Virus record (IMG/VR): IMGVR_UViG_3300043567_000723 | Length of the DNA stretch: 64,000 nt | DNA from: a virus | Taxonomy: Duplodnaviria > Caudoviricetes | Strand: one strand, 5' to 3' | Part shown: positions 1 to 64,000 of the stretch, piece after piece | Numbering within the stretch: the first letter of the stretch is position 1 | Layout: the number at the start of each line of letters is the position of its first letter | Made by a program: the position numbers and the translations under genes | The notes under the pieces: generated by a model | The model's input: only the letters and a program-made list of their open reading frames with translations | Databases searched by the model: none | Told to the model about the DNA's origin: nothing

Positions 1-540
1 GACGAGACTGGCTCTGGTTCGCTGGTATTCGCCACCAGCCCGACGCTTGTGACGCCCAACATTGGTGTCGCTACTGGTACGTCTTTTAATAGCATTACTG
101 GTTTAAGCAGCACAACGCCTGTTGTAGACGGTACGGCTGCTGTCGGCACCGGTACAACGGCAGCCCGTGCCGATCACGTACATCCGACTGACACTAGTCG
201 CGCTGCTACGTCCGGTACGCTAGCCCAGTTTGCGGCTACTACATCAGCGCAACTTGCCGGCGTTATTAGTGACGAGACTGGCTCTGGTTCGCTGGTATTC
301 GCCACCAGCCCGACGCTTGTGACGCCCAACATTGGTGTCGCTACTGGTACGTCTTTTAATAGCATTACTGGTTTAAGCAGCACAACGCCTGTTGTAGACG
401 GTACGGCTGCTGTCGGCACCGGTACAACGGCAGCCCGTGCCGATCACGTACATCCGACTGACACTAGTCGCGCTGCTACGTCCGGTACGCTAGCCCAGTT
501 TGCGGCTACTACATCAGCGCAACTTGCCGGCGTTATTAGT
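1..540 (+). repeat. Perfect 270-bp tandem duplication (1-270 = 271-540), with a diverged third copy starting at 541
   Basis: Direct comparison: both units begin GACGAGACTGGCTCTGGTTCGCTGG and end ...GGCGTTATTAGT; the copy at 541 has synonymous changes. Confidence 0.95.
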
Positions 541-2067
541 GACGAGACTGGTTCCGGGTCGCTAGTATTTGCTACCAGCCCAACCCTCGTGACGCCTGTT
601 CTTGGAACGCCATCCTCTGGTACGCTTACCAGTTGCACCGGGCTTCCAATCAGTACGGGCGTCTCTGGTCTTGGTACTGGTGTCGCCACGTTCTTGGCGA
701 CTCCGTCTAGTGCAAATCTTGCCAGTGCGCTTACAGACGAGACAGGTTCGGGCAAAGTAGTTTTTGATACGAGCCCGCAGTTCACGACCAGCGTGACGAC
801 CGGCAGCACAACTTTTGCTGTGTTTAACACAGCAGCCACGACAGTCAACGCGTTCGGCGCAGCAACAGCTATTAATCTTGGTGCTAGCACTGGCACCACG
901 ACGATCAACAATAATTTGACCGTTGCGGGCAACCTGACGATCAACGGCACAACAACCACGCTTAACACGAACACCTTAACTGTTGACGATAAAAATATCG
1001 AAATCGGCGCTGTAGCTTCGACAACTGTTACGGGTACAGTGACTGCCGGTTCAGCGGTAGTTACAAGTCTATCGAGCACTAAAGATATTACAGTCGGCTC
1101 GGCATTTACGGCCAGTTCGGGTTTTGCTGGCGTTACCGTTCCGGCGAGTACGACAGTTGCGTCGATCGATAGTGCGACGCAGCTTACGCTCAGCGCCGCG
1201 CTGACTGGTACCGGTTCTTCCACGGTTGCTACTGCGAGCATTGGCGGCGCCACAGACACTACAGCAAACCTTGGCGGCATTACGCTCAAGGGCACCAGCG
1301 ATAAGACGATTATCTGGGACAGCGCAAACTCAAACTGGACCAGTAGCGAAAACTGGAATATCGCCAGCGGCAAAGTATTTAAGGTCAATAATGTTCAGGT
1401 GCTTTCAGCGACGGCGCTTGGTAGCACTGTAGTTGGTTCCTCGCTTACGAGTGTCGGCACTATTAGCTCAGGTACATGGAACGGATCTGCAGTAACTGTT
1501 GCTTACGGCGGCACTGGTTTAACTTCTGCTATTACGGGTCTGCTTAAAGGCAACGGTAGCGCGTACAGTGCGGCCACAGCTGGCACTGACTACGTCATAG
1601 GCGGCACCACGACAGTCGGTAAGCTGATTACGCAAGCGTCGGTCACTACTGGCGCTTCGTTGCAAATTACTGCCATGACTGCTGCTCCCAGCGCGCCTGT
1701 CGCTGGCGATCTTTGGAACAACGCCGGCTCGTTAAGGTTCTACAACGGTGCCGAGAAAACGATTGCCTTTACCGACAGCACTATCACCGGTAACGCGACA
1801 AACGTTACTGGAACGGTCGCTATCGGGAATGGCGGTACTGGGCAGACAAGCGCCAGCGCCGCTTTTAACGCCCTGTCCCCGGTCACCACGCTTGGCGACC
1901 TGATTTACGGCAGCGGCACAAATACGAATGCTCGGCTGGCCGGTAATACAACCACGACCAGACGAGTTTTGACCCAGACAGGTACCGGCACCGTATCTGC
2001 CGCGCCTGTGTGGGTTGATCAGTGCACAATTGTCGCTGACTGCACCCTCGACGGCGGCACGTTCTAA
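1..2067 (+). CDS. Tail fibre / virion surface protein, 5-prime truncated (frame open from base 1)
   Basis: Thr/Gly/Ala/Ser-rich; DETGSGSLVFATSPTLVTP repeats and an NLTVAGNLTINGTTTTLNTNTLTVDDKNIEIG segment typical of phage fibre proteins; ends DGGTF. Confidence 0.8.
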   Translation, partial: DETGSGSLVFATSPTLVTPNIGVATGTSFNSITGLSSTTPVVDGTAAVGTGTTAARADHVHPTDTSRAATSGTLAQFAATTSAQLAGVISDETGSGSLVFATSPTLVTPNIGVATGTSFNSITGLSSTTPVVDGTAAVGTGTTAARADHVHPTDTSRAATSGTLAQFAATTSAQLAGVISDETGSGSLVFATSPTLVTPVLGTPSSGTLTSCTGLPISTGVSGLGTGVATFLATPSSANLASALTDETGSGKVVFDTSPQFTTSVTTGSTTFAVFNTAATTVNAFGAATAINLGASTGTTTINNNLTVAGNLTINGTTTTLNTNTLTVDDKNIEIGAVASTTVTGTVTAGSAVVTSLSSTKDITVGSAFTASSGFAGVTVPASTTVASIDSATQLTLSAALTGTGSSTVATASIGGATDTTANLGGITLKGTSDKTIIWDSANSNWTSSENWNIASGKVFKVNNVQVLSATALGSTVVGSSLTSVGTISSGTWNGSAVTVAYGGTGLTSAITGLLKGNGSAYSAATAGTDYVIGGTTTVGKLITQASVTTGASLQITAMTAAPSAPVAGDLWNNAGSLRFYNGAEKTIAFTDSTITGNATNVTGTVAIGNGGTGQTSASAAFNALSPVTTLGDLIYGSGTNTNARLAGNTTTTRRVLTQTGTGTVSAAPVWVDQCTIVADCTLDGGTF

Positions 2068-2077
2068 GGAATTAACA

Positions 2078-2236
2078 ATGCAATTTAACGTGTCCGTACA
2101 GGGCAGGCCGTATAAAACAATAGAAGCCCCCAATACAGGGGCTGCTTTATCTATGGTGGCGGAAGACATCGCGGCCGGGTTAGTCCCCGACCTCGACCCC
2201 AGCGCCGATCAAAATATTACCATTGTTCCGGCCTAA
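2078..2236 (+). CDS. Small hypothetical protein (MQFNVSVQGRPYK...)
   Basis: AAGGA upstream of ATG 2078; fills the gap after the fibre gene. Confidence 0.6.
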   Translation: MQFNVSVQGRPYKTIEAPNTGAALSMVAEDIAAGLVPDLDPSADQNITIVPA

Positions 2237-2242
2237 TTTGAC

Positions 2243-2271
2243 TTGTCAGGTTTTTAGCTCGGGTGTAGTAT
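2243..2271 (+). promoter_or_regulatory. Candidate sigma70-type promoter
   Basis: TTGTCA-17 nt-TAGTAT in the intergenic gap before 2304. Confidence 0.4.
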
Positions 2272-2303
2272 AGCGAGAACTATTTCGCTATACGGGTCTT
2301 ATC

Positions 2304-2810
2304 ATGGCCAACACGATTCTTCTAAAGCGTAACAGCACCGCAGCCGCGCAGCCCACAGCCGGCCAACTAGCCGTTGGCGAACTGGCTATCAATACAGCCG
2401 ACGGCCGGTTGTTCGCCAAGAACTCTGCCAACGCTGTGGTGAATCTCCCGGTGTCGAGCATTAGCGGGCAGGCTATTACGCCGTCTTCTGTCGGGGCTAC
2501 CGGTAATGTTTCAGGCAGCACTTTAACTTCCACCGTGGCAACAGGCACTGCGCCGCTCAGTGTGACATCGACGACTGCCGTTACGAACTTAAATGCTGAT
2601 ACCGTAGACGGCCAGCACGCGAGTGCATTTGCCACATCGGCCCATACGCACGGCAGCGTTACCAGCGACGGTAAAATCGGTTCGACCACCGGGCAGGTAA
2701 TTACAACGGGCGCGGCCGGTGTGCTGCAAGCCTCTGCGACCATACCAGCCGCAAACCTGCCCGCTCCGCAGCGGCTCTCTTCTTATTGCTCTGGCCTTTT
2801 CTTTGGGTAA
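2304..2810 (+). CDS. Tail fibre-associated protein
   Basis: MANTILLKR...PTAGQLAVGELAINTADGRLF N-terminus common to phage fibre proteins; VTNLNADTVDGQHAS motif. Confidence 0.7.
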   Translation: MANTILLKRNSTAAAQPTAGQLAVGELAINTADGRLFAKNSANAVVNLPVSSISGQAITPSSVGATGNVSGSTLTSTVATGTAPLSVTSTTAVTNLNADTVDGQHASAFATSAHTHGSVTSDGKIGSTTGQVITTGAAGVLQASATIPAANLPAPQRLSSYCSGLFFG

Positions 2811-2813
2811 ACA

Positions 2814-3185
2814 ATGGCTGCACCAAATCTACAGGCTCCGACAACAGTCACTGGCAAAACGACGTATTTGTCTTTGTCCGCAACAACTGAAACGACGCTG
2901 CTGTCAAACGCGGCGGCAAGTAACAAAGCGTTGCGTATCGCTAACTTAACAGTGGCGAATAAATCTACTACCACAAGCGCGTCAATTGCAGCAAAAATCT
3001 ACACGGCTGCGAGCGCCGGTACGGGCTATTCTTTAGCCGCTACGGTGACTGTACCTGTAGGCGCTGTTGTTATCTTAATCGGCAAAGAAAATCCGGTGTG
3101 GCTGGAAGAAGACAAGCGCATCACAGTTACAGCCGGCACAGCAAATATTCTTGACGTTGTTTGCTCGTATGAAGAGGTTGCATAA
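2814..3185 (+). CDS. Virion structural protein (small beta-rich tail accessory)
   Basis: MAAPNL... Thr/Ala-rich beta protein ending SYEEVA; typical tail-region gene, coupled to the next ORF (TAATG). Confidence 0.6.
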   Translation: MAAPNLQAPTTVTGKTTYLSLSATTETTLLSNAAASNKALRIANLTVANKSTTTSASIAAKIYTAASAGTGYSLAATVTVPVGAVVILIGKENPVWLEEDKRITVTAGTANILDVVCSYEEVA

Positions 3186-5164
3186 TGCCCCGCCCGTCTG
3201 GTGGTTATGCTGCTGGGTACGTGACGCCCGTACTGAGTTCTAATGCGGCTGTGGGAGTGTGGACGCCGCGCGATGTATACGCCAATCGAGCCGCCGGTAC
3301 GTGGCCTGTTGAGGGCACGGCTACGCCAGCGTTCTCGACTGTTGGCTACACGCGACTGTGGGGTTTAACCACAAAATCTTCTGGGCTGGTCACGGGTACG
3401 GCCGCAACCGACACCGGTCGGTATAACGTGAAATGGTGGGACAACACTATTACAAACCATCTTTCCGGCGGCACATTTAGCAAAGCAGCCGCGGGTGGCT
3501 ATCGCGCGTTTGAGATTTATCCGGTGCGGCAAACACTCACTTCCGCGTCTAGCAATGCGGTTTTAGCCTACAAAAACGGCTATAACGTCACTATCGACAC
3601 CGGGCAGAGTAAGTTCGGCGGCGCAAGCGCTTCTTTTGGCGGCAACGGCGACTATCTCAGGACATCTGTTGCGTTTAACTACTCATCAAACTTCACGATA
3701 GAGTTTTGGTTTCGGCGATATGCCTCGGGCAGCGGTCAGGCCCCTACGTTTTACGAAGCCGGTGATATTCAAGGCGGTCAGGGCGGCTTGCATATTTATT
3801 ATTTAAACGGTCAGATGCAGGTTAGCGACGGAATCGCCCCGGGCATCTCTGGCGGGTCAATTCCGGCGTTAAACACGTGGGTACATATTGCCCTAGTGCG
3901 GAACAACGGCACAAATACGTTGTACGTTGACGGCACCAGTGTTGGAACGAGCACGCAAGATTACGCGGCGCAGATAACAAATAACATCATCTCAATCGGC
4001 GGCGCCCCAAACTACAGTTTTTATATCCACGGCTGGATCGACGATTTTCGGCAAACGCAAGCCGCTGTTTACACAGCCAATTTTACGCCGCCTACGGCAG
4101 CCCTCACCGCGATTACTAACACAGCGCTCCTGTACAACTTTAATACAGACTTTGACTCTATACCGTTCGGACAGTTTGACGGCTTTGACGTGTCGTCTAA
4201 CAACATCACCAAGTTGCGAGGAGAAAGCCTCATAATCGACCGCGGACCGGGCTTCAATCAGTCGGTATACATGTATATCGGGTATCCGCATTATGGTTAT
4301 GGGTATGTGCCACAGTGGGTTCCCGGTCCAGCAGAATTTGCAAGTTTGAAAAACAATGATCTTGCAGCCGCTGATTTGGACCAGTTCTACACAGACCTCG
4401 GCGCCAGCAACGCCGGTGTTTTGAGCGTGCAGGGCAACCCCGGCATATCAGCCGACACGCCATCTATAGCCACAGCGAAAGGCTATACGGTGTTTGGCAG
4501 CGTGCCTCCGGCTACGACATTGCTTTTAAATTGCGAGGGGGCAAATAACGGAACCACGATTACAGACTCTAGCGTAACAGCGCAGACTATTCGCCGCCTC
4601 CACACCGGCAGCACTGCTCCCGTTACCAGCACAACGCAGTTTAAGTATGGTTCGTCTTCGGTTCTTTTTAACGGCAACAACTGGCTGGACAACTTAAACG
4701 GCAATTCGGCTAATGTCTTGGGTACCGATAATTTTACTGTAGAAATGTGGGTGTACTTAGCGTCTCGGGGAACGGTGACGCCAATCTTTGAGTTAGACCA
4801 ATACACTGCTGGTATTTTGTGGCGCGTAGGCAGCAGCGTAGATAGTCTTTGGATCAAAAACAACCAATACAACTGGTCGCCGGCTACGCACGTTCCTTTA
4901 ACGACATGGACGCACGTGGCGCTTGTCAGAGAGAACGATAATGTGCGCGTATACGCAGGTGGGGTGCAGCGGCTGTCTGTCAACTTACCTGCAAACACGT
5001 TAGTTGGCACAGCGGGCAAAATAGTTATCGGCGCGTCTACGCATGATAATTACACTACCCGTATGACCGCCAACAGTTATCTTGACGACATCCGGCTGAC
5101 ACGCGGACTTGCTCTTTACACGGGCACCTTCACGCCGCCGACGGCGCAACTTACGGCACTATAA
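3185..5164 (+). CDS. Tail protein with two LamG/concanavalin A-like lectin domains
   Basis: Two copies of SKFG.SS..F.G...NFT(I/V)E.W...W.H(I/V)ALVR....YV.G...G..DD.R.T....YT..FTPPT, a LamG3-type signature. Confidence 0.8.
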   Translation: MPRPSGGYAAGYVTPVLSSNAAVGVWTPRDVYANRAAGTWPVEGTATPAFSTVGYTRLWGLTTKSSGLVTGTAATDTGRYNVKWWDNTITNHLSGGTFSKAAAGGYRAFEIYPVRQTLTSASSNAVLAYKNGYNVTIDTGQSKFGGASASFGGNGDYLRTSVAFNYSSNFTIEFWFRRYASGSGQAPTFYEAGDIQGGQGGLHIYYLNGQMQVSDGIAPGISGGSIPALNTWVHIALVRNNGTNTLYVDGTSVGTSTQDYAAQITNNIISIGGAPNYSFYIHGWIDDFRQTQAAVYTANFTPPTAALTAITNTALLYNFNTDFDSIPFGQFDGFDVSSNNITKLRGESLIIDRGPGFNQSVYMYIGYPHYGYGYVPQWVPGPAEFASLKNNDLAAADLDQFYTDLGASNAGVLSVQGNPGISADTPSIATAKGYTVFGSVPPATTLLLNCEGANNGTTITDSSVTAQTIRRLHTGSTAPVTSTTQFKYGSSSVLFNGNNWLDNLNGNSANVLGTDNFTVEMWVYLASRGTVTPIFELDQYTAGILWRVGSSVDSLWIKNNQYNWSPATHVPLTTWTHVALVRENDNVRVYAGGVQRLSVNLPANTLVGTAGKIVIGASTHDNYTTRMTANSYLDDIRLTRGLALYTGTFTPPTAQLTAL

Positions 5165-5910
5165 TGATTTTCTATTACGGCACGCCAAAGTACTCTGTCG
5201 CGCTGAACGCTAAAGTCGGCTCAAGCAGTATGGCGCGGGCGATTATTGAGCAGTTTTATCCGCGGCAAGATTGGTTGATACGTACCGCGGCGTACCCAGA
5301 AGGCAAATCTCCTGAAACTGAACAGTGGCATTGGCTGTGCGGCGGCTCGCCCACGCCGCCAAAGCCTGTAGTGCTACTCGTGCGTGACCCGGTTGCTCGT
5401 TTTGTGTCCGCGTGCCAGCAAGTAAACATTAAACCCAGCAATGTCCAAAACGCTATAGACTCAATTATCGATGACGTCCAATGTCATCGCGTCAGGCCAG
5501 AAAATTTATCCGACGAACAGTGGCGTAAGCAGTCGGACTACGCACAGCGACAAAATACTCGGATGGGGCAGCATATGATGGCGCAAGGAAAAAAGCCGCC
5601 CCGTTTTGGCTTCCTGCGCGACAACGTACACTTTCTTCATCAACACGAATACGCCGTAGGCCCGACGACTTGTTTTCAGTTTCCTCGGGATATGAAAGCC
5701 GCTTGGGAGTTTCTTGAGATTGCGGCGCCAATACCGGAAGCGAACAAAGCGCGCCGAAAAAAAGCCGTGTTAACAGAAGAACAAGAAACTGCTGTGCGGT
5801 TGTACTACTCGGCAGACCAGCAATTATTTGATAACATTACTGAGCCGGGTTATGTGTTTATCCGCGACGCATCGCTGGCGCCAGCACTGGCAACAACGGC
5901 CGATCTTTGA
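5164..5910 (+). CDS. Sulfotransferase family 2-like protein
   Basis: NAKVGSSSM (PAPS 5-prime-phosphosulfate loop-like), VRDPVARFVSA (3-prime-phosphate-binding motif) and HFLHQ. Confidence 0.65.
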   Translation: MIFYYGTPKYSVALNAKVGSSSMARAIIEQFYPRQDWLIRTAAYPEGKSPETEQWHWLCGGSPTPPKPVVLLVRDPVARFVSACQQVNIKPSNVQNAIDSIIDDVQCHRVRPENLSDEQWRKQSDYAQRQNTRMGQHMMAQGKKPPRFGFLRDNVHFLHQHEYAVGPTTCFQFPRDMKAAWEFLEIAAPIPEANKARRKKAVLTEEQETAVRLYYSADQQLFDNITEPGYVFIRDASLAPALATTADL

Positions 5911-5943
5911 TTTTAAACGCTATTTTTAAACAAAGGGCTAACC

Positions 5944-6282
5944 ATGAGCGTGCTCGACCCAGAAACATCCCCAATCATCGACCCGGCTACTCGCATTGCC
6001 AACCAACTTAAACAAAACGCCCGCAATATATTTCGCAATATTACGGCGTCTTTCTCGCACAACGCCAAGATTTTTTGGCAGAACTCAGATGCAACCCCGC
6101 AGGAAATCGCCGCGGCACTAGGCACCGATGGCGTTGAACTTTTTCAGTTGCACGCCAAACTCGGCGAATTGCTGTATTCGATAAAACCCGAAGTTACTAC
6201 TGCCACTATGGCTATCGTGGGCGAGTCTACGTACAACGAAGACGGTTCTGTGACTATCGGCGCGCCGGATGAAACGGTGTAA
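5944..6282 (+). CDS. Hypothetical protein (tail region)
   Basis: 112-aa ORF in the co-directional cluster. Confidence 0.6.
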   Translation: MSVLDPETSPIIDPATRIANQLKQNARNIFRNITASFSHNAKIFWQNSDATPQEIAAALGTDGVELFQLHAKLGELLYSIKPEVTTATMAIVGESTYNEDGSVTIGAPDETV

Positions 6283-6284
6283 AA

Positions 6285-6554
6285 ATGTTGTTAGCTATAG
6301 CCGCATTCTTTTTAGGTTTTTCAGTTAGTTTTATCGGCGTTAAATTGCGGAGCTGGTTTTTTGTACGGCGTTTTTCTGTGTTAAAAAGCGGGCGGTTTTA
6401 TAGCCTGCGGCGCACCCGCGTTTTACGCTATAAAACGCGTAAACATATACCGTACCGCGGCTATTCTATTAGTTCGCGGTTTTGGCGTTCATTTGCGGCG
6501 ATAGATTATTTAGACACGCATATCGACTTAGACGAGTCAACGTTTCGGGGCTAA
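6285..6554 (+). CDS. Hypothetical protein with N-terminal TM segment
   Basis: Hydrophobic first 20 aa followed by a basic stretch; follows the previous stop directly. Confidence 0.45.
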   Translation: MLLAIAAFFLGFSVSFIGVKLRSWFFVRRFSVLKSGRFYSLRRTRVLRYKTRKHIPYRGYSISSRFWRSFAAIDYLDTHIDLDESTFRG

Positions 6555-6601
6555 ATATGCTATTTTAGATGGCGTGACGTTTGCCTGCAGGGATAGCATA
6601 A

Positions 6602-8776
6602 ATGGCCAAGAAACGTATTTCAGATCTGCCCGCGAAGGGCATTCCTGATCAGAATGACTTGCTGGCCATTGTTGACCAGCAGGAAGCTCTTCCGACGACG
6701 AAAAAAACAACCGTCGGAAACTTACTCGCGGCTTTAAATATCTTAACGGTTGGTCCTACGGGGCCAACGGGACCATCTGGCGCAGCTGGCTCAGTCGGCG
6801 CAACAGGGCAAACAGGTCCGACAGGTGTATCAGGCGCTTCGGGTGAGGTTGGCGGTAAGGGGACCACAGGTGCTACTGGTCCAACAGGTGCAACTGGCCC
6901 AACTGGTCCAGTAGGTGCAAACGGTCTTGTTGGACCTACTGGCGCTACTGGACCGACAGGCGTCGGCACAACGGGTCCTTCTGGTCCGTCTGGCCCGTCT
7001 GGCGGTAAAGGTTCAACCGGGCCTACCGGTCCAACAGGTGTAGGTACAACAGGCCCCACGGGCCCGAGCGGCGTTGGTGGTTCTACCGGCCCGACTGGTC
7101 CGACTGGCCCACAAGGCGAGCGTGGTTTTGCCGGATCTTCTGGCTTACAAGGTTTATCCGGCCCAACTGGCTTGACAGGTCCGACCGGTCCAACTGGCGT
7201 AACAGGTCCGTCTGGTCCCGTTGGTCCGAGCGGCGTCACTGGTGCAACTGGTCCTACCGGCCCGGCTGGTCCGTCTGGTGCGCAGGGCGAAGTTGGCCCA
7301 AGCGGCACTCAAGGTATACAGGGTATACAGGGTATTCAGGGTCTTAACGGAACCCAAGGCCCGAGCGGCACACAGGGTTTGCCGGGTAGTAACGGCGCTG
7401 TTGGCGCAACTGGCCCGACCGGCGTTGGTGTTACTGGTCCGACTGGTCCGACAGGCGTAACTGGCCCTACTGGTCCGACAGCTGTTGGTGAAACAGGACC
7501 TACGGGACCAACTGGTGTAACCGGCGATACTGGACTAACAGGCCCAACCGGCCCATCTGGTTCGACTGGCCCTACAGGCCCGACTGGTGTATCTGGTGTT
7601 GGTTTTAATTTTCTAGGGCAGTGGGTAACTGCAACTGCTTATGCCGTAAACGACGTCGTTACGTTTAACGGCAGTTCGTATATTGCCATTAGTTCTGTTC
7701 CGTCGGGTTCTAACTTTTTACCGTCGGCAACGCCTACGCGTTGGGCGGAGCTAGCAATTCGCGGCGCTTCTGGTCCGAGCGGCCCAACAGGCCCGTCTGG
7801 TTCAGCTGGCCCCACTGGTCCGACAGGCGAAGTAACCACAGGCCCAACTGGACCTACTGGCCCCACCGGCCCAACCGGACCCACCGGCCCAACCGGACCC
7901 ACAGGTTTAAGTGTCGTATTTCGCGGTACTGCATCTTCGTGGCCGCCGACTGGTACGATCGCTGTTGGCGATATTTGGATCGTAGGCGACGCCGCTGCCG
8001 ATGACGATGATCTTCCAGCAAACGCTGTTGCTGGAACTGGTCTTTACTGGAATGGCTCCACGTGGGTAAACATTGGCCAGATTAGAGGCGCGATCGGCGT
8101 TACAGGCCCGACCGGCCCAGTAGGAACAACAGGCGACCGCGGCCCATCTGGCCCGTCAGGTCCCACCGGCCCGACTGGTGTTAGCTTTACAGGCCCAAGC
8201 GGCCCAAGCGGTTCTGCTGGCGCAGCTGGCCCGTCTGGTCCGTCAGGGCCTTCTGGCGCTGCGGGCCCGTCTGGTCCGTCAGGCGCGCAAGGCGGAGTAG
8301 GTCCGTCTGGTCCGCAGGGTCCAAACGGTGAGCCCGGCACGCCGGGAGCTTCTGGCGCTCGCGGAACTGACGGATCAACTGGCCAGACGGGGCCAACAGG
8401 CGTTACTGGTCCAACTGGTCCGACAGGTGTAGTAGTTACCGGACCAACCGGACCAACTGGACCAACGGGCTCATTTGCAATCGCGCAAGATATTATTAGC
8501 GTAGCCACTAATCGCACACTAACGGCGACCGACGCTGGTAAAGTAATTTGGTGCATCAACACCGTACCGATTACGCTCACAATTCCGGCTAGTGGTTTTG
8601 CTGTTGGCACTAACATCGATATCGTTCGCGGTTCTGCCGTAGTTGCAATTGTCGGTGCATCTGGCGTGTCAGTATTTGGTACGCCGGGTTTAAATCTGCG
8701 CGCGCAATATAGCTCTGGTAACTTACTGCAGCTCGCCAGCCAGTCGTGGTTGTTTGCCGGTGACACAACAATTTGA
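6602..8776 (+). CDS. Collagen-like (Gly-X-Y) tail fibre/spike with a carbohydrate-binding-like insert
   Basis: Long GPT/GPS triplet tracts interrupted by [24 protein letters not shown] (CBM5/12-like) and a globular C-terminal domain; [11 protein letters not shown]-terminus. Confidence 0.9.
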
Positions 8777-8782
8777 TTTGTT

Positions 8783-9772
8783 ATGCGCGGCAAAATAGGC
8801 ATACGTTACAGCCGAATCACTGACGCTGAAACACGCAGCACTTACTTAAAAGCGCACGTGTTAATTTTGCCGTTACTTACCGGCGTTAGATTCACGCACG
8901 CGTCGGCAAATATTCTCGCACTCGCTGTTACGACAAACGCAAGATTAACGCACGCGTCTGGAAATATTCTTACGTTACCGGCCCCGGCAGGCGCGAGATT
9001 CACGCACGCGTCTGGAAATATTCTTACGCGCGGTAAGACCGGCGCAAGAATGACGTACATGGGTCAAAACATTTTGACCCGCAACACTCAAAATGCCGCA
9101 AGTAGATTGACGTACGCAACAGCTAGTATTCTTGTAAGAACGGCAGTTGCTTCAAACACCAACTTGACATATGCAACAACGAATATTCTTGTACGAGAAA
9201 TATTAAGTCCCAAGCTGCGCGTGACCGATCTTACTGTTGACGTATTTACCTATACGCCCGACTTGCCGATTATTCAATTACCGTCATTTGGCATAGATAC
9301 CTTAACCTGCGAAAACCCGGCAGAAACTGTAAGAACAACATCGCTGCGTGTAGATGCGTTGGCTTTTGCCGGCTTAGCGCCAACTGTTCGCGCAACTGAC
9401 TTTGGTGTAGATTTACTCGTATTCACACCAGACCTGCCGATTATCCAACTACCGGCGCTTGGTGTTGATACTTTGACGCGTGAAAACCCGGCAGCAAAGA
9501 TAAATATAACCGCGCTAAACGTAGATCTATTTGTATTTGTGACGGCGCAGCCAATTGTTGAAATCGCGTCGTTGAGCGTAGATACTTTGGCGTTTATGCC
9601 GCCATTGCCGACTATTTCTTTGCCGTCTTTTACCGTGGAAACGCTAACCTACGAAATAGCCACACCTACTTTAAAGACTGCCGCGCTAAACATAGACGCT
9701 TTAACGCGTGTCACACCAGCGGCAGAATCCCGCGTATCAGGACTCGTGGTCGATGTGCTTGTCATAAATTAG
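8783..9772 (+). CDS. Beta-strand repeat protein (about 17 repeats of 16-21 aa), probable fibre
   Basis: Repeats of type [11 protein letters not shown] and of type [14 protein letters not shown] cover almost the whole protein. Confidence 0.65.
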
Positions 9773-9817
9773 AAAAAATGCGGTATACTTGTATTCCAAC
9801 CATTCGCGAGGTGTTTT

Positions 9818-11035
9818 ATGGCGCTGCTTTTTTTTGAAGGTTTTAATCGCTCGTTTGACGGCCAAGATCCTACGCCAATCTACGCCGGTAACTGGGCTTT
9901 AACTCCCGTCACGTCTGGCGGTTCAACTTATACACCTCAATTTGGGCATACGCCCACTAAAAGAACTGGCTCTGGTTCTTTGTATTTGCCGTCAAACATC
10001 GGCGCCGGCAACAGCGCGCAGTGTTATGCCGAATGGAGCATCGGCACACAAGCCAACAAAACGCTTTATTTTGGTTTTGCCGGGTACAACTTTTACACCG
10101 GTTACGACTCTGACCCTACAGCGTCACCGTATGCCGCAACGCTTTTGCGATTTTATAGCAGCGGCGGTTCTGAGCGCTTTCGCCTCGACCTTGAAATCGA
10201 CACAACGATTGCAAACGCCCTGAACGTAAACGTTAAAAATTCTAGCGGTACAACACTGGGCTCGTTTATTTATAACGACATTTACGATAACCCTAGCTAT
10301 AGCCCCGCAAGAAGTTTTGGTCGTGATAAGGTGTACAGTACAACGTATACTGACGTGTGGGGCTACTTTGAGGTAAAAATTACAACCGGCGCTACTGTAA
10401 ATAATATCGAAGTGCGTGCGAACGGTATTGCCCTTCAAACATCTTCAAGTCAAACGTTTATTTCAGTGCCGTCTTCATCGCCTACTAACGACATCGGTAA
10501 AATTCGTTTTTATGCAAATGAAACAGCCGACCAGTACATTGACGATCTTTATCTACTGGACAACGCTTCCGGATTAAATACTTGGCTAGGCCCGACCGTG
10601 CGTGTGTATAGCCCGAACCTATACACCACAAACGACGATGTCTCAACAGCAACCGATCAAGAATGGACAGCTGTTGGTACGCTTTCTCTTGGCTCTCACA
10701 ATCCAGATTCAGACTACCTAACGACAAAGCTGCCGAATAAATCGCAGTTATATGTTTTAGACAGCGCTGACGGCTTGTTCTCAATGCCCGAAGAAAATAC
10801 CGTGGCTGCTGTTCAGATCCGGTCTACGGCCCGCGAAACAAGTTTGCCCGCAGCGTACAAGCAAGTGTTTAAACCAAATACTGCCGGGTCAACAACGGAT
10901 GTAGTCACCGTAAACACAAACGCGTACTATGAGAGCAAAGCCACGCTTTTGATAAACAATCCAGCGACAACAACAAGTTGGACGATTGCTGATTTAGAAA
11001 CGGCGCATTTTGGTATCAAATCAGTTGCTCGTTAA
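9818..11035 (+). CDS. Putative tail/virion protein (paralog of 11049-12500)
   Basis: MALLFFEGFN start, YFEVKI, YIDDLYL..., AAVQI...AR motifs shared with the next ORF. Confidence 0.65.
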   Translation: MALLFFEGFNRSFDGQDPTPIYAGNWALTPVTSGGSTYTPQFGHTPTKRTGSGSLYLPSNIGAGNSAQCYAEWSIGTQANKTLYFGFAGYNFYTGYDSDPTASPYAATLLRFYSSGGSERFRLDLEIDTTIANALNVNVKNSSGTTLGSFIYNDIYDNPSYSPARSFGRDKVYSTTYTDVWGYFEVKITTGATVNNIEVRANGIALQTSSSQTFISVPSSSPTNDIGKIRFYANETADQYIDDLYLLDNASGLNTWLGPTVRVYSPNLYTTNDDVSTATDQEWTAVGTLSLGSHNPDSDYLTTKLPNKSQLYVLDSADGLFSMPEENTVAAVQIRSTARETSLPAAYKQVFKPNTAGSTTDVVTVNTNAYYESKATLLINNPATTTSWTIADLETAHFGIKSVAR

Positions 11036-11048
11036 ACACAGGTGAACT

Positions 11049-12500
11049 ATGGCGCTTATTTTCTGTGAAGGCTTTAACGAATTTCGCACCATCAACTCGG
11101 CGTACTACCCGCAGTTAGATGAGTGGACAGTTACCGGCTCAAATCTTTTTAATAACCCTCGTTCTGGTGCATATGCGTTTGGACTTTACAGCGCAAACAC
11201 TACTCAAGGTAAATTGCAGTTAGATTTGGCCGCGTTTGGCGGTCCTCACACAGGTAAAAAACTGTATGTCGGTTTTGCTGTTGATAATTTGTCCAGTTTA
11301 GGCGGCGTGGATGCGGGCACAACGGCTCCGCGGCGTTTAGTTACTTTTTTAAACGCGGCTGGCGCAGAGGTTTTGCAAATTGATGTAAAAAAAGAAGCGA
11401 CAATAACCGACCTAAACATGAAATTTACTGTGGCGCAAGCGGGTGCGCAGTTTGCCGAGTATACGCTGTCTGGTTTTTTTCCGGGTATAGAATATTTAAC
11501 CGGAGGAAGTGCGCCGCAACAAGTTTTTAGAGATTATTTGTACATCGAGTTTGAAATTGATTTGGTCAATAAAACTTTTGCGTTGCGCGTTGAGGGCGTA
11601 CCGAAAAACGTCACAGGCACAAGCAGTAATTTATCCAATTTCCCAACCACGATTAGCAACATTTCAACGCTTCAATTTCACGGCACGCGCGGAGTTGATA
11701 CTTATATCGATGATTTCTACGTTGCCGATTCTCTTGCGGCGAGCAGTTTGCAAGCTACGTTAAGTGTCGGCTCAAACATCGTAACTTTAAAAAATGGCGG
11801 CTCAACACTTGGTTTAGCAGTCGGTCAAACTATTAGTTTGTCGTCTGGTAGCGCTGGCGCATTTGGTACGCCCGCCGCGCCAGATACGCTAGCTATTGCG
11901 AGTATTAGCGACAGCACGCGTTTTGTCGTTAATGCTAACCACGTAACGGCCGGCGCTGTAACGTTTAACGTTATTGACCCGGTCGGTACAGGTTTGAACA
12001 CGTGGTATGGCCCGTGCCGTGTACATACGCCCGCTTTAAATGGTGATAACTTTTTGGACAGTAACGATATATGGTCGGCCAACGGTAATACAAAACTAGA
12101 CAACAATGATTACGACGCAACCGGTTCTTATGTAGTGAGCGGCACGGTAGGCAAAAAACAGTTAATCTCTTGTTCTACGACGCCAACTAACGGCTTTGGG
12201 TCAATTACGATCGGCGAAGAGGAATACATTGCGGCCGTGCAGTTGAACACAGTTATCCGTAAAACAAACCAAGACACAGCCATAAAGCCAATATACAAAT
12301 CCGCAACAAACACGTATCATGACGTTGGTGCCGGCATCAACCTCAGCGGGACAGCAGATTTAAACTACAAAACGCGCCTGTTCGTCATTCCCAAAAACCC
12401 AGCGACAAACGCTACGTGGGAACTCGCCGCAATTGTTGACGGGTCGTCTGCAAATGCAATTAACAATGGTTTTGGCGTTGAGCTTATAGCGCCAACTTGA
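11049..12500 (+). CDS. Putative tail/virion protein (paralog of 9818-11035)
   Basis: MALIFCEGFN start, YIEFEI, YIDDFYV, AAVQL...IRK motifs. Confidence 0.65.
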   Translation: MALIFCEGFNEFRTINSAYYPQLDEWTVTGSNLFNNPRSGAYAFGLYSANTTQGKLQLDLAAFGGPHTGKKLYVGFAVDNLSSLGGVDAGTTAPRRLVTFLNAAGAEVLQIDVKKEATITDLNMKFTVAQAGAQFAEYTLSGFFPGIEYLTGGSAPQQVFRDYLYIEFEIDLVNKTFALRVEGVPKNVTGTSSNLSNFPTTISNISTLQFHGTRGVDTYIDDFYVADSLAASSLQATLSVGSNIVTLKNGGSTLGLAVGQTISLSSGSAGAFGTPAAPDTLAIASISDSTRFVVNANHVTAGAVTFNVIDPVGTGLNTWYGPCRVHTPALNGDNFLDSNDIWSANGNTKLDNNDYDATGSYVVSGTVGKKQLISCSTTPTNGFGSITIGEEEYIAAVQLNTVIRKTNQDTAIKPIYKSATNTYHDVGAGINLSGTADLNYKTRLFVIPKNPATNATWELAAIVDGSSANAINNGFGVELIAPT

Positions 12501-12521
12501 TTTTAACTCGCCGCTATTTTT

Positions 12522-13178
12522 ATGGCTTACTTAACCACTATAAACGGTAAATTACGTATAGACTGGGCCGCGAGCACACTCATACTTTCTGAGAGTGAAA
12601 AAGAGCCGTGCTGCTGTTGTACGGCCGGTTGTGTTATAACGACTATTACGCTTATTCGCCCAATTGTTTGGCCGGGCGTGGCGCGTTGCGCAACTGGTTG
12701 GTTAAAATACGAAGATGTAAGTTCTCATCCTGCAAACTGCCGATCAAACACAGAGTGGCGTTTAATAAATTTGCCGACTTGCGAAATAGTTGCATCGGGA
12801 AAAATTGAAAACGGTAAATTGACGGGATTAAAAGACCGCGCATGTTATCCAATGCCATACTGGGAAGGGGCAACACCATGCCCGCCCCCCGGCCCTATTA
12901 CTTTTTCCAGCCTTCTGTGGCTGCCGCTCGCTTTTTTTGCTTACGCAGCAAATTTTTTGGACATTGAAACTTTAATTGCACTTCTTGGTAGTTCTATGGT
13001 TGCCCTTCATTGCGACGGTGACCTGTCATGCCGCTATGTGCTTCAATTACAAACTGCATGCAAAAAAGATGGCGAGTTGCTTTGGCCTGAGCCAAATCCG
13101 TGCGTACGACAACTACCAAATCACGGCGGCGGCGGCATTCCACGGGATGGCGGCGGCGGTGATTTCCCGGTGCCTTAA
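12522..13178 (+). CDS. Cys-rich hypothetical protein
   Basis: 218-aa ORF with a CCCC motif and an internal hydrophobic segment. Confidence 0.55.
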   Translation: MAYLTTINGKLRIDWAASTLILSESEKEPCCCCTAGCVITTITLIRPIVWPGVARCATGWLKYEDVSSHPANCRSNTEWRLINLPTCEIVASGKIENGKLTGLKDRACYPMPYWEGATPCPPPGPITFSSLLWLPLAFFAYAANFLDIETLIALLGSSMVALHCDGDLSCRYVLQLQTACKKDGELLWPEPNPCVRQLPNHGGGGIPRDGGGGDFPVP

Positions 13179-13180
13179 TC

Positions 13181-13819
13181 ATGGAAAACAATAGTGGCGA
13201 AGATGACCGCGTTACAGTTACTCGCGATCAATTTTTTGATCTCATGCGCGGCGACCTAAAACTGCTAAGAAAACTACTGTGTTTGTGCCGGTACTTTTTA
13301 TCGTGCAACATTCAAGATCAGATATTTAATGCGTTGTTGGCGCAATCTGAAATAGAATTGACTGAAAAAGTTCAGCGGTTTTTCTTGTTTTTTGCGGCAG
13401 CGGCAATTGATCCTGCGCAAAACATTGACGACATTCCCGTGAATGTTTTTTTGCCGCCATTACCCGAGCGCGAATGTTTGTTTGCGCGTAATGGTATTTT
13501 CATAGATACAAAAGCGTGTTTTCAAACTAGAGACGTGCCGTTAAATACTGTGACGCCTTTTAAATCTGTGCGTAACACATATTTTTTACTAGAGCACGCA
13601 CACGAAGCGCTTGAAATGAGTTGTCAACTGCGGCTTCGGCAGTTAGCGTATTTGCAGAATAACAAACCGGATATCATTATTGAAGAAATTGACTCTGTCG
13701 CGCATGTAATTGAAATGACTGCAGATGCGCAACTAACCGAGGCGCAAAAAATCATTTTTGAAATTGGCGGTTATGCCTACAACAAAAGCAAAATGTATGG
13801 CGACATGCTTGAGCACTAA
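13181..13819 (+). CDS. Hypothetical protein
   Basis: 212-aa ORF directly following the previous stop. Confidence 0.6.
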   Translation: MENNSGEDDRVTVTRDQFFDLMRGDLKLLRKLLCLCRYFLSCNIQDQIFNALLAQSEIELTEKVQRFFLFFAAAAIDPAQNIDDIPVNVFLPPLPERECLFARNGIFIDTKACFQTRDVPLNTVTPFKSVRNTYFLLEHAHEALEMSCQLRLRQLAYLQNNKPDIIIEEIDSVAHVIEMTADAQLTEAQKIIFEIGGYAYNKSKMYGDMLEH

Positions 13820-13847
13820 AACACCATTTTGTGGTGTTTTAAAAAAA

Positions 13848-14606
13848 ATGCACGCGCAGGGTTTGTTCACGCACATGCCCTTTGTCGTAAATCCCGAAAT
13901 TTTACTTTTCTCCCTCGGTTGTTCGAATCCGCATTTTCCAAGTAAAGATTGGCGAGTCGGCTATATCGACGCGCGCACACAAACATGGCGTTTGTTGGAC
14001 ACCGGTTTGCCGGCGGGCACAGTAGAGTGTTCCCCGACAGCCTACATAGATTTTGCAACCAACAAAATAGTCGTTTGTTTTTTGGCCAGCACGCCCGCGT
14101 GCCCGACATATTTCATGTATAAGATGGTCGGCAATTCGTGGGATTCGCTATGCGGCGCTTTCGCAGTTGGCACGCCAACCTATCACGGTTTTGTAAATAA
14201 CGAATTGTTTGTAACCAGCCGGTTTTTTCCAAATAACGATATTCACATTCGTATAGAAACTAGAACCGGGCGCATAACGCGACTTGCGGCGTTGTCGCAA
14301 TACATCCACAAAATTTCGTATGTCTCTGAGCAGCCGACAAAAATAATTGTGTCGTTGCAGAAAAAAGAGAACCCCAGACACGCTAAAGAACTGCTACTAG
14401 ACACGGCCGATTATTCTACAGTTCATGTGATTCGTCAGCGGCAACATAAGTTGTATAAAGCGTCGTTGTATGAAAACATGATACTTTACGGCAAAAAATT
14501 GCGCGGCTTTGACGAGCGGCAAATTTGTGGTAACACGTCTCGCGTGCAATTTGACCCGAGTCCGCTACATTGTCATTTAGTAAAATTACCCACGAAAAAT
14601 GGCTAA
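13848..14606 (+). CDS. Hypothetical protein (start uncertain; ATG 13848 chosen)
   Basis: Long ORF in the track (13758-14606) that overlaps tdk by 8 nt. Confidence 0.55.
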   Translation: MHAQGLFTHMPFVVNPEILLFSLGCSNPHFPSKDWRVGYIDARTQTWRLLDTGLPAGTVECSPTAYIDFATNKIVVCFLASTPACPTYFMYKMVGNSWDSLCGAFAVGTPTYHGFVNNELFVTSRFFPNNDIHIRIETRTGRITRLAALSQYIHKISYVSEQPTKIIVSLQKKENPRHAKELLLDTADYSTVHVIRQRQHKLYKASLYENMILYGKKLRGFDERQICGNTSRVQFDPSPLHCHLVKLPTKNG

Positions 14607-15180
14607 ACTCTACTTTCGGCACGGAACCGTCAGCAGCGCCAAAACCCTGAATCTTCTTGCCGCGGCGCACAACTACCGGCAACGCGGCAAAAAGATTTTG
14701 TTACTTAAACCAGCCGTCGACACGCGGTTTGGTTTGGGCGTAATCAAAACACGGGCTGGCTTAGAGCTAACCGCTGATATTGTCGTGGCGCCGGATGTAC
14801 CGTTATCTTTTACGGAAGAGCAGCTGGGCGCTGTTTGCGTCCTCGTTGACGAGGCGCAGTTTCTGCCTGTTTCCGCTATTGATTACCTTCACAGCGCGGT
14901 TGTGATAAACCGGGGTATTCCGGTAATCTGTTACGGTTTACGGACGGACTTCAGAACGGTATTGTTTCCGGCGGCGAAACGCTTACTGGAACTCGCCGAC
15001 AGTATTGAAGAAATCAAAACTATTTGTCATTTTTGCTTGCGCAAAGCGATCTTTAATCTTAAGCTTCTCGACGGTAAGGCCACCCTCGCCGGTCCGTCTG
15101 TTGAATTAGGTTGCGAAGAAAAGTATCTTCCTGTCTGCGCCGCGTGTTATGCAGAGCAACACAGAACAACCGATCACTAA
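14599..15180 (+). CDS. tdk: Thymidine kinase
   Basis: GTVSSAKT P-loop, LVDEAQF, VICYGLRTDF, two CxxC Zn motifs and GCEEKYLPVCAACY. Confidence 0.95.
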   Translation: MAKLYFRHGTVSSAKTLNLLAAAHNYRQRGKKILLLKPAVDTRFGLGVIKTRAGLELTADIVVAPDVPLSFTEEQLGAVCVLVDEAQFLPVSAIDYLHSAVVINRGIPVICYGLRTDFRTVLFPAAKRLLELADSIEEIKTICHFCLRKAIFNLKLLDGKATLAGPSVELGCEEKYLPVCAACYAEQHRTTDH

Positions 15181-15544
15181 CGAGATCGTACAAGTAGTTG
15201 AACAACCAGCGGCTGCGGCAAGGACGCCCGGCCCGGTTGATATTTTCGCTGCCGGCGGCGTTGTTTTCTTCGCCGCCGTGTTTTTTCTGTGGTTCTTTTT
15301 TGAACACCTAGAAACACAGCGAATGCTAGCTGATATGCGCCGACGAGCAGAAGCCCGAAGGTTGCAAAACACGCTAATGTCTGCCGATCTCTTGGTGGTA
15401 ATCGCCGAGCAAGAGCGCGCGCGGCTTTCTCGCGTGCGACTTGAAAATATTGCGGCAGCTGAAAAAGCGGCCGCGGTGTCTGCCGCTGTAGCAAACGTGC
15501 CCGACCAGTCTTCAAAACGTCGAAGAATTTTCAAGCTCTACTAG
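15149..15544 (+). CDS. Single-pass membrane protein with coiled coil
   Basis: TM segment IFAAGGVVFFAAVFFLWFFF followed by a helical charged region. Confidence 0.6.
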   Translation: MQSNTEQPITNEIVQVVEQPAAAARTPGPVDIFAAGGVVFFAAVFFLWFFFEHLETQRMLADMRRRAEARRLQNTLMSADLLVVIAEQERARLSRVRLENIAAAEKAAAVSAAVANVPDQSSKRRRIFKLY

Positions 15545-15552
15545 GAGAAAAT

Positions 15553-15747
15553 ATGGCCGCCCGCGTTCCGACACCGACACTGAAAGAAATAGCTGAGCGC
15601 GCCAAAGCGATCCGCGCAACGTGGACGCCGCAAGAAAGAAAAAAGAAATGCGTTTATTCAACAGATGTGCGATATACGCCGATGTCGGAAAATGTGTTTT
15701 CGGATAGCATTGGGCCAAGTTCCCGCCGCATTCAAAAACTCTATTAG
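15553..15747 (+). CDS. Small hypothetical protein
   Basis: AGGAG RBS; PTLKEIAERAKAIRATWTPQERKKK motif. Confidence 0.6.
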   Translation: MAARVPTPTLKEIAERAKAIRATWTPQERKKKCVYSTDVRYTPMSENVFSDSIGPSSRRIQKLY

Positions 15748-15755
15748 GATCTAGT

Positions 15756-16190
15756 ATGTCTTGTTGCCAAAATAAAACCGGCAAAAAAATTGAAAAGCTG
15801 CAGTTGCCGCCGCTGGTATACGACGTTGCTGCAAACCTCGTCACCACGCTATGCGATCTCGTAAATGCGGGTATAAAGACACTACCAGACACGCTCACCG
15901 TTACAGAGCTTATGTTAGTGCTGCAATCGTTAGTTCAAAAGAATGATGAGCTGCAGCGCAAAGTAGACGAACGTAAAAGTCCCGCGGTGACTACAGCCGG
16001 CGCTGCGGTGAACGTAGCATTTGGGCCTAACAATGCATATGTGCTATCAATGCCCGTCACACCTGCCGCGTGCGACGAGCTAGCTGAGCAGTTTGACGCA
16101 ATAGCTCAGCGACTCCGGCAAGCCGCTAGATCAAATATGTTTGACTGTGAACACCAGCAGATTTTATTTCCGTTTGTAGATTGCGCCTGA
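15756..16190 (+). CDS. Hypothetical protein
   Basis: 144-aa ORF with AGGA upstream. Confidence 0.55.
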   Translation: MSCCQNKTGKKIEKLQLPPLVYDVAANLVTTLCDLVNAGIKTLPDTLTVTELMLVLQSLVQKNDELQRKVDERKSPAVTTAGAAVNVAFGPNNAYVLSMPVTPAACDELAEQFDAIAQRLRQAARSNMFDCEHQQILFPFVDCA

Positions 16191-16216
16191 CGTCATCTGC
16201 CACCAAAGGACTGGTC

Positions 16217-17350
16217 ATGTCGAAGCCAACGCTGCACCTTATTGGTATCTTTCACACGATTCACAATCAGGCGTACTCGCATTGCGCGTTTACCGGGAAA
16301 GCACTGCGCTTTTCTAAAATGATGCAGATGCGCGGCTACCCGGTAGTCGAGTATGCCAACGAGGGCAGCGAAAGCGAAGCACGAGAAAAGATCGTTATCT
16401 TGTCGCGCAAAGAGCTGCAAGAAATGACGGGCGAACGAAAAAAGACAGATTTTTATGCGGATCTTGCCACTGTCGGCACGCCGCACCATACAGAGTTTGA
16501 GTCGCGCCTAGTGTCTTTTATGAAGCATCGGGTACAGCCCGGCGACATTATTTGCCATCCGTTTGGTCACGCGCATTCAAGACTGCTCAATGACTTCCCG
16601 AAGAACCTGCACGTTGAGACCGGCATTGGCTACCCGACGCTGGTAGACGGGACGATTAAGATATTTGAAAGCTACGCGTGGCGGCACTACCACGCCGGCA
16701 AAGACGGTCGCGAGGGCAGCAACTATGAATGGGTTATTCCAAACTATTTTGATATCAATGACTGGCAACCCAGTTTTGCTCCCGGTTCTTATTACGCTTT
16801 TCTTGGGCGTATTGGGGCGCATAAGGGTCTGAACACGCTGCTGGAGATTGCGCGGCACCTGCCTGAAGGCGGCCCGAAAATCGTGTTGTGCGGGCAGGGC
16901 GACCCGACGCCGTGGCTGCACCCAAACATCGAGTACCGCGGACCAATTTCTGGTACAGCGCGCAGCGAGTATATGCGCAACGCGATCTGTTCTCTCATGC
17001 CCACCACGTTCATCGAACCATTTGGCGGATCTGGCGTTGAGGGCCTAATGTGTGGCACGCCGCTGATTACGACAGACTACGGCGCCTTTGCCGAAACCGT
17101 ACAGCACGGTTTCAATGGCTTCCGCTGCAAAACGCTCGAAGACTGGCTCGAAGCTCTGGAGGCCGTGACGCAGCTAGACCGCGCTGCTGTGTCCAATGCA
17201 GCCAGAGAAACCTACAGCCTTGAAGCGTGCAGCAAACGCTACGATGACGCGTTTGAAAAAATACACCAGCTGTACGATAAAGGCTGGTACACGCTGTCAG
17301 AAAAACGGCTCAAAAAAGCCCCAAAAATTGCCGTTTCCGCGGGCCTATAA
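16217..17350 (+). CDS. Glycosyltransferase family 4 (GT-B)
   Basis: FLGRIGAHKG, EPFGGSGVEGLMCGTPLITTDYGAFAETVQHGFNGF; AAAGGA RBS before ATG 16217. Confidence 0.9.
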   Translation: MSKPTLHLIGIFHTIHNQAYSHCAFTGKALRFSKMMQMRGYPVVEYANEGSESEAREKIVILSRKELQEMTGERKKTDFYADLATVGTPHHTEFESRLVSFMKHRVQPGDIICHPFGHAHSRLLNDFPKNLHVETGIGYPTLVDGTIKIFESYAWRHYHAGKDGREGSNYEWVIPNYFDINDWQPSFAPGSYYAFLGRIGAHKGLNTLLEIARHLPEGGPKIVLCGQGDPTPWLHPNIEYRGPISGTARSEYMRNAICSLMPTTFIEPFGGSGVEGLMCGTPLITTDYGAFAETVQHGFNGFRCKTLEDWLEALEAVTQLDRAAVSNAARETYSLEACSKRYDDAFEKIHQLYDKGWYTLSEKRLKKAPKIAVSAGL

Positions 17351-17448
17351 ATAGGCTAAATTTCGCGCTATATCGTGGCATATTACTTGCGCACTGCAAA
17401 TATGTATTTGCAGAACTTTGCGCCTTCGGGTTCTCAAAGGAGACCGCT

Positions 17449-17622
17449 ATGCCTTACCCGATTGTTCGTGAGATTCTGATTGTTTTCTGCACCATAGCTG
17501 GTACCCTCGTGGGCTGGCTTGCGGGCAAAAGCATCAGCATACCTACAGCAGAAATGTCGCTTGCATTTGTCGGCATGGCCCTCGGTGGCGCATTTGCTGA
17601 TATCTGCACGCGCAAGGAGTGA
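17449..17622 (+). CDS. Small two-TM membrane protein (57 aa, not in the ORF track)
   Basis: AAGGAG RBS, ATG 17449; MPYPIVREILIVFCTIAGTLVGWLAG...LAFVGMALGGAFADICTRKE. Confidence 0.6.
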   Translation: MPYPIVREILIVFCTIAGTLVGWLAGKSISIPTAEMSLAFVGMALGGAFADICTRKE

Positions 17623-17626
17623 TACC

Positions 17627-18274
17627 ATGAAACGTGTGTTGTGTTTTGTGCTCCTGACGGTTGTGTGCGCTTTTTCGGAAGCCAAGGATTTTCCGTGGAA
17701 CCACGATGTGCGTGACCCGGCTTTCGAGGCGTGGGCTATGACTGAAATACGCGCAGTTGTCGAAGAGAATTTCGCGGCTGTTAACAATGAAGACGTCAAA
17801 AGGCTCATGGCGACCCACACGAGCTACTGCCCTGATCGGGAAGAGTTCATGAAAGAAGCTAAGCAGTCTTTTGAAGACTTCGACGTTTATGTCCGGCTGG
17901 TTGATTTACGCTGGGGTGGCGCTGGCAACGCGTCCAGCGTATATAAGTCAGGTCACCGGTGTTCTGTGATCGTGACGCAGCAAACAATGCCGGCTAATGC
18001 TGAAGATGGCGATTACACGTCATACAGAGGCAACTCCGCTTTGCTGCCCCCGACGGAGCTAGTTTATTACACGCTCCACTGCCACATGGAAAAGGGCAAG
18101 TGGAAGATCCACATGATCAATGGGGACGTGTGCCGGACGACGTGGGAGTATTTCGAAGACGATAAAAGAGAGCGCGAAAGGCTATCTGGTAATACAGCGT
18201 CAGCGCCCGGTCGATCGCCGTTTGATTGCGCAAATGGTCGGTGTCAGAAACCGGTCATTCGCGTAGGTAACTAA
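17627..18274 (+). CDS. Secreted protein, possibly SnoaL/NTF2-like fold
   Basis: AAGGAG RBS, signal peptide MKRVLCFVLLTVVCAFS, IRAVVEENFAAVNNEDVKRLMAT helix, C-terminal CANGRC. Confidence 0.55.
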   Translation: MKRVLCFVLLTVVCAFSEAKDFPWNHDVRDPAFEAWAMTEIRAVVEENFAAVNNEDVKRLMATHTSYCPDREEFMKEAKQSFEDFDVYVRLVDLRWGGAGNASSVYKSGHRCSVIVTQQTMPANAEDGDYTSYRGNSALLPPTELVYYTLHCHMEKGKWKIHMINGDVCRTTWEYFEDDKRERERLSGNTASAPGRSPFDCANGRCQKPVIRVGN

Positions 18275-18308
18275 TGTCTACAGTGTTGCGGTGACGCAGC
18301 ACTGGCCC

Positions 18309-18382
18309 GACCCCTTAGCTCAGCTGGTTAGAGCATCGGACTTTTAATCCGTTGGTCCTCGGTTCGAATCCGAGAGGGGTCA
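18309..18382 (+). tRNA. tRNA-Lys(UUU)
   Basis: Cloverleaf: GACCCCT/AGGGGTC acceptor, anticodon loop CT-TTT-AA, GGTTCGAATCC T arm; CCA not encoded. Confidence 0.95.
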
Positions 18383-18422
18383 CTGTTTGGGGGTTCGATT
18401 GTTTCACACAAGGATGAGTGAA

Positions 18423-18623
18423 ATGAATTGGGTAGTTATGCTTCTTATGTCGATCTTAATGCCAGTTGTGCAGCCGACTCTGCAAAATGGAGTACAGAAA
18501 ATGTCGGCTAAGATTCAGCAGGTTTCCCAACCAAGCCCTTATATTACGTACCACGAAGGGCGCTGGTGGAAGTTAGAGAACGGTCAGTGGTACGTCTGGC
18601 AGGAGAACAAAAATGCCAATTAG
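18423..18623 (+). CDS. Small exported protein with Trp/Tyr-rich tail
   Basis: Hydrophobic N-terminus; YITYHEGRWWKLENGQWYVWQ. Confidence 0.55.
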   Translation: MNWVVMLLMSILMPVVQPTLQNGVQKMSAKIQQVSQPSPYITYHEGRWWKLENGQWYVWQENKNAN

Positions 18624-18894
18624 TGCGCCGCTGTTTAATCTATATTTCACAGGTGAGTACGACAAGATTCCGACTCGTATGCAGACGGCCCTTACGCGAT
18701 ACGTCACCGACCGCGTGGCTCCCGGTAACTTCCTGCAAGCGGTCATTAAGAACGACCTGCGCGACGCCTGTGGCCGCGCAGATAGTGAGAATCTGCCGCT
18801 GTTACCCCTGTACGTTAAATGGCTTTACAACGTCGCTCCGGGCGGCTGTTGGGGTAGCCTAGACAACTACAAGGCGTGGATGGCTGGTGAGTAA
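18613..18894 (+). CDS. Hypothetical phage protein
   Basis: 93-aa ORF with AGGAG RBS; PGNFLQAVIKNDL...WGS motif. Confidence 0.65.
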   Translation: MPISAPLFNLYFTGEYDKIPTRMQTALTRYVTDRVAPGNFLQAVIKNDLRDACGRADSENLPLLPLYVKWLYNVAPGGCWGSLDNYKAWMAGE

Positions 18895-18924
18895 TCTATA
18901 AGCCTTTTTGCGTAAAAAGTTGCC

Positions 18925-18997
18925 GGGATCGTAGCCCAATGGCAGAGGCAAAGGACTTAAAATCCTTCAAGTGTGGGTTCGAGTCCCACCGATCCTA
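18925..18997 (+). tRNA. tRNA-Leu(UAA) with short variable loop
   Basis: GGGATCG/CGATCCT acceptor, AAGGA-CT-TAA-AA-TCCTT, 5-nt variable region CAAGT, GTGGG-TTCGAGT-CCCAC. Confidence 0.9.
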
Positions 18998-19020
18998 ATG
19001 GTTGATCAAAAGGAGTTTTC

Positions 19021-19371
19021 ATGCCACAAGACACGGTTAAATACAAACCGGTTTGTTGCTACCAGTGCGGAGAAACGTTTCGGTCGTATACGTTCAAAGA
19101 CGTGTACGACATGCGCATTGACGGCGTGATTCACAAAGTGCCCGTATACGCTGTCCCGTGCCGGCGTTGCGACGCCTGCGACATCGCGATAACGGACGCT
19201 GGTTCCGATGAGGCCGTGCAGTGGTCGTACAAAAAGTACCTCAACGAGCACGGATTAAACACGCCATGGCTGCGTTTCCGCCGCTGGATTCGTCGCCGTT
19301 GCCGAATCGCGTGCGACCGGTATAACTGGTACCGGCTGCGATTCGATAAATGGCGTGGCAAATATTCGTAG
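19021..19371 (+). CDS. MqsA/YgiT-type zinc-finger protein without HTH
   Basis: CYQCGE...KDVYDMRIDGVIHKVPVYAVPCRRCD spacing matches the YgiT-type Zn finger; AAGGAG RBS. Confidence 0.55.
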   Translation: MPQDTVKYKPVCCYQCGETFRSYTFKDVYDMRIDGVIHKVPVYAVPCRRCDACDIAITDAGSDEAVQWSYKKYLNEHGLNTPWLRFRRWIRRRCRIACDRYNWYRLRFDKWRGKYS

Positions 19372-19377
19372 CAACGT

Positions 19378-19451
19378 AGGCGCATAGCTCAATTGGTCAG
19401 AGCACCTGCTTTACACGCAGGGGGTTAGGGGTTCGAGTCCCTTTGCGCCTA
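19378..19451 (+). tRNA. tRNA-Val(UAC)
   Basis: AGGCGCA/TGCGCCT acceptor, CCTGC-TT-TAC-AC-GCAGG, GGTTCGAGTCC. Confidence 0.95.
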
Positions 19452-19515
19452 TTGCCCGGTGTGGGGCGTATTCGACAACAGCCGCGCACACCCGCGGTGT
19501 ATTCACGGAGGATTT

Positions 19516-19884
19516 ATGATCCGCATTTTCATGTGCCTGTGTCTGGTTGCGTCTGCTCTCACGGTTGAGGCGGCTCCCCGACGACGATATACCTACAACA
19601 CGACACCGGCAGCCTCGCCAGCGCGTGTGTCTGGGTATACGTCCACCTCCTCTATGCCGACGGGTAATACCGGTTCGGCACAGGGTGTGGCTGAAATACA
19701 GGCTTCGCGCGGCTACGTGGGCCACTTCGGTGGCAACAGTGGTTACGAGGGTTGCGGCTCCGGTTCGACGCCAGAGCAAGCCCTAAACAACTGCTGCTAT
19801 TCCAATAGCGGCATGGCAGTTGTGGATCAGGGCGTAGCCTGTGGCCGTAATGGCCGTTGGTACGCTTGCAAGCGGTACCGGTAA
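19516..19884 (+). CDS. Secreted Cys-containing protein, possibly truncated CAP/SCP-like
   Basis: GGAGG RBS, signal peptide, GHFGGNSGYEGCGSG...NNCCYSNSG...GVACGRNGRWYACKRY. Confidence 0.55.
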   Translation: MIRIFMCLCLVASALTVEAAPRRRYTYNTTPAASPARVSGYTSTSSMPTGNTGSAQGVAEIQASRGYVGHFGGNSGYEGCGSGSTPEQALNNCCYSNSGMAVVDQGVACGRNGRWYACKRYR

Positions 19885-19939
19885 TACTGGCTAATCGGCG
19901 GGCGCTGGAGGAAGCTCAAGCCTCTGGCGCCCGCCCCGC

Positions 19940-20010
19940 GGCCCGCGGAAACCGGTTGGCAAGCGAGTCTTATTAACTCGAAACGCGGGGTTCGACTCCT
20001 CGGCGGGCTA
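19940..20010 (+). tRNA. Atypical tRNA-Ile(UAU)-like gene (weak D arm, U at position 37)
   Basis: GGCCCGC/GCGGGCT acceptor, CGAGT-CT-TAT-TA-ACTCG anticodon arm, CGGGG-TTCGACT-CCTCG T arm; D region short with no clear stem. Confidence 0.65.
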
Positions 20011-20050
20011 TTGTTTGTTCTGTTTGTTATCGACTTTTATAGGAGTTAAC

Positions 20051-20212
20051 ATGCGCTACAAGAACGTAACGGCTGATGGTTCTTTTTTCGCCATTGTCAA
20101 ATGGGCAGAAACCAACAACGCGCATTACGACACGCGCGTTATAAATGGTCGGATACAGATTGGCATGTCGCCATATCACTGGCGTCGTGCTGAATATCAA
20201 GGTGCAGCATGA
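20051..20212 (+). CDS. Small hypothetical protein
   Basis: AGGAG RBS before ATG 20051; coupled to the next ORF. Confidence 0.5.
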   Translation: MRYKNVTADGSFFAIVKWAETNNAHYDTRVINGRIQIGMSPYHWRRAEYQGAA

Positions 20213-20394
20213 CACTTGAACGTGCGGCCGAGCTAGTTTCAGCGCTCCGCGTAGCTGAACCAAACTCATTAGCTGCGCCTGATTTGTTCTCTCACTTTGT
20301 GGATTATTTCAATCTGCAGGGAGAAAAAAAACTAACGCAATTTGCAGAGCTGTGCGGTTTTCTTATCGCTTGCGATGTTAGTCGCGTTGGTTGA
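20209..20394 (+). CDS. Small hypothetical protein
   Basis: ATGA overlap with the previous stop. Confidence 0.45.
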   Translation: MTLERAAELVSALRVAEPNSLAAPDLFSHFVDYFNLQGEKKLTQFAELCGFLIACDVSRVG

Positions 20395-20397
20395 ACG

Positions 20398-20470
20398 GGC
20401 CCCATCGTCTAGAGGCCTAGGACACCACCCTTTCACGGTGGATACCGGGGTTCGAATCCCCGTGGGGTCA
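20398..20470 (+). tRNA. tRNA-Glu(UUC)
   Basis: GGCCCCA/TGGGGTC acceptor, CCACC-CT-TTC-AC-GGTGG, GGTTCGAATCC. Confidence 0.95.
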
Positions 20471-20607
20471 TTGATGAGTAAAACCATTGAACTGTTCCGG
20501 CTGATCCCCGGCAGGAGGTAGTGAGGTTTTAAGTTCGATTTCCCGGTATGCCTATCCACGTGGCTCGTATATCGGAAGCGACCCCTAATCGACACTCATC
20601 AATTTTT

Positions 20608-20681
20608 AACTCGGTAGCCCAATTGGCAGAGGCGGTAGACTTAGGATCTACTTGTTGTGGGTTCGACTCCCACCCGGGTTA
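20608..20681 (+). tRNA. tRNA-Leu(UAG) with short variable loop
   Basis: AACTCGG/CCGGGTT acceptor, GTAGA-CT-TAG-GA-TCTAC, 5-nt variable region TTGTT, GTGGG-TTCGACT-CCCAC. Confidence 0.9.
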
Positions 20682-20683
20682 TT

Positions 20684-20850
20684 GTCTCGGCAGCGTGTGT
20701 ACAGCGCTGCGAAATGCAGGGGGAAGTTAGTCCTCCTTAATTCGTTTGTGGGAGGGTAGCAAAGGTATTGATATCTATGGCCGGGCGCATCGGCCCGGCC
20801 GCCAAATAGATAACAATATGCCCGATAGGACCACGTCCCTGCGGCGAGAC
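20684..20850 (+). ncRNA. Unclassified structured RNA candidate (167 nt)
   Basis: Closing helix GTCTCG/CGAGAC followed by TTTTT; internal helices GCAGCG/CGCTGC, GCAGGG/CCCTGC, CCTCC/GGAGG and a compound stem GTATTG-ATCTAT-GGCCGGGC / GCCCGGCC-ATAGAT-CAATAT. Confidence 0.6.
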
Positions 20851-20871
20851 TTTTTCATCTAGGAGAGAATC

Positions 20872-21246
20872 ATGTGGGACGATGTCATAATTGGCAGCGG
20901 AAATAGTCTGAACGGCGCTTGCCTCGTGCGCAAGCTAGAGAATGCTGATATCTCTGCTAACGCCGCGTCATACTGGATCCACCAAGCCTATCTTGGCGGC
21001 AGCATGACTATTTTCAAGAACACGCTGGAAGGTGACAAGCTGAAAACCATGCTTACCGACGGCACAGCAGATGGCGACATTTCGGTTTGGCTGGAAAACG
21101 TGTTTATTGATAACGTAGAAAGCGGCCGGTTGAAAATGCTTGTGCGGTCGGCCATAATGCGGGCAGAGTCCAATGCCCGTAAAAAGAAGGCTAAGGACAT
21201 TCGCAAAGCTTTTAGCCGCGCATTCAGAAAGATTGATGAGTATTGA
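20872..21246 (+). CDS. Hypothetical protein
   Basis: AGGAG RBS; MWDDVIIGSG start; 124 aa. Confidence 0.65.
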   Translation: MWDDVIIGSGNSLNGACLVRKLENADISANAASYWIHQAYLGGSMTIFKNTLEGDKLKTMLTDGTADGDISVWLENVFIDNVESGRLKMLVRSAIMRAESNARKKKAKDIRKAFSRAFRKIDEY

Positions 21247-21254
21247 TTGATACA

Positions 21255-21596
21255 GGGGGCGTACTGGTATCGACGTATAGACGGAAACACACATTGCATT
21301 CCGTGGTTGATCGAGAGGCCACGTTAATACTCGATTAAATGTTAATTGGCACTTTCAACAGTGTCCCCGCTCTCGCTGCCTGAGCAGTGATCGGGTGAGG
21401 CGCGTGACCTCATCGCCCATCACGCTGGCCGACTGGAAGAAGTCTGACAGGCTGGACAGACAGCCAAAGATGGTGGTAGCCCACCTGACGCCGATAATCG
21501 GCTGGCTTTGTTCATTGTGTAAGCAACAATGAGACATGAATGTAGACGTGTGTGTGGAAACTATTACGGACGCGGGTTCGACTCCCGCCGCCTCCA
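21255..21596 (+). ncRNA. ssrA: tmRNA; tag reading frame 21348-21383 encodes (A)GTFNSVPALAA*
   Basis: 5-prime GGGGGCG...GGTATCGAC and 3-prime GGACGCGGGTTCGACTCCCGCCGCCTCCA tRNA-like domain; pk1-like CCGTGG/CCACG element; tag ends in the LAA degron. Confidence 0.95.
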
Positions 21597-21600
21597 TATA

Positions 21601-21719
21601 ACAACGTTCGTGGGTGAAGGCGCCTCAAAAAGGTTAGCCGTGGAAACTAGGGCAAATATTCACGCATGAGCCCGAAGACCTATACCCCGTGATGGCCTGC
21701 GTGTCCGTCACAACGTTGT
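21601..21719 (+). ncRNA. Possible structured RNA directly after tmRNA
   Basis: Closing ACAACGTT/AACGTTGT (extendable by GTG/CAC), internal GTGAA/TTCAC; no ORF. Confidence 0.35.
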
Positions 21720-21722
21720 TTT

Positions 21723-21856
21723 AACCGGGCGCTCCTTGCCTTCGGATACCACTGCGGGGAATCTCGTAGTGAGCTGCCGACGTGGGGGAGCACTAAGAAC
21801 AGCTGCAGCTGGGCTTAGATAAGGGCTGGGGCGTAAATGGCCCACCCGGTTTTTTT
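21723..21856 (+). ncRNA. Unclassified multi-branch structured RNA candidate ending in a U-tract
   Basis: AACCGGG/CCCGGTT closing helix followed by a T-run; internal GCTCC/GGAGC, CACTGCGG/TCGTAGTG, CTAAG/CTTAG, GGGCT/GGCCC. Confidence 0.5.
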
Positions 21857-21918
21857 CTTTGCTCGTGGCACGTTGTCACGGGTTGTCCAGTGGTTTTTTA
21901 ACGTAAGGATACGTTTAT

Positions 21919-22533
21919 ATGGCAAGGCAAGCAGCCCGTAAAGTGCTAGTGTCTGAATCAGTAGTTTCGAAATATACCGGCCGGCCAAAAGCCGGCACGC
22001 AGCATCCGTTCAAACAGTTTGGGCCAGCCTATCCAGCACTACATGACTGGACCGTCGTGCTGAGTCGTGATCCGCTTTATATCCACATCACGCAAAGGAT
22101 GATCGATCTCGCAATTCCGGGTTCGCCGGAGCACTGTGTTTTGGCGTTAGCGCTAAAAGCTTTTTGGGGTAAGCACTACTCGTTTCAGGTAGGCAAGGGT
22201 ATCATCAAAATCTGGGATCTTGCCAACAAGATCGAGATTCGGTGGCACTGCCCTACTACGTTATCGCGCGCAGCCGGCGTGTTTGATAAAGACAAGCCGT
22301 GGCCGTTGCCCCCGAACGTTTACAAACTCAACCCCATGACGCCACTTCTTCAAAACCGAAAGCGCGCAGAAAACAAGAAGAAGGTCGCGGCTTGTATGGT
22401 AAAGGGTGTAGCTGGTCGCGCATTTGAAGTCATTCGGCTGACGAAGAAGAGGAAAAAGAAGTCTGCGGTTACTCGTACTGTTCTGCGCAATACGCGAATC
22501 AAATGGAACGGCGCGACGGTGATCAAGAAGTAG
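21919..22533 (+). CDS. Basic hypothetical protein
   Basis: AAGGA RBS; 204 aa; Lys/Arg-rich termini. Confidence 0.6.
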   Translation: MARQAARKVLVSESVVSKYTGRPKAGTQHPFKQFGPAYPALHDWTVVLSRDPLYIHITQRMIDLAIPGSPEHCVLALALKAFWGKHYSFQVGKGIIKIWDLANKIEIRWHCPTTLSRAAGVFDKDKPWPLPPNVYKLNPMTPLLQNRKRAENKKKVAACMVKGVAGRAFEVIRLTKKRKKKSAVTRTVLRNTRIKWNGATVIKK

Positions 22534-22811
22534 TAGCCGATATTGTGCACGCGTAGCCGGGCTGAAGTATGTTCTGCCATTCTTCAGCCCGGCGCGCTTA
22601 TTTTGATATCTGGTCGCCCGACGCCAGTGCGTACCCAACTCTCAAGCTCAGCTTGTCGGTTGATGATGCGCAGAGGATTGGGTATTGGTCGGCTGTTTCG
22701 GGAATGTGGACAGCCGGTCGAGATTGTTAAGCATGTTCCTCGTCCTCGCATTGCCCGCGTGCGAAGGATTAAATTGAGCGGGCTTTTTTTTCTTTACAGG
22801 AGGTTACTAGC

Positions 22812-23054
22812 ATGGCTAATCAGAAGGATCTGAAAATCGTTGAGTGCGAAATCACCGGCATGCCAAACGACATGTTCGACCCGATGCCGCAAGTTCGCGT
22901 GCGTTTTGAGGGCAGCGCGGCTGACGACTTTGTCACGCTGTTTTCTTACTTCCCTGACGAGCTGGAGTTTTCAACCAGCGAGTTCATCAACCTGACGCGC
23001 ACACAAGCTATGCGGTTGTATAGCGATCGAGATGTTGCCTACCTGAGAAACTAA
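22812..23054 (+). CDS. Hypothetical protein
   Basis: AGGAGG RBS; FDPMPQVRVRF...LFSYFPDELEF motif. Confidence 0.7.
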   Translation: MANQKDLKIVECEITGMPNDMFDPMPQVRVRFEGSAADDFVTLFSYFPDELEFSTSEFINLTRTQAMRLYSDRDVAYLRN

Positions 23055-23320
23055 TGATGTCAAAACCAGCTGTCGGTAAACGCATTAAACTTCTGGGCGC
23101 AATGGTAAACCCAAACTCGACTTGGATGCCCGTAGAAGAAGGTATGGCGAAAGATCTGGAAGGCACGATTGTGCACATGAATTTTAACGGCCCGCCTGAG
23201 TATCACCAGATTAGTGTGAACTGGGATAACGGACGGACGTTGGCTATTTTGCCATACGTTGATGAATTCATTGTGCTTGATTATGCAGACGTTTTCACTA
23301 AGCATGAAGGAGATGCGTGA
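23054..23320 (+). CDS. DUF4314-like SH3-fold protein
   Basis: GKRIKLL..M...GTIVHM...QISVNWDNGRTLAILP..D.F pattern. Confidence 0.6.
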   Translation: MMSKPAVGKRIKLLGAMVNPNSTWMPVEEGMAKDLEGTIVHMNFNGPPEYHQISVNWDNGRTLAILPYVDEFIVLDYADVFTKHEGDA

Positions 23321-23323
23321 GCT

Positions 23324-23656
23324 ATGGCTGGTTACGAAGGCATGCGCAACGGCGTAGTTGAGAAGTTAAATTCTGTCGGCAACTGCCCCGCCTGCGGAGG
23401 CAGTTGGGACGGCGGAGACATTCTTGAAAGCTTCACCGCCCTACGCGAAAAGGGTGCTGAGTATTACAAGAACAAAACGGATGAAGAGCTGAAACAAATA
23501 GCCGGCCAGTATGGCTGGACTGTTGAGAACCCACAAAGGTTCAGCAAGTTAATCGGCGTGGAGTTGCCGTATTCGCACCCGCAGCATTACGACGGCGTGT
23601 CGTTTTGGCGGTGCCCGCACTGTAAAGCACAGTGGTCGCGTTTTGGTAACGCCTAG
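23324..23656 (+). CDS. Zinc-ribbon protein
   Basis: CPACG...FWRCPHCK. Confidence 0.65.
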   Translation: MAGYEGMRNGVVEKLNSVGNCPACGGSWDGGDILESFTALREKGAEYYKNKTDEELKQIAGQYGWTVENPQRFSKLIGVELPYSHPQHYDGVSFWRCPHCKAQWSRFGNA

Positions 23657-23668
23657 AAAGGATAATAA

Positions 23669-23920
23669 ATGTGCGATAACGCGGAACATGAAACAGAGTA
23701 CTCATCGTACGACGACGGTTATGACGCACGCTATTGCGTTGACTGCAACGAGTGGCTTGAGCAAAAGTGCAGTGATCCAGATTGCATGTACTGTGGCGTT
23801 CGTCCAGATCGCCCGTTACCTGTGGTTGTAAATCTAAAAGCAATTGAGTGTTGTCGTAGTTCAGCGGCGGCACTGGAAGCGGCTAAAAACGGAAACTATG
23901 ACCCAGAAAAGGAGTACTGA
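23669..23920 (+). CDS. Cys-rich hypothetical protein
   Basis: YCVDCNEWLEQKCSDPDCMYC; AAGGA RBS. Confidence 0.65.
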   Translation: MCDNAEHETEYSSYDDGYDARYCVDCNEWLEQKCSDPDCMYCGVRPDRPLPVVVNLKAIECCRSSAAALEAAKNGNYDPEKEY

Positions 23921-24573
23921 TGCGAGTTTATATTGGCCCGTACCATCATTGGTTTGCGCCTTACCGCTGGGCTAAGAAACTACTGCGGAAATGGTACGAT
24001 GTCGACGGCCCGCGCATAAACCTTGAAACCTACGACAAGGTTAACCGTATCGCGCGCAGGCGTTTTAAATGGTTGCGTTTTATTGAAGAATGGTTCGACT
24101 CTCGGTACAAGCGTAAAGTTAAAGTGCGCGTGGACTACTATGACACGTGGGGAATGGACTCTACGCTTTCGCTCGTTATCCTGCCTATGCTCAAGCAGTT
24201 AAAAGCAACCAAGCAGGGTTCGCCGAGCGTGGACGATAGCGACGTGCCGGACGAACTTAAAAGCACTAGTGCGATCCCCCATATGACAGACGCGCAGTTA
24301 GCCATGGGTGAGGTTGACAGCAATTTGCACAAACGTTGGGAGTGGGCCCTAGACGAGATGATCTGGGCGTTTGAGCAGATGAACGACGAGGACGCGGACA
24401 GTAAGTTTCACTCAGACGCTGACCCAGCCAAGCCCCGCAACGAACCCGGCATCTCGTTTGAAGAGGGCATGAAGCGCGGTAAGTTCGACATGGAAGGCTA
24501 CATGGCGTGGCAGAGCAGGAAGACTCGTGGTCTTACCCTGTTTGGCAAGTATTTCGAAAGTCTTTGGGATTAA
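23920..24573 (+). CDS. Conserved phage hypothetical protein
   Basis: MRVYIGPY...YDTWGMDSTLSLVILPMLKQLK...RWEWALDEMIWAF...LFGKYFESLWD, a pattern recalled from large myophages. Confidence 0.7.
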   Translation: MRVYIGPYHHWFAPYRWAKKLLRKWYDVDGPRINLETYDKVNRIARRRFKWLRFIEEWFDSRYKRKVKVRVDYYDTWGMDSTLSLVILPMLKQLKATKQGSPSVDDSDVPDELKSTSAIPHMTDAQLAMGEVDSNLHKRWEWALDEMIWAFEQMNDEDADSKFHSDADPAKPRNEPGISFEEGMKRGKFDMEGYMAWQSRKTRGLTLFGKYFESLWD

Positions 24574-24579
24574 ATAACA

Positions 24580-24738
24580 ATGACCGACTGGCAAAGGGCT
24601 TGGCGTTATTGCGGCAAAACGCGGAACAGCGCCAAGGGTAAGAAAACGCTAAAGCGGGATAACCACCGCAAGAACCGGATCATGGCCAAGAAGTTGGATG
24701 ACGTTTACGTGCGTCTCAGCGGTTGGGACGTCATTTAA
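24580..24738 (+). CDS. Small basic protein (52 aa, not in the ORF track)
   Basis: ATG 24580 to TAA 24738; MTDWQRAWRYCGKTRNSAKGKKTLKR. Confidence 0.5.
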   Translation: MTDWQRAWRYCGKTRNSAKGKKTLKRDNHRKNRIMAKKLDDVYVRLSGWDVI

Positions 24739-24758
24739 ATAACCACAAGGAGTTAAAC

Positions 24759-24971
24759 ATGACAAAGAATCAAACTCTCGTGTCACTAGTAGACTGTGTC
24801 GCGGATATCATGAAAAGCGACACCAGTATCGCGCGACGTTTTATCGTGGAGGGTTGCGTAAAATTTAACAGCAACACTGTTTCTGATCCCGCGTTTCGTC
24901 TGCCTGATGGTGAACAATACAAAATACGAATAGCCAGTTTCAATTTCGCGAAACGCCTCTTAGAGCAATAA
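24759..24971 (+). CDS. Stand-alone S4-like RNA-binding domain protein
   Basis: SDTSIARRFIVEGCVKFNSNTVSDP matches the S4 consensus S.S.ARRLI..G.V..NG..V.D; AAGGAG RBS. Confidence 0.55.
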   Translation: MTKNQTLVSLVDCVADIMKSDTSIARRFIVEGCVKFNSNTVSDPAFRLPDGEQYKIRIASFNFAKRLLEQ

Positions 24972-24990
24972 ATAACCATAAGGAGTTACC

Positions 24991-25278
24991 ATGCATTACG
25001 TGACTTTGCGGGCGTTGGGAAGTGGCGAGTCGCATCACCACATCCGTGGATATGTTACGGACCACAACGGAGACTATTTGCTGGAAATCGGCAACACTTG
25101 CCACGCCGATCCACGGCTCATGGCTTTTGCGGCGATGTTCCCGGAAATCGAAGAATTCTTGCGGGTGATCGATTCTCCGCTGGCCAAGTTGTTGCTCAGC
25201 CAGTTGAGCGACACGGAGCACACGCTACGCAATCGGTTGCGGGCGTCTGAGTACGGCGCCGACGCTGCGACGCATTAG
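24991..25278 (+). CDS. Hypothetical protein
   Basis: AAGGAG RBS; 95 aa. Confidence 0.6.
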   Translation: MHYVTLRALGSGESHHHIRGYVTDHNGDYLLEIGNTCHADPRLMAFAAMFPEIEEFLRVIDSPLAKLLLSQLSDTEHTLRNRLRASEYGADAATH

Positions 25279-25283
25279 TCATT

Positions 25284-25293
25284 GATATCTAAA
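25284..25293 (+). promoter_or_regulatory. RATAKCTAAA motif, first of 9 copies (+ at 25284, 26061, 28505, 30122, 31102; - at 25907, 26981, 31050, 33961)
   Basis: Exact 10-mer matches read from the sequence; 8 of 9 are intergenic (the 31102 copy lies upstream of the likely ATG 31124). Confidence 0.6.
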
Positions 25294-25310
25294 AAAAAAG
25301 GAAATCAACC

Positions 25311-25598
25311 ATGCGGGTTCTTGACGCGCTGATTGATCTGATTAAAGTGAGAGACCAGTTGGCAAACATGGAAGAGAAGCTACAGCATCTTCGCCGTGTT
25401 GTTGACGGGTCCGTGAATGAAATCATGGACTTTATGCAAGAACAAAATCTTATTAAGGTGGCAGATGTCGGCGACTCGGACTGCAGCGGCTTGGAACAAC
25501 CAATGGTGGGCGGAAGTAGTACACAAGGAGAAAGCAGCGTTGGAACCGACAGTGAACACGAAGAGTGGTACCCGCTACAAGACGGACCCGGAGATTGA
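25311..25598 (+). CDS. Hypothetical protein (coiled coil, acidic tail)
   Basis: 95-aa ORF with AAGGA upstream. Confidence 0.55.
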   Translation: MRVLDALIDLIKVRDQLANMEEKLQHLRRVVDGSVNEIMDFMQEQNLIKVADVGDSDCSGLEQPMVGGSSTQGESSVGTDSEHEEWYPLQDGPGD

Positions 25599-25599
25599 A

Positions 25600-25752
25600 G
25601 TGAAAAATCTCCGCAAGGCTCTAGCGCAGATCCGTACGGCTGTCATCAAGTGGCAGCATGAGATTCACGCCGGCTATGAAGGCGGCGAGGCGGATGACAT
25701 TAGCCAGCGGTTCTCCGCGGCTATTGTGGCGACGATCGACCGCGTAAGCTGA
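25600..25752 (+). CDS. Small hypothetical protein
   Basis: GGAG upstream of GTG 25600. Confidence 0.4.
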   Translation: MKNLRKALAQIRTAVIKWQHEIHAGYEGGEADDISQRFSAAIVATIDRVS

Positions 25753-25874
25753 GTCGCTTTTAATACTGTTAGCACAAGCGGCGCCTAGCGCATGTAGCCG
25801 CTGCTTGTGCTAACGCATTCTTGGCGGCCGGTTGGTCGCTTCGGCACGAGCGTGGGCCTCGTTAACCCCACAAA

Positions 25875-25909
25875 AGCCGGCGGGGATGCGCTTCCCTGCC
25901 GGTTTTTTT
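25875..25909 (+). terminator. Rho-independent terminator
   Basis: GCCGGCGGGGA-loop-TTCCCTGCCGGT followed by a T-run. Confidence 0.75.
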
Positions 25910-26095
25910 AGCTATTAGACGTAAAGTCTTGTCAAATAAGCACTTACGTCCGCAGGGTATTGCCGCTCGACCTAAACCATTGTCAGTAAAAGACTTACGT
26001 AAAATGCTTTGTGCAGCTTTAAGGTGCGCTTTGAAACAGGTAAAATAACCCGGCGCTATAAATATCTAAATCCGTCTAATCCGGGGAGTCGCACC

Positions 26096-26179
26096 ATGCC
26101 AACATATGGGTACTTTATTGGCGACTACGATGACGAAGACTTAGACGACTTCGATATGATCATCTTTATTGACCTCTAA
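26096..26179 (+). CDS. 27-aa acidic peptide MPTYGYFIGDYDDEDLDDFDMIIFIDL
   Basis: GGGGAG RBS 7 nt upstream of the ATG. Confidence 0.45.
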   Translation: MPTYGYFIGDYDDEDLDDFDMIIFIDL

Positions 26180-26280
26180 ATTCGCCGCCAAATACGGGCA
26201 TATTAAGTGAATGATGGGCGTAAGCCATAGTACTTACGCTTTCTTTACTTAAAGGCAACTCGTATGAAAAAGGCGAAAAA

Positions 26281-26541
26281 ATGCTCACGACGTTTATCGG
26301 GGTCTTGGTTGTTTGTGCGGTTATTGGCTGGATTGATTCTGCGATCCGCCAGTCTGCCGATTTCGATGCCCTAAAGAAGCGCTGGTCGGAACCTACTCCA
26401 CCGCCAGCTCCGACGCCGCAACCAGTACAACCCACAACAGGGCGGCGTATTATTCTTGACGCCAATGCGCAGCCGATTAGTTCGGCATCGCCAACGTCAT
26501 TTGATACGCGGGCTTATGAGGGCAATTGGCTGGCGAACTAG
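26281..26541 (+). CDS. Small membrane-anchored protein
   Basis: N-terminal TM segment and Pro-rich linker. Confidence 0.55.
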   Translation: MLTTFIGVLVVCAVIGWIDSAIRQSADFDALKKRWSEPTPPPAPTPQPVQPTTGRRIILDANAQPISSASPTSFDTRAYEGNWLAN

Positions 26542-26566
26542 GCTTTAAACCTTTCGTGGAGTTTAT

Positions 26567-26938
26567 ATGTTTACGCAAGGAGAAGCTGAGAACGCTATCT
26601 GCACTACACTTAATAAGTTTATGCAGGAGTACATGGGGAAAGGAGCAACTACCATAAAGACTCGTATTGCAGGCGATATGGTCATTGTGCGTATTTCTGG
26701 GATGTTAACAAAAACAGAGCAGCTGTTAGCGCAGACGCCTAATGGCTCTGAGTTGTTAAAGTCTATGCGTCGGCATCTCATGGTAGACGCCGGTACAGAG
26801 CACTTTAGCCGGGTTTTCGCAGAGTTATTGGAAACACCGGTTTTAAATATCTATTACGACTGCAATTTATTAACTAACGAAGAATTCTTACTGGCGACGT
26901 TGCTTGAAGAACCAACGTTTCGTCAAAAGAAAACTTAA
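26567..26938 (+). CDS. DUF2294 / MpsC-like protein
   Basis: AENAICTTLNKFMQEYMGKGATTIKTRIAGDMVIVRISGMLTKTEQLLA...LLKSMR pattern characteristic of DUF2294. Confidence 0.75.
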   Translation: MFTQGEAENAICTTLNKFMQEYMGKGATTIKTRIAGDMVIVRISGMLTKTEQLLAQTPNGSELLKSMRRHLMVDAGTEHFSRVFAELLETPVLNIYYDCNLLTNEEFLLATLLEEPTFRQKKT

Positions 26939-26941
26939 ACT

Positions 26942-26983
26942 AAAGCGCGGTGGATAAATCTACCGTATTCACGCGCTTTTTTT
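26942..26983 (+). terminator. Rho-independent terminator
   Basis: AAAGCGCG...CGCGCTTT followed by a T-run. Confidence 0.7.
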
Positions 26984-27122
26984 AGCTATCAGTATTTCTC
27001 GCCCTTTTCTTCACGCAATCTTTCTGCCAAAATGGGCGTATTCAGCTTGGGAACAGCCGCGCGATCTTATTCATAGCCAACTATTCGGAAATACCTATTA
27101 GTTGGCAGACAAGAGCTACGCC

Positions 27123-28493
27123 ATGCCATTTAGATCTGAAAAGCAACGGCGCTTTCTTTGGGCCGAGCATCCAGATATTGCCAAACGCTGGGCGCACGAG
27201 TATCCGCAGAAGAAAAAACTGCCCATGTACGCAGACGACAAGGATAAAACAAAAATGAACCGCGCATCAGACGTTAAAGCAGCCTGTGATAAGTATATGG
27301 CTCAAATTAAGTTAACAACCGGTCAGAATATTGACGTAAATCCAGTGTTAACAAAGCTTTACGGCAAGTTAAGTAAACAAGCGGATTCCACGACGGTTAA
27401 AATGACGATGCCGCAGGGGACCAAGCCAATGGCCGCGGGAGAAGAACCTGTGGAGCCAGCGAAAACCCAGCAAGATCCAGATTCGGGCTGCGTTACACCG
27501 AAAAAGCCTGAAAACATGATGCTTTCTAAACTCTCGGTTGTGCTTTCGCAGTCGATTATGCAAGCGCTTGAGAACGAAAAAGCCGAGGCAGAGGCCCGAA
27601 ACGCCCAACTTATGCCGGCGAACGCTGGAATTAAACGTTATGCTATGCCAGCTAATGGCACCCCGCCTCCGATGGGTATGGCTCAAAGCGCTGCTCCTGC
27701 TGCGCCCGCTGCTCCGGCAGACCCCGCTCAATCTGGCCAGCTGCCGCCTGTCGGTGGTGGTTCGAACCCGTCGGCGAACCCTATTAATTCCTATGGCGCT
27801 ATCTCTAGTAGCGGCGAAATTAATGGCAACGCAGCTTTCGGTGGCCCCAGCATTGGCAAGCTGGCTTCTTCCCCGGCGTGGCAGCGTAGTGCCGGTAAGA
27901 ATCCAGAAGGTGGCCTCAATGCCAAAGGCCGCGCCAGCTATAACAAAGCCACGGGCGGCAACCTCAAAGCCCCTGTGACGGAGAGTAATCCCACAGGCGA
28001 ACGGGCCTCGCGCCAGAACTCTTTTTGCTCAAGGATGTGTGGCATGAAAAAAGTAAACACCGGCGCTGAAACAAAGAAAGATCCTGATTCGCGCATTAAC
28101 AAATCTCTGCGCAAATGGAACTGCAAATGCTCTAGTGCGTACGAGTTTGGCAAGCAGGCTGGCATATTTAATAGTCTGGCTGGCTTAGTGGGCCGCGGCG
28201 CTACGGCTGCTGTGAAAGCTGCCCCGGTAGCTGCGCCGAAGTTAAATTTCGCAACAGCACATCCGTCTGTGTTAGGCCCACTTGCGTCTGCCCGAGGCCA
28301 AGCTTTACCGGCCGACCTCTGGGATGTACTGCACAAATGGAAAAACCCACGGCCAGCTGTAGCGCCCGCAAACAGGCTTCGCGTAGGCGGAAACCACTGG
28401 AATCGCTTTGGCGAGACTATGACCACACCAGAGCAGCAGCAGGCTTTAAGCGCAGCGACCCAGCGTTGGCGAGATGCTGCCGCGGCGAAATAA
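27123..28493 (+). CDS. Modular putative internal virion protein with K-x-A sites (includes a DUF6321-like module)
   Basis: MPFRSEKQRRFLW module; AWQRSAGKNPEGGLNAKGRASYN...SRINKSLRKWNC module; KAA, KQA, KLA and KQA motifs at the module borders. Confidence 0.7.
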   Translation: MPFRSEKQRRFLWAEHPDIAKRWAHEYPQKKKLPMYADDKDKTKMNRASDVKAACDKYMAQIKLTTGQNIDVNPVLTKLYGKLSKQADSTTVKMTMPQGTKPMAAGEEPVEPAKTQQDPDSGCVTPKKPENMMLSKLSVVLSQSIMQALENEKAEAEARNAQLMPANAGIKRYAMPANGTPPPMGMAQSAAPAAPAAPADPAQSGQLPPVGGGSNPSANPINSYGAISSSGEINGNAAFGGPSIGKLASSPAWQRSAGKNPEGGLNAKGRASYNKATGGNLKAPVTESNPTGERASRQNSFCSRMCGMKKVNTGAETKKDPDSRINKSLRKWNCKCSSAYEFGKQAGIFNSLAGLVGRGATAAVKAAPVAAPKLNFATAHPSVLGPLASARGQALPADLWDVLHKWKNPRPAVAPANRLRVGGNHWNRFGETMTTPEQQQALSAATQRWRDAAAAK

Positions 28494-28610
28494 GCCTAGG
28501 CGCTGATATCTAAATAAAAGCCCTATTTCGGTCATATTCAGTGATGCCCAGTAGTGTATTGGGCTGTCCTGTACCCCGGCTGCACTCTTTGCAGCATAAG
28601 GAGGAGACCG

Positions 28611-28820
28611 ATGATTCTTTGTAAAAAGATCAAGCAGTTTTTCAGTCCACCCATATCGACCGCTCGCCTTAACGCAAAGATTGACGCTGTGGAAAACACC
28701 GTTGATCGTTTGCTGGCCGTGGTCGAACAGTCAATGACAATGCAGCGTGAGCTGGTTGTGTCATACGACGTGCTGTCGCGCAAAGTGGACGGAATCCTGC
28801 AAACCACAGAAGGGAAATAA
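28611..28820 (+). CDS. Small coiled-coil protein
   Basis: GGAGGAG RBS before ATG 28611. Confidence 0.65.
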   Translation: MILCKKIKQFFSPPISTARLNAKIDAVENTVDRLLAVVEQSMTMQRELVVSYDVLSRKVDGILQTTEGK

Positions 28821-28822
28821 CT

Positions 28823-29032
28823 ATGATTACAGAATTTCCCCCTGAGATTCTGCCTGAGTCTGAAGTAGCTCGGCACACCCAAGATTGCGTCGAGAACTGG
28901 CGAAAGACGCTGCCTGCAGAAGAGTTTGCTGAGCTGGAAACGCGCTTGCGGGACCAGTTTAACCAGACTGTAACGCAAGCCGCTGAGATCCTTGTTCGGA
29001 CGTGGTTTAATCAGAAAGTACGTGTCATATGA
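28823..29032 (+). CDS. Small hypothetical protein
   Basis: 69 aa, tightly coupled to its neighbours. Confidence 0.6.
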   Translation: MITEFPPEILPESEVARHTQDCVENWRKTLPAEEFAELETRLRDQFNQTVTQAAEILVRTWFNQKVRVI

Positions 29033-30123
29033 TGAAGCTCTACAACGGGCCAATTCATGACATAGACCTCGACGAACCACCGGATACGCGCTGGATTCAA
29101 TTCGCTAGCTCCCAAGCTGGCGCAATTCATAAGCTCCTTGCCGACATCGAAACATGCGTCGACGAAGAGCTTTCCTCGCGTCTTTGTGCGCCACTTCGTG
29201 CAGTGCTTATGGCTGCACTAAGCGGCGGCGGTTCATTGTTACGCTACGTCGTGAGCTGGTTTGGCGAAGAATACACCCAAGAGTTAGCGTGCATTGCCAA
29301 GCACGCTGACGTACCTGTGGGAAAGCTCATGCTGGGGAATCTCATCTATGACTTTACGTCTCTTTCAGAGATGTACGGTTGTGGCTGCTCCAGCGTGAGT
29401 TTTGAAGTTAACGAGTCGCCGCTTTTGGTTCGAAACATGGACTGGGTTATGCCGCGCAGCACTGGCCGGCATACCAAAGTCATACGCTTTCATCGTGGTG
29501 GCAAAGCCTACACTGCAGTAGGCGTTGCCGGCATGGTGGGTGTTGTTTCAGCCATGAGTGACGACTGGGCGGTGACAGTAAATCAAGCGCCAATAGTAGA
29601 AAAACTAAATACTATTGCTGGTGTGCTGTCGTCGCCCACGCTGCTGTGCAGATGGCCCGCGCTCCAACGCGTTCGGGTCGTTTGTGACCAGCTGCCCAGT
29701 TACAACGGTATGGTACTTGGTCTTCGTGGCCATAAAGCGCTCGTGCCGTTTTTTGCGCACGTCGTTGGCACGAAAACTCGGGAACACACTGTGGTAACGC
29801 ACGTCGGGAATGACTCTACGATTCGCACGAGGCGGCACAGCATTGTGCAAACGAACCATTATGTTGCTGGCGAGTACAAAGCGTACAACATGCCAGAAAT
29901 AACAGCAGATGGTTGTCGGTGGAGTACGTTTAATCGGTATCGAAAAGTTAAGCAACGGCTGCAGACCGCGCTTGACGAGAAAGAGTTTACGCAAGAAGTA
30001 GCTAAGCAACCTGTGCGTGCTTTGAGGCTTCTGGCGTCTGCAACCGACGAGGACACCATGCAACAAATGGTATTGTGGCCCGCGCGGAAGCAAATGGTTC
30101 TAAAAACCCGGCTGAACGGCTGA
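29029..30123 (+). CDS. Ntn-hydrolase of acid ceramidase/NAAA or C45 type
   Basis: Alpha-chain-like N-half (YTQELACIA...GKLMLGNLIYD), then G-CSS nucleophile Cys, LLVRNMDW, AGMVGVVSAM and VQTNH. Confidence 0.75.
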   Translation: MMKLYNGPIHDIDLDEPPDTRWIQFASSQAGAIHKLLADIETCVDEELSSRLCAPLRAVLMAALSGGGSLLRYVVSWFGEEYTQELACIAKHADVPVGKLMLGNLIYDFTSLSEMYGCGCSSVSFEVNESPLLVRNMDWVMPRSTGRHTKVIRFHRGGKAYTAVGVAGMVGVVSAMSDDWAVTVNQAPIVEKLNTIAGVLSSPTLLCRWPALQRVRVVCDQLPSYNGMVLGLRGHKALVPFFAHVVGTKTREHTVVTHVGNDSTIRTRRHSIVQTNHYVAGEYKAYNMPEITADGCRWSTFNRYRKVKQRLQTALDEKEFTQEVAKQPVRALRLLASATDEDTMQQMVLWPARKQMVLKTRLNG

Positions 30124-30244
30124 TAGCTAAATAAAAGCCAAAAGCCGGGTATATCTAATGATGCGAATGTGTTATTCGTGTCCCCATATCAAGTTACATG
30201 GGTTTCGGCGTAACTGTGTTCTCCATGTTTAAGGAGCCTATCAG

Positions 30245-30958
30245 ATGGTTGCTACTGCAAAGAAGAAGGTCAACGTCAAGGCTGCTCGCAAGTCCGGCAC
30301 GGTGAACCGCGCGGGCGCTGGCAAGACTCGTACCAAGGCCAGCACGGCCAAGCCCATGACGTCCAGCGACGTCGAGGCCGTCGTGCACCGCATCATCGAC
30401 GAGCGGTCGATGGTGGCCCGGGTGCGTGAGACGGCTGTGCCCGTGATCGCGGTCGTGTTCGAGGGTCTGCAGAACATCGCCAACTCCGTGTGGGCGTTCT
30501 GTGGCAAGGTGTACACCACCTGCCGCGACGCGCTCACGGCGATGCATCACTGGCTCGGCGCGCAGATGCACGCCGCGGCTGGGCAGTCCAAGAAGGCGTA
30601 CGAGCAGCTGCGTGAGCTGGTCGGCTCCATGAGCATGGAGTCGGCAAGCGCGGCGGTTGTGGGCCTGATGGCCACGGCGGCTGCGGTCGGCATCGCCATC
30701 GTCACTGGCGGCGCTGTCGGCGTTGCCATGACTGGCGTTGCGACGAACCTTGGCGCCAGCGCTGCGGTGGCCCAAGTGACGAGCGTGATTTTCGCGTCGA
30801 TCTCGGCGGTGTGCGTTGCCGAGGTGATGTACGCGCTCGCGCTCGCCGGCCTGAGCGATCAGCTGCTCGCGGCAGCCAAGATCGAGGCTGAGGCCAAGGA
30901 CCGCGCGGCCAAGACCATCGTGGTCAACGCCGTGAAGGTCGCGCCCGTTGGTGCGTGA
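30245..30958 (+). CDS. Membrane protein with Lys-rich N-terminus; atypically G/C-ending codons
   Basis: AAGGAG RBS; basic tail followed by Ala/Val/Gly-rich TM helices; third codon positions almost all C/G. Confidence 0.7.
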   Translation: MVATAKKKVNVKAARKSGTVNRAGAGKTRTKASTAKPMTSSDVEAVVHRIIDERSMVARVRETAVPVIAVVFEGLQNIANSVWAFCGKVYTTCRDALTAMHHWLGAQMHAAAGQSKKAYEQLRELVGSMSMESASAAVVGLMATAAAVGIAIVTGGAVGVAMTGVATNLGASAAVAQVTSVIFASISAVCVAEVMYALALAGLSDQLLAAAKIEAEAKDRAAKTIVVNAVKVAPVGA

Positions 30959-31018
30959 ATTTTTACGCTGGATCTTCCTGACCAGCGTAAAGATCTTTAC
31001 TGTATGTAAAGGTCAAAT

Positions 31019-31052
31019 TGGTGGGTGCCCGCAAGGGTGCCCACCTTTTTTT
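31019..31052 (+). terminator. Rho-independent terminator
   Basis: GGTGGG-TGCCC-GCAA-GGG-TG-CCCACC followed by a T-run. Confidence 0.8.
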
Positions 31053-31123
31053 AGCTATCAGAGGTCGTAAGTTACAATAAACCGAGCTATAATCTGCCTT
31101 TGATATCTAAATCAGGTTGCGCC

Positions 31124-32896
31124 ATGCCGCCCAATGACAATGAAAACGGCGTTGATTTGCGTACGCTCGGTGGTGCGGGTGGCGCTGCGCTCCCCACGAT
31201 TGGCCTGCTGGAGTATTTGTTCTCCACGCTGCCGAAGTATCGCAAACTAATTCAAGACGCCCCTGACTGGTCTACTGTTGACGGCAACGTAGACATGAAC
31301 AAAGCCATGCGCACGCTACGGCCGGGCGATTTTGGCGTGGCTGGTTTGCAGCGTAGCAAATCCGGCCCCTTGGTAAATTTCTTAATCAACGGCTCGGCTA
31401 TTACCTCTGGCGGGCCGGGCGCGCATGGCCAGATGGTCGGGCCGTATATTCAGGCGCCGTACTCTGTAGCGAACACACCCAAAAGCGGTAAGCCCCCGGC
31501 GCTGCCCTTTTTAATGAACGACCGCGGCGAGTTATACAACTCATCACTCGCGCGCAACCGACAGGGCTTCATTGATGAAATTGCGCCAAGCCCGGAGAAC
31601 ACAGAGCAGTATTTAACGTCATACGGCAATACAAAGCGCTACGGAATACTTAAAGAACGCCTACGGGCGATCAGCCAGCAGCTGCAAGAGAACGGCGGTA
31701 CCAAGCAGCTGCGCGGTGAACGCGCACAAACAGTGAGCGATCTGAAGCGCCTTTTGGGTAGTCAATCCTTGCGCGCGTTCTTTGAGGGCACGCCGCAAGC
31801 GCAGGCCAAGAGTACGCTGGCGCGCATTCAGCAACTAGCAGACCAGACGACCGGCGAAGCAGCTACTGGCCAGAAAGCGCGTTTGCTTGACTTAGCGCAG
31901 CGGTTTGCTGGACGTGGTGAAGCTGGCGGAAGATCCACGCAGCTGGCTGAAGAGATCAAACGCACTGTAGAGCGCATGGGCACGCAAGGTAATTTACCCA
32001 GATCTACGTTATTTCGTCCCAAGGCATTTGAGACGTTTGTGCCGACGCTGCATCACGGCGGCATTGGTGGCGCAGCGCGTGATCCTGTGTTTCATATGTT
32101 CGAATCGCTGCCAGAATCCGTGCAGCGCGATATCGCAAAACGACAAGGCATTGGCCTGCGAACACTGCGCAAACAAATGGAGAATAACAAGCGCCAAATG
32201 GTGCTTGATCGCCGGGCGGCTAAGAAAGCGCCGTGGAAATTTAACGCTGGAAGCAGCTTGGGTATAGATAACGTGTACGACGATTTGGCCAGAGACCGCT
32301 CGGCACTATTTCCCGAAGGTTATTACTTCAATCAGCCCCGCGGCACGATCTACGCCCGCGCGGCAGATCACGTAGATGACGCGAAGTTAAACAAAGCACT
32401 GCAGGCTCGTACGGCGACATCGTATGCCTCGGCAGACGCGATGGGGGCCGGCGGTAAAGAAGTCACTGGTATCAATACTATTCGACGGCGCCTTCCCTTT
32501 TTGCAAAAGCTGCCGTTTATTGGGGGTCGTGGAATTGGCTCCAAATCATGCTGGGGCGACCATTGCGGCTCGATGCCGTCGGCTGTTCTTGACGATATTG
32601 GCGCTATAAAACCTAAGCTTCCCCACGCAGACGTTTTGCCCAATACGTTATTAACAGACAAAAACGTTAAGATATTAGGTGTCACGAATAAGCCGTTGAT
32701 CATGAAGCAGCTTATGCAGTCGGCGGGGCGGCGCTCTTTTTTGGGTCTGGGCGCTGCTGGATTGATGGGGGCTGCGGGTTACGGTCTGGGCGCTGTCGGC
32801 AATGCATTAAAAGCATCGCCGGCGAAACCCATGCCTCCGCAGTTGGATCCCCACATGTTTGCACAGGCCCAAAAACTCCTGCAGCCGAGATCATGA
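31124..32896 (+). CDS. Permuted papain-like NlpC/P60 (YiiX/YebB-type) protein with a large insert
   Basis: LRPGDFGV...GAHGQMVG (His first) and, far downstream, HCGSMPSAVL...DVLPNTL (Cys second); C-terminal Gly/Ala TM-like helix. Confidence 0.55.
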   Translation: MPPNDNENGVDLRTLGGAGGAALPTIGLLEYLFSTLPKYRKLIQDAPDWSTVDGNVDMNKAMRTLRPGDFGVAGLQRSKSGPLVNFLINGSAITSGGPGAHGQMVGPYIQAPYSVANTPKSGKPPALPFLMNDRGELYNSSLARNRQGFIDEIAPSPENTEQYLTSYGNTKRYGILKERLRAISQQLQENGGTKQLRGERAQTVSDLKRLLGSQSLRAFFEGTPQAQAKSTLARIQQLADQTTGEAATGQKARLLDLAQRFAGRGEAGGRSTQLAEEIKRTVERMGTQGNLPRSTLFRPKAFETFVPTLHHGGIGGAARDPVFHMFESLPESVQRDIAKRQGIGLRTLRKQMENNKRQMVLDRRAAKKAPWKFNAGSSLGIDNVYDDLARDRSALFPEGYYFNQPRGTIYARAADHVDDAKLNKALQARTATSYASADAMGAGGKEVTGINTIRRRLPFLQKLPFIGGRGIGSKSCWGDHCGSMPSAVLDDIGAIKPKLPHADVLPNTLLTDKNVKILGVTNKPLIMKQLMQSAGRRSFLGLGAAGLMGAAGYGLGAVGNALKASPAKPMPPQLDPHMFAQAQKLLQPRS

Positions 32897-32935
32897 GATA
32901 GCCGACTAAATATACATCTACGACTGGGGGCCGCT

Positions 32936-33778
32936 ATGGACGCGCGCGAATTCTTTGCCCTACTTTTCCGCCACGTGATTCTTATTCTAGCCGGCGCTCA
33001 TGTAGCGCTGGCCGGCACGCGGGACCCCAACACGCCAGACGAAAAGTACGTCGAGTTTGGCAAGCAGTTTCCGTCTGTGCTGCGCATCCGGGCAAATATC
33101 ATTGACCCCGAAAGTAAGTACCCCTACCAGTATGGCTCTGCAGTGGCTATTCGGCCGCACTGGATTCTTACGGCAGCGCATGTGTTAGCCGGCGCTGAGA
33201 ACCCCGTGGCGATTAAAGACGGCGACAAGAAGTTCGCGCTTGGCCCTGTGTTCGTCCATAAAGACTTTGAAGAAGAGACTGTAGGCTTTCACGACATCGC
33301 ATTGCTGTACTCGCCCGAAGATTTTGAGCTAAAGTTTTACACGCCGCTGTATACAGACAAAGATGAAGTTGGCAAGGCTGTGACGATTGCCGGCTATGGT
33401 TTCTACGGGACGTTTCATACGGGCGGCAAACAAATAGATAGCAATAAGCGCGCCGGGCATAACAAAATAGACAGCGCTGAACGCGCGGTTCTTTTATGCA
33501 GCCCCAGTGTGACAAACCGCATGCCGCTAGAATTCATGATTGCTTCTGGGGATTCCGGTGGTGGCTTATTTATCGGCAACGAATTAGCCGGGATTAACTC
33601 TTTTCTCATGGCTACTGACAAAAAACCCGACGGAAGTTACGGCGATGACGCGGCTTTTACCCGTGTGAGTTTGTACGCGGATTGGGTAGAATCACAGATC
33701 GCGGCGTATGAATTAAAGATAGCCGGCAAAGGCACGCTCGCGGCAGATCTAGATTTAATCTCCCCACCTGAAGAGTGA
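32936..33778 (+). CDS. Secreted trypsin-like serine protease (S1)
   Basis: Signal peptide; LTAAH, HDIALL and GDSGGGL catalytic triad motifs. Confidence 0.92.
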   Translation: MDAREFFALLFRHVILILAGAHVALAGTRDPNTPDEKYVEFGKQFPSVLRIRANIIDPESKYPYQYGSAVAIRPHWILTAAHVLAGAENPVAIKDGDKKFALGPVFVHKDFEEETVGFHDIALLYSPEDFELKFYTPLYTDKDEVGKAVTIAGYGFYGTFHTGGKQIDSNKRAGHNKIDSAERAVLLCSPSVTNRMPLEFMIASGDSGGGLFIGNELAGINSFLMATDKKPDGSYGDDAAFTRVSLYADWVESQIAAYELKIAGKGTLAADLDLISPPEE

Positions 33779-34041
33779 TCATGGAAAGTCTGTCGCTGTT
33801 GGTATTGTCGACGTTGATATTTTTACTATTCTGCGCCACATATCTCTGCGGGCCAATCGCCGCATTGTTTGCGGTGAAAAAATGGTCAATCGCCGCAGTG
33901 GTTACCGGAGCGTTTGCGTGCTGGCTCGGTATTTACTTCTTCGTCACGGTAAACACGGAATTTAGATATCTAGGTCTAGTATCAACTGGTTTGGGGCTCT
34001 GGGCGATGTACAAAATCGCGCGCAATATCATGGCGGACTGA
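33775..34041 (+). CDS. Small three-TM membrane protein
   Basis: Entirely hydrophobic 88-aa ORF coupled to the protease gene. Confidence 0.6.
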   Translation: MIMESLSLLVLSTLIFLLFCATYLCGPIAALFAVKKWSIAAVVTGAFACWLGIYFFVTVNTEFRYLGLVSTGLGLWAMYKIARNIMAD

Positions 34042-34042
34042 C

Positions 34043-36223
34043 ATGAGCGAACTTCCAAATAGTATTTCTAGCGCGGTTACGATATGGGCGGCTAAACAGG
34101 CTGACCTAAACCCTGATATTCAGCTGCAAGACCACCAGCAAAGAATCGCCGACAGAATCTCGGGCCAAGATCCCAGATTATTGGTCTATCACGGCCTAGG
34201 TTCGGGGAAATCTTTATCGGCGCTCGCTGCGGCAGAAGAAGCGCAGAACCAGAGCGGCGGGAATTACGGCGTCGTAGTCCCGGCGAGCTTGCGGGGAAAC
34301 TTCCAGAAAGAAATTGGCAAGTTCACGCATGACTCGAATCCAGAGATCATGAGCTACACGGGCTTAGCCTTGGGCAAGAACTTCCAAGAGCAGCCCGACA
34401 CGCTGATCATGGACGAAGCACATAGACTTCGCAATCCACGTTCAGGGGCAGCGCAAGCAGCAGCGCAAGCAGCGGCAAACGCCAAAAGACTCTTACTGCT
34501 CACAGGCTCGCCGATCACAAACTCGCCCAGTGACATGGCGAATTTGTTATCTATGCTGAACAACAAGCAAATTACGCCAGAAGAGTTTGAAGACCGCTAC
34601 GTAGGTTATAAGACAGTCCGGCCGGGCATCATGGGCTGGTTACGGGGCGCAAAGCCCGGCGTCAAGCCAGTCGTAAAGAACGAGGCTGAGTTACGCGCGC
34701 TCCTGAAGGGCAAAGTCGATTATCAGCCCAGCAAGACTCCCGACGGCGTGAACGTACAAGAAGAACAAGTCAAAGTGCCCTTATCAGCCGAGCAGCAAAA
34801 GATCCAAAAAGCTATTCGCACTAAAATTCCACCGGGTTTTCTCTGGAAGCTTGACCAAGAGTTTCCCCTAAGCCGCGACGAACTGGCGAAGTTAAATTCG
34901 TTTATGACGGGCATGCGCCAAGTGAGTCTGTCCACGCAGCCGTTTCGCGTGGACAAAGACCCGGCGAAAGCGTTTACACAGAGCGCGAAGTTACAAAAAG
35001 CATTTGAAGACCTGCGCGCTACGCTGAAAGAAGACAAGCGCAAAAAAGCTATTATCTACTCGAATTTTATTGACTCTGGCTTGGCCCCCTACGCGTCTGC
35101 GTTAGAAAAAGCCAAGATCCCGCATGCGTTTTTCCACGGCGGCGTCAGCCCAAAGGCGCGCCAAGCCGCCGTGGACGCATACAACACGGGCAAGCTTAAA
35201 GCTCTGCTCATTGGCCCTGCGGGCGCCGAAGGCTTGTCTACAAAAGGCACGAGTCTGATCCAGCTCTTAGATCCGCACTGGCATGAGTCGCGCAGTCAGC
35301 AGGCCAAGGGCCGTGGGTTGCGTTTTGACTCGCACGTGGGATTACCAGAAGAACTCAAGAACGTCGCAGTAAAAAGATATCTAAGTGCGTCGCAAAATCC
35401 CAGCTTGCTTGGCAAACTCATGGGCTACAAGCGCGAACGCACCGGCGACGAAGTTCTAGAAAGACTCACAGCCGAAAAAGAACAGATCAACGAAGAGTTT
35501 CGCCGGTTACTTCGCGAAGAAGGCTCGCAGTACGCAAACCAGCAGCAAGAAAAGCTTGGCGCTGCAGCTCCGCCAGACTTTCAGCCAGACTATACGCCGG
35601 GCCAGTTACACGGCATGGGTGTATACAAGTCTTTGTATGAACAAGAGGGCCCGAGATTAGCCAGCTTAGGCGAATGGAAGCCAGAATGGGTCACAGAGCA
35701 TGACCCCAAGGGCTGGCTGGAGTGGTACCAGAACTATAACGCCGGCCGTAGAATCCCCGACGAAGACATGCGGCAGATCAAGCGCTGGGCGAGTTTCAAA
35801 GCACGCCACGGCGGGCCATTTGTAAAGAAACCGTCGCCACGTAGAGGGTGGGCGCTACGAAACTGGGCGATTGACCCAGAGAAGCTAGTATCAAAATCCC
35901 GCGCGGGTGATATCAAAACCATGCTGCAAGAGTATCAAGAGAAAGAGCTGAAAAAATATCTTAAAAAACAGCCCATGCTGGCTGAAAAAACCAGCGCTAA
36001 TATCGCCGCGCCGTTAAAACTCCTGCAAAAGCATGTAATAGCTGTTAGTTCGCGGCCTCTTCCAAAGAAAAAGAAACGCCTGCTACAATATGTAACTGGT
36101 TTACCCCACCCCAAGGTGCCGGTGAAGCGCGTTATTGATAGCATCCTTGACGACGAGACTTCTCATGCCGCTCCCGATGATCTCGCCCAGCAAGCTGCCG
36201 GAGATGCTGCTGTCTCGTCGTAA
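34043..36223 (+). CDS. SNF2-like (SF2) helicase fused to a C-terminal domain of unknown function
   Basis: HGLGSGKS (motif I), MDEAH (II), LTGSP (III), EGLSTKG (V), QAKGRGLR (VI); then PDFQPDYTP...GWLEWYQNYNAGRR..DMRQIKRW domain. Confidence 0.88.
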   Translation: MSELPNSISSAVTIWAAKQADLNPDIQLQDHQQRIADRISGQDPRLLVYHGLGSGKSLSALAAAEEAQNQSGGNYGVVVPASLRGNFQKEIGKFTHDSNPEIMSYTGLALGKNFQEQPDTLIMDEAHRLRNPRSGAAQAAAQAAANAKRLLLLTGSPITNSPSDMANLLSMLNNKQITPEEFEDRYVGYKTVRPGIMGWLRGAKPGVKPVVKNEAELRALLKGKVDYQPSKTPDGVNVQEEQVKVPLSAEQQKIQKAIRTKIPPGFLWKLDQEFPLSRDELAKLNSFMTGMRQVSLSTQPFRVDKDPAKAFTQSAKLQKAFEDLRATLKEDKRKKAIIYSNFIDSGLAPYASALEKAKIPHAFFHGGVSPKARQAAVDAYNTGKLKALLIGPAGAEGLSTKGTSLIQLLDPHWHESRSQQAKGRGLRFDSHVGLPEELKNVAVKRYLSASQNPSLLGKLMGYKRERTGDEVLERLTAEKEQINEEFRRLLREEGSQYANQQQEKLGAAAPPDFQPDYTPGQLHGMGVYKSLYEQEGPRLASLGEWKPEWVTEHDPKGWLEWYQNYNAGRRIPDEDMRQIKRWASFKARHGGPFVKKPSPRRGWALRNWAIDPEKLVSKSRAGDIKTMLQEYQEKELKKYLKKQPMLAEKTSANIAAPLKLLQKHVIAVSSRPLPKKKKRLLQYVTGLPHPKVPVKRVIDSILDDETSHAAPDDLAQQAAGDAAVSS

Positions 36224-36296
36224 ACTCTTTGAAGCTATCGCCGCGAACGTCGCAAAACGAAAAATTCAAAACTCCATTCAAGCCACAGGTGACAGA

Positions 36297-37934
36297 ATGA
36301 GCGTAACGCCGCAGCAATTCGGTATGCAACTGGGTCAGCAAGCAAAGCAGGCAAACTTAGGCAACGCTTTGCGCGGCCTTGGTATTCAAGCTGGTCGCGC
36401 TGGCTTACGCCTTGGTAACGCTGCCAAGCCGCTTGTCGATGAAGCCACAAGCATGGCGAACACTGGCGCGCAAAGATTGGGCCAGACGATGTTCGGCAAC
36501 CCTGTTCGCGCTGCTGTGTCGGGCGCTGGCTTAGCAACAGCTGGTCTTGCCTACGGTGATCATCTGGCGGCTAAGAACCAAGCGATGTCGCAGCTGAAAG
36601 ACGTTAACAACGACGTGCAGAAGTTCAAGTTAAATGGCGTGGGCAGCGGCATGAAGATGCCGCAAATGCCGTCTAATGGTGTAATGCCGCGCAGCACTGG
36701 CCAAGGCGGTCTTACGGGCGGCGGCGGTCCGTTGTCGATGTCTCTGGCCGGCAAGCAAGCCGGAATCGTACCGAGTGTGTGGGATGCTACTTCTAAAAGT
36801 CTTCAACAGCGCGCTTCTTTACTCCAAGACATGTTTGCAAACTTGCGGCCGCTGGCTGGGCGCAAAGGTTTAAATGCCGTTGGGGCTGCATTTAAACCAG
36901 AAAAATATAACGGTAACTGGGGTCGCGGTTTAACCACGCAGCATCTGAGCAAAATGACCGATGATGCGTCGCAACAGCTCGGTAGCGTGAGTGATAAATT
37001 AGAAAACCTGCAAGATCTTTTTCCATTAAAGAAAGCTTCGCTACTCTCGGCCCTTAGCGGCGGTTTGGGTGCTGGCGTCGGTGGCCTCGCTGGCGGTATG
37101 GGTGGCGGCATGATGGGTGCGCTTACCGGCGGCGCGTTAGGTGGCGCTCCGGGTGCTGGCATTGGTCTGCTCTCTGGCGGCGCGCTGGGCATGGGCGCTG
37201 GTGCGCATCTGGGCGGTAACATCGGCGCGAGCATTGGCAAGAAAAAGAAGAAAGACGACGAGCCTAAGAAAGAAGAATCGGCCGAAAAAGAAGAAAAATC
37301 CGATGAGGGCGAAGAAGAAGTTAAAAAGAGCGCCGCGGCTGTTTTAACTTTGCTGCAGAAAAACAACCCAGAGCAATTTAAAGCAGCGGCGGGCCCGGGC
37401 ACAGCGGAATTCGGCACGAAGGTGACGCCGACGGGTAGCCGACGTGCCGGCCCGATTGTAACTCAGCCGAAGCCGATTCGGATGCCGGTTGGTCCTGCTC
37501 CGGCGGCACGACCTGCGGCTGCTCCGGCTGCTGCTCCGGCGGCTGCTCCGGCGGCACGACCTGCGGCTGCTCCGGCTGCTGCTCCGGCGGCTGCTCCGGC
37601 GGCTGCTCCGGCGGCACGACCTGCGGCTGCTCCGGCTGCTGACCCGCGGCGCCAATATACGCCGTTTGATTGGAATAAATATCCGCACGACCAACAGAAA
37701 AATTTTGAGCGTGACGTGACACGGCGAATGTATACACAGTACGGCGTCCCCGAGCACGCTATGCGGATACCAAAAAGCGCGCCTGATCTATGGCAGAATG
37801 TGCCGCAAGACCAGCGAAAAATGATGGAACGCGATGTGCAAGAGCGGTTGTACGGCCAGTATGGTGGTGTGGAAGCGTTTAATAACTCGATGAGCGACTG
37901 GGCGCAGCGCGAAGCCACACCGCCCGCGCAGTAA
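36297..37934 (+). CDS. Gly/Ala/Pro-rich putative internal virion protein with K-x-A sites (start moved from 36135 to ATG 36297)
   Basis: MSVTPQQFGMQLGQQAKQAN leader; KQA, KKA, KSA and KAA motifs; glycine-zipper GGLAGG..GALTGG segment; PAAA repeats. Confidence 0.7.
   Translation: MSVTPQQFGMQLGQQAKQANLGNALRGLGIQAGRAGLRLGNAAKPLVDEATSMANTGAQRLGQTMFGNPVRAAVSGAGLATAGLAYGDHLAAKNQAMSQLKDVNNDVQKFKLNGVGSGMKMPQMPSNGVMPRSTGQGGLTGGGGPLSMSLAGKQAGIVPSVWDATSKSLQQRASLLQDMFANLRPLAGRKGLNAVGAAFKPEKYNGNWGRGLTTQHLSKMTDDASQQLGSVSDKLENLQDLFPLKKASLLSALSGGLGAGVGGLAGGMGGGMMGALTGGALGGAPGAGIGLLSGGALGMGAGAHLGGNIGASIGKKKKKDDEPKKEESAEKEEKSDEGEEEVKKSAAAVLTLLQKNNPEQFKAAAGPGTAEFGTKVTPTGSRRAGPIVTQPKPIRMPVGPAPAARPAAAPAAAPAAAPAARPAAAPAAAPAAAPAAAPAARPAAAPAADPRRQYTPFDWNKYPHDQQKNFERDVTRRMYTQYGVPEHAMRIPKSAPDLWQNVPQDQRKMMERDVQERLYGQYGGVEAFNNSMSDWAQREATPPAQ
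37495..37640 (+). repeat. Low-complexity coding repeat (GCTCCGGCGGCACGACCTGCGGCTGCTCCGGCTGCT x3 plus GCTCCGGCG units) encoding APAARPAAAPAA
   Basis: Direct reading of the tandem units. Confidence 0.9.
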
Positions 37935-38031
37935 CGCTATAAAAACAAGCCTTAAATTCGCCGGCGACGCGGCGTTACAGCCCCGGTATAATTAGCTCTT
38001 CGAGGCACGGAAGCCTTTAGGAGACCGGAGC

Positions 38032-38382
38032 ATGGCGGCTCGATTTAAATATTATCAGGCCCTCCTGCGGACGCTCAAAAAGGACTGCCCTGCGGCATTT
38101 CCTGTCTCCGTGCGTCGCGTGCAGCTCTCGAAACTAGAGGGCCGTTGCTGGAAACACGGCAAGAAGTTCTACATCCAGATCGATAAAAGTCTGGATGAAT
38201 CTCGCGCCATTGACGTCTTGCTGCACGAATGGGCGCACGCGCGTGGCTGGAATCATCGGCTTGATACAGCTGTAGACGACGCGGCGTTTAATAAGCTCGC
38301 CCATGATGCTGCGTGGGGCGTTGCGTATGCCGAAGTGTATGTGCACTACGAGCGTATTTTCACAAGTCCAGCTGTGTTATGA
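38032..38382 (+). CDS. Small zincin-like HExxH protein
   Basis: IDVLLHEWAHARGW; AGGAG RBS. Confidence 0.65.
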   Translation: MAARFKYYQALLRTLKKDCPAAFPVSVRRVQLSKLEGRCWKHGKKFYIQIDKSLDESRAIDVLLHEWAHARGWNHRLDTAVDDAAFNKLAHDAAWGVAYAEVYVHYERIFTSPAVL

Positions 38383-38516
38383 GCGGGCCCAAGAAGCCTG
38401 CGCCACTATCTCGGGAGTTCTTATTAGCGCAGAAAAAATGTTGCGGCAGAAAATGTCATAACTGCCCATATCTTCCCAAATACTCAGCCGGCAGCACGAA
38501 AGTAAAACCATGTTAA
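38379..38516 (+). CDS. Small Cys-rich protein (DUF5522-like)
   Basis: SREFLLAQKKCCGRKCHNCPY. Confidence 0.6.
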   Translation: MSGPKKPAPLSREFLLAQKKCCGRKCHNCPYLPKYSAGSTKVKPC

Positions 38517-38884
38517 AGTTTTGCGTCGTGTTGTTTTCGTGGCTAGAGCAGTGCTTACCAGTAGCATTGCGTCCACGGCGTATTCTCGACATGCGCCAGC
38601 GAGCCGGAGAATGGCGCAGAGTAAGGGCAGAACATTTAAAGAAATATCCCGTGTGCGAAGTCTGTGGCCGCGATAAAAATCTTATTGTGCACCATATTTT
38701 TCCGGTCAGCGTAGCGCCAGAGCTAGCGTTAGTGGAAAATAACCTGCTTACGATGTGCGAAACCCCATGTCACTTTATGTTTGGGCACTTTTTCAGCTAT
38801 CATTGTTACAATAGGGAAGTGCGTAGCATGGCCAAAAAGTTTCGCGCGCAGTTGCTCAAACGAAAATGTCAACCATTTAAATAG
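38510..38884 (+). CDS. HNH endonuclease
   Basis: CEVCG...VHHIFP...NNLLTMCETPCH; the true start may be ATG 38591. Confidence 0.85.
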   Translation: MLKFCVVLFSWLEQCLPVALRPRRILDMRQRAGEWRRVRAEHLKKYPVCEVCGRDKNLIVHHIFPVSVAPELALVENNLLTMCETPCHFMFGHFFSYHCYNREVRSMAKKFRAQLLKRKCQPFK

Positions 38885-38892
38885 CGTGGATT

Positions 38893-39645
38893 ATGCAACC
38901 ATACGAGTTTGGTTACGCCGTGGGCTCGCAAATGAAACAAGCGGGCGTCTTGGGTGATATCGGCAGCGGTATTTCGAGTGCTGCCAGTGAGATGTGGAAT
39001 CCGACAACGAGCTTGGGCACAGCCGCAAACATCGCGGGCTACATGACGCCGGGCGTGGGTTCCGTACTGGCTGCCCGTGACTTGTATAACAACGTCAGTC
39101 AGGGCAATGTGCTGGGAAGTCTAGGCTCAGCCGGCATGATGGCGCTGGGGCTGATTCCGGGCGCTGGCTTACTCGGCGGCGCAGCCAAAGGACTCGCGCG
39201 TGGCGGTCGAGCTTTAATGGGTGGCGGTCGCGTAGCCCAGACAGTCGGCAAGGGGCTCAACGCCGCGGCTGAGGGCACTATGGCCGCATCCAGAGGCATG
39301 GTCGCGGCGAACCGCGCGGCCACTGGTATTAACTCAAACATATCGCAGGGCATTCAGAAGCATATTCCGCTGGCCCAAACTAGCTGGAAGTCTGTGGGTC
39401 CGATGTCCGTGCCCTTAAATCCGATCAAGTCCACAATGAACGCGGCTATTCGTAATCCGATTAATACGCTGGCCATGACGACCAGCTCGGCGCCGCCAGA
39501 AAACACAGCTGCGCAAATTGGCGCGCAGCAGCTCAGTGGAGCCGGGCCGATTACGCAGCCGGCTACGCCAGCCCCGCGAATTCCCACTTTAAACAGGCCG
39601 ATGGCGCCGGGTTCTTTCCGGCCGCAGCCCATTGCACGTTTTTAA
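38893..39645 (+). CDS. Gly/Ala-rich putative internal virion protein
   Basis: MQPYEFGYAVGSQMKQA leader; YMTPGVGSVLAARDL...ALGLIPGAG segment resembling pre-toxin TG-like motifs. Confidence 0.7.
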   Translation: MQPYEFGYAVGSQMKQAGVLGDIGSGISSAASEMWNPTTSLGTAANIAGYMTPGVGSVLAARDLYNNVSQGNVLGSLGSAGMMALGLIPGAGLLGGAAKGLARGGRALMGGGRVAQTVGKGLNAAAEGTMAASRGMVAANRAATGINSNISQGIQKHIPLAQTSWKSVGPMSVPLNPIKSTMNAAIRNPINTLAMTTSSAPPENTAAQIGAQQLSGAGPITQPATPAPRIPTLNRPMAPGSFRPQPIARF

Positions 39646-39668
39646 CTAGGTTTAACTAGGAGCGTTTC

Positions 39669-40247
39669 ATGAATCCGTATGAGTTTGGCTTTGCCGTTGG
39701 TGCTATGGAGAAGACAGCGGCTATTAATTTGGGCACACTTGGCGCTCGGCTTGCACAGGCTGGTTCTTCTGCCTTAACTGGCGCGAAGACTATTAATACT
39801 GGCGCAAAGCATCTGGTGCGTGGCACTGGCAACGTGGTCGGCGGCCTTGGCAGTGTCGCTGACGCTGCTGGCTCGCTCGCAAAGGGCGTCGGCCGTGGCG
39901 CTATGCAACTTGGCCAGCGTACTAATTCTGTGGCTGACAATATGAACGGCGGCGTGATCAAAGACTTGCTGAAAGTGCTCGGTCACGGCACTCGCGCTGT
40001 TGGCCGCGTGACGCACAGTGCTGGTGGCGGCGCTGGACTGGTCGGTTCTGGTCTCAAGGGCACAGGGCGCGGCTTAAACAGCGTTTCGCAAATGGGCTAT
40101 GGCGTGCCGACTGCTGCGGCGCTTGGCTTAGGTGCCGCTGGTGCTGCCGTCGCGCCGAAAGTCCCGCTACCTAATGTGAACTTACGTTCGCCGCTGGACG
40201 TGGACTTTAGTTACAAGACGCGCAACCCCATTGAAGTGAATTGGTGA
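39669..40247 (+). CDS. Gly/Ala-rich putative internal virion protein
   Basis: MNPYEFGFAVGAMEKTAA leader, paralogous to the leader of 38893. Confidence 0.7.
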   Translation: MNPYEFGFAVGAMEKTAAINLGTLGARLAQAGSSALTGAKTINTGAKHLVRGTGNVVGGLGSVADAAGSLAKGVGRGAMQLGQRTNSVADNMNGGVIKDLLKVLGHGTRAVGRVTHSAGGGAGLVGSGLKGTGRGLNSVSQMGYGVPTAAALGLGAAGAAVAPKVPLPNVNLRSPLDVDFSYKTRNPIEVNW

Positions 40248-40408
40248 TGTGCCCGATTTGTGAGAGCCCGCCGATTGAGATCCGCGGAAAATTAGTGTGC
40301 CCCTTTTGCCATATTATTCTAGAGACGTGTTGCGAAGGCGGCCGCTGCGATTATTCAAAAGAAACTATAGATAACAAAACAGATAACAAAACGGAAGAAC
40401 AACCATGA
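40247..40408 (+). CDS. Small zinc-ribbon protein (53 aa, not in the ORF track)
   Basis: MCPICES...VCPFCH...TCCEGGRC; TGATG/ATGA coupling on both sides. Confidence 0.65.
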   Translation: MCPICESPPIEIRGKLVCPFCHIILETCCEGGRCDYSKETIDNKTDNKTEEQP

Positions 40409-42741
40409 ACGAACTCCATGCTTTTGGTGCTGCGGCTCGTGCTGAACTAGAAAAAGAAGCGGCGCCGAATCTGGGCGCGATGGCTCGATCGCTGGGGAAT
40501 TACGCCACCAAGCGTGTGTTACCCGCGGCAAAAAACCTTGCCAACAAAGCGGTTGAAAAAGCCACGCCGGTTGTAAACAAAGCCACGACAGCGGCCAAGC
40601 CGTACGTAGACGATTTAGCGAATCGCGCGACTGGCGCTGCGAAAGCTGTCGCTGGTAATCCTACGGTACAAGGCGTCGCGTCACGGTTTGGCAACGCGGC
40701 AAATCGCGTAGCCACAGGTGTGGGTACGATTGGCCAGCTGGCGCAAGATGCGACGCGCGGTGGTCTTAATATAGCCGACGATGTTGCGCGTTATGCTATG
40801 AATGGCCCCGGTAGTGCGGCTGCGGCTGGCGGCAAGCTCGGCGACAAAGTAGTCCGCGGCGTGCAGACAGAAGCTGGCCGTGCATTCGGCACGAGCCCCG
40901 TCGGCGACAAGCTGAACCCACTAAATCTAGCCGCTGGCGGTGGCGCTATTTACGGCGCTGGCAAAGCAACTGGTTTGCTCGGCAGTGGAAGCGCTGACGT
41001 GGCAGATCCGACGCCGAATAACTTACAAGAACAGCAACATCGTTCGTATGACATGCAAAAGCAAATGCAGACGAACACGGGCGGTAATAATTCGCAAGGT
41101 TTAATGGGCATGTGGAACAGCCTGCCGCTCGAAGCTCGCTACGCTATTGGCGCTGGCGTTCCTTTGGCATTAGTCGGCGCTGTTATGGGCGGCAGAGGTA
41201 ACACTGGCGCTGGTCTGGGTATGGGCGCGCTTGGTTTAGGCGCCGCTGGTTTGGGCGCGGCTGGCGCGGGCATGTTTGGCGACGGTGCTCGACGCATGGT
41301 TGGCCAAGGTGCAAATGCGCTGTACAGCATGGTTGGCGGCCAGAGCGACCCCATGAGCCAGATGCGCACGCTCGGAAAGCTGAGCCCGGAGTTTGGCACC
41401 ACGGCGCTTATGGGCCGCGACCCGAATCTCAGCGCAGAGCAAGCTCGCGGCATGTATGACTTTATGACGCAGAACCAAGAAGCTATTGAGCGCCTGATGC
41501 CGCAGCTGCAAAACAGCAGCGTGACAAGCGCGCCAGCAATAAAAGCCGGCGCGTATTTCGCCGAGAAGTTAGCTGGCCGCTGCTGGACCGGCTACGAACC
41601 AGTGCCGGGCAAGAAGCCGTATAGCAATGACTCGTGCCGGCCTGTAAGTAAGAAGAAAAAGAAGAGCGAAAAGAAAGCTGCCAGTCCGTTTGGGCCCGCG
41701 CAGCCGATCACTGGTGCTCGGCCGACGATGACGCAAATGCCGCCGAAGCCTGCTGAGAAACCAGTGGCAAAGCGCGATGTCAGCAAGCTTCCGCCGTATG
41801 TCTCGCAAGGCCAGCAGGCAGCAGAGCAGGCAGCCAAGCAGCCGCCAATGAACACGATGGTAAAGACCCAAGCGGCAAAGAAGTTTGCCGGTGTTGCGGG
41901 CCAAGGCAAGACCACGATGAACGCGACGCCCTCAAGCCGTGGCGATAAGAAGTTAGTAGACGACAAGCAGCGCGAGACTAATAGCCCGGTACCGACAGAC
42001 GCCAAGAACAACACGCAAGAAGCTGGTTTGACAGCCGCCGAGAAGCAAGCGTTTGGGGCGGCACTCGGTCGCGCTATTGGTACCGGCGCTAAGGGCTTAG
42101 TGCGCGGCGCTGGTCGAGCCGCTTTTAACGTGGCCGAAGGCGCGGCGAACGCGCTAGCCGACGGCGCAAATTACGTTGGAAAGAACGTTCTTAATATGAA
42201 ACCTTCTTTGCCGTCAGGCGTGCAGCAGGCCGCAAAGAAAGCCCCGGCGTTAGCTGATCCGCCGGGTTGGAATGCACCGTATAATCCCAACATAAGATAT
42301 GCTGATTCAGCTGCTGGAAAAGCTTTTGCCGCCAGCTCGGCTGCTCAACCAGCGCAGTCTATGGGTCAGAAGATCGTCGGCGGCGTCAACGCAGCAGCTC
42401 AAGGTGCGGCTGCCGCTGGCCGTGGCGTCGGAGCCGCTGTAAACGCTGGCGCAAACATCGTAAAGGGTGTAGCGCCGCTCGCGCAGGGTGTCGTCGGCGG
42501 TGTTGGCGCTGCAGCGCAGGGATTAGGTACTGGTGTAAATGTGGCCGGCAAGGCGCTTTCAGCGGCCTCCAAAAGCCCGCTGACCGCTATCCCGACTGCG
42601 GCAGCTGGTATTTACGGCGCCTCGCAAATGGGCGGCATGATGCCCAAGGGCATGCCGAAATTTCAATCGCCCATCACGTGGGAAAATAATAATAACGGTG
42701 TAAAGCCCATGCAGTCGGGCCGCATTAATCAGCCGCTGTAA
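40405..42741 (+). CDS. Large modular Gly/Ala-rich putative internal virion protein with several K-x-A sites
   Basis: EKEAA, EKLAG, EKKAA, KKFAG and EKQAF motifs; embedded RCWTGYEPVPGKKPYSNDSCRP mini-module. Confidence 0.75.
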   Translation: MNELHAFGAAARAELEKEAAPNLGAMARSLGNYATKRVLPAAKNLANKAVEKATPVVNKATTAAKPYVDDLANRATGAAKAVAGNPTVQGVASRFGNAANRVATGVGTIGQLAQDATRGGLNIADDVARYAMNGPGSAAAAGGKLGDKVVRGVQTEAGRAFGTSPVGDKLNPLNLAAGGGAIYGAGKATGLLGSGSADVADPTPNNLQEQQHRSYDMQKQMQTNTGGNNSQGLMGMWNSLPLEARYAIGAGVPLALVGAVMGGRGNTGAGLGMGALGLGAAGLGAAGAGMFGDGARRMVGQGANALYSMVGGQSDPMSQMRTLGKLSPEFGTTALMGRDPNLSAEQARGMYDFMTQNQEAIERLMPQLQNSSVTSAPAIKAGAYFAEKLAGRCWTGYEPVPGKKPYSNDSCRPVSKKKKKSEKKAASPFGPAQPITGARPTMTQMPPKPAEKPVAKRDVSKLPPYVSQGQQAAEQAAKQPPMNTMVKTQAAKKFAGVAGQGKTTMNATPSSRGDKKLVDDKQRETNSPVPTDAKNNTQEAGLTAAEKQAFGAALGRAIGTGAKGLVRGAGRAAFNVAEGAANALADGANYVGKNVLNMKPSLPSGVQQAAKKAPALADPPGWNAPYNPNIRYADSAAGKAFAASSAAQPAQSMGQKIVGGVNAAAQGAAAAGRGVGAAVNAGANIVKGVAPLAQGVVGGVGAAAQGLGTGVNVAGKALSAASKSPLTAIPTAAAGIYGASQMGGMMPKGMPKFQSPITWENNNNGVKPMQSGRINQPL

Positions 42742-42806
42742 GGAGCGTGCGTATCGCTTAAATATCAAAACCTGTTTCTATACCCCACCAAGGAAGGCGG
42801 GACTGT

Positions 42807-43511
42807 ATGGCCACATCACGTCCAGTAAGACGAGCGGAAAAGAAAGCAAAGAAAAAAAACGACCAACAAGAACGGGCAAAGGCAGCGTTAGCGCCGTGTG
42901 AAATTGAGTGGCGCACAGACAGTCAGAAGCGCGCGTGGAAAACGCTGCACGATAATGACATCACGTTCTTGCTCGGCTCTGCTGGTTCGGGCAAGACGTT
43001 TCTTGCAATGGCCTACGCCATTAACGAGATTCTGGCTAAGCGCAAAAGCCAGATTATCTTGACGCGCCCCATCGTGGACGCGGGTGAAAAACTGGGATTT
43101 CTTCCCGGTTCGTTCGGCGAAAAAGTCAATCCATACATGCAGCCGCTGTATGACACGATGGACACGCTTTTGGGTAAGTTCAACGCCAAGCGCGAGTTTG
43201 TGAACAAAGCCATCGTGTTGGCGCCGCTGTGCTACATGCGTGGCCGGACGTTTAACGACTCGATCGTTGTGTTTGACGAAGCCCAAAACGCCACGTACAT
43301 GCAGCTCAAACTTCTGCTCACGCGTTTCGGGCAGAACACGCAAATGGTGATTACAGGCGACCCGCACCAGAGCGATTTGCCGTTTTCTCCGCCGCCGTTA
43401 AACGAAGTTGTTACGAAATTAAAGGGCGTTGCCAGTATAGATACTGTGCAATTTGCCCATAATGACGTCGTGCGGCATCCGATCGTCGCGGCGGTTCTAA
43501 AGAAGCTCTGA
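42807..43511 (+). CDS. phoH: PhoH-like ATPase
   Basis: GSAGSGKTFLA, LGFLPG, YMRGRTF, DEAQN, TGDPHQSDL, DVVRHPIV. Confidence 0.95.
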   Translation: MATSRPVRRAEKKAKKKNDQQERAKAALAPCEIEWRTDSQKRAWKTLHDNDITFLLGSAGSGKTFLAMAYAINEILAKRKSQIILTRPIVDAGEKLGFLPGSFGEKVNPYMQPLYDTMDTLLGKFNAKREFVNKAIVLAPLCYMRGRTFNDSIVVFDEAQNATYMQLKLLLTRFGQNTQMVITGDPHQSDLPFSPPPLNEVVTKLKGVASIDTVQFAHNDVVRHPIVAAVLKKL

Positions 43512-43526
43512 CGCATTGGCAAAGTA

Positions 43527-43555
43527 TTGTGCATTTTTCGTTTGCCGGCTAAACT
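43527..43555 (+). promoter_or_regulatory. Candidate sigma70-type promoter
   Basis: TTGTGC-17 nt-TAAACT upstream of the ferritin-like gene. Confidence 0.3.
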
Positions 43556-43617
43556 TCGCCGACAAGCGTCATTTGCATTGTCGCTATATGGTAAATACTT
43601 TTACGTGAGGGTTGCCC

Positions 43618-44091
43618 ATGACGTTGCCGCAGTTTTTAGAAATCATGAACAGTGATTTAGCGAACGAATGGACGCACTTGCAGTTCTATCTGTATCACGC
43701 AAGCGCTGTCACGGGCTTACACGCGCACGAGTACAAAGAATTTTTAACAGAATCAGCGCAAGGCGAACTGCAGCACGTGCAGGCGTTTTTGGACCGGTTA
43801 TTTGGCTTGAATTACGCGCAGCCGTCCCAGAGCGCCAAGCCATTTGCTGTATCCAGCCGCGTTGAAGATATCATTATCGGCGCCATAAAGCTCGAAGAAG
43901 AGGTCGTGCAGAACTACACGCAACGACTGCAGCAGCTGGATGAACTAGCCGCAGCGCATCCGGTGCAGTCGGCGTATCTTAAAGTGTTCTACGAAGACCA
44001 GTTACAAGACAGCTACGAAGACTGCGAACACTTACGGCGTATTTTAAAAAACGTGACTGGCAGTATAGAGCCACGAAAAACCGGAGATTGA
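43618..44091 (+). CDS. Ferritin/bacterioferritin-like di-iron protein
   Basis: LANEW..LQFY, ELQH, LEEEVVQNY and E..EH ligand spacing of a four-helix bundle. Confidence 0.8.
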   Translation: MTLPQFLEIMNSDLANEWTHLQFYLYHASAVTGLHAHEYKEFLTESAQGELQHVQAFLDRLFGLNYAQPSQSAKPFAVSSRVEDIIIGAIKLEEEVVQNYTQRLQQLDELAAAHPVQSAYLKVFYEDQLQDSYEDCEHLRRILKNVTGSIEPRKTGD

Positions 44092-44093
44092 GC

Positions 44094-44345
44094 TATGCGG
44101 GAGTGTTGCGGCTTGGCGACCAGAGTGCTGCTGCGAGCGGGCTACTCCCACCTGCTCTGCGCCTCTCTGGTAGTGACGCCGCAGAAACTCAGTTGTCCCG
44201 CTGAGTTTTGCACCACACTTGGATAGCCGTGGTGCCGGATACTGGTTGTCGGGTTTCAAACGAGTCCAAGCGCCTCCTTCGCCCCTACGCCATACGAGCA
44301 AAAACAGAGCACGAGCGGCTCCGTTGCCAGTATCCAGCCCGCATA
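44094..44345 (+). ncRNA. Unclassified large structured RNA candidate (about 250 nt) with possible pseudoknot
   Basis: Closing TATGCGGG/CCCGCATA; helices ACCAGAG/CTCTGGT, GAGCGGG/CCTGCTC, AAACTCAG/CTGAGTTT, CACCAC/GTGGTG, GGATACTGG/CCAGTATCC; loop CTTGGA complementary to TCCAAG. Strand not certain. Confidence 0.6.
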
Positions 44346-44372
44346 AAAAAGTGTTAAATAAAGTGTTACACC

Positions 44373-44678
44373 ATGTCACCGCAACGCATCGAAAACGAAA
44401 CGCGCGAAGAAATGCTGCGGCGTATTGATAACGAAATTCGGCGTGAGCGTCGTCTAGAGCGCTGGTTTTTGCGTTCGTTAATGACGTGGTTTTTAATCGT
44501 GGCGGCGTGGCACGTGTGGCCCTACCTGAGCGTCCCAGAGAACTGGCCCATTATGTTCACGTGCCTACGGGCTGTCATGCAAATTGCTGGTTGTGTGGCT
44601 GCGCTACTCGGGTTTCTTGTAACGCTCGCGTGGATTGGATCCGGCGGGCAGCTCTTTAAAGACGACCTGTACGAATAA
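44373..44678 (+). CDS. Two-TM membrane protein
   Basis: Charged N-terminus followed by two hydrophobic helices. Confidence 0.6.
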   Translation: MSPQRIENETREEMLRRIDNEIRRERRLERWFLRSLMTWFLIVAAWHVWPYLSVPENWPIMFTCLRAVMQIAGCVAALLGFLVTLAWIGSGGQLFKDDLYE

Positions 44679-44698
44679 ACAAAAGGAATTGTTTACGT

Positions 44699-45145
44699 AT
44701 GACCATTCATTCACAATCCAAATGGCCAGAAGCCGTGGCCATCGGAGCTGAGGGCGTTTCGTTAGCCATTGCAAAGATGCTGCGGCACAAGATCGTCCCG
44801 TGTGTGCCGATCATCGACATTGGCTACGACTTAGTGTCTGAATACGGCAGTGTCGTGAAACGCGTGCAGATTAAAGCGACCACGCTGATCAACGCGTCTC
44901 GGCCAGAATCCATGCGGTTTTCGCTGTCGAAGCACAAAGCCGGCCTGCACCGCAATGGCTCTTATGTTCCGTCCCAGCGGCGCGTGTATCACCCCAGCGA
45001 CGTTGATGTATTTATTTTTGTGCATGTGCGTTTAAAGAAATTTTACGTAGTGCCGGTCGCTGAGTTAGATTTCAGAAAGCACTACATTACGTTCAACGGC
45101 AAAAGCCCGTGGGCGGATGCTTGGCACGTGCTCAAGGAAGCATGA
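44699..45145 (+). CDS. PD-(D/E)xK endonuclease-like protein
   Basis: GAEG...YDLVSE...RVQIKAT...DVDVFIFV...FYVVP pattern. Confidence 0.75.
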
Positions 45146-45576
45146 ATCCTTACCGCAACACAACGATCGCCATAGATTTTGACCGCACGTTCACGAGTGA
45201 CGTGGACATGTGGCGCGTGGCTATTAAATTATTTGCCAGCCGCGGTCATAAAGTTGTTTGCGTGACTGGGCGCACAGACTCGGTCGCTAATCGGCTCCAA
45301 TTAGCTGAGATTTTTGGCGAAGCAACGTTTAAACTGCTCAGTGGTTGCATTTTTTGCAACCACTCACCCAAACGAGAAACAACGCGGCGGCACGGCTACA
45401 AAATAGACATCTGGATTGATGACTTACCAGAAGGCGTGGGCGCAACAGATCCGCGAGAGTTTAAAAAACTAGAAGACCAATTTGACGTCTGCGAGACACT
45501 CCCTATTTTCACGCCAAAAGCAGTAAACCCTTATACTGTTTGGGAGCCTAAAACCACAGACGCCAGCTTTAAATAA
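45142..45576 (+). CDS. HAD-superfamily phosphatase
   Basis: IAIDFDRTF (motif I), CVTGR (II), K (III), IDIWIDD (IV); ATGA overlap with the previous gene. Confidence 0.8.
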
Positions 45577-45583
45577 CAAAATT

Positions 45584-45904
45584 ATGGATTACGTCGTATA
45601 TGCCCTTGTCCCAGTTGCTTTTGTGCTTGGTTACGTTGTGGGCCGGGTGGATTTTATTGCAGATCGGCTTAGAGAACCGACTGGCACGACATACCAATCG
45701 CCCCTTGCGCGCAAAACGAGCGCCAAAACAGCTACGGCACCCGCCGCCGCCCAACGCATAGACATTGATACTGCCATTGTCACCGGCGCTATTGATACGT
45801 CGGGCATGCAACGAGCCGGCGCAAAAGAGATGGGCAAAACGACTTCGACCGCAGATAATATTTCTTCTTCTGTTTCCAAATTAGCGCAGTTAAAAGGAAA
45901 ATAA
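45584..45904 (+). CDS. Small membrane-anchored protein preceding the actin-like gene
   Basis: N-terminal TM segment; C-terminal helix NISSSVSKLAQLK. Confidence 0.65.
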   Translation: MDYVVYALVPVAFVLGYVVGRVDFIADRLREPTGTTYQSPLARKTSAKTATAPAAAQRIDIDTAIVTGAIDTSGMQRAGAKEMGKTTSTADNISSSVSKLAQLKGK

Positions 45905-45906
45905 CC

Positions 45907-46941
45907 ATGGCCAAGGGTTTAGACGTCGGGACATCGTTTATCGTACTGGCTTCGGACAGCCTCGAACCGATCAGCTACACCAGCGACGATCAGGCTGAAT
46001 TTATCAATTACAAAGATTTTCGTGACGCGTTCTACGTGATTAAGCCCACTACGCCAGTGGCCACGAAGATGATCGAAAAGGGCCTGCAGGGCAAAGTCTT
46101 CGTCAAGGACAACGACGGTGCTTTTATTCTGCTGGGACAAGACGCTATTGATAAAGCCATCGAGCGCAACGAGTCGGCCAAGCGACCTATGTATCGCGGC
46201 GTTGTGAGCCCCAAGGAAAAAGAAGCCAAGCGCGTACTGGCGTTTATCCTCAAAGAAGTTGCTGGTAAAGCCACCGAGCCAGATGAGAAGCTCGTGTTCT
46301 GCATTCCGGCGCAGCCCGTGGACCAAGAAGACGACGACTTTGACGTTGGTTATCACGAAGACGTGGTCAAAGCAGTCTTGGCCGAACAGGGCTATACTGC
46401 GCGGGCTATTAACGAAGCCGAGGCGCTGTGCTACTCAGAGCTAGCCAACGATGACTACACGGGCATTGGGCTTTCGTGGGGCGCTGGCATGGTCAACGTG
46501 TGCGTGATGCTCAACGGCGAGCCGACTGTGCTGTTTTCGACCACGAAGTCTGGCGACTGGATTGATCGCATGACCGCCGTGGCGACAAACGAGCCAGACT
46601 CGGTTGTGCAGGCTGAGAAAGAGCAGGGCGAGTTCACGATTGGCGAGCCAAACGAGAACGTGATTCTGGCCGCTGTTAGCTCGTACTATGAGCGCCTTAT
46701 TGACTACACCACGAAGCAATTAGCGGCAGCGCTAAGCAATCACAAGGCGTTGCCGAAGTTCAAAGAGCCGATTTTGATAGCAATGGCGGGCGGCACGACT
46801 AAAGCCGCGGGCTTTGTGGAAATGTTCCGGCGCAAGCTCGAAGAGAATAATTTTCCGCTGCCAGTGAAAGAAGTCCGGCACGCCTACGACCCGCTGCACG
46901 CTGTCGCGCGTGGCTGTCTCATTGCTGCCAAGATTCTCTAA
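45907..46941 (+). CDS. Actin-like (ASKHA) ATPase
   Basis: GLDVGTS (phosphate 1), AINEAEA (connect 1), GLSWGAGMVNV (phosphate 2), AMAGGTT (adenosine), DPLHAVARG (connect 2). Confidence 0.85.
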   Translation: MAKGLDVGTSFIVLASDSLEPISYTSDDQAEFINYKDFRDAFYVIKPTTPVATKMIEKGLQGKVFVKDNDGAFILLGQDAIDKAIERNESAKRPMYRGVVSPKEKEAKRVLAFILKEVAGKATEPDEKLVFCIPAQPVDQEDDDFDVGYHEDVVKAVLAEQGYTARAINEAEALCYSELANDDYTGIGLSWGAGMVNVCVMLNGEPTVLFSTTKSGDWIDRMTAVATNEPDSVVQAEKEQGEFTIGEPNENVILAAVSSYYERLIDYTTKQLAAALSNHKALPKFKEPILIAMAGGTTKAAGFVEMFRRKLEENNFPLPVKEVRHAYDPLHAVARGCLIAAKIL

Positions 46942-47041
46942 TCACGCGCGTTCTTTTTGTGGACGCTTTGCTGAGCCTGCGGTACGATTGGGCACCGCAG
47001 CGCATGCATCGCGCTCGTGTTAACAAACTAAGGAAAGTTAT

Positions 47042-47500
47042 ATGGGTACACGCCAGCGTTTCGACGGAATTATCATTTCGCATCTCGGAAATATCGCTGG
47101 CCGGGTTCCAGAACGTGAAAATACGCTTAAATATCTGCAGGCGGCGTTGAAAGCTGGCTGGCACGTAATGGCAGACGTGCAGTTTATTAATGGCGCGTTT
47201 ATCTTGCCGAATGACAACGGTTTTAGTGCCGCCCCGCCCAGTTTCTTCTCGAATCAACGCGTCTGGTCCCGCTGCCAGAACGCCGAAACCATGGATGCGC
47301 TGTGCAACATTGGCGCGCATGCTTTTATTAATGCCGACGCGCCTTTGGTGTTAACAAGCGCGCAATTTATCTGGACGCTTCCGCCCCGCGAACTTTCTCC
47401 GCGCTCTATCGCGGTTTATCCAGAACTGGCCGAAGCTGATTGGCTCGAACAATATGAGCCAGCTGGCCTGTGCAGCAATGAACCGATGAACTACATTTAG
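47042..47500 (+). CDS. Degenerate glycerophosphodiester phosphodiesterase-like protein
   Basis: IISHLGN...ENT...ALKAGWHVMADV resembles the GDPD N-terminus (SHRG...ENT...E.DV) with catalytic residues altered. Confidence 0.55.
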   Translation: MGTRQRFDGIIISHLGNIAGRVPERENTLKYLQAALKAGWHVMADVQFINGAFILPNDNGFSAAPPSFFSNQRVWSRCQNAETMDALCNIGAHAFINADAPLVLTSAQFIWTLPPRELSPRSIAVYPELAEADWLEQYEPAGLCSNEPMNYI

Positions 47501-47587
47501 TTTTAGTTTGTTGTGTCATCGCGTTCTTTGACAATTTGGCGGCCTGTGCGCAATTCTGTACATCAGCTCGTTATGGGCGTACAGAGT

Positions 47588-47596
47588 TGTTAAAAT
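47588..47596 (+). promoter_or_regulatory. Extended -10 element (TGnTAAAAT) just upstream of a structured RNA candidate
   Basis: TGTTAAAAT ends 6 nt before the closing helix at 47603. Confidence 0.4.
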
Positions 47597-47602
47597 TGAG
47601 GT

Positions 47603-47821
47603 GTGTCAAAAGTTAGTCGTGGTGGTCGACTGGTTAGGCGTTTCTTCTGCGGCATGGATGCGGCAGGGGTTACAGGTTCCGTGGTCAGATTTTGTCGGGC
47701 TCACGGGCGGAGGAGCAGCAAATGCCACACGGGATAATTTATATCCTTGAAAGTTGCTGCGGAACCGCGGCTTCGGCCGTGGTAGGGCCTGCGGACAGGG
47801 GATCGCAGGGGCTTTTGACAC
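47603..47821 (+). ncRNA. Unclassified large structured RNA candidate (219 nt)
   Basis: Perfect 10-bp closing helix GTGTCAAAAG/CTTTTGACAC; internal AGTCG/CGACT, GGTTCCG/CGGAACC, GCAGCAA/TTGCTGC, GGATA/TATCC, GCGGC-TTCG-GCCGT, CCTGCG/CGCAGG. Confidence 0.65.
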
Positions 47822-47865
47822 ATTTTGTTTGACGTAAGTGTATATCTTGCAGGCAGTTAGTAATT

Positions 47866-48222
47866 ATGAACGATGAATTTATTCATTCATTGTCCGTGCT
47901 TTTTAGCGCGTTTGGCGCAGCTGCTTTTGCTGGGCTGGCAACCCTTTTGCGGTTTGCCAAGAAGTTATCTAAACTAGCAGTGGTCAGCGCAATGTTGAAC
48001 GCCGGATTTCTGGGGCTCGCCATTGCGTTGATTTGGTATCAGAATTATCGGAAAGCCGAAAACGTCTATGGGCTGATCGGCATTTGCGTGCTGGCGGGCA
48101 TGGGCGGCTCGACGCTGACAGATCTGGCGATTTCGTTATTGTCAGGCGCGGGTATCAAAGTAACCATTGTGCACGAACGCGATCGACAAGGAGATCACGA
48201 GCATGACAATGACGAATCGTAA
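47866..48222 (+). CDS. Holin-like membrane protein (3-4 TM)
   Basis: Short, Gly/Ala-rich TM helices with a charged C-terminus. Confidence 0.55.
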   Translation: MNDEFIHSLSVLFSAFGAAAFAGLATLLRFAKKLSKLAVVSAMLNAGFLGLAIALIWYQNYRKAENVYGLIGICVLAGMGGSTLTDLAISLLSGAGIKVTIVHERDRQGDHEHDNDES

Positions 48223-48352
48223 ACAATTGAGTGTAGCGGCGTGGGGCGCATCAGCAGTATTCTGTGTGCTGCTTCTTGTTTCTGCGCTCTCGGCTGTTTC
48301 GCACAGCATCGGTAGCCACGTCGATATGCCAACTATCTCAACACATCCTTGA
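48203..48352 (+). CDS. Small single-TM protein
   Basis: AAGGAG RBS; hydrophobic core. Confidence 0.45.
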   Translation: MTMTNRKQLSVAAWGASAVFCVLLLVSALSAVSHSIGSHVDMPTISTHP

Positions 48353-48358
48353 CATTTA

Positions 48359-48434
48359 TGCCTGATAGCTCAGTTGGTAGAGCAGGCGACTGTTAATCGC
48401 CGGGTCGTAGGTTCAAGTCCTACTCAGGCAGCCA
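48359..48434 (+). tRNA. tRNA-Asn(GUU) with encoded CCA
   Basis: TGCCTGA/TCAGGCA acceptor, GGCGA-CT-GTT-AA-TCGCC, GGTTCAAGTCC, G-CCA end. Confidence 0.95.
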
Positions 48435-48451
48435 TAAGAACGGTCTCAGCT

Positions 48452-49774
48452 ATGGACAGCTTATCTGCGCTTGATCCGCTTAGCTGGGAGCCTGACTATC
48501 TGCGGGACCATCCCGCCTACGCCGCCGGCAATGCGCTGGGCTGGCTGTACCGCGGCGACAAGCAAGCCGCGACGAATTATCCGCTCACAGGCCGCCTGTA
48601 CTTGTCTAATTCTGGCTGGCTGATGCTTTCTGTGCCCAATGCGCTTGTGCGTGGCGTGTATGACGCCATGAGCGAGCCGGGCATTGAGCTGCCTACGGCC
48701 GCCGCGTGGTCTGTCGGCGACAAGAAAGAACTACTCAACGCGCACATCTCAGTTATGACGGCCGACGAAGTGCAGCAGGTTGGTTCTGATAACATTAACG
48801 AGCGCGGCCACATGTTTGGCTACACGCTCAGCGGTTTAAAAGAAATCACGCCGCGGTCAAACACGCCAATCAGCAAAATCTGGGCGATTCAAGTAACCGC
48901 GCCAAACTTAGCTGCCTTGCGAAAAAGCTACGGCTTATCTGCGCTGCCGAATAACGACGAGCAGTTTCATATCACAGTAGCTGTGCGTAAACGCGGCGTT
49001 CTTCTCGACAACGGCAAGGCCAAGGGTTACGAAACCGCTGCCGAAAGCACCGAGGGGCGGCGGTTTAGTAACCCCATTAGCCGGGGCGCGCTAAAAGCTG
49101 CTGCCGCGGATGACACCACGTACGACTGCAGTTGCTCTGGGGCGTGCACTTGCCCCGAGACTTGCACGTGCAAACAAAATGGGCGCTGCGGCGCCCCGCA
49201 CAAAGCCGCCGCGCTTTCCCGATCGGGAGCAAAACTTTCCCGAGCGGGACAAAACGACCTGTTAGTGGGCGGAAAAGCCGACAATGTTCCCGATCGGGAA
49301 ATTTCTACACCAGCGTTAGCCGAAGGAGCTAAACATGAGCACGAACACACAGACAATGATCAAATCGCCCGCGAAATTGCCAAAGATCATCTGTCCGAAG
49401 ACCCGCGCTACTACGAAAAAGTCAAAGAAATAGAGAAAGCGAGTTACGCGGCGCAGAATTCTGCTGGCAGTGTGTACGCGCAGCAGTTTCGCAATCTTTT
49501 GAATTTCCGTGAGCCGTTTAAATACGACCACAACAAGCCGGTGTTTCAGAATGTCACCGATCACTTGTTAAAAGCCAAGCAGCGCGGCGACTTTATCATT
49601 TCTGCACGAAACAAAGCGCACATCTACCGCTCGCAGTTAGATCCGCAGTATCGGTATCAAATGGCGCAAGCGGCTATTAATGGCACGCTGCCGCAAATGA
49701 ATACAACAGACAAGATTGTGCAAATGTACGGTAATGATATCTTTGACTCAATTGGCCGCTGGGGGAAGAAATAA
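48452..49774 (+). CDS. Modular putative virion protein: 2H phosphoesterase + Cys-rich peptide + DUF5661-like module
   Basis: Two HxS/T motifs (NAHISV, FHITV); CSCSGACTCPETCTCKQNGRC; GAKHEHEHT...IAREIAKDHLSEDPRYYEK; start moved out of tRNA-Asn to ATG 48452. Confidence 0.75.
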   Translation: MDSLSALDPLSWEPDYLRDHPAYAAGNALGWLYRGDKQAATNYPLTGRLYLSNSGWLMLSVPNALVRGVYDAMSEPGIELPTAAAWSVGDKKELLNAHISVMTADEVQQVGSDNINERGHMFGYTLSGLKEITPRSNTPISKIWAIQVTAPNLAALRKSYGLSALPNNDEQFHITVAVRKRGVLLDNGKAKGYETAAESTEGRRFSNPISRGALKAAAADDTTYDCSCSGACTCPETCTCKQNGRCGAPHKAAALSRSGAKLSRAGQNDLLVGGKADNVPDREISTPALAEGAKHEHEHTDNDQIAREIAKDHLSEDPRYYEKVKEIEKASYAAQNSAGSVYAQQFRNLLNFREPFKYDHNKPVFQNVTDHLLKAKQRGDFIISARNKAHIYRSQLDPQYRYQMAQAAINGTLPQMNTTDKIVQMYGNDIFDSIGRWGKK

Positions 49775-50040
49775 TGACAACACCGTGGCTCGATGCAATC
49801 AAAAAGAAGTTGGGGCTAGATAAGAAAAAGCCGCAACCAGCGCCCACGCCATCACCAGCGCCGAAGCCCTCGCCCGGTGTGATTGATTACTTGAAGGCGT
49901 TAAAGTTATTTAACGCATCGCACCTTGATAAACTAGGCCCGGCAGTTGGCTTAAGCCTGCTGACGCTTTTTTTTGCTATTAGCGGTTTATTGGCGTGGAT
50001 TGTGGTTGTGCTTAAATTCATGCTCACTCTGGCGCGCTAA
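49774..50040 (+). CDS. Small membrane protein
   Basis: Pro-rich linker and a C-terminal TM segment. Confidence 0.6.
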   Translation: MTTPWLDAIKKKLGLDKKKPQPAPTPSPAPKPSPGVIDYLKALKLFNASHLDKLGPAVGLSLLTLFFAISGLLAWIVVVLKFMLTLAR

Positions 50041-50043
50041 ACC

Positions 50044-51084
50044 GTGAACAACATTCATACGCTTACGACATGGCAGGCTGTACCGCAACGCATTGCGACG
50101 TTGTTACCGCTAGCGCACGCGACCAAGTTTGCACACGAGCAGGCGGCGAGTTCTGCTGGATTGCTCGCAACTTCGGTGGCGACATGGCGACCAGATCTGA
50201 ACATGATCACGCTGTATGTCCCTGACGCCATTACCAAAGAAGCTTTTGCGGTATATGAGCGCGCGGTGCAAGCCGGCGGCCGATCAACCGCAGCCGTGAC
50301 GCTCCACGGGACTGAACCTGACTGGGACGAAGAAATCGTTATTAAACGCGGCTCTTTAGTCCCGGCTCTGCCGACTGTCTGGAACACGGGCAATACGCTA
50401 CTAGGCGGCCCGACGCCGTTATCCAATGGCATCATGGCTGGCTTGCTTGCTGGTGGTACTGGCTACGGCGCTGGCATGTTAGCAGAGCAGCTGTTTCCAG
50501 AGCGTTATATTCAGCGCGGCAAGCTGCGCCGCACATTGGGCTTACTTGGCGCTGCCGGCGGCGCTGCAATGGGTGGCTTAAATGCCTACTCAAACGCAAA
50601 AGCGCTGCGCACGAGTTTTCTCAAAGGGCTGATTACAAATAACAAAACACCGGTGACGTATCCGTATCAGGTAAAAATGCAGGAGCGCGAAAAGAAGGCA
50701 TACGCGCCCTATCCCGGAGCACCCGAGCAGTCTCTGTATTCGCCGGTTGTTTCTGTGCCGCAATTCAATCAGGCCGCGTGGCAAGACGTAAACAGAGGCA
50801 TGCGGGCCGGTAATTTCCAGACATACACGCCGCCGCAATTCGCCGCAGCCACCACGGGTCTCATGACCGGTATTAGCACAAATATGCGGTCGCCCATTAT
50901 CCGCCCGATTGACGTAATTAACGGTATTGCGTCTGCCGGCGTGGGCTTGGCGACGGCGCATGTAGCCGGGCGGGCGTTATCGGCGCTTGCTGGTTTGACG
51001 CCAGAAGGTCAAAATAAGTTACAAGAAATGGGTCTCTGGGGCGGCATGATGCACGCCATGGTCCCATCGCTTTTTGGCCGTTAA
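50044..51084 (+). CDS. Gly/Ala-rich putative internal virion protein
   Basis: GLLAGGTGYGAG glycine-zipper helices; KFA and EKKAY motifs. Confidence 0.65.
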   Translation: MNNIHTLTTWQAVPQRIATLLPLAHATKFAHEQAASSAGLLATSVATWRPDLNMITLYVPDAITKEAFAVYERAVQAGGRSTAAVTLHGTEPDWDEEIVIKRGSLVPALPTVWNTGNTLLGGPTPLSNGIMAGLLAGGTGYGAGMLAEQLFPERYIQRGKLRRTLGLLGAAGGAAMGGLNAYSNAKALRTSFLKGLITNNKTPVTYPYQVKMQEREKKAYAPYPGAPEQSLYSPVVSVPQFNQAAWQDVNRGMRAGNFQTYTPPQFAAATTGLMTGISTNMRSPIIRPIDVINGIASAGVGLATAHVAGRALSALAGLTPEGQNKLQEMGLWGGMMHAMVPSLFGR

Positions 51085-51091
51085 TTGCGTA

Positions 51092-51120
51092 TTGCAGTCT
51101 TTTTTGTTTCGGGGCATAAT
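51092..51120 (+). promoter_or_regulatory. Candidate sigma70-type promoter for the holin/protease block
   Basis: TTGCAG-17 nt-CATAAT, then AAGGAG RBS and ATG 51148. Confidence 0.45.
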
Positions 51121-51147
51121 GTGTGCTCATTACTCAAGGAGTGATTT

Positions 51148-51519
51148 ATGGCTACAAAGAAAAGTGTTGAAACAGTACGTGAAGAACTGCGGGTGTTAAA
51201 CAGCGCTGTTGACGATGTAAACGTTGACAACGGTAACTGGCTAACGCCGGAATTCTGGACAATGGCCTTCGGCGCGATCACGAATCTCGTGGCTGTTGGC
51301 GTCCTCATTGGCTGGATTGACTCGTCGCAGGCTGAGTCGCTGACCAAGGCTATAACGGCGATCGTTGGTGCCACGCAAATTGTCGTGCTGAATAGCGCGT
51401 TGATTTGGAAGTATCTGTCTGGCCGCACTGAGCTGCGTGCCCAGATGGTTGACGCCCGCTATCGGTACATGGAAGCAGTGGCTGTTGAGAAAATGCGTTC
51501 AGACCGCGCGAGCAGCTAA
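51148..51519 (+). CDS. Holin-like protein (2 TM)
   Basis: WLTPEFW..AFGAITNLVAVGVLIG and a second TM helix; charged C-terminus. Confidence 0.6.
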   Translation: MATKKSVETVREELRVLNSAVDDVNVDNGNWLTPEFWTMAFGAITNLVAVGVLIGWIDSSQAESLTKAITAIVGATQIVVLNSALIWKYLSGRTELRAQMVDARYRYMEAVAVEKMRSDRASS

Positions 51520-51522
51520 CAC

Positions 51523-51927
51523 ATGACCACGGCAGAACTGCAAAAACGAATTGATGCATCCGCAGCGTTGTCGGACTTGAAGCGCAAACTCACGGACGAG
51601 ATTGCGCTTCAAGCTGACAATAGCTTTCAGTTTGATCCGTTTCTGGTTGTAATGATTATCTCTGTGCTTGTGCAGGTGATTATTCATTGCCGCGAGCAGA
51701 ATTCAGACGATGCGATTCAACAAAGCATGCGAGAACTGCGTACGCTTCCGCCCCGTAAATTAATGCGACTACGACGCCGCTTAAACAATTTATGGCGCGA
51801 GCACTGCGCTAAGACAGGTACAGAATACACACCCGATAACCCAATCGTTGGGGCTGTGTATCGGTTAAGTGATACAATTGATGACGCTGCCGCAGCCGGC
51901 CTCGTGGAGTTGGCTGCCGCGCGTTAA
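51523..51927 (+). CDS. Hypothetical protein with central TM segment
   Basis: FQFDPFLVVMIISVLVQVIIHCR. Confidence 0.6.
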   Translation: MTTAELQKRIDASAALSDLKRKLTDEIALQADNSFQFDPFLVVMIISVLVQVIIHCREQNSDDAIQQSMRELRTLPPRKLMRLRRRLNNLWREHCAKTGTEYTPDNPIVGAVYRLSDTIDDAAAAGLVELAAAR

Positions 51928-51939
51928 TCTCTTGCAAGG

Positions 51940-52773
51940 ATGCGCATTATGGCAAGGAAGCCAACCGCACAATCAGAAGCTCATGTTATTCCTGTCGGCG
52001 AGATCCTCAAGCGTTTACACGCGCTCGGGTATTTCGGAGACAAGACACTGGCGCAGGTCAAAAAGATCAAAGGCGTCGAGTTACAGAAGGCTGTACGGGC
52101 GTTTCAGGAATTTAACGGCCTGAGCCCTACGGGCACAGTTGGCCCGAAGACCGCGCACCGGATCAACCGGCGTCGCTGCGGCCTACCTGATTTTAATATC
52201 ACGGCACCCGGCGGCGACCCGTGCAAATGGCCAATGCCCGGCGTGACGTACTACCACGATGTGCATCTGCCCGGTTTAACAGACTCGCAGGTAGCCGAAG
52301 CGTACGACATTGCATTCAGCCAGTGGGCCGAAGTGTGCAATCTGAATCCGTCGCGTGTTGATGCCGCGAACAAAGCTAATATTTATGCTCGTTCTGGCGT
52401 CGGTAAGAAGTACGGTTTAGATAACAAAGGCGGCACGTTGGCGTGGAGCGAGTTACCGTGCGGTGTTGCTGAAAACATCCAGCTTGATCAGATGTTTGAC
52501 GAGGCAGAAGACTGGTCTTTTAATATGGCCGTCGCTGTCATCTGCCACGAGCTTGGTCACGCATTGGGCCTGCCGCATTTAAATTCCGGCAATCTTATGG
52601 CGCCGTATTACGACCCAAACGTCACAAAACCGCAAGATGGTGACGTTGTAGAGATAGTGAAGTTATACGGTAAACGAACAGCGGCGTATCCCATTACGCA
52701 AGATGCCGGATTACAAATTAACGGTACGCTTACAATTAATGGTCGTCCGTATGTTCTTGTGCCGCAGACGTGA
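51940..52773 (+). CDS. Peptidoglycan-binding domain + matrixin (M10) metalloprotease
   Basis: AVRAFQEFNGLSPTGTVGPKT (PG-binding 1), RRCGLPD cysteine switch, HELGHALGLPH, LMAP Met-turn. Confidence 0.9.
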   Translation: MRIMARKPTAQSEAHVIPVGEILKRLHALGYFGDKTLAQVKKIKGVELQKAVRAFQEFNGLSPTGTVGPKTAHRINRRRCGLPDFNITAPGGDPCKWPMPGVTYYHDVHLPGLTDSQVAEAYDIAFSQWAEVCNLNPSRVDAANKANIYARSGVGKKYGLDNKGGTLAWSELPCGVAENIQLDQMFDEAEDWSFNMAVAVICHELGHALGLPHLNSGNLMAPYYDPNVTKPQDGDVVEIVKLYGKRTAAYPITQDAGLQINGTLTINGRPYVLVPQT

Positions 52774-52808
52774 TAAAATAACAATAACACACAATCGTTG
52801 GAGAAATT

Positions 52809-53090
52809 ATGACTATGAATACGTTTCAGCTTGTTTTAGCCGGTCTTTTTCTTGTAGCGCTTGTTGCGACCTATCGTGACACGCTGCTTGGTTTTTTAAA
52901 GAAGCGCGGCGTAGCCGCCGTATCGGGCGTGCAGGAATCGATCGCTGTCCCGCTCGTCAACGACATCTTGGCGGTGACCAAGCTGCGTGACAAACTTTCT
53001 GCAGAAGGCTGCACGGCGGGCGTTGATGCCTGCACAGCTTTGCTGCGCGTGATTGTCGAGTATGAACAGCCGTCAAAGGGTGTTGTATGA
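52809..53090 (+). CDS. Small membrane-anchored protein
   Basis: GGAG RBS; N-terminal TM segment. Confidence 0.6.
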   Translation: MTMNTFQLVLAGLFLVALVATYRDTLLGFLKKRGVAAVSGVQESIAVPLVNDILAVTKLRDKLSAEGCTAGVDACTALLRVIVEYEQPSKGVV

Positions 53091-53542
53091 AAAAAGTAGT
53101 TTGGATTCTCGGTTTACTGCTGCTGCTGTCGTTTGTGTTTCCAAACGGCCTACCCGGTTTGCACACACCGACCGACACAGACGTAACGCCCGTTGTGCCC
53201 GCCGGGCCAACTGACGCGAAAATTGTTGAAGTATTAACTGGGTCTGACGCCGCTGATCGCGCGCGCATTGCGGGTGTGTACGCTGGTTTAATCCACGTGC
53301 TAAATCGCGACGGCGGAAAGAAACTGATCACAACGACTGAAAAGTTTGCGATGCTGCAGGCCAATACACTCGGCGTAGCTATTGATACGCCGGGCGAGTA
53401 TCCGGGGCTCGACACCGCAATTGAGAGCGTGTTTTTAACGGCTGTGGGTTCTGATGACGTCGTACCCGTTACGCCGGAACTGGTCACAAAGTTGGTCGAT
53501 GCTTGTGCTGTTATTGTCAATTCGGCTACTACGGCTAAATAA
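53087..53542 (+). CDS. Exported/membrane-anchored helical protein
   Basis: MKKVVWILGLLLLLSF signal; ATGA overlap with the previous gene. Confidence 0.65.
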   Translation: MKKVVWILGLLLLLSFVFPNGLPGLHTPTDTDVTPVVPAGPTDAKIVEVLTGSDAADRARIAGVYAGLIHVLNRDGGKKLITTTEKFAMLQANTLGVAIDTPGEYPGLDTAIESVFLTAVGSDDVVPVTPELVTKLVDACAVIVNSATTAK

Positions 53543-53545
53543 CAA

Positions 53546-54001
53546 ATGCCGCTCACGCTGTCTGTACTGTTATTGTGTTTGATCGTTTGGCTGTTGGCCG
53601 TGATGTACGCCCACCTGAACATGGTGGACTATCCATCGCGGCCGCAGGGATTAGAGTTGGTACAAATTAGGAGTAATATCGCTATGGCTGATGTTTTAAC
53701 GTATCGTGTTTCTGCCGCCGCCCCGGTTGACGCTGACGTGGTCTCGCGCGTTGTTACGCTCAAGATCAACGGCGAAGACAAGGGCGCTCGGACGTTTGAG
53801 GGCGCTGTAACTGATCTCGGCACCGTCGCCGCGCCGCAAGGTGCGGAAGTCGAGCTGTCGCTGGTCGACGTAGATGACGCGGGCAACATTTCGCAGCCTG
53901 CTACATATACGTTCACGGCTGTTGATACCCTGCCGCCGGCCGTTCCCGGCGCGTTCAATGTCACGCTGGTCAGCGAAGCTCCCGAAGAGCCCGCTGTCTG
54001 A
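53546..54001 (+). CDS. Membrane-anchored Ig-like/beta-sandwich protein (alternative start ATG 53684)
   Basis: N-terminal TM; VDVDDAGNISQP...DTLPPAVPG pattern; AGGAG before the internal ATG. Confidence 0.55.
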   Translation: MPLTLSVLLLCLIVWLLAVMYAHLNMVDYPSRPQGLELVQIRSNIAMADVLTYRVSAAAPVDADVVSRVVTLKINGEDKGARTFEGAVTDLGTVAAPQGAEVELSLVDVDDAGNISQPATYTFTAVDTLPPAVPGAFNVTLVSEAPEEPAV

Positions 54002-54022
54002 ATCTAATGTCGGAGTCATTCC

Positions 54023-55048
54023 ATGGCCAATACAGAGAACTTCTTTGAAAACGTTTATGACGTTGTGGCAGCGTACGAAGGCGGCTACGTGGGGGCTTAC
54101 AGCAACCCCGAAGCAGCTGAAGCGCTCCGCGATCAGATTAAAGCCGCCGGTGGTATTCCCGACGGCGCCATGGCATGCTCGACATATAAACTTGAAGAAA
54201 CTGGCAAGGGCAGGTTAAGTTTGCCGTTTCTTGAGATCCTGAAGCTCTACCCGGACGCCCTGCCGGGTGGAGCGCAGGGTCGCGGTGACTGTGTAAGTTG
54301 GTCGACGCGAAACGCCTGTCTCGGCACGATGTGCTGCGAGATTACAAGCGGTGTTCCCGACCCCAACAGCAACCGGCTTGAGGGTGCGCCGGAAGTAAGT
54401 GACACCGCGCGGCTTAACGGCGTGTTAAGCACTGAGGCGTTTTACAATTGGCGCCGACACGGTGGCGACGGCTGGAGCTGCGCTGAAGCCGCGCAAGTAG
54501 CCTTAAACGATTCTGGTCTCTGGCTTCGAAAGAAGTACGACGAGATCGATGTTGACTTTACGCAGTACAGTTCGCGGAACGCCGGTATTTACGGGAGCCG
54601 AACGCCCCCGGAATCATGGCGCGCGATCGGTAAAGATCACCGCGTGCAGACAATCACAGAAGTAGAAGAGTATGAAGCGCTGCGCGATCTTTTAGCCAAC
54701 GGTTACTGTATAAGTAGCTGCGGTAGTGAAGGATTTTCAGATAAACGAGATGAACATGGCGTCAGTCGTCGTCGTGGTAGTTGGGCCCACGCGCTCGCAT
54801 ATCTCGCTGTAGACGACCGGCCTGAAACGATTAAGTTATATGGTGAGCCGCTTGTATTAGTTCAAAACTCGTGGGGCGCGTGGAATGACGGAAGTCGGCG
54901 TATTTTAGGCACTACGATCGATATTCCTGTTGGTGCTTTCTGGGCGCTCTGGTCAGATATTAAAAACCGCTATATGGTAGCTATCTCTGGCGTAAACGGT
55001 TGGCCGCCGAAGAAGCTCAAGAGTTATGGCGCGCTCGGTAACATATAA
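54023..55048 (+). CDS. Papain-like (C1) cysteine protease
   Basis: QGRGDCVSWS (Gln and Cys), SWAHALAYL (His), VQNSWG (Asn). Confidence 0.88.
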   Translation: MANTENFFENVYDVVAAYEGGYVGAYSNPEAAEALRDQIKAAGGIPDGAMACSTYKLEETGKGRLSLPFLEILKLYPDALPGGAQGRGDCVSWSTRNACLGTMCCEITSGVPDPNSNRLEGAPEVSDTARLNGVLSTEAFYNWRRHGGDGWSCAEAAQVALNDSGLWLRKKYDEIDVDFTQYSSRNAGIYGSRTPPESWRAIGKDHRVQTITEVEEYEALRDLLANGYCISSCGSEGFSDKRDEHGVSRRRGSWAHALAYLAVDDRPETIKLYGEPLVLVQNSWGAWNDGSRRILGTTIDIPVGAFWALWSDIKNRYMVAISGVNGWPPKKLKSYGALGNI

Positions 55049-55084
55049 GCGCAACGTGTTGCAATAATCGAAAAAGGACGACAT

Positions 55085-55429
55085 ATGTTTGAATGGCTTG
55101 TTCTCGCAGTTCCGGTGACATATGCCGAACCACCCAAGAAAGACTATATCGGGGTGGTCGCTGCAGAGGCTGCTTATGCTTCTTTGCTTCCTGACGCGGC
55201 GCCTGTAAAGCCACTCGTAGACACAAAAGACTGCAAGCGCTGCAACGGCACAGGTCGGATCCGCACGGGCGACGACATTAACTGGACGGACTGCCCGGAC
55301 TGTGAACCGAAAGACGGCTCTATCAAAGAATCGGGCCCGCTGCCGTCCATGCGTTTACAGGTTAAGCCCCTGCCGCCGGTTAAAACGAGTGATTGCGAAA
55401 CCGGTCGTTGTCCAGCTCCTCGCACGTAA
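55085..55429 (+). CDS. Exported protein with DnaJ-like CxxCxGxG zinc motif
   Basis: CKRCNGTG...CPDC; C-terminal CETGRC. Confidence 0.6.
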   Translation: MFEWLVLAVPVTYAEPPKKDYIGVVAAEAAYASLLPDAAPVKPLVDTKDCKRCNGTGRIRTGDDINWTDCPDCEPKDGSIKESGPLPSMRLQVKPLPPVKTSDCETGRCPAPRT

Positions 55430-55437
55430 GGTGTTGA

Positions 55438-55929
55438 ATGTCTGTGTCTCAGTCGTCTGGCAAATGCTATAGCTACCGCGGTCTCAAATTTTACGCCAAA
55501 AACGGCTTTGTTTGTCTGCATGACGAGCAGACTGGCGAGTTTTATGTTTTAACGCGCCGTGAGTTTCTTCAACGCGCGCAGGCAATTAGCGACGAGGCCA
55601 AGCGGCTGCGCACAATGGCTGCGTCAAATCCAGCTCAGGCCGCGTGGATGTCCGCCGACCGCATGGATTTACAGGTGGCTATTGATAATATGGTCGCCTG
55701 TACCAAGGAAGCCAAAGAGCAGGGCGACCGCAACGATCCCGCTGTAGATGCGTGGTTTACAAGACACCGCCCGGGCAGAAAGAGTAAGATATCGATGGCT
55801 AGCGGAGCTAACTTTAAGACGGCGTTGCCGGGTGTTTTACCGTTGGGTAAAGATACCGGAAAATATGTAACGCCGGACTTTACTGTTGGCGCGCAGCCGA
55901 AAAAACTTATTCTGCCCGGAGAATTTTGA
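55438..55929 (+). CDS. Hypothetical protein
   Basis: 163-aa ORF. Confidence 0.65.
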   Translation: MSVSQSSGKCYSYRGLKFYAKNGFVCLHDEQTGEFYVLTRREFLQRAQAISDEAKRLRTMAASNPAQAAWMSADRMDLQVAIDNMVACTKEAKEQGDRNDPAVDAWFTRHRPGRKSKISMASGANFKTALPGVLPLGKDTGKYVTPDFTVGAQPKKLILPGEF

Positions 55930-55930
55930 C

Positions 55931-56287
55931 ATGGACGTCACGGAAAAAGAAGCTTTTAAGCTCGGTTTTCTGCAGCGCTGCGCCGAAGAAGCGCTTGACG
56001 CTACAGCCCTTGAGCAGCGTGTAAACGCAGCTGACGCATTTGCCAAGTGCGGTTTTGATATGAGTTCGTTGTCCAACGCAGGGAATATGGCTGGCAATAT
56101 TGCCTACGCCCCGCTTCTGCTTGCGACAGCTGGTGGCGGGTTAGCGGGACATCTGGCCGGTAAGTTAACTGAGCCCGATGTAGACGAAGAAGATCTCAAG
56201 GCGCGAGAATTAGCCGCGGCGTACAAGGCGTACGCCGCTAGGGCTAAGACAAACAAAAAGTTACGGTTGTATCGTCCAGAAAGGTAA
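55931..56287 (+). CDS. Small putative internal virion protein
   Basis: EAFKLGFLQRC leader, AKCG site and GGGLAGHLAG helix. Confidence 0.6.
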   Translation: MDVTEKEAFKLGFLQRCAEEALDATALEQRVNAADAFAKCGFDMSSLSNAGNMAGNIAYAPLLLATAGGGLAGHLAGKLTEPDVDEEDLKARELAAAYKAYAARAKTNKKLRLYRPER

Positions 56288-56290
56288 TTT

Positions 56291-56638
56291 GTGAGTTTGC
56301 GCAAATATCACGGAGAAATTGGCGGGCAGCAGCACGCCAACCAGAATTTAAACTGGCCGGGAACTCTGGACGGTTTTCCTGTTATCGGCAACGGAAATCG
56401 GGCCGACCTAAAACAGGACGAACTCGAAAATATTGACCTGCGATACGATTTTAAATCGCACATGTTCGAGTTATGGGATCCGCAGCAAAAGACGGAATTT
56501 GACGACATCAATGATAAAATAGTCAACGGCTGGTATCGGCTGCTGAAACGCAGCGATAACTGGGACGACGAGAAAAAACATTTTCGTATCTGGCTGGAGT
56601 GGGCGCAGGTTTACGGCATGCTTCCGCCAAAGATGTGA
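56291..56638 (+). CDS. Hypothetical protein
   Basis: 115-aa ORF directly following the previous stop. Confidence 0.6.
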   Translation: MSLRKYHGEIGGQQHANQNLNWPGTLDGFPVIGNGNRADLKQDELENIDLRYDFKSHMFELWDPQQKTEFDDINDKIVNGWYRLLKRSDNWDDEKKHFRIWLEWAQVYGMLPPKM

Positions 56639-56650
56639 ACGAGGATATAA

Positions 56651-57532
56651 ATGACCACCAACATTAAAACAGCTGCCAATGGAACACCTGTCTCAGCCCC
56701 TGTTGGACAACCTACGCCCCAAGATTTCCAGCGTTTCTGGGGTGACCGCATTGTGCGTACTGGCGTCGGTGGTCTTGGTCTTGGTGCTGGCGCTGCAAGC
56801 CTTTATTACTTGGCGCGCGGTTTGTCGCAGGCTTTGCGCGACAGGAAGCCCGTAGAAGAAGAAGACGAAAACGTACCGGCTACTGCCGTGGTCGCGGGCA
56901 ACAAAATGGCCGGGCTGTATGACAATATGGCAACGGGCACCGGAAAAATGCTGCCCGACAGCCTCGCTGATTTTTTAAAGCCTTTCACGCCGGCAATTCG
57001 GCCCGGCAAAGACAACACGTTTGATCCGAATGTCATTCGGTCTTCTTTCGGCACAGCAGCCACGCTTGGCGCTGGCGCGCTTGGCACATATGGCGGTTAC
57101 AAGCTCATTAGCGCGCTGCACGGTATGAAAAAGAAACGCGATCGGCAAGCTGAGATCGACGAAGCTGAGCAAGCATATTACGACGCGCTTACTGGCAGCG
57201 GCGGCAATAAGCTGGCCGGCGTTTATGACACAGCGAGCGAGAAAGCTGCTGCAGAAAAAATGGCGAACCCGCTGGAGTTGCTTAGCGGCATGTGGGATAC
57301 GGCAAAACGCGTGCCAGCAGCTGTTGGCGGCGGCTACGTTGCTACTGGTTTGGGTCTCGGCGGCCTTGCCGCGAAACTAATGTATGACCGCGCCCGTGAA
57401 CGCTCTAAGGCCAAAGCAGTCGAAGAGGCTGCACGCTCCAAAGCGCGCATCGCCGGGATTCTGCCGACATACGTTGACCCGGATGAAATTGTCGCCTTAA
57501 AGCAGCGAGCCGAACAAGCGCAGGCAGGGTGA
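56651..57532 (+). CDS. Gly/Ala-rich putative internal virion protein with three internal repeats
   Basis: Repeated unit K(T/M/L)A...G(L/A)G(L/A)G...Y.L...coiled coil; IKTAA, NKMAG, NKLAG and EKMAN sites. Confidence 0.7.
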   Translation: MTTNIKTAANGTPVSAPVGQPTPQDFQRFWGDRIVRTGVGGLGLGAGAASLYYLARGLSQALRDRKPVEEEDENVPATAVVAGNKMAGLYDNMATGTGKMLPDSLADFLKPFTPAIRPGKDNTFDPNVIRSSFGTAATLGAGALGTYGGYKLISALHGMKKKRDRQAEIDEAEQAYYDALTGSGGNKLAGVYDTASEKAAAEKMANPLELLSGMWDTAKRVPAAVGGGYVATGLGLGGLAAKLMYDRARERSKAKAVEEAARSKARIAGILPTYVDPDEIVALKQRAEQAQAG

Positions 57533-57536
57533 TGCT

Positions 57537-60500
57537 ATGCCGACCCCTGAACTGCCCCCGTTAAAGCAACCCGATTTTGCTTCTGCGCCGCCGTTAGCGC
57601 CCGCAGCGCCAGCGCCTCTTCCGCCGCCAGCCATGCGCACGTTTGGCGATATTGGATCGATGCGGCAGAACATATTTGAGCAGGCACGTACGAGCGCGCA
57701 ATCGTTGCGGCCTCTGCAGAACGATCTTTATACGCTGCAGCTGCAAGACGTAGATTATTCCGGCCCAGAAAGTTTCACACGGGCTGATCAGAAGAAAGCT
57801 GTCCTCTCTAGAGGCACGCTTGCTCGCCGATTGCAGGGTACGTGGACGCTCGTTGATAACAAAACCGGCGAGTCGGTTGGGCAGAAGCGCGCTACGATTG
57901 CACACGTGCCGTATCTCACAGACTCTGGCACATTCGTAAACGGCGGCGTTGAATATACGCTAGCGCATCAGATGCGGTTAAAAGCCGGTGTGTTTACGCG
58001 CGAAAAAGACAACGGCGAGATTGAAGCGCATGTGAACACGCTGCCCGGTAAAGGCCGCTCGCATCGTTACTTCCTCGACCCCAAAACCGGCGTATTCAAA
58101 ATCAGCATCGGGCAGGCGCAGATCCCACTCATGCCGATGCTCAAAAGCATGGGCGTCTCTGAGCAAGATATTCGCAAGGCGTGGGGCAACGAGATTACCG
58201 CCGTCAACATGGAAAAAGGCGACGCGGGCACAATGGATAAATTGTATGCCCGCATCGTAAATAAACAGGTGGCGGGAGCTGACGCGCTGGCCAAAGCAAA
58301 GGCTGTGGCTGAAGAGTTTGCCAAGACAGAGTTAGATCCAGAAGTAACTAGACGAACACTCGGCGGCGAGCACAAGAACCTTACGCCTGACACCATTCTG
58401 GCGATTACAAAAAAACTTATCGCCGTCAATCGTCGCGAAGCCGAATCAGACGACCGCGACAACATGGTGTTTCAGTCAGTGGTCGGTCCAGAAGATTTAA
58501 TATCAGAACGGTTTACAAAAGATCGGTCTGCGTTAAATAAATTACTCTGGCGGGCCACAGCGAAGAAGTCTATCGACCACATACCCAGCGGCGTATTCGA
58601 TAAGGCTATTTCAGCTGCGCTAATCGGCTCTGGTCTCGGCTCTAGTCTTGAAGAAATCAACCCGGCCGAGATTTTCGACCACCAGACGCGCGTAACCCGC
58701 ATGGGCGAGGGCGGCATCTCGTCACTAGACGCTGTTCCGGCCGAATCGCGTAGTGTGCAGCCGTCGCATCTCGGGTTCATCGATTATCTGCGGACGCCTG
58801 AGTCCGGAAAAGTCGGCGTTGATATGCGTTTTGCTCGTGGCGCAATGAAGGGCGCTGACGGCAAGGTGTATACGCCGGTTGTAAACATGCAGACCGGCGA
58901 AACAGAATATAAAACACCGCAAGAGCTGTCAGACACACCGCTAGTGTTCCCCGGCGAAGAGAACAACAAGTTGCCGGTTGTCGCTGCGCTCGTCAACGGA
59001 AAGATGAAGTACGTTGACCGAAAAGAAGCGCAATACAGCTTGCCCAACATGGACTCGACGTTCTCCAGCCTTACAAACATGGTACCGATGAAGGCCATGA
59101 TCAAAGGCCAGCGCGTCATCATGGGTTCGCGCATGTTTACTCAAGCTTTGCCGCTTGTAGGAGCGCAAGCGCCGTTAGTGCAGTCGGCCAAGTTTGATGA
59201 CCCCAACATGTCGCACGAAGACGAAATGGGAGAAAAGCTTGGCGCCACCCGGGCAACCACTCGCGCGCAGGTAGTCGATGTAACGGCTGACGGTATTGTG
59301 CTGCGCGACAAAGACGGGAACAAGAAAACAGTCGAGTTGTATAACGAGATGCCGTACAACCGAAAAACGTTCTTGCATCAAACGCCGATGGTAAAACCCG
59401 GCGATGTTGTGCAACCCGGGCAGCTGCTGGCTAAGTCAAACTTCACAGATGATCAGGGTAGCGCGGCACTCGGGCTTAACATGCGTGTAGCTTATGTGCC
59501 GTTCCGCGGTAAAAACTACGAAGACGCCATAGTGATATCAGAATCGGCGGCAAAACGGTTGACGTCTGAGCACATGTATCAGCACGAAGCAGAGTGGGAT
59601 GAAAATACACACGTCGGGAAAAAGGCATTCACAAGTCTGTTTCCGACAGAGTACGACAAGAAAATGCTGGACAATTTTGACGATCAGGGCGCAATTAAAA
59701 AAGGCGCTGTCGTTAATTTTGGCGACCCCCTTGTTCTCGTCGCTAAGAAAAAAGATACGGTGTACGGCAAGGTGCACCGCGGTCGTGCCGGTAGTTTCAC
59801 CAACGACACTGTTACGTGGGACCATCACGCGCCCGGTATTGTAACCGACGTTATGCACACCAAAAAAGGTGTCAGCGTTGTTGTAAAAAATCAGGCGCAG
59901 ATGGACGTTGGCGATAAGCTCACCGGTCGCTTTGGTGATAAGGGCGTCATTGCCGATATCATTCCAGACGACCAGATGCCGCAAGACAAAGAAGGCAATC
60001 CGTACGAAGTGCTTGTCAGTCCGCTGGGTCTTATCAGCCGCGTGAATCCGGCGCAGGTTATAGAAGCAGCACTCGGTAAAGTTGCAGCAAAAACAGGCAA
60101 ACCATTCAAAATCAAAGACTTCGATGACCAGAATGATTTAATTGAATTTGCGCAGAAAGAACTCGACAAGAACGGGCTTTCAGACACAGAAGATTTAACA
60201 GATCCTGAGACTGGCCGAAAAATTCCGGGTGTTTTAACCGGAACGCGTTTCTTCATGAAACTGCACCATACAAGTGAGTCTAAGGCGCAGGGTCGGGCCA
60301 TGGGGGCTTATACCGCCGAAGGCACGCCAGCAAAAGGTGGCAGTGAGGGCGCGAAGCGTGTTGGCATGCTCGACCTCGGTGCTTTGTTATCGCACGGCGC
60401 TGGTAAAGTTATCCGCGACGCCAAAATGGTACGCGGGCAGGCCAATCCAGAATACTGGTCGCAGTTCATGGCTGGCTATACGCCGCCGCTGCCGAAAGTT

Positions 60501-61973
60501 CCGCATGTCTATGAAAAATTTGTTGGGCAGCTGAAAGCGTCTGGCATTAACGTCGTCCGCAGCGGCACGAAAACAAACGTCATGGCGTTGACTGACAAAG
60601 ACGTGGATCAGCTTGCCGGTCCAAGAGAGATTCAAAACTCTGAGACTGTTGACTGGAAAGGCCGGTTGAAACCAATTGCTGGCGGCCTGTTTGACGAGAG
60701 CTTAACAGGTGGTCACGGCGGCAATCGGTGGGGGAAGATAACCCTTCACGAGCCGATGCCGAATCCAGTCATGGAAGATCCGATCCGGCGTGTTCTCGGG
60801 CTAACAGAAAAGAAATTCCGCGGTATCCTCGCCGGCCAAGACAAGATTAACGATCAAACCGGTCCCAAAGCTATTCAGACGGCGCTGGCCAATATTAATC
60901 TGCCGAAAGCGATTGAGCAGGCGCGTGAAGATATCAAATCCGGCCGTAAGACACTGCGCGACGCCGCTGTTCGTAGGCTTGGGTTTTTGAAAAGCGCGGA
61001 GCAGGCCGGTGTGCATCCGAAGGACTGGATGCTGACAAAAGTTCCGGTCCTGCCGCCGCTATTTCGGCCGGTCAGCACCATGGGGCCGAAGAAGTTGCCG
61101 CTCGTTGCCGACGCGAACTACTTGTACAAAGAATTGCTCGACGCCAATGACTCGTTAAAAGAAGCGTCTGGTGCGCTTGCAGAGTACGGCGACGAGCGCC
61201 TTGGTGTATATGACGCCATGAAAGGCGTGACCGGTCTTGGTGAGCCGCAGCAGCCGAAAAACGCTGAACGCAACGTAAAGGGATTTTTACGGCATATTTT
61301 CGGCAACTCGCCCAAGTACGGTACGGTACAGCGCAAGTTACTCAGCTCGACGGTTGATCTTGTCGGCCGCGCTGTTATTACGCCGAACCCAGACCTAGAC
61401 ATGGACGAGGTTGCCCTGCCAGAAGAGAAGGCGTGGGATATCTATAAGCCTTTTGTGGTGCGCGATTTAGTTCGCCGCGGCCTTCCCAGAATGCAGGCAC
61501 TTGATGCCGTAGAGAAAAAAACGAAAGAAGCGGCAGCCGTGCTTGAGCGGCAAATGAGTTCGCGCCCGATTGTTATTAACCGCGCGCCCGTGCTGCATCG
61601 TTACGGCATGATGGCTTTCTACCCGCGGCTGACCAAGAACAAAGTCATGGAAGTCAACCCGGTTATTACCAAGGGTTTCGGCGCTGACTTTGACGGCGAC
61701 GCGATGCAATACCACGTACCCAGCACAGAAGACGCCGCTAAAGAAGCCGTGGACAAAATGCTACCCAGCAAAAATTTATTTGCGGCATCCACGTTTAAAG
61801 CGCACTACGTACCGAACAAAGATTATCAAACTGGTTTGTACGTCGCGTCCAGTAGAATTAATAACAAAGCAAAACCCCGGGTATTCCGAAACAAGCAGGA
61901 CGCTATGCAGGCGTACAGGCGTGGTGAAATAGAGGTAGACACCCCGGTTCATATTGTGGAAGATACTAAGTAA
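57537..61973 (+). CDS. rpoB/rpoC: Phage multisubunit RNA polymerase: beta fused to the N-terminal (catalytic) half of beta-prime
   Basis: Beta motifs TDSGTFVNG, RSVQPSHLG..DYLRTPES, GSRMFTQALPL, GDKLTGRFGDKGV, MKLHH; beta-prime motifs VPVLPPLFRP, NRAPVLHR and catalytic GADFDGD. Confidence 0.95.
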   Translation: MPTPELPPLKQPDFASAPPLAPAAPAPLPPPAMRTFGDIGSMRQNIFEQARTSAQSLRPLQNDLYTLQLQDVDYSGPESFTRADQKKAVLSRGTLARRLQGTWTLVDNKTGESVGQKRATIAHVPYLTDSGTFVNGGVEYTLAHQMRLKAGVFTREKDNGEIEAHVNTLPGKGRSHRYFLDPKTGVFKISIGQAQIPLMPMLKSMGVSEQDIRKAWGNEITAVNMEKGDAGTMDKLYARIVNKQVAGADALAKAKAVAEEFAKTELDPEVTRRTLGGEHKNLTPDTILAITKKLIAVNRREAESDDRDNMVFQSVVGPEDLISERFTKDRSALNKLLWRATAKKSIDHIPSGVFDKAISAALIGSGLGSSLEEINPAEIFDHQTRVTRMGEGGISSLDAVPAESRSVQPSHLGFIDYLRTPESGKVGVDMRFARGAMKGADGKVYTPVVNMQTGETEYKTPQELSDTPLVFPGEENNKLPVVAALVNGKMKYVDRKEAQYSLPNMDSTFSSLTNMVPMKAMIKGQRVIMGSRMFTQALPLVGAQAPLVQSAKFDDPNMSHEDEMGEKLGATRATTRAQVVDVTADGIVLRDKDGNKKTVELYNEMPYNRKTFLHQTPMVKPGDVVQPGQLLAKSNFTDDQGSAALGLNMRVAYVPFRGKNYEDAIVISESAAKRLTSEHMYQHEAEWDENTHVGKKAFTSLFPTEYDKKMLDNFDDQGAIKKGAVVNFGDPLVLVAKKKDTVYGKVHRGRAGSFTNDTVTWDHHAPGIVTDVMHTKKGVSVVVKNQAQMDVGDKLTGRFGDKGVIADIIPDDQMPQDKEGNPYEVLVSPLGLISRVNPAQVIEAALGKVAAKTGKPFKIKDFDDQNDLIEFAQKELDKNGLSDTEDLTDPETGRKIPGVLTGTRFFMKLHHTSESKAQGRAMGAYTAEGTPAKGGSEGAKRVGMLDLGALLSHGAGKVIRDAKMVRGQANPEYWSQFMAGYTPPLPKVPHVYEKFVGQLKASGINVVRSGTKTNVMALTDKDVDQLAGPREIQNSETVDWKGRLKPIAGGLFDESLTGGHGGNRWGKITLHEPMPNPVMEDPIRRVLGLTEKKFRGILAGQDKINDQTGPKAIQTALANINLPKAIEQAREDIKSGRKTLRDAAVRRLGFLKSAEQAGVHPKDWMLTKVPVLPPLFRPVSTMGPKKLPLVADANYLYKELLDANDSLKEASGALAEYGDERLGVYDAMKGVTGLGEPQQPKNAERNVKGFLRHIFGNSPKYGTVQRKLLSSTVDLVGRAVITPNPDLDMDEVALPEEKAWDIYKPFVVRDLVRRGLPRMQALDAVEKKTKEAAAVLERQMSSRPIVINRAPVLHRYGMMAFYPRLTKNKVMEVNPVITKGFGADFDGDAMQYHVPSTEDAAKEAVDKMLPSKNLFAASTFKAHYVPNKDYQTGLYVASSRINNKAKPRVFRNKQDAMQAYRRGEIEVDTPVHIVEDTK

Positions 61974-61996
61974 CTTTAGCTCGACACGGAGGTCGT

Positions 61997-62707
61997 ATGT
62001 TCACTGTTAACCCCGAACTAATCGCGCTGGCAAAGGCGCGATTTGAGAAGTCTGCGCTCGTGCCCGGTGCCGCCGTTGATCCGGCTGCGGCTGGGGCTGC
62101 ACCGCCAGTAGACCCTGCGACCATGGGAGCAGTGCCGCCGGTTGACCCCGCGATGGCCGGCGCCGCGCCCCCGATGGATCCCGCGGCAATGGGTATGCCT
62201 GCTGCGCCTGCGCCCATGCCTGCTGCTCCGGCGGCGCCGGGTGCGGCCCCCGCATCTGGAATGCAGCAAAAGTTAAAACCAGAACAAATGATGCAGATGC
62301 TCGATTACCGGCTTTACAACATGCAGCAGCAGCTTACCGCGATTATGAACGCGATGGGCGTGCAAGTTCCGCCGGAATCGCTCGTCCTGCCGCCGGGTAC
62401 TACTGGCGCCCCGCCCGCTGAAACAGCGCTGCCGGGTGGATCGATGGCTCCTCCGCCGCCGGATCAAAGCGCGCAGGGTGGCATGCAGCCGCCCGGTGGC
62501 CCGCTTCCGCCGGGTGGTCCGCTCCCGCCGAACGCCGCACCGCAAGATCCGACAGCGAAGGTTGCTTGGTGGAACGTAGAAGCGGAAAAGCCGGCGTCGT
62601 ACATCGGCTATCCTGTGCCGCAAAACCCGAATCAACCAACTGACGTGCAGATTAAAGCAAATGCCATATCCGCCATGATTCGGAGTCTTGCGGGCAATGC
62701 TGGTTAA
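61997..62707 (+). CDS. Pro/Ala/Met-rich low-complexity protein between the RNAP genes
   Basis: GGAGG RBS; FEKSAL and TAKVAW motifs; PxxPAAMG repeats. Confidence 0.7.
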   Translation: MFTVNPELIALAKARFEKSALVPGAAVDPAAAGAAPPVDPATMGAVPPVDPAMAGAAPPMDPAAMGMPAAPAPMPAAPAAPGAAPASGMQQKLKPEQMMQMLDYRLYNMQQQLTAIMNAMGVQVPPESLVLPPGTTGAPPAETALPGGSMAPPPPDQSAQGGMQPPGGPLPPGGPLPPNAAPQDPTAKVAWWNVEAEKPASYIGYPVPQNPNQPTDVQIKANAISAMIRSLAGNAG

Positions 62708-62936
62708 AACGCAGCACCACTTACAGCCAACCGAGCAAAAGGCGCACAGCATCGTCGTGGAAGACGACGTTGGTAATCCGATCTTCGTCGCCATTCAAGT
62801 CGACGAAGCCATCATTTACTCAACGCCCGGCGAAAAAGACTTCCACTCAATGCTGCGCGCTCTGGGTATTGAAAAAACGGTGGTTGTAGCCGACTTTAAA
62901 CCTAAGCCGCTGCAGAATATTGTGCGGCCGATGTAA
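62697..62936 (+). CDS. Small hypothetical protein between the RNAP genes
   Basis: Overlaps the previous stop; ends 1 nt before the next ATG. Confidence 0.65.
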   Translation: MLVKTQHHLQPTEQKAHSIVVEDDVGNPIFVAIQVDEAIIYSTPGEKDFHSMLRALGIEKTVVVADFKPKPLQNIVRPM

Positions 62937-62937
62937 C

Positions 62938-64000
62938 ATGCTTAAAACCACGCTCGGACAAGTCCTGATTAACGAAGCGCTCCCGCCGGAGATGCGCGAC
63001 TATGACCGCGTGCTCACTAAAAAAAGCATGGGCGCGCTGGCGACTGAGCTAGCCAAGTCGCATCCCGAAAAATATCGGGAGGCAATGAAAAAACTGCACG
63101 ACGTCGGCAAAGACGCTGGTTACAGCAGCGGCGGGCTTTCTTTCAGTTTGAAGCACATTCGCCCGACGCTGGCCGTGAAAGCCGCGCAGATTCGCACGCA
63201 AAATGCCATGCGCGAGATTCTGTCCGACAAGCGTTTAGACAGCAAAACGCGGCAAATTAAACTGCTAGAGTTAGCTGCAAACACGCAAAAAGAGTTGCTA
63301 GACAAGGTCTACAAAGAAGCCGAGAGCCAAGACAATCCGCTGGTGCATCAGATTGCTGGCGCTGGTGTCGGCAATAAATATCAATTGAATTCTTTGATCG
63401 GGGCTGACATGCAGTACCTCGATCACCGCGGCGAGCCGATTCCAATTCCAGTGCTACGCGGCTACGGGCAAGGGTTACGCCCCGTTGAATATTTTGCCGG
63501 CGCTTTCGGTACCCGCAAAGGTGTTATCGACCTTAAGACGGCCACCGCCGACGCTGGGTTTTACGGTAAACAGCTGGCGCAGATGACGCACAGACTTTTA
63601 GTCACCGCGGACGACGATGACGATACAGACGAAGAGCGCGCGGCATCTGCGTTAGAACGTGGCTACCCCACAGACGTCGATGACCCAGATAACGAGGGCT
63701 CACTGCTCTCTCGCCCAATCGGACCGTATAAACGCAACACGGTATTAACGCCGAAGATCCTGCGTGACATTAAGGACATGGGCGTTAAAGATATTTTAGT
63801 CCGTAGCCCGATTGTAGGGGGTCCAGCAGATGGCGGCGTATACGCGAAGGACGTTGGTTATCGCGAAAAAGGCCGTTTACCGCCGGCTGGAGATTATGTG
63901 GGCATCGCCGCGGCCCAAGCGTTGTCTGAACCTGTCACACAAAGCCAGATCAGCTCGAAACACTCTGGCGGTGTCGGCGGCGCAGGCGCAATCTCTGGTT
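62938..64000 (+). CDS. rpoC: Phage RNA polymerase, C-terminal half of beta-prime (runs off the window; not in the ORF track)
   Basis: MLKTTLGQVLINEALP; bridge helix GLRPVEYFAGAFGTRKGVIDLKTATADAGF; trigger loop VGIAAAQALSEPVTQSQISSKHSGGV. Confidence 0.93.
   Translation, partial: MLKTTLGQVLINEALPPEMRDYDRVLTKKSMGALATELAKSHPEKYREAMKKLHDVGKDAGYSSGGLSFSLKHIRPTLAVKAAQIRTQNAMREILSDKRLDSKTRQIKLLELAANTQKELLDKVYKEAESQDNPLVHQIAGAGVGNKYQLNSLIGADMQYLDHRGEPIPIPVLRGYGQGLRPVEYFAGAFGTRKGVIDLKTATADAGFYGKQLAQMTHRLLVTADDDDDTDEERAASALERGYPTDVDDPDNEGSLLSRPIGPYKRNTVLTPKILRDIKDMGVKDILVRSPIVGGPADGGVYAKDVGYREKGRLPPAGDYVGIAAAQALSEPVTQSQISSKHSGGVGGAGAISG

What the first reader, a model, noticed from the sequence alone, without database searches (positions are those of the whole stretch)
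48452..49774. 2H phosphoesterase packaged in a modular protein: candidate virion-delivered anti-CBASS nuclease
Seen: KQA, then a domain with both HxS/T motifs (AHISV, FHITV), then KAA, a metallothionein-like 7-Cys peptide, KAA and a DUF5661-like module. Established: T4 Acb1 is a 2H phosphoesterase that degrades cyclic-nucleotide immune signals; other 2H enzymes process RNA 2',3'-cyclic phosphates. Inference: an anti-defence or tRNA-repair enzyme pre-loaded in the capsid.
Basis: partly seen in the sequence, partly recalled or inferred. Interest (0 to 1): 0.68.

Follow-up and report, generated by a model that had tools for sequence, protein, structure and literature searches.

The report
Modular phage 2H phosphodiesterase cargo protein
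This gene of an uncultured ~200-kb bacterial virus encodes an intact nucleotide-cutting enzyme joined to swappable modules by a short motif that also marks the virus's head proteins, so it is probably packed in the virus head and cut apart there, but it is not an Acb1-family anti-CBASS enzyme and its target is unknown.

Summary
Observation confirmed. A confident model (pLDDT 92.7) has the 2H fold with both HxS/T motifs intact. The domain is Pfam 2H-SAK, not Acb1: 0 of 140 relatives hit the Acb1 model, profile comparison gives 3%, and nothing aligns in sequence order with Acb1's adenine-reading Glu or lid. Packaging and cleavage are inferred, not shown. Lys-x-Ala/Gly/Ser precedes the domain in 136 of 138 diverse relatives. 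Lys-x-Ala marks the other module joints, is twofold enriched in head genes and sits in the capsid N-terminus. Relatives swap Nudix, pyrophosphatase, SNF2 and DNA-ligase modules behind the 2H domain, as in known polyvalent proteins. The gene is single-copy in 16 of 19 near-complete relatives, in which no RNA ligase was detected, weakening tRNA repair. Best reading: a head-loaded, protease-matured phosphodiesterase against cyclic-nucleotide signals (about 0.4); CBASS specifically about 0.25. Virion-borne 2H domains were predicted in 2017 and diverse phage 2H enzymes assayed in 2025. This scan already reported the same gene in other genomes. New variant of a known kind.

The parts
48359..48434 (+). 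tRNA-Asn(GTT), ending 17 nt before the start codon; usual neighbour but not fixed
   Evidence: ARAGORN; adjacent in 37 of 80 related loci, elsewhere in the locus in 27, not in the locus in 16
48452..49774 (+). Whole ORF, 440 aa, modular 2H-SAK polyvalent protein
   Evidence: 434 homologs; 867 clusters at 50% identity carry the domain
48452..48568 (+). N-terminal leader, residues 1-39, ending in KQA (48560-48568); candidate head-targeting propeptide (inferred)
   Evidence: K37 114, Q38 109, A39 113 of 121 homologs; K-x-[AGS] in 136 of 138 diverse representatives; leader profile test
48575..49024 (+). 2H phosphoesterase domain of the 2H-SAK family, residues 42-191, probably circularly permuted relative to Acb1/LigT (inferred)
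   Evidence: Pfam PF22547; model pLDDT 92.7; structure searches
48743..48751 (+). First catalytic motif H98-I-S100
   Evidence: H in 120 and S/T in 119 of 121 homologs
48968..48976 (+). Second catalytic motif H173-I-T175
   Evidence: H in 120 and T in 120 of 121 homologs
49094..49102 (+). KAA joint, residues 215-217, closing the 2H module
   Evidence: K 110, A 112 of 121; present before the Cys module in 59 of 59
49118..49192 (+). Optional 7-Cys peptide (CxC-x3-CxC-x3-CxC-x5-C), probably metal-binding (inferred)
   Evidence: in 59 of 121 close and 1 of 130 distant homologs; no metallothionein Pfam hit, only chance-level knottin hits
49202..49210 (+). KAA joint, residues 251-253, closing the Cys module
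   Evidence: KxA follows the Cys module in 52 of 59 homologs, 31% in shuffles
49256..49432 (+). DUF5661 module, residues 269-327, His/Glu-rich, function unknown
   Evidence: Pfam PF18905 E 5.9e-10; 121 of 121 close and 5 of 130 distant homologs; no PDB or literature hit
49436..49444 (+). Degenerate joint K329-A-S (KxA in most relatives)
   Evidence: KxA before the last module in 99 of 121; columns 329-331
49469..49759 (+).
   Evidence: 121 of 121 close and 11 of 130 distant homologs; within 25 residues of the C-terminus in 138 of 141; no significant PDB or PHROG match

Best explanation
A polyvalent phage effector that is made late as a precursor, drawn into the prohead by its N-terminal leader, and cut by the phage's prohead protease at Lys-x-Ala joints into separate modules that enter the next host with the DNA. 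The constant module is a 2H-SAK phosphodiesterase that uses H98/S100 and H173/T175 for metal-independent hydrolysis of a cyclic phosphodiester. Its most likely target is a small cyclic nucleotide made by host defence (cyclic oligonucleotide, 2',3'-cNMP or ADP-ribose cyclic phosphate). Shown: ORF, family, fold model, intact motifs, conserved joints, module swapping. Inferred: late expression and catalysis (about 0.9), packaging and cleavage (about 0.65). Guessed from context: signal-nucleotide substrate (about 0.45), CBASS signals in particular (about 0.25).
For: Fold and motifs. Joints: K-x-[AGS] 6-16 residues before the domain's first conserved Gly in 136/138 and just after the second motif in 98/124 diverse relatives, against 9.5% inside the domain and 36% in shuffles; KxA at the other borders in 53-100% against 0-2% inside modules and 26-31% in shuffles. 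Head link: KxA 63 observed against 31 expected in the head cluster, ratio 0.6-1.2 elsewhere; capsid candidate (atlas 0.98) has KxA near residue 30 in 117/120 homologs, and a varying middle residue in the most distant ones down to 56% identity; a protease-like gene lies in that cluster (atlas 0.91 to Peptidase S77, a lead). Leader: a profile of the 12 residues before K from 107 distant 2H proteins ranks the leaders of ORFs 39669 and 38893 first among 246 KxA sites, with 4 N-terminal sites in the top 7 (P 7e-5). Swapping: the SNF2 module of window ORF 34043 is fused into two 2H proteins starting exactly at KxA. Cargo: InPase 16, Nudix 13, C39 peptidase 8, LigD 3'-phosphoesterase 6 of 130; InPase, SWI2/SNF2 and 2H are described polyvalent-protein domains (PMC5512222). 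No RNA ligase partner detected. Precedent for three-residue protease codes on head proteins: SPN3US A-X-E (PMC10052503). Several structural groups of viral 2H enzymes cleave immune messengers (bioRxiv 10.1101/2025.08.21.671373).
Against: No cut, particle or activity has been observed. The gene is not in the head cluster; it lies beside an actin-like gene and putative lysis genes. It is near-core and conserved (16/19 genomes; about 50% identity among distant relatives), which by general experience is unusual for a dedicated anti-defence gene. Its closest full-length structural kin are 2H-SAK domains, including those in fungal proteins fused to an RNA ligase. Acb1 activity appears about 15 min into infection, matching the late onset of CBASS (PMC9117128), which fits a pre-loaded enzyme poorly. 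Two tested structural groups of viral 2H enzymes cut none of the messengers. KxA enrichment in distant cargo is only 1.21-fold overall. The leader of this particular protein is three residues out of register with the distant consensus and is not among the top-scoring sites. Close homologs are not independent samples.
Confidence: 0.4

Rival explanations
1. The same packaged or late-made 2H module acts on RNA ends: a 2',3'-cyclic phosphodiesterase or Usb1-like trimming nuclease that heals or matures tRNA or other RNA, perhaps with a host ligase.
For: Usb1 is the best Foldseek match (E 6e-3) and within 1 Z of Acb1. 2H-SAK domains sit with an RNA ligase in fungal multi-enzyme proteins that match the model over residues 4-139. 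tRNA-Asn lies in 64 of 80 related loci, adjacent in 37. A basic patch R179-K180-R181 follows the second motif. Near-core conservation suits a housekeeping task.
Against: No PF09414 ligase or RtcB in 19 near-complete genomes, with controls ringing; no Rnl1 either, though that search had no positive control. The extended ThpR motifs HxTxxF and HxTxxR (PMC4201822) are not met. The tRNA moves or is missing in many relatives.
Confidence: 0.3
2. A true functional equivalent of Acb1: it cleaves CBASS cyclic di- and trinucleotides (3'3'-cGAMP, cAAA) and rescues the phage from CBASS, whether or not it is packaged.
For: Acb1 (7t26, 7t27) is the top solved match, Z 7.7 and 7.4, rmsd 3.2 over 104-105 residues. 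Unrelated 2H cores have gained cGAMP cleavage repeatedly and lids differ in position.
Against: Z is within about 1 of Usb1 and LigT-like entries; 10% identity; hhalign probability 3%; 0 of 140 members hit Pfam Acb1; no in-order counterpart of Acb1 E141, W147 or the lid; host and its CBASS content unknown.
Confidence: 0.25
3. The protein is not packaged or cut. KxA is a linker or binding motif, and the 2H enzyme works as an intact cytoplasmic protein late in infection.
For: No direct evidence of cleavage; three KxA in this protein equal the chance number; the gene lies outside the head cluster; the site right after the domain is degenerate here (K191-G-Y).
Against: K and A fixed with a free middle residue at module borders and in the capsid N-terminus; enrichment confined to the head cluster; fusion breakpoints fall on the motif.
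Confidence: 0.3
4. The 2H domain is mainly a non-catalytic anchor that carries variable cargo into the head.
For: It is N-terminal in nearly all of 150 representatives of 156-2046 aa, while the cargo is unrelated between groups.
Against: Both HxS/T motifs are kept almost without exception; several genomes keep the domain in open frames of only 215-255 aa, nearly without cargo.
Confidence: 0.07

Closest known systems
Pfam 2H-SAK (PF22547, Swiss Army Knife 2H phosphoesterase domain)
   Same: All 140 aligned members match it; best atlas match is a 2H-SAK cluster, TM 0.75 over residues 3-145.
   Different: Fungal carriers are fused to RNA ligase, a P-loop domain and a phosphatase; this phage branch has a KxA-bounded leader and variable cargo, and no RNA ligase was detected in its genomes. 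I found no biochemical study of the family.
Phage polyvalent proteins (Iyer et al. 2017, PMC5512222)
   Same: Multi-domain, mix-and-match proteins with 2H, InPase and SWI2/SNF2 domains, predicted to be virion-delivered; their 2H domains were proposed to be RNases or to degrade immune nucleotides and were never seen with RNA ligases.
   Different: No MuF or portal fusion in the Pfam census; modules are joined by a conserved putative head-protease motif, with a constant first module and, in the close clade, a constant last module.
T4/FBB1 Acb1 (gp57B; Pfam PF23474; PDB 7T26, 7T27; PMC9117128)
   Same: 2H fold, two His-x-Thr/Ser motifs about 70-75 residues apart, phage-encoded; top solved match by Z.
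   Different: Acb1 is a stand-alone 152-aa protein, active from about 15 min, with a C-terminal lid, W147 and E141. This domain ends after the second motif, has an extra N-terminal strand and no significant sequence similarity.
Diverse viral 2H phosphodiesterases (Doherty et al., bioRxiv 10.1101/2025.08.21.671373; PDE-9, PDB 9Q2Y)
   Same: Phage 2H enzymes outside Acb1, 13 of 75 in multi-domain proteins, with differing messenger specificity.
   Different: The text does not mention 2H-SAK, permutation or virion delivery; this family has no match among 50,697 GenBank phage records.
Protease-matured head proteins of SPN3US/phiKZ (A-X-E) and T4 internal proteins
   Same: A three-residue motif with a free middle position marks capsid and internal head proteins for the prohead protease (PMC10052503).
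   Different: There the cuts remove terminal propeptides at a Glu motif; here a Lys-x-Ala motif would also separate several folded modules of one polyprotein.

Membership tests
2H phosphoesterase superfamily | Two His-x-Thr/Ser motifs | tested here: met
   H98-I-S100 and H173-I-T175, each conserved in 119-120 of 121 homologs
2H phosphoesterase superfamily | 2H fold | tested here: met
   Model pLDDT 92.7, pTM 0.85; the 21 best of 48,161 chains are 2H-fold proteins, Z 4.2-7.4, above unrelated rows at 3.8 or less
2H phosphoesterase superfamily | Phosphodiesterase activity | not testable with these tools
   Needs an assay
2H-SAK (PF22547) | Score above the Pfam cut-off | tested here: met
   41.4 bits against 27; 140 of 140 members match
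2H-SAK (PF22547) | Structural match over the whole domain, including the N-terminal strand | tested here: met
   TM 0.75 over residues 3-145; LigT and Acb1-containing clusters align only from residue 12-13, TM 0.56
Swiss Army Knife RNA-repair proteins | RNA ligase in the same protein or genome | tested here: not met
   No RNA ligase family among cargo of 130 representatives; PF09414 and RtcB absent from 19 near-complete genomes with controls ringing; Rnl1 search empty but uncontrolled
Acb1 (PF23474) | Sequence membership | tested here: not met
   0 of 140 members match at E 0.01; hhalign against T4 gp57B probability 3.3%
Acb1 (PF23474) | C-terminal lid (145-152), W147 and adenine-reading E141 | tested here: not met
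   Structural alignments end at Acb1 residue 115, the second motif; the model has no strand after residue 139. A spatial equivalent from the N-terminal strand or the tail could not be checked without coordinates.
Acb1 (PF23474) | Cleaves 3'3'-cGAMP, cUA, cAAA and rescues phage from CBASS | not testable with these tools
   Needs TLC/HPLC and plaque assays
LigT/ThpR RNA 2',3'-cyclic phosphodiesterase | Extended motifs HxTxxF and HxTxxR (PMC4201822) | tested here: not met
   H98+5 is Thr, H173+5 is Val; the conserved Arg179 is one residue later; only 6 of 140 members match the LigT model weakly
Phage polyvalent proteins | Several unrelated effector domains in variable combinations in one chain | tested here: met
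   Nine architectures among 121 close homologs; InPase, Nudix, C39, LigD-PE, DNA ligase, SNF2 among distant ones
Phage polyvalent proteins | Virion association (MuF/portal fusion, head-gene context or proteomics) | tested here: inconclusive
   No MuF/portal fusion, not in the head cluster; indirect support from the shared KxA motif and leader
Prohead-protease substrates | Motif shared with capsid and scaffold proteins and enriched in head genes | tested here: met
   protease identity is a lead only
Prohead-protease substrates | Demonstrated cleavage | not testable with these tools
   Needs N-terminomics or an in vitro digest
Metallothionein (Cys module) | Match to a metallothionein family model | tested here: inconclusive
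   No Pfam metallothionein hit for ten 32-35-residue peptides; such short queries have little power
Metallothionein (Cys module) | Metal-thiolate cluster binding | not testable with these tools
   Needs metal analysis of the peptide

The most novel reading that the evidence does not exclude
A large uncultured phage clade loads a polyprotein into its head and lets the prohead protease cut it at Lys-x-Ala into several independent enzymes, led by a topologically distinct, never-assayed 2H family that destroys bacterial immune nucleotides from the moment of injection: a virion-delivered anti-signalling nuclease on a programmable cargo platform.
Probability: 0.25. Interest if true: 0.75.

Novelty: new variant of a known kind. 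Interest (0 to 1): 0.45.

Why it matters
The phage nucleases against immune nucleotides described in the papers read here are made during infection. One carried in the particle would act before phage gene expression and would support the 2017 prediction for 2H domains in polyvalent proteins. The family is large (867 clusters at 50% identity), has no cultured representative in the phage collection searched and no assay that I could find, and its 150-residue domain is easy to express and test. The KxA joints offer a natural example of modular capsid cargo. The enzyme class and the general idea are already known, which limits the surprise.

Tried and rejected
TTG start at 48374: rejected, inside the tRNA. 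First fold from 40 close sequences: pLDDT 55.8, discarded. Sequence searches of the PDB: nothing significant for the protein, the 2H profile, DUF5661 or the last module. PHROGs and NCBIfam: no family for the protein. GenBank phages: no match. Covariation analysis to test the permutation: dominated by gap columns, uninformative. Promoter and terminator scan: at chance level. RNA runs: no RNA holder listed. DUF5661: no paper found. The paper behind the Swiss Army Knife name (Burroughs and Aravind 2016, my recollection) is not held, so its content was not checked. Searches for Acb1 and Rnl1 in 28 related genomes were empty but had no ringing control; the LigT-like model was also empty, with controls. 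Membership of the phage in the mReC clade (PMC7481178) was not established. The host was not identified; one homolog carries a Sphingorhabdus label on a 203-kb contig that is probably a mis-binned phage. Knottin reading of the Cys peptide: chance-level only. No complex prediction was run, since no binding claim is made.

Full report
Setting. The window lies in a 157.5-kb viral contig, 77% complete; the identical protein also occurs on a 207.5-kb contig. The genome carries its own multi-subunit RNA polymerase gene, a tail sheath and a head cluster beyond the window with a major capsid candidate (atlas score 0.98) and a prohead-protease-like gene (0.91 to Peptidase S77, a lead). Complete relatives are about 170-235 kb. 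No GenBank phage matches the 2H domain. The host is unknown.

Observation. tRNA-Asn ends 17 nt upstream, which rules out the longer TTG start. All listed motifs are present. Pfam gives 2H-SAK (E 2e-10) and DUF5661 (E 6e-10). A further module, residues 340-436, is present in all 121 close homologs and stays at the C-terminus; it has no significant family or structure match.

The 2H domain. A model from 140 diverse sequences reached pLDDT 92.7. The 21 best matches among 48,161 solved chains are 2H-fold proteins. Acb1 leads by Z (7.7, rmsd 3.2, 105 residues, 10% identity), followed within about one unit by Usb1 (6.8), archaeal and Thermus LigT-like proteins (6.6) and PDE-9 (6.4); Foldseek puts Usb1 first. 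The fold therefore shows the superfamily, not the substrate. Nearly every alignment covers model residues 12-140 and stops at or shortly after the target's second HxT strand, residue 115 in Acb1. The model's first strand (4-10) is matched by 2H-SAK relatives and some unnamed viral clusters (TM 0.75 over 3-145), not by LigT or Acb1-containing clusters (TM 0.56, from residue 12-13). I infer a circular permutation in which the usual last strand has moved to the N-terminus; I could not inspect coordinates. Acb1's adenine-reading E141, W147 and lid 145-152 (PMC9117128) thus have no in-order counterpart. Sequence tests agree: none of 140 members hits the Pfam Acb1 model, and hhalign against T4 gp57B gives 3%. 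The ThpR motifs HxTxxF/HxTxxR are not met either. This lowers 'it is an Acb1', not 'it may work like one': lids have arisen at either end, and several unrelated 2H groups cleave messengers while two cleave none tested.

The joints. In this protein alone three KxA are expected by chance (3.2). Across relatives they are not. Among cluster representatives at 50% identity, K-x-[A/G/S] lies just before the domain in 136 of 138 and just after it in 98 of 124, against 9.5% of windows inside the domain and 36% after shuffling. In close homologs KxA precedes the Cys module in 59 of 59, follows it in 52 of 59, precedes DUF5661 in 65 of 122, follows it in 89 of 122 and precedes the last module in 99 of 121, against 0-2% inside modules. 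Close homologs are related, so those counts are not independent. Genome-wide the motif is 2.0-fold enriched in the head cluster and 0.6-1.2-fold elsewhere. The capsid candidate has it near residue 30 in 117 of 120 homologs, and distant capsids down to 56% identity keep K and A while the middle residue varies. That is the pattern of a head-protease code such as A-X-E in SPN3US, but no cut has been shown.

The leader. A profile of the 12 residues before the lysine, built only from 107 distant 2H proteins, was scored on all 246 KxA sites of this genome. The two best are the N-terminal leaders of ORFs 39669 and 38893; four of the top seven are N-terminal sites, although only 11 of 246 sites are (P 7e-5), and the other three lie in head-cluster proteins. 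The 2H family therefore shares the Y-x-x-G-x-A-x5-K-x-A leader of other candidate cargo proteins. In this protein the lysine is three residues further along, so its own site does not rank in the top 15.

Cargo. Behind the constant 2H domain the content varies from almost nothing to about 1900 residues. Close homologs show nine architectures, with Nudix and other inserts between 2H, DUF5661 and the last module, bounded by KxA. Distant ones carry InPase (16 of 130), Nudix (13), C39 peptidase (8), LigD 3'-phosphoesterase (6), DNA ligase (3) and SNF2 (2). The SNF2 helicase that stands alone at window 34043 is fused into two 2H proteins, and both alignments begin exactly at KxA (positions). InPase, SWI2/SNF2 and 2H are described domains of phage polyvalent proteins, for whose 2H domains an RNase or anti-nucleotide-signal role was proposed in 2017.

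Distribution. In 80 viral loci the gene is single-copy and in conserved order, between a small membrane-protein gene and a putative lysis block, near an actin-like gene. Among genomes picked by the capsid gene, 16 of 19 near-complete ones have it: 10 of 10 close and 6 of 9 distant. It is near-core but apparently dispensable, and several genomes keep it in frames of 215-255 aa, so the domain is selected for itself. No RNA ligase of the PF09414 type and no RtcB was found in those 19 genomes; the Rnl1 search was also empty but uncontrolled. A phage-encoded tRNA-repair pathway is therefore unlikely, although work on RNA ends with host partners remains open, and tRNA-Asn is a frequent neighbour.

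Cys peptide. Seven cysteines in three CxC pairs plus one, present in half of the close homologs and bounded by KxA on both sides. It recalls small metallothioneins (own knowledge), but no such model matched. Metal binding is an inference.

Mechanism and odds. Precursor made late (inferred from position), targeted by its leader, cut at KxA during head maturation, modules delivered with the DNA: about 0.65. Active phosphodiesterase: about 0.9. Substrate: small cyclic nucleotide signal 0.45 (CBASS-type 0.25), RNA ends 0.3-0.35, other the rest. Against a CBASS-specific role are the late onset of CBASS and of Acb1 activity, the strong conservation, and kinship with ligase-fused 2H-SAK domains.

Novelty. 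The domain family is catalogued, virion-borne 2H anti-signal enzymes were predicted, and phage 2H diversity has been assayed. What is not in the papers I could read is a near-core 2H-SAK branch built as a KxA-jointed polyprotein with a shared leader. Earlier notes of this scan describe the KxA code in this genome and the same gene in other genomes; my family, fold, joint and enrichment results came before I read them. Verdict: new variant of a known kind, interest 0.45.

Noticed in passing
window 45907-46941: Actin-like gene (Pfam Volactin PF25216, E 1.3e-61), found near the 2H gene in 75 of 80 related loci.
   Followed up: partly
window 34043-36223: SNF2 helicase ORF whose helicase part starts at KQA (residue 18); homologous modules are fused into 2H proteins P0262 and P0220 starting at KxA.
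   Followed up: partly
window 50044-51084: Downstream ORF whose homolog is fused to the 2H domain in P0141 and P0248, and partly in P0193; likely part of the same cargo pool.
   Followed up: partly
P0145, P0206, P0228, P0266 (distant homologs): Carry a LigD 3'-phosphoesterase plus ATP-dependent DNA ligase and/or OB domains behind the 2H domain: a possibly virion-borne DNA end-repair enzyme.
   Followed up: no
window 18309-21596: Five tRNA genes (Lys, Leu, Val, Glu, Leu) and a tmRNA with tag GTFNSVPALAA.
   Followed up: no
window 57537-61973: 1478-aa RNA polymerase gene matching two consecutive PHROG polymerase families, apparently beta fused to part of beta-prime; relation to the mReC clade not tested.
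   Followed up: no
window 51148-52773: Holin-like ORF (weak hit) and a peptidoglycan-binding plus matrixin (M10) metallopeptidase, a candidate endolysin, conserved in about 65 of 80 loci.
   Followed up: no
window 42807-44091: PhoH-like ATPase and a ferritin-like ORF, judged by eye from motifs only.
   Followed up: no
window 61997-62707: ORF whose N-terminal KSA site scores among the top leader-like sites: a further candidate cargo protein.
   Followed up: no
G008, G018, G020: Three near-complete relatives without a detectable 2H-SAK gene and with no Acb1 or LigT-like replacement found.
   Followed up: partly
window 48435-48451: Only 17 nt, with no obvious Shine-Dalgarno sequence, separate the tRNA's encoded CCA end from the ATG; tRNA processing could set the message's 5' end.
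   Followed up: no

Follow-up and report, generated by a model that had tools for sequence, protein, structure and literature searches.

The lysis cassette of the lambdoid phages, S, R and Rz/Rz1, lies in λ in the slot upstream of the terminase and portal genes, and to our knowledge a peptidoglycan (PG) hydrolase is the lytic enzyme in every holin-using tailed phage yet studied. In the endolysins of large phages of Gram-negative bacteria a PG-binding module precedes the catalytic domain, and CHAP and NlpC/P60 are papain-fold cysteine peptidases or amidases that cut peptidoglycan peptides. The LysB protein of mycobacteriophages and the spanins act after the endolysin. We know of no PG hydrolase among the M10 or the C1 peptidases. 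Proteases of these two kinds do meet in the baculoviruses, where the papain-type V-CATH and a viral matrix metalloprotease (MMP) are latent, are used late, and degrade host barriers for virus release. In Listeria, the metzincin Mtz and the TIMP-like lipoprotein Tim jointly alter the cell wall and raise phage-mediated lysis (PMC8235301).

Here we describe a gene block from a large, uncultured phage from a lake, the genome record of which is 77% complete. The window, that is, the whole stretch of DNA analyzed, is 64,000 nucleotides long.

Results

Organization of the block

The block, 51092-55429, is a single compact run of nine genes on the + strand, predicted to be led by a promoter, the products of which are a 2-TM holin-like protein, two peptidases without signal peptides, and another five or six small proteins that are exported or anchored in the membrane (Table 1). 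It is flanked by a putative virion-cargo gene and RNA polymerase genes, and the terminase gene does not adjoin it in the source phage. The genes named in an initial annotation of this DNA are all present, on the + strand and at the coordinates then given, and the block is conserved in related phages, with synteny retained at about 46 related IMG/VR loci. The membrane or exported proteins, counted there as three, are more numerous: they are the products of the genes starting at 51523, 52809, 53087, 53546 and 55085.

Table 1. Features of the block, with their positions in the window and the basis of each assignment
Feature	Position	Strand	Basis or description
Promoter-like site TTGCAG-N18-CATAAT	51092..51121	+	Read from sequence
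Holin-like protein, 123 aa	51148..51519	+	N-terminal part of about 35 aa, two TM helices, charged C-terminal tail
134-aa protein, one hydrophobic helix (37-55)	51523..51927	+	TM prediction; present in all close relatives
Pro-MMP-like zinc endopeptidase, M10	51940..52773	+	Pfam, pro-MMP-1 alignment, invariant motifs
93-aa protein, N-terminal TM anchor	52809..53090	+	TM prediction
151-aa protein: N-terminal TM helix, Pro-rich linker, compact helical bundle	53087..53542	+	TM prediction, AF2
151-aa acidic protein, N-terminal TM anchor	53546..54001	+	TM prediction; in most close relatives
Papain-family (C1-like) cysteine peptidase, 341 aa	54023..55048	+	Invariant catalytic residues, AF2 model and Foldseek
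114-aa Cys-rich exported/anchored protein	55085..55429	+	Short hydrophobic N-terminus, CxxCxGxG...CxxC, C-terminal CxxGRC

The initial annotation listed a promoter candidate of the block's own. In most relatives the ortholog is preceded, at the same place, by a site of the form TTGC-N18-20-AYAAT, although the surrounding spacers have diverged; the site occurs once in the window, but a generic sigma-70 scan called no promoter at 51092..51121. Downstream of the site, an AAGGAG ribosome site is found 7 nt ahead of the ATG of the holin-like gene.

The holin-like protein has predicted hydrophobic helices at residues 39-57 and 68-86, and is kept in 22 relatives at 40-86% identity. The two-helix topology with a charged tail fits the earlier reading of this gene as holin-like, but the family matches are all below threshold: PF23987 scores 20.1 bits (E 6.5e-4) where its cut-off is 27, and the PHROG holins are matched at E 0.02-0.07, with Atlas scores <0.9. 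From the topology and these sub-threshold matches, we designate the product a putative holin. It has no detectable homology with the 2-TM proteins found in the prophage cassettes described below, and the holin-like proteins of different cassettes lack homology to one another. Pfam and PHROG searches gave no family match for the 51523..51927 protein; that it is a second holin or an antiholin-like partner is a guess.

The M10 zymogen

The M10 protein, which lacks a signal peptide, consists of a PG_binding_1-type prodomain, a cysteine switch (RRCGLPD, with Cys80), an M10 catalytic domain and a conserved 30-aa C-terminal tail. PG_binding_1 is matched above its cut-off (E 1.6e-10), and Peptidase_M10 (PF00413) is matched over residues 97-244 at 67.5 bits, against a gathering cut-off of 24 (E 1.6e-18). 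The zinc motif is HELGHALGLPH and the Met-turn is LMAPYY. An alignment to pro-MMP-1 (1su3; E 8.8e-17) covers prodomain, cysteine switch and catalytic domain, and places the phage RRCGLPD opposite QPRCGVPD of pro-MMP-1. Across 18 homologues R79-C80-G81-L82-P83-D84-F85, HExGHxLGLxH and LMAPYY are invariant, as are four additional cysteines (95, 133, 174, 202). The initial annotation's assignment of a PG-binding domain, a matrixin and a cysteine switch is thus well supported. By its Pfam match, zinc motif, Met-turn and cysteine switch the product is a predicted matrixin (MEROPS M10A/PF00413), in which the positions of the structural-zinc His residues of MMP-1 are Val, Trp and Met, as read by eye from one pairwise alignment; that structural site, made up of three His plus an Asp within the S-loop, is not needed for membership in PF00413.

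A further match of the N-terminal domain is to phrog_1493 (E 8.8e-6), PG-binding modules from phage endolysins. The M10 protein is the sole above-cut-off PG_binding_1 match in three complete relatives, and is the best match, though below the cut-off (E about 6e-5), in two others; two further weak matches (E 0.016 and 0.067) lie elsewhere in the complete relatives. A homologue with 50% identity is found in a Planctomycetaceae MAG, downstream of a TM/coiled-coil protein, with an HK97-type TerL about 3.8 kb further downstream.

The papain-type peptidase

The papain-type gene is the most conserved of the block. Its product has no signal peptide, and an N-terminal extension of about 65-80 aa precedes the catalytic Cys90. 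PF00112 was unmatched at E<=0.1, and a sequence search of the PDB was empty at E<=10. Foldseek, given an AF2 model (pLDDT 82.9, pTM 0.85), returned 213 PDB matches at E<=0.001, and the matches listed are C1 enzymes, namely xylellain (E 6e-9) and cathepsins, at E 6e-9 to 1e-5, with TM-scores over the query of only 0.35-0.45. In 21 homologues, down to 30% identity, Q85, C90, H256, D264 and S283-W284-G285 are invariant, and N282 is kept in at least 90%. The catalytic Gln/Cys/His/Asn order, the NSWG motif and the modeled papain fold indicate a papain-family, C1-like enzyme, in agreement with the initial annotation. The family is large, with 1739 clusters at 50% identity, many of them intein-split; the insertion sites of the inteins are the catalytic motifs (Cys, His and NSW), which suggests a conserved, selected active site. 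The ESM Atlas look-alike clusters are 88-100% viral by recorded taxa, and one of them has PF00112 on 12% of its members.

Small anchored and exported proteins

The 53087 gene start overlaps the preceding stop (ATGA). Homologues of its product adjoin the peptidase in distant phages, at 42% identity in L083 and 33% in L092-L094 and G313, and small N-terminally anchored proteins analogous to the 52809..53090 product adjoin the papain gene in L083 and L088. Judged by gene order, the 53087..53542 product is a conserved partner of the papain-type peptidase. Its AF2 model (pLDDT 88.7) matched no PDB fold, the best E being 1.2. The 53546..54001 protein gives the impression, by eye only, of an Ig-like, beta-rich domain; an exported protein occupies a comparable place in the prophage cassettes, and one such protein has a sub-threshold match to PKD (PF18911; E 2.4e-4, 21.5 bits, cut-off 27). 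The 55085..55429 protein is DnaJ-type zinc-finger-like, with weak matches to DnaJ_CXXCXGXG and Anti-TRAP. An analogous protein, with a hydrophobic N-terminus and a CxxC/CxC-GxG motif, comes after the peptidase in L083 and L088, and in G313 a 21-Cys protein comes before it. The lipobox cysteine is absent from each of the three N-terminally anchored proteins (52809, 53087 and 53546), and there is no lipobox o-spanin in the window; a lipobox protein is present in the prophage cassettes L130 and L132.

Search for peptidoglycan hydrolases

The initial annotation recognized no lysozyme, amidase or M15/M23 motif, and two screens of the source genome agree with it. Pfam found zero PG hydrolase domains in all 174 ORFs at E<=1e-3, a threshold at which a very divergent PG hydrolase might go undetected, and six-frame searches for PF00959, PF01464 and PF01510 found nothing. 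An endolysin or canonical cassette elsewhere, a finding that would speak against the initial annotation, did not turn up in the rest of the genome. Because the source record is incomplete, complete relatives were also screened. PF00959, PF01464, PF01510, PF13539 and PF00182 were not found in five of these, and the 40 kb missing from the source record, as read in the complete 203-kb relative G002, contain no Pfam PG hydrolase. Nor does the complete 62-kb genome of G313, an unrelated phage with a papain module, and there an S8 subtilase lies directly beside the module. The source phage has a third protease besides the M10 and C1-like enzymes, an exported trypsin-like enzyme at 32936-33778.

Papain modules in prophages

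The papain gene is present in 6 of 401 genomes, including on Mb-size contigs, of the phylum to which a Planctomycetaceae MAG belongs, as against 0 of 120 in the comparison for specificity to one phylum, a difference that is not significant. In two prophages of those genomes, L129 and L132, the papain module is directly upstream of terminase and portal, much as the lysis genes are placed in the lambdoid phages. L132 begins with a 2-TM protein and an LAGC lipoprotein; the papain gene comes next, followed by an exported protein and a TM protein. Beyond about 0.9 kb left unannotated lie TerL gpA (E 3e-42), a portal of the lambda type (E 3e-59) and then an S49-capsid fusion. The papain enzyme of L129 carries a TM helix at its own N-terminus, with TerL and portal downstream. 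A 2-TM protein heads the module in L132 and also in a third prophage, L131. PF00959 and PF01464 are absent from the host genomes of these prophages, and a single Amidase_2 is on other contigs. In L130, two TM proteins, a lipoprotein and the papain gene lie in a 6.1-Mb chromosome with no obvious phage genes near.

By these indirect links, the host of the source phage is probably a member of Planctomycetota; contigs of the phage's family have also been binned in MAGs labelled Betaproteobacteria and Sphingorhabdus, and in a MAG of another phylum. Peptidoglycan is present in planctomycetes (PMC4432640).

Discussion

How does the block compare with described systems? It is of two parts, an old, widespread papain module (peptidase and membrane partners), and a variable second protease, M10 in the source phage and a subtilase in G313. 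As in the lambdoid cassette, the run opens with a small 2-TM protein; a soluble enzyme without a signal peptide comes next, and small proteins that are anchored or exported come after it. The block departs from the lambdoid cassette in its enzymes: instead of a glycosidase or amidase of PG, or a known PG peptidase, it has an M10 zymogen together with a peptidase of the papain family. In addition, the window contains no lipobox o-spanin, and the holin-like protein lacks above-threshold homology to known holins.

The M10 protein shares with pro-MMP-1 and the bacterial karilysin the PG_binding_1-fold prodomain, RCGxPD, HExxHxxGxxH and the Met-turn; it differs in the replaced structural-zinc His residues (an alignment reading), the four extra invariant cysteines, the lack of a signal peptide, the short conserved tail with no hemopexin domain, and the siting of its gene in the same block as a holin-like gene. 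The papain-type enzyme resembles the C1A peptidases (xylellain 3ois, cathepsins B/K/L/S) in its modeled fold, in the Gln/Cys/His/Asn-Ser-Trp-Gly order and in an extension at the place of the propeptide, but it has no PF00112 or PDB sequence match, and its family is often intein-split. CHAP and NlpC/P60, with their Cys-His papain-like core, are examples of this fold doing a lysin's work in phage wall cutting; in our case, however, the top matches of the model are C1A proteases, and the C1-type NSWG motif is present. The baculoviruses likewise combine a papain-family protease and a matrixin in a single virus, but these are insect viruses acting on tissue and basement membrane, and the membrane-protein cassette is absent there. 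Mtz/Tim is similar in that a phage-derived metzincin has a small partner, which is exported or a lipoprotein, but Mtz is secreted, comes from a chromosomal phage remnant and is not a lysin (PMC8235301), and no TIMP-like fold was found in our block.

What might such a block do? We lean towards a lysis cassette in which peptidases serve as lysins in place of a muramidase or amidase. Late in infection both enzymes would accumulate in the cytoplasm in inactive form, the M10 enzyme with the Cys80 thiolate blocking the catalytic zinc and the papain enzyme perhaps with its N-terminal extension as a pro-region. The holin-like protein, perhaps helped by the 1-TM protein, would then open the inner membrane and the enzymes would get to the wall; M10 may be held on the sacculus there by its PG_binding_1-type domain. 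Oxidation, displacement of the switch or cleavage of one protease by the other might bring about activation. The peptide bonds that hold the envelope, in PG stem peptides or cross-links, in wall proteins or in both, would then be cut, and the anchored small proteins may position or regulate the papain enzyme, or handle outer layers in the manner of spanins. What we infer here are the substrate, the activation and the host. The proteinaceous envelope named as the target in the initial annotation is only one candidate, since planctomycetes possess peptidoglycan (PMC4432640) and the papain-fold CHAP and NlpC/P60 enzymes cleave its peptides.

The initial annotation left lysis and entry side by side. 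The lysis half is favored by the failure of the Pfam screens to find a PG hydrolase and by the place of the papain module beside terminase and portal in two prophages. For entry, the proteases would be packaged in the virion and ejected to breach the envelope on infection; the absence of signal peptides, a zymogen latency that would suit storage in the virion, and a putative virion-cargo gene (48374-49774) upstream of the block all fit. The enzymes, however, are neither fused to virion proteins nor next to tail or baseplate genes, and are grouped instead with holin-like and anchored membrane proteins; the papain version of L129 is membrane-anchored; and since the S49-capsid fusion gives L132 its own head protease, the papain enzyme is not there for maturation. 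We consider entry very unlikely.

Might the two proteases be accessories, stripping only a non-PG layer (a protein wall, an S-layer or outer-membrane anchors) while a true, divergent PG hydrolase is encoded elsewhere? Hosts with protein-rich walls would require such a step, these phages carry three proteases (M10, C1-like and trypsin-like, with S8 instead in G313), and Pfam at the threshold used may overlook divergent lysins. But no PG hydrolase family appears in about 200 kb of the lineage or in complete G313, and the prophage papain gene itself occupies the endolysin position between membrane proteins, so that we regard an accessory role as unlikely. We give a somewhat smaller chance to non-lytic remodelling of the envelope during infection, in which host surface proteins would be altered or phage membrane proteins processed, for instance to destroy receptors against superinfection or against loss of progeny on debris. 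Several of the membrane-anchored partners are unlike known lysis proteins, the stand-alone L130 cassette could be a domesticated envelope function, and Mtz changes the wall without being the lysin (PMC8235301). Remodelling is at odds with the lack of signal peptides, as both enzymes of the source phage would need membrane permeabilisation to exit, with the terminase-adjoining slot in two prophages, typical of lysis genes, and with the failure to find another lysin.

If the block is indeed a lysis cassette, how general is the arrangement? It is possible, though we would rather doubt it, that phages of Planctomycetota, and perhaps others on bacteria with protein-rich walls, generally lyse without a glycan-cutting or amidase endolysin, through an ancient papain-family "proteolysin" cassette and an interchangeable latent protease, matrixin or subtilase. 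If so, these enzymes would join the PG hydrolases and the single-gene inhibitors of wall synthesis as a third type of lysin in phages, and the MMP cysteine switch would be a safety catch that senses the compartment. Papain-type and matrixin-type proteases in the place of an endolysin would in themselves be a new lysin class, and the M10 gene would exemplify cysteine-switch latency in a bacterial virus. The papain family is in any case a large, intein-rich phage family that current annotation leaves "hypothetical". A recent review of the Planctomycetota mentions phages once, in passing (PMC12673574); the block would offer a starting point for studying phage release from these bacteria, and would bear on the long debate over the extent to which planctomycete walls depend on protein and not on peptidoglycan (PMC4432640).

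Genome context and layout of the block

The window is bases 46697-110696 of one 157.5-kb viral contig, 77% complete by CheckV, with almost all genes on a single strand and with tRNAs, a tmRNA and its own multisubunit RNA polymerase. Complete relatives measure 198-205 kb, and three of the five have terminal repeats. Within INPHARED neither the block nor its M10 metalloprotease gene or papain-like gene has a DNA or protein match, and no cultured phage there matches the block; the RNA polymerase alone finds distant kin, Salmonella phage Arash and the Vibrio phages D69, D148 and D181, at about 31% identity.

The block comprises nine plus-strand genes (51148-55429) with intergenic gaps of -4 to 36 nt; eight are itemised in the table.

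Genes of the block, itemised by start position in the window
Gene product	Start	Strand	Predicted features
Holin-like protein	51148	+	2 TM
51523 protein	51523	+	1 TM
M10 metalloprotease	51940	+	
52809 protein	52809	+	N-terminal TM helix
53087 protein	53087	+	N-terminal TM helix
53546 protein	53546	+	N-terminal TM helix
Papain-like peptidase	54023	+	
55085 protein	55085	+	short hydrophobic N-terminus + CxxCxGxG...CxxC

The initial annotation noted a promoter candidate belonging to the block. The 63-nt spacer 5' of the holin-like gene holds TTGCAG-N18-CATAAT followed by AAGGAG; a generic promoter scan made no call at this site, and the motif has no second occurrence in the 64 kb of the window. 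Because TTGC-N18-20-AYAAT recurs at the orthologous position in most relatives, despite divergence of the rest of the spacers, we take the promoter to be real though not universal, the spacer being wholly absent in a few relatives. At the ribosome binding site of the holin-like gene (window 51125-51147, ACTCAAGGAGT) a short ACTC/GAGT hairpin could form, with part of the GGA in its loop.

Among the small proteins, the 53087 protein has a confident predicted fold, a TM helix plus a helical bundle, for which a PDB fold search gave no match; a role as inhibitor or spanin would be a guess. The 53546 protein has, by eye, an Ig-like look. No mutual homology was detected among the holin-like proteins of different cassettes.

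The two peptidases

In Pfam the M10 protein scores over the threshold for two families, PG_binding_1 (E 1.6e-10) and Peptidase_M10 (E 1.6e-18). Against full-length pro-MMP-1 (1su3, E 8.8e-17) its alignment starts in the prodomain, takes in the cysteine switch and continues into the catalytic domain. Across 18 phage homologues, which share 59-90% identity, there is no variation in RCGLPDF, the zinc motif or the Met-turn, nor in four extra cysteines (95, 133, 174, 202). Unlike the MMPs, the phage protein has its structural-zinc histidines substituted, as judged by eye from the pairwise 1su3 alignment, and it has no signal peptide. Because the N-terminal domain matches not only the MMP prodomain but also the modules with which phage endolysins bind the wall (phrog_1493, E 8.8e-6), the layout allows two readings: that of an MMP zymogen, and that of the endolysins of large Gram-negative phages, in which a binding domain is joined to a catalytic one.

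For the papain-type peptidase, sequence searches of Pfam, PHROG, INPHARED and the PDB came back empty. Its AF2 model (pLDDT 82.9, pTM 0.85) retrieves xylellain (E 6e-9) and cathepsins B, K, L and S in a structure search. Q85, G88-D89-C90, H256, D264, Q281 and S283-W284-G285 are invariant in 21 homologues, down to 30% identity, and N282 is retained in at least 90% of them. This gene is the best conserved of the block (66-89% identity across the close family), and its family forms 1739 clusters at 50% identity in a full HMMER search; look-alike clusters in the ESM Atlas are 88-100% viral going by recorded taxa.

Might some members of the family (proteins P0122-P0270) be fused to wall-binding domains? 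Of the best 150 representatives, 62 are at least 430 aa long. In all ten long members scanned the additional sequence consists of intein domains (Hint and LAGLIDADG), with no added functional domains, and the idea of such fusions was rejected. Inteins have thus invaded the family heavily. Most of the 62 are interrupted at one of the catalytic residues, Cys or His, or close to the NSW motif, and two inteins are present in some. Inteins usually lodge in conserved active sites of genes indispensable to the phage. A few other members of the family are extended by 235-310 aa at the N-terminus, and one of these, P0256, has no Pfam match. A role as prohead protease was likewise rejected, as the gene always lies among membrane proteins and a prophage that carries it (L132) has its own S49-capsid fusion.

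Elsewhere in the window (32936-33778, + strand) lies a third protease, a 280-aa trypsin-like serine protease (Pfam Trypsin, E 2.9e-15) with a GDSGG motif and a hydrophobic N-terminus resembling a signal peptide. It might have a part in activation of the M10 zymogen.

Search for a canonical lysin

Does the phage encode a canonical lysin outside the block? The initial annotation had recognised no lysozyme, amidase or M15/M23 motif in the block, and a search of the rest of the genome, run as a check, found no canonical lysin. At Pfam E<=1e-3, none of the 174 ORFs of the phage genome matches a lysozyme, transglycosylase, amidase, M15, M23, CHAP or NlpC/P60 family, and six-frame searches with PF00959, PF01464 and PF01510 likewise revealed no peptidoglycan (PG) hydrolase. 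As the contig is incomplete, it was mapped onto G002, a complete relative of about 203 kb; the 40 kb absent from the contig has 61 ORFs in G002, and a scan of these also found no PG hydrolase. The five complete relatives have no match to PF00959, PF01464, PF01510 or PF13539; a search of them with PF00182 was matchless but uninformative, because its control matched nowhere. PG_binding_1 has its best match in the M10 gene in all five, over the cut-off in three, and only two other matches, both weak, lie elsewhere.

The block and its modules in other phages

Conservation of the block in related phages was checked: about 46 loci of the close family have the full set of nine genes in synteny. Distant phages retain only the papain gene and its partners, in varying arrangements. 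In the high-GC locus L083 the order is TM protein, 53087-like protein, peptidase and exported CxxCxGxG protein; in the low-GC locus L088 it is peptidase, anchored CxC-GxG protein, TM protein and 53087-like protein, and the only PHROG assignments among the neighbours of the L088 papain gene are a glycosyltransferase and a ribonucleotide reductase.

A further distant case is G313, a podovirus-like phage whose complete 62-kb genome has terminal repeats and encodes a P22-type portal along with the papain module. Among its 89 ORFs there is no PG hydrolase, and the same scan finds a Peptidase_S8 subtilase (Pfam E 7e-55). This signal-less 313-aa enzyme directly adjoins the 53087-like, Cys-rich and papain genes (G313:C1:41228-44359, - strand; loci L121 and L092), the Cys-rich protein having 21 cysteines in 217 aa. 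The subtilase occupies the slot that M10 has in the window. The papain module with a different second protease and no PG hydrolase is thus seen twice, independently, in the M10 family and in G313.

Prophage contexts

When GTDB genomes were scanned with the M10 profile, a copy at 50% identity turned up in a MAG titled Planctomycetaceae bacterium, on a contig (L112) of 20 kb and 67% GC; 301 genomes of that MAG's phylum have no other close copy. Two small genes (L112:4328-4968, +) precede the homologue. One encodes a 101-aa protein with a TM segment and a coiled coil, the other a 112-aa protein that by eye is Cys-rich and has a YHDWSY motif recalling phospholipase A2 active sites. An HK97-type terminase large subunit (6z6d, E 1e-17) is encoded about 3.8 kb downstream of the homologue; the terminase small subunit is a by-eye reading.

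The papain profile has matches in 6 of 401 genomes of the same phylum. Since their contigs include ones of 1.8 and 6.1 Mb, these copies are integrated and not binning errors. L132 begins with a 2-TM protein, an LAGC lipoprotein (with a sub-threshold PKD match), the papain gene, an exported protein and a TM protein; about 0.9 kb of unannotated DNA follows, then TerL gpA (E 3e-42), a lambda-type portal (E 3e-59) and the S49-capsid fusion. L129 has a TM protein, a papain gene whose product bears an N-terminal TM helix, and two anchored proteins, then TerL and portal; a DUF1559-like protein there is read by eye. The L132 and L129 cassettes hold the same position as S-R-Rz/Rz1 of the lambdoid phages. 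L131 runs 2-TM protein, exported protein, papain gene, exported protein, TM protein. L130 (G276:C1:873-876 kb), with two TM proteins, a lipobox protein and the papain gene, stands alone in a 6.1-Mb chromosome and is perhaps what is left of a prophage, or else a module that has been domesticated; its neighbours look like ordinary cellular genes.

In three prophage host genomes of 6-7 Mb (G371, G196, G397) there is no PF00959 (Phage_lysozyme) or PF01464 (SLT) match at E<=1e-3. Each has one Amidase_2, on a contig other than that of the cassette, a low count for genomes of this size.

Host and reading of the cassette

The two prophage links above are the basis of a putative assignment of the phage family's host to Planctomycetota. 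Contigs of the family also occur within MAGs labelled Betaproteobacteria and Sphingorhabdus. G415 (MAG 'bacterium isolate WB9_2_064', 5.3 Mb), whose phylum differs from that of the Planctomycetaceae MAG, includes short family contigs (contigs C669 and C116; L111) with an M10 at 86% identity and two papain-type genes. These are probably a binning artefact, and a caution for MAG-based host calls; none of 120 further genomes of G415's phylum has the papain gene, a sample too small for a test.

The simplest account of the block would be a lysis cassette with peptidases as its lysins. Because both the M10 and the papain enzyme are without export signals, they would leave the cytoplasm only through a membrane lesion. 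Until then M10 would be kept latent by its cysteine switch and the papain enzyme by its N-terminal extension, a latency that would shield the cytoplasm. The extra invariant cysteines of M10 and the anchored papain variant point to action outside the cytoplasm. What would the target be? In planctomycetes peptidoglycan occurs alongside protein-dominated walls (PMC4432640; PMC12673574), so either peptidoglycan or wall protein could be the target of the cassette.
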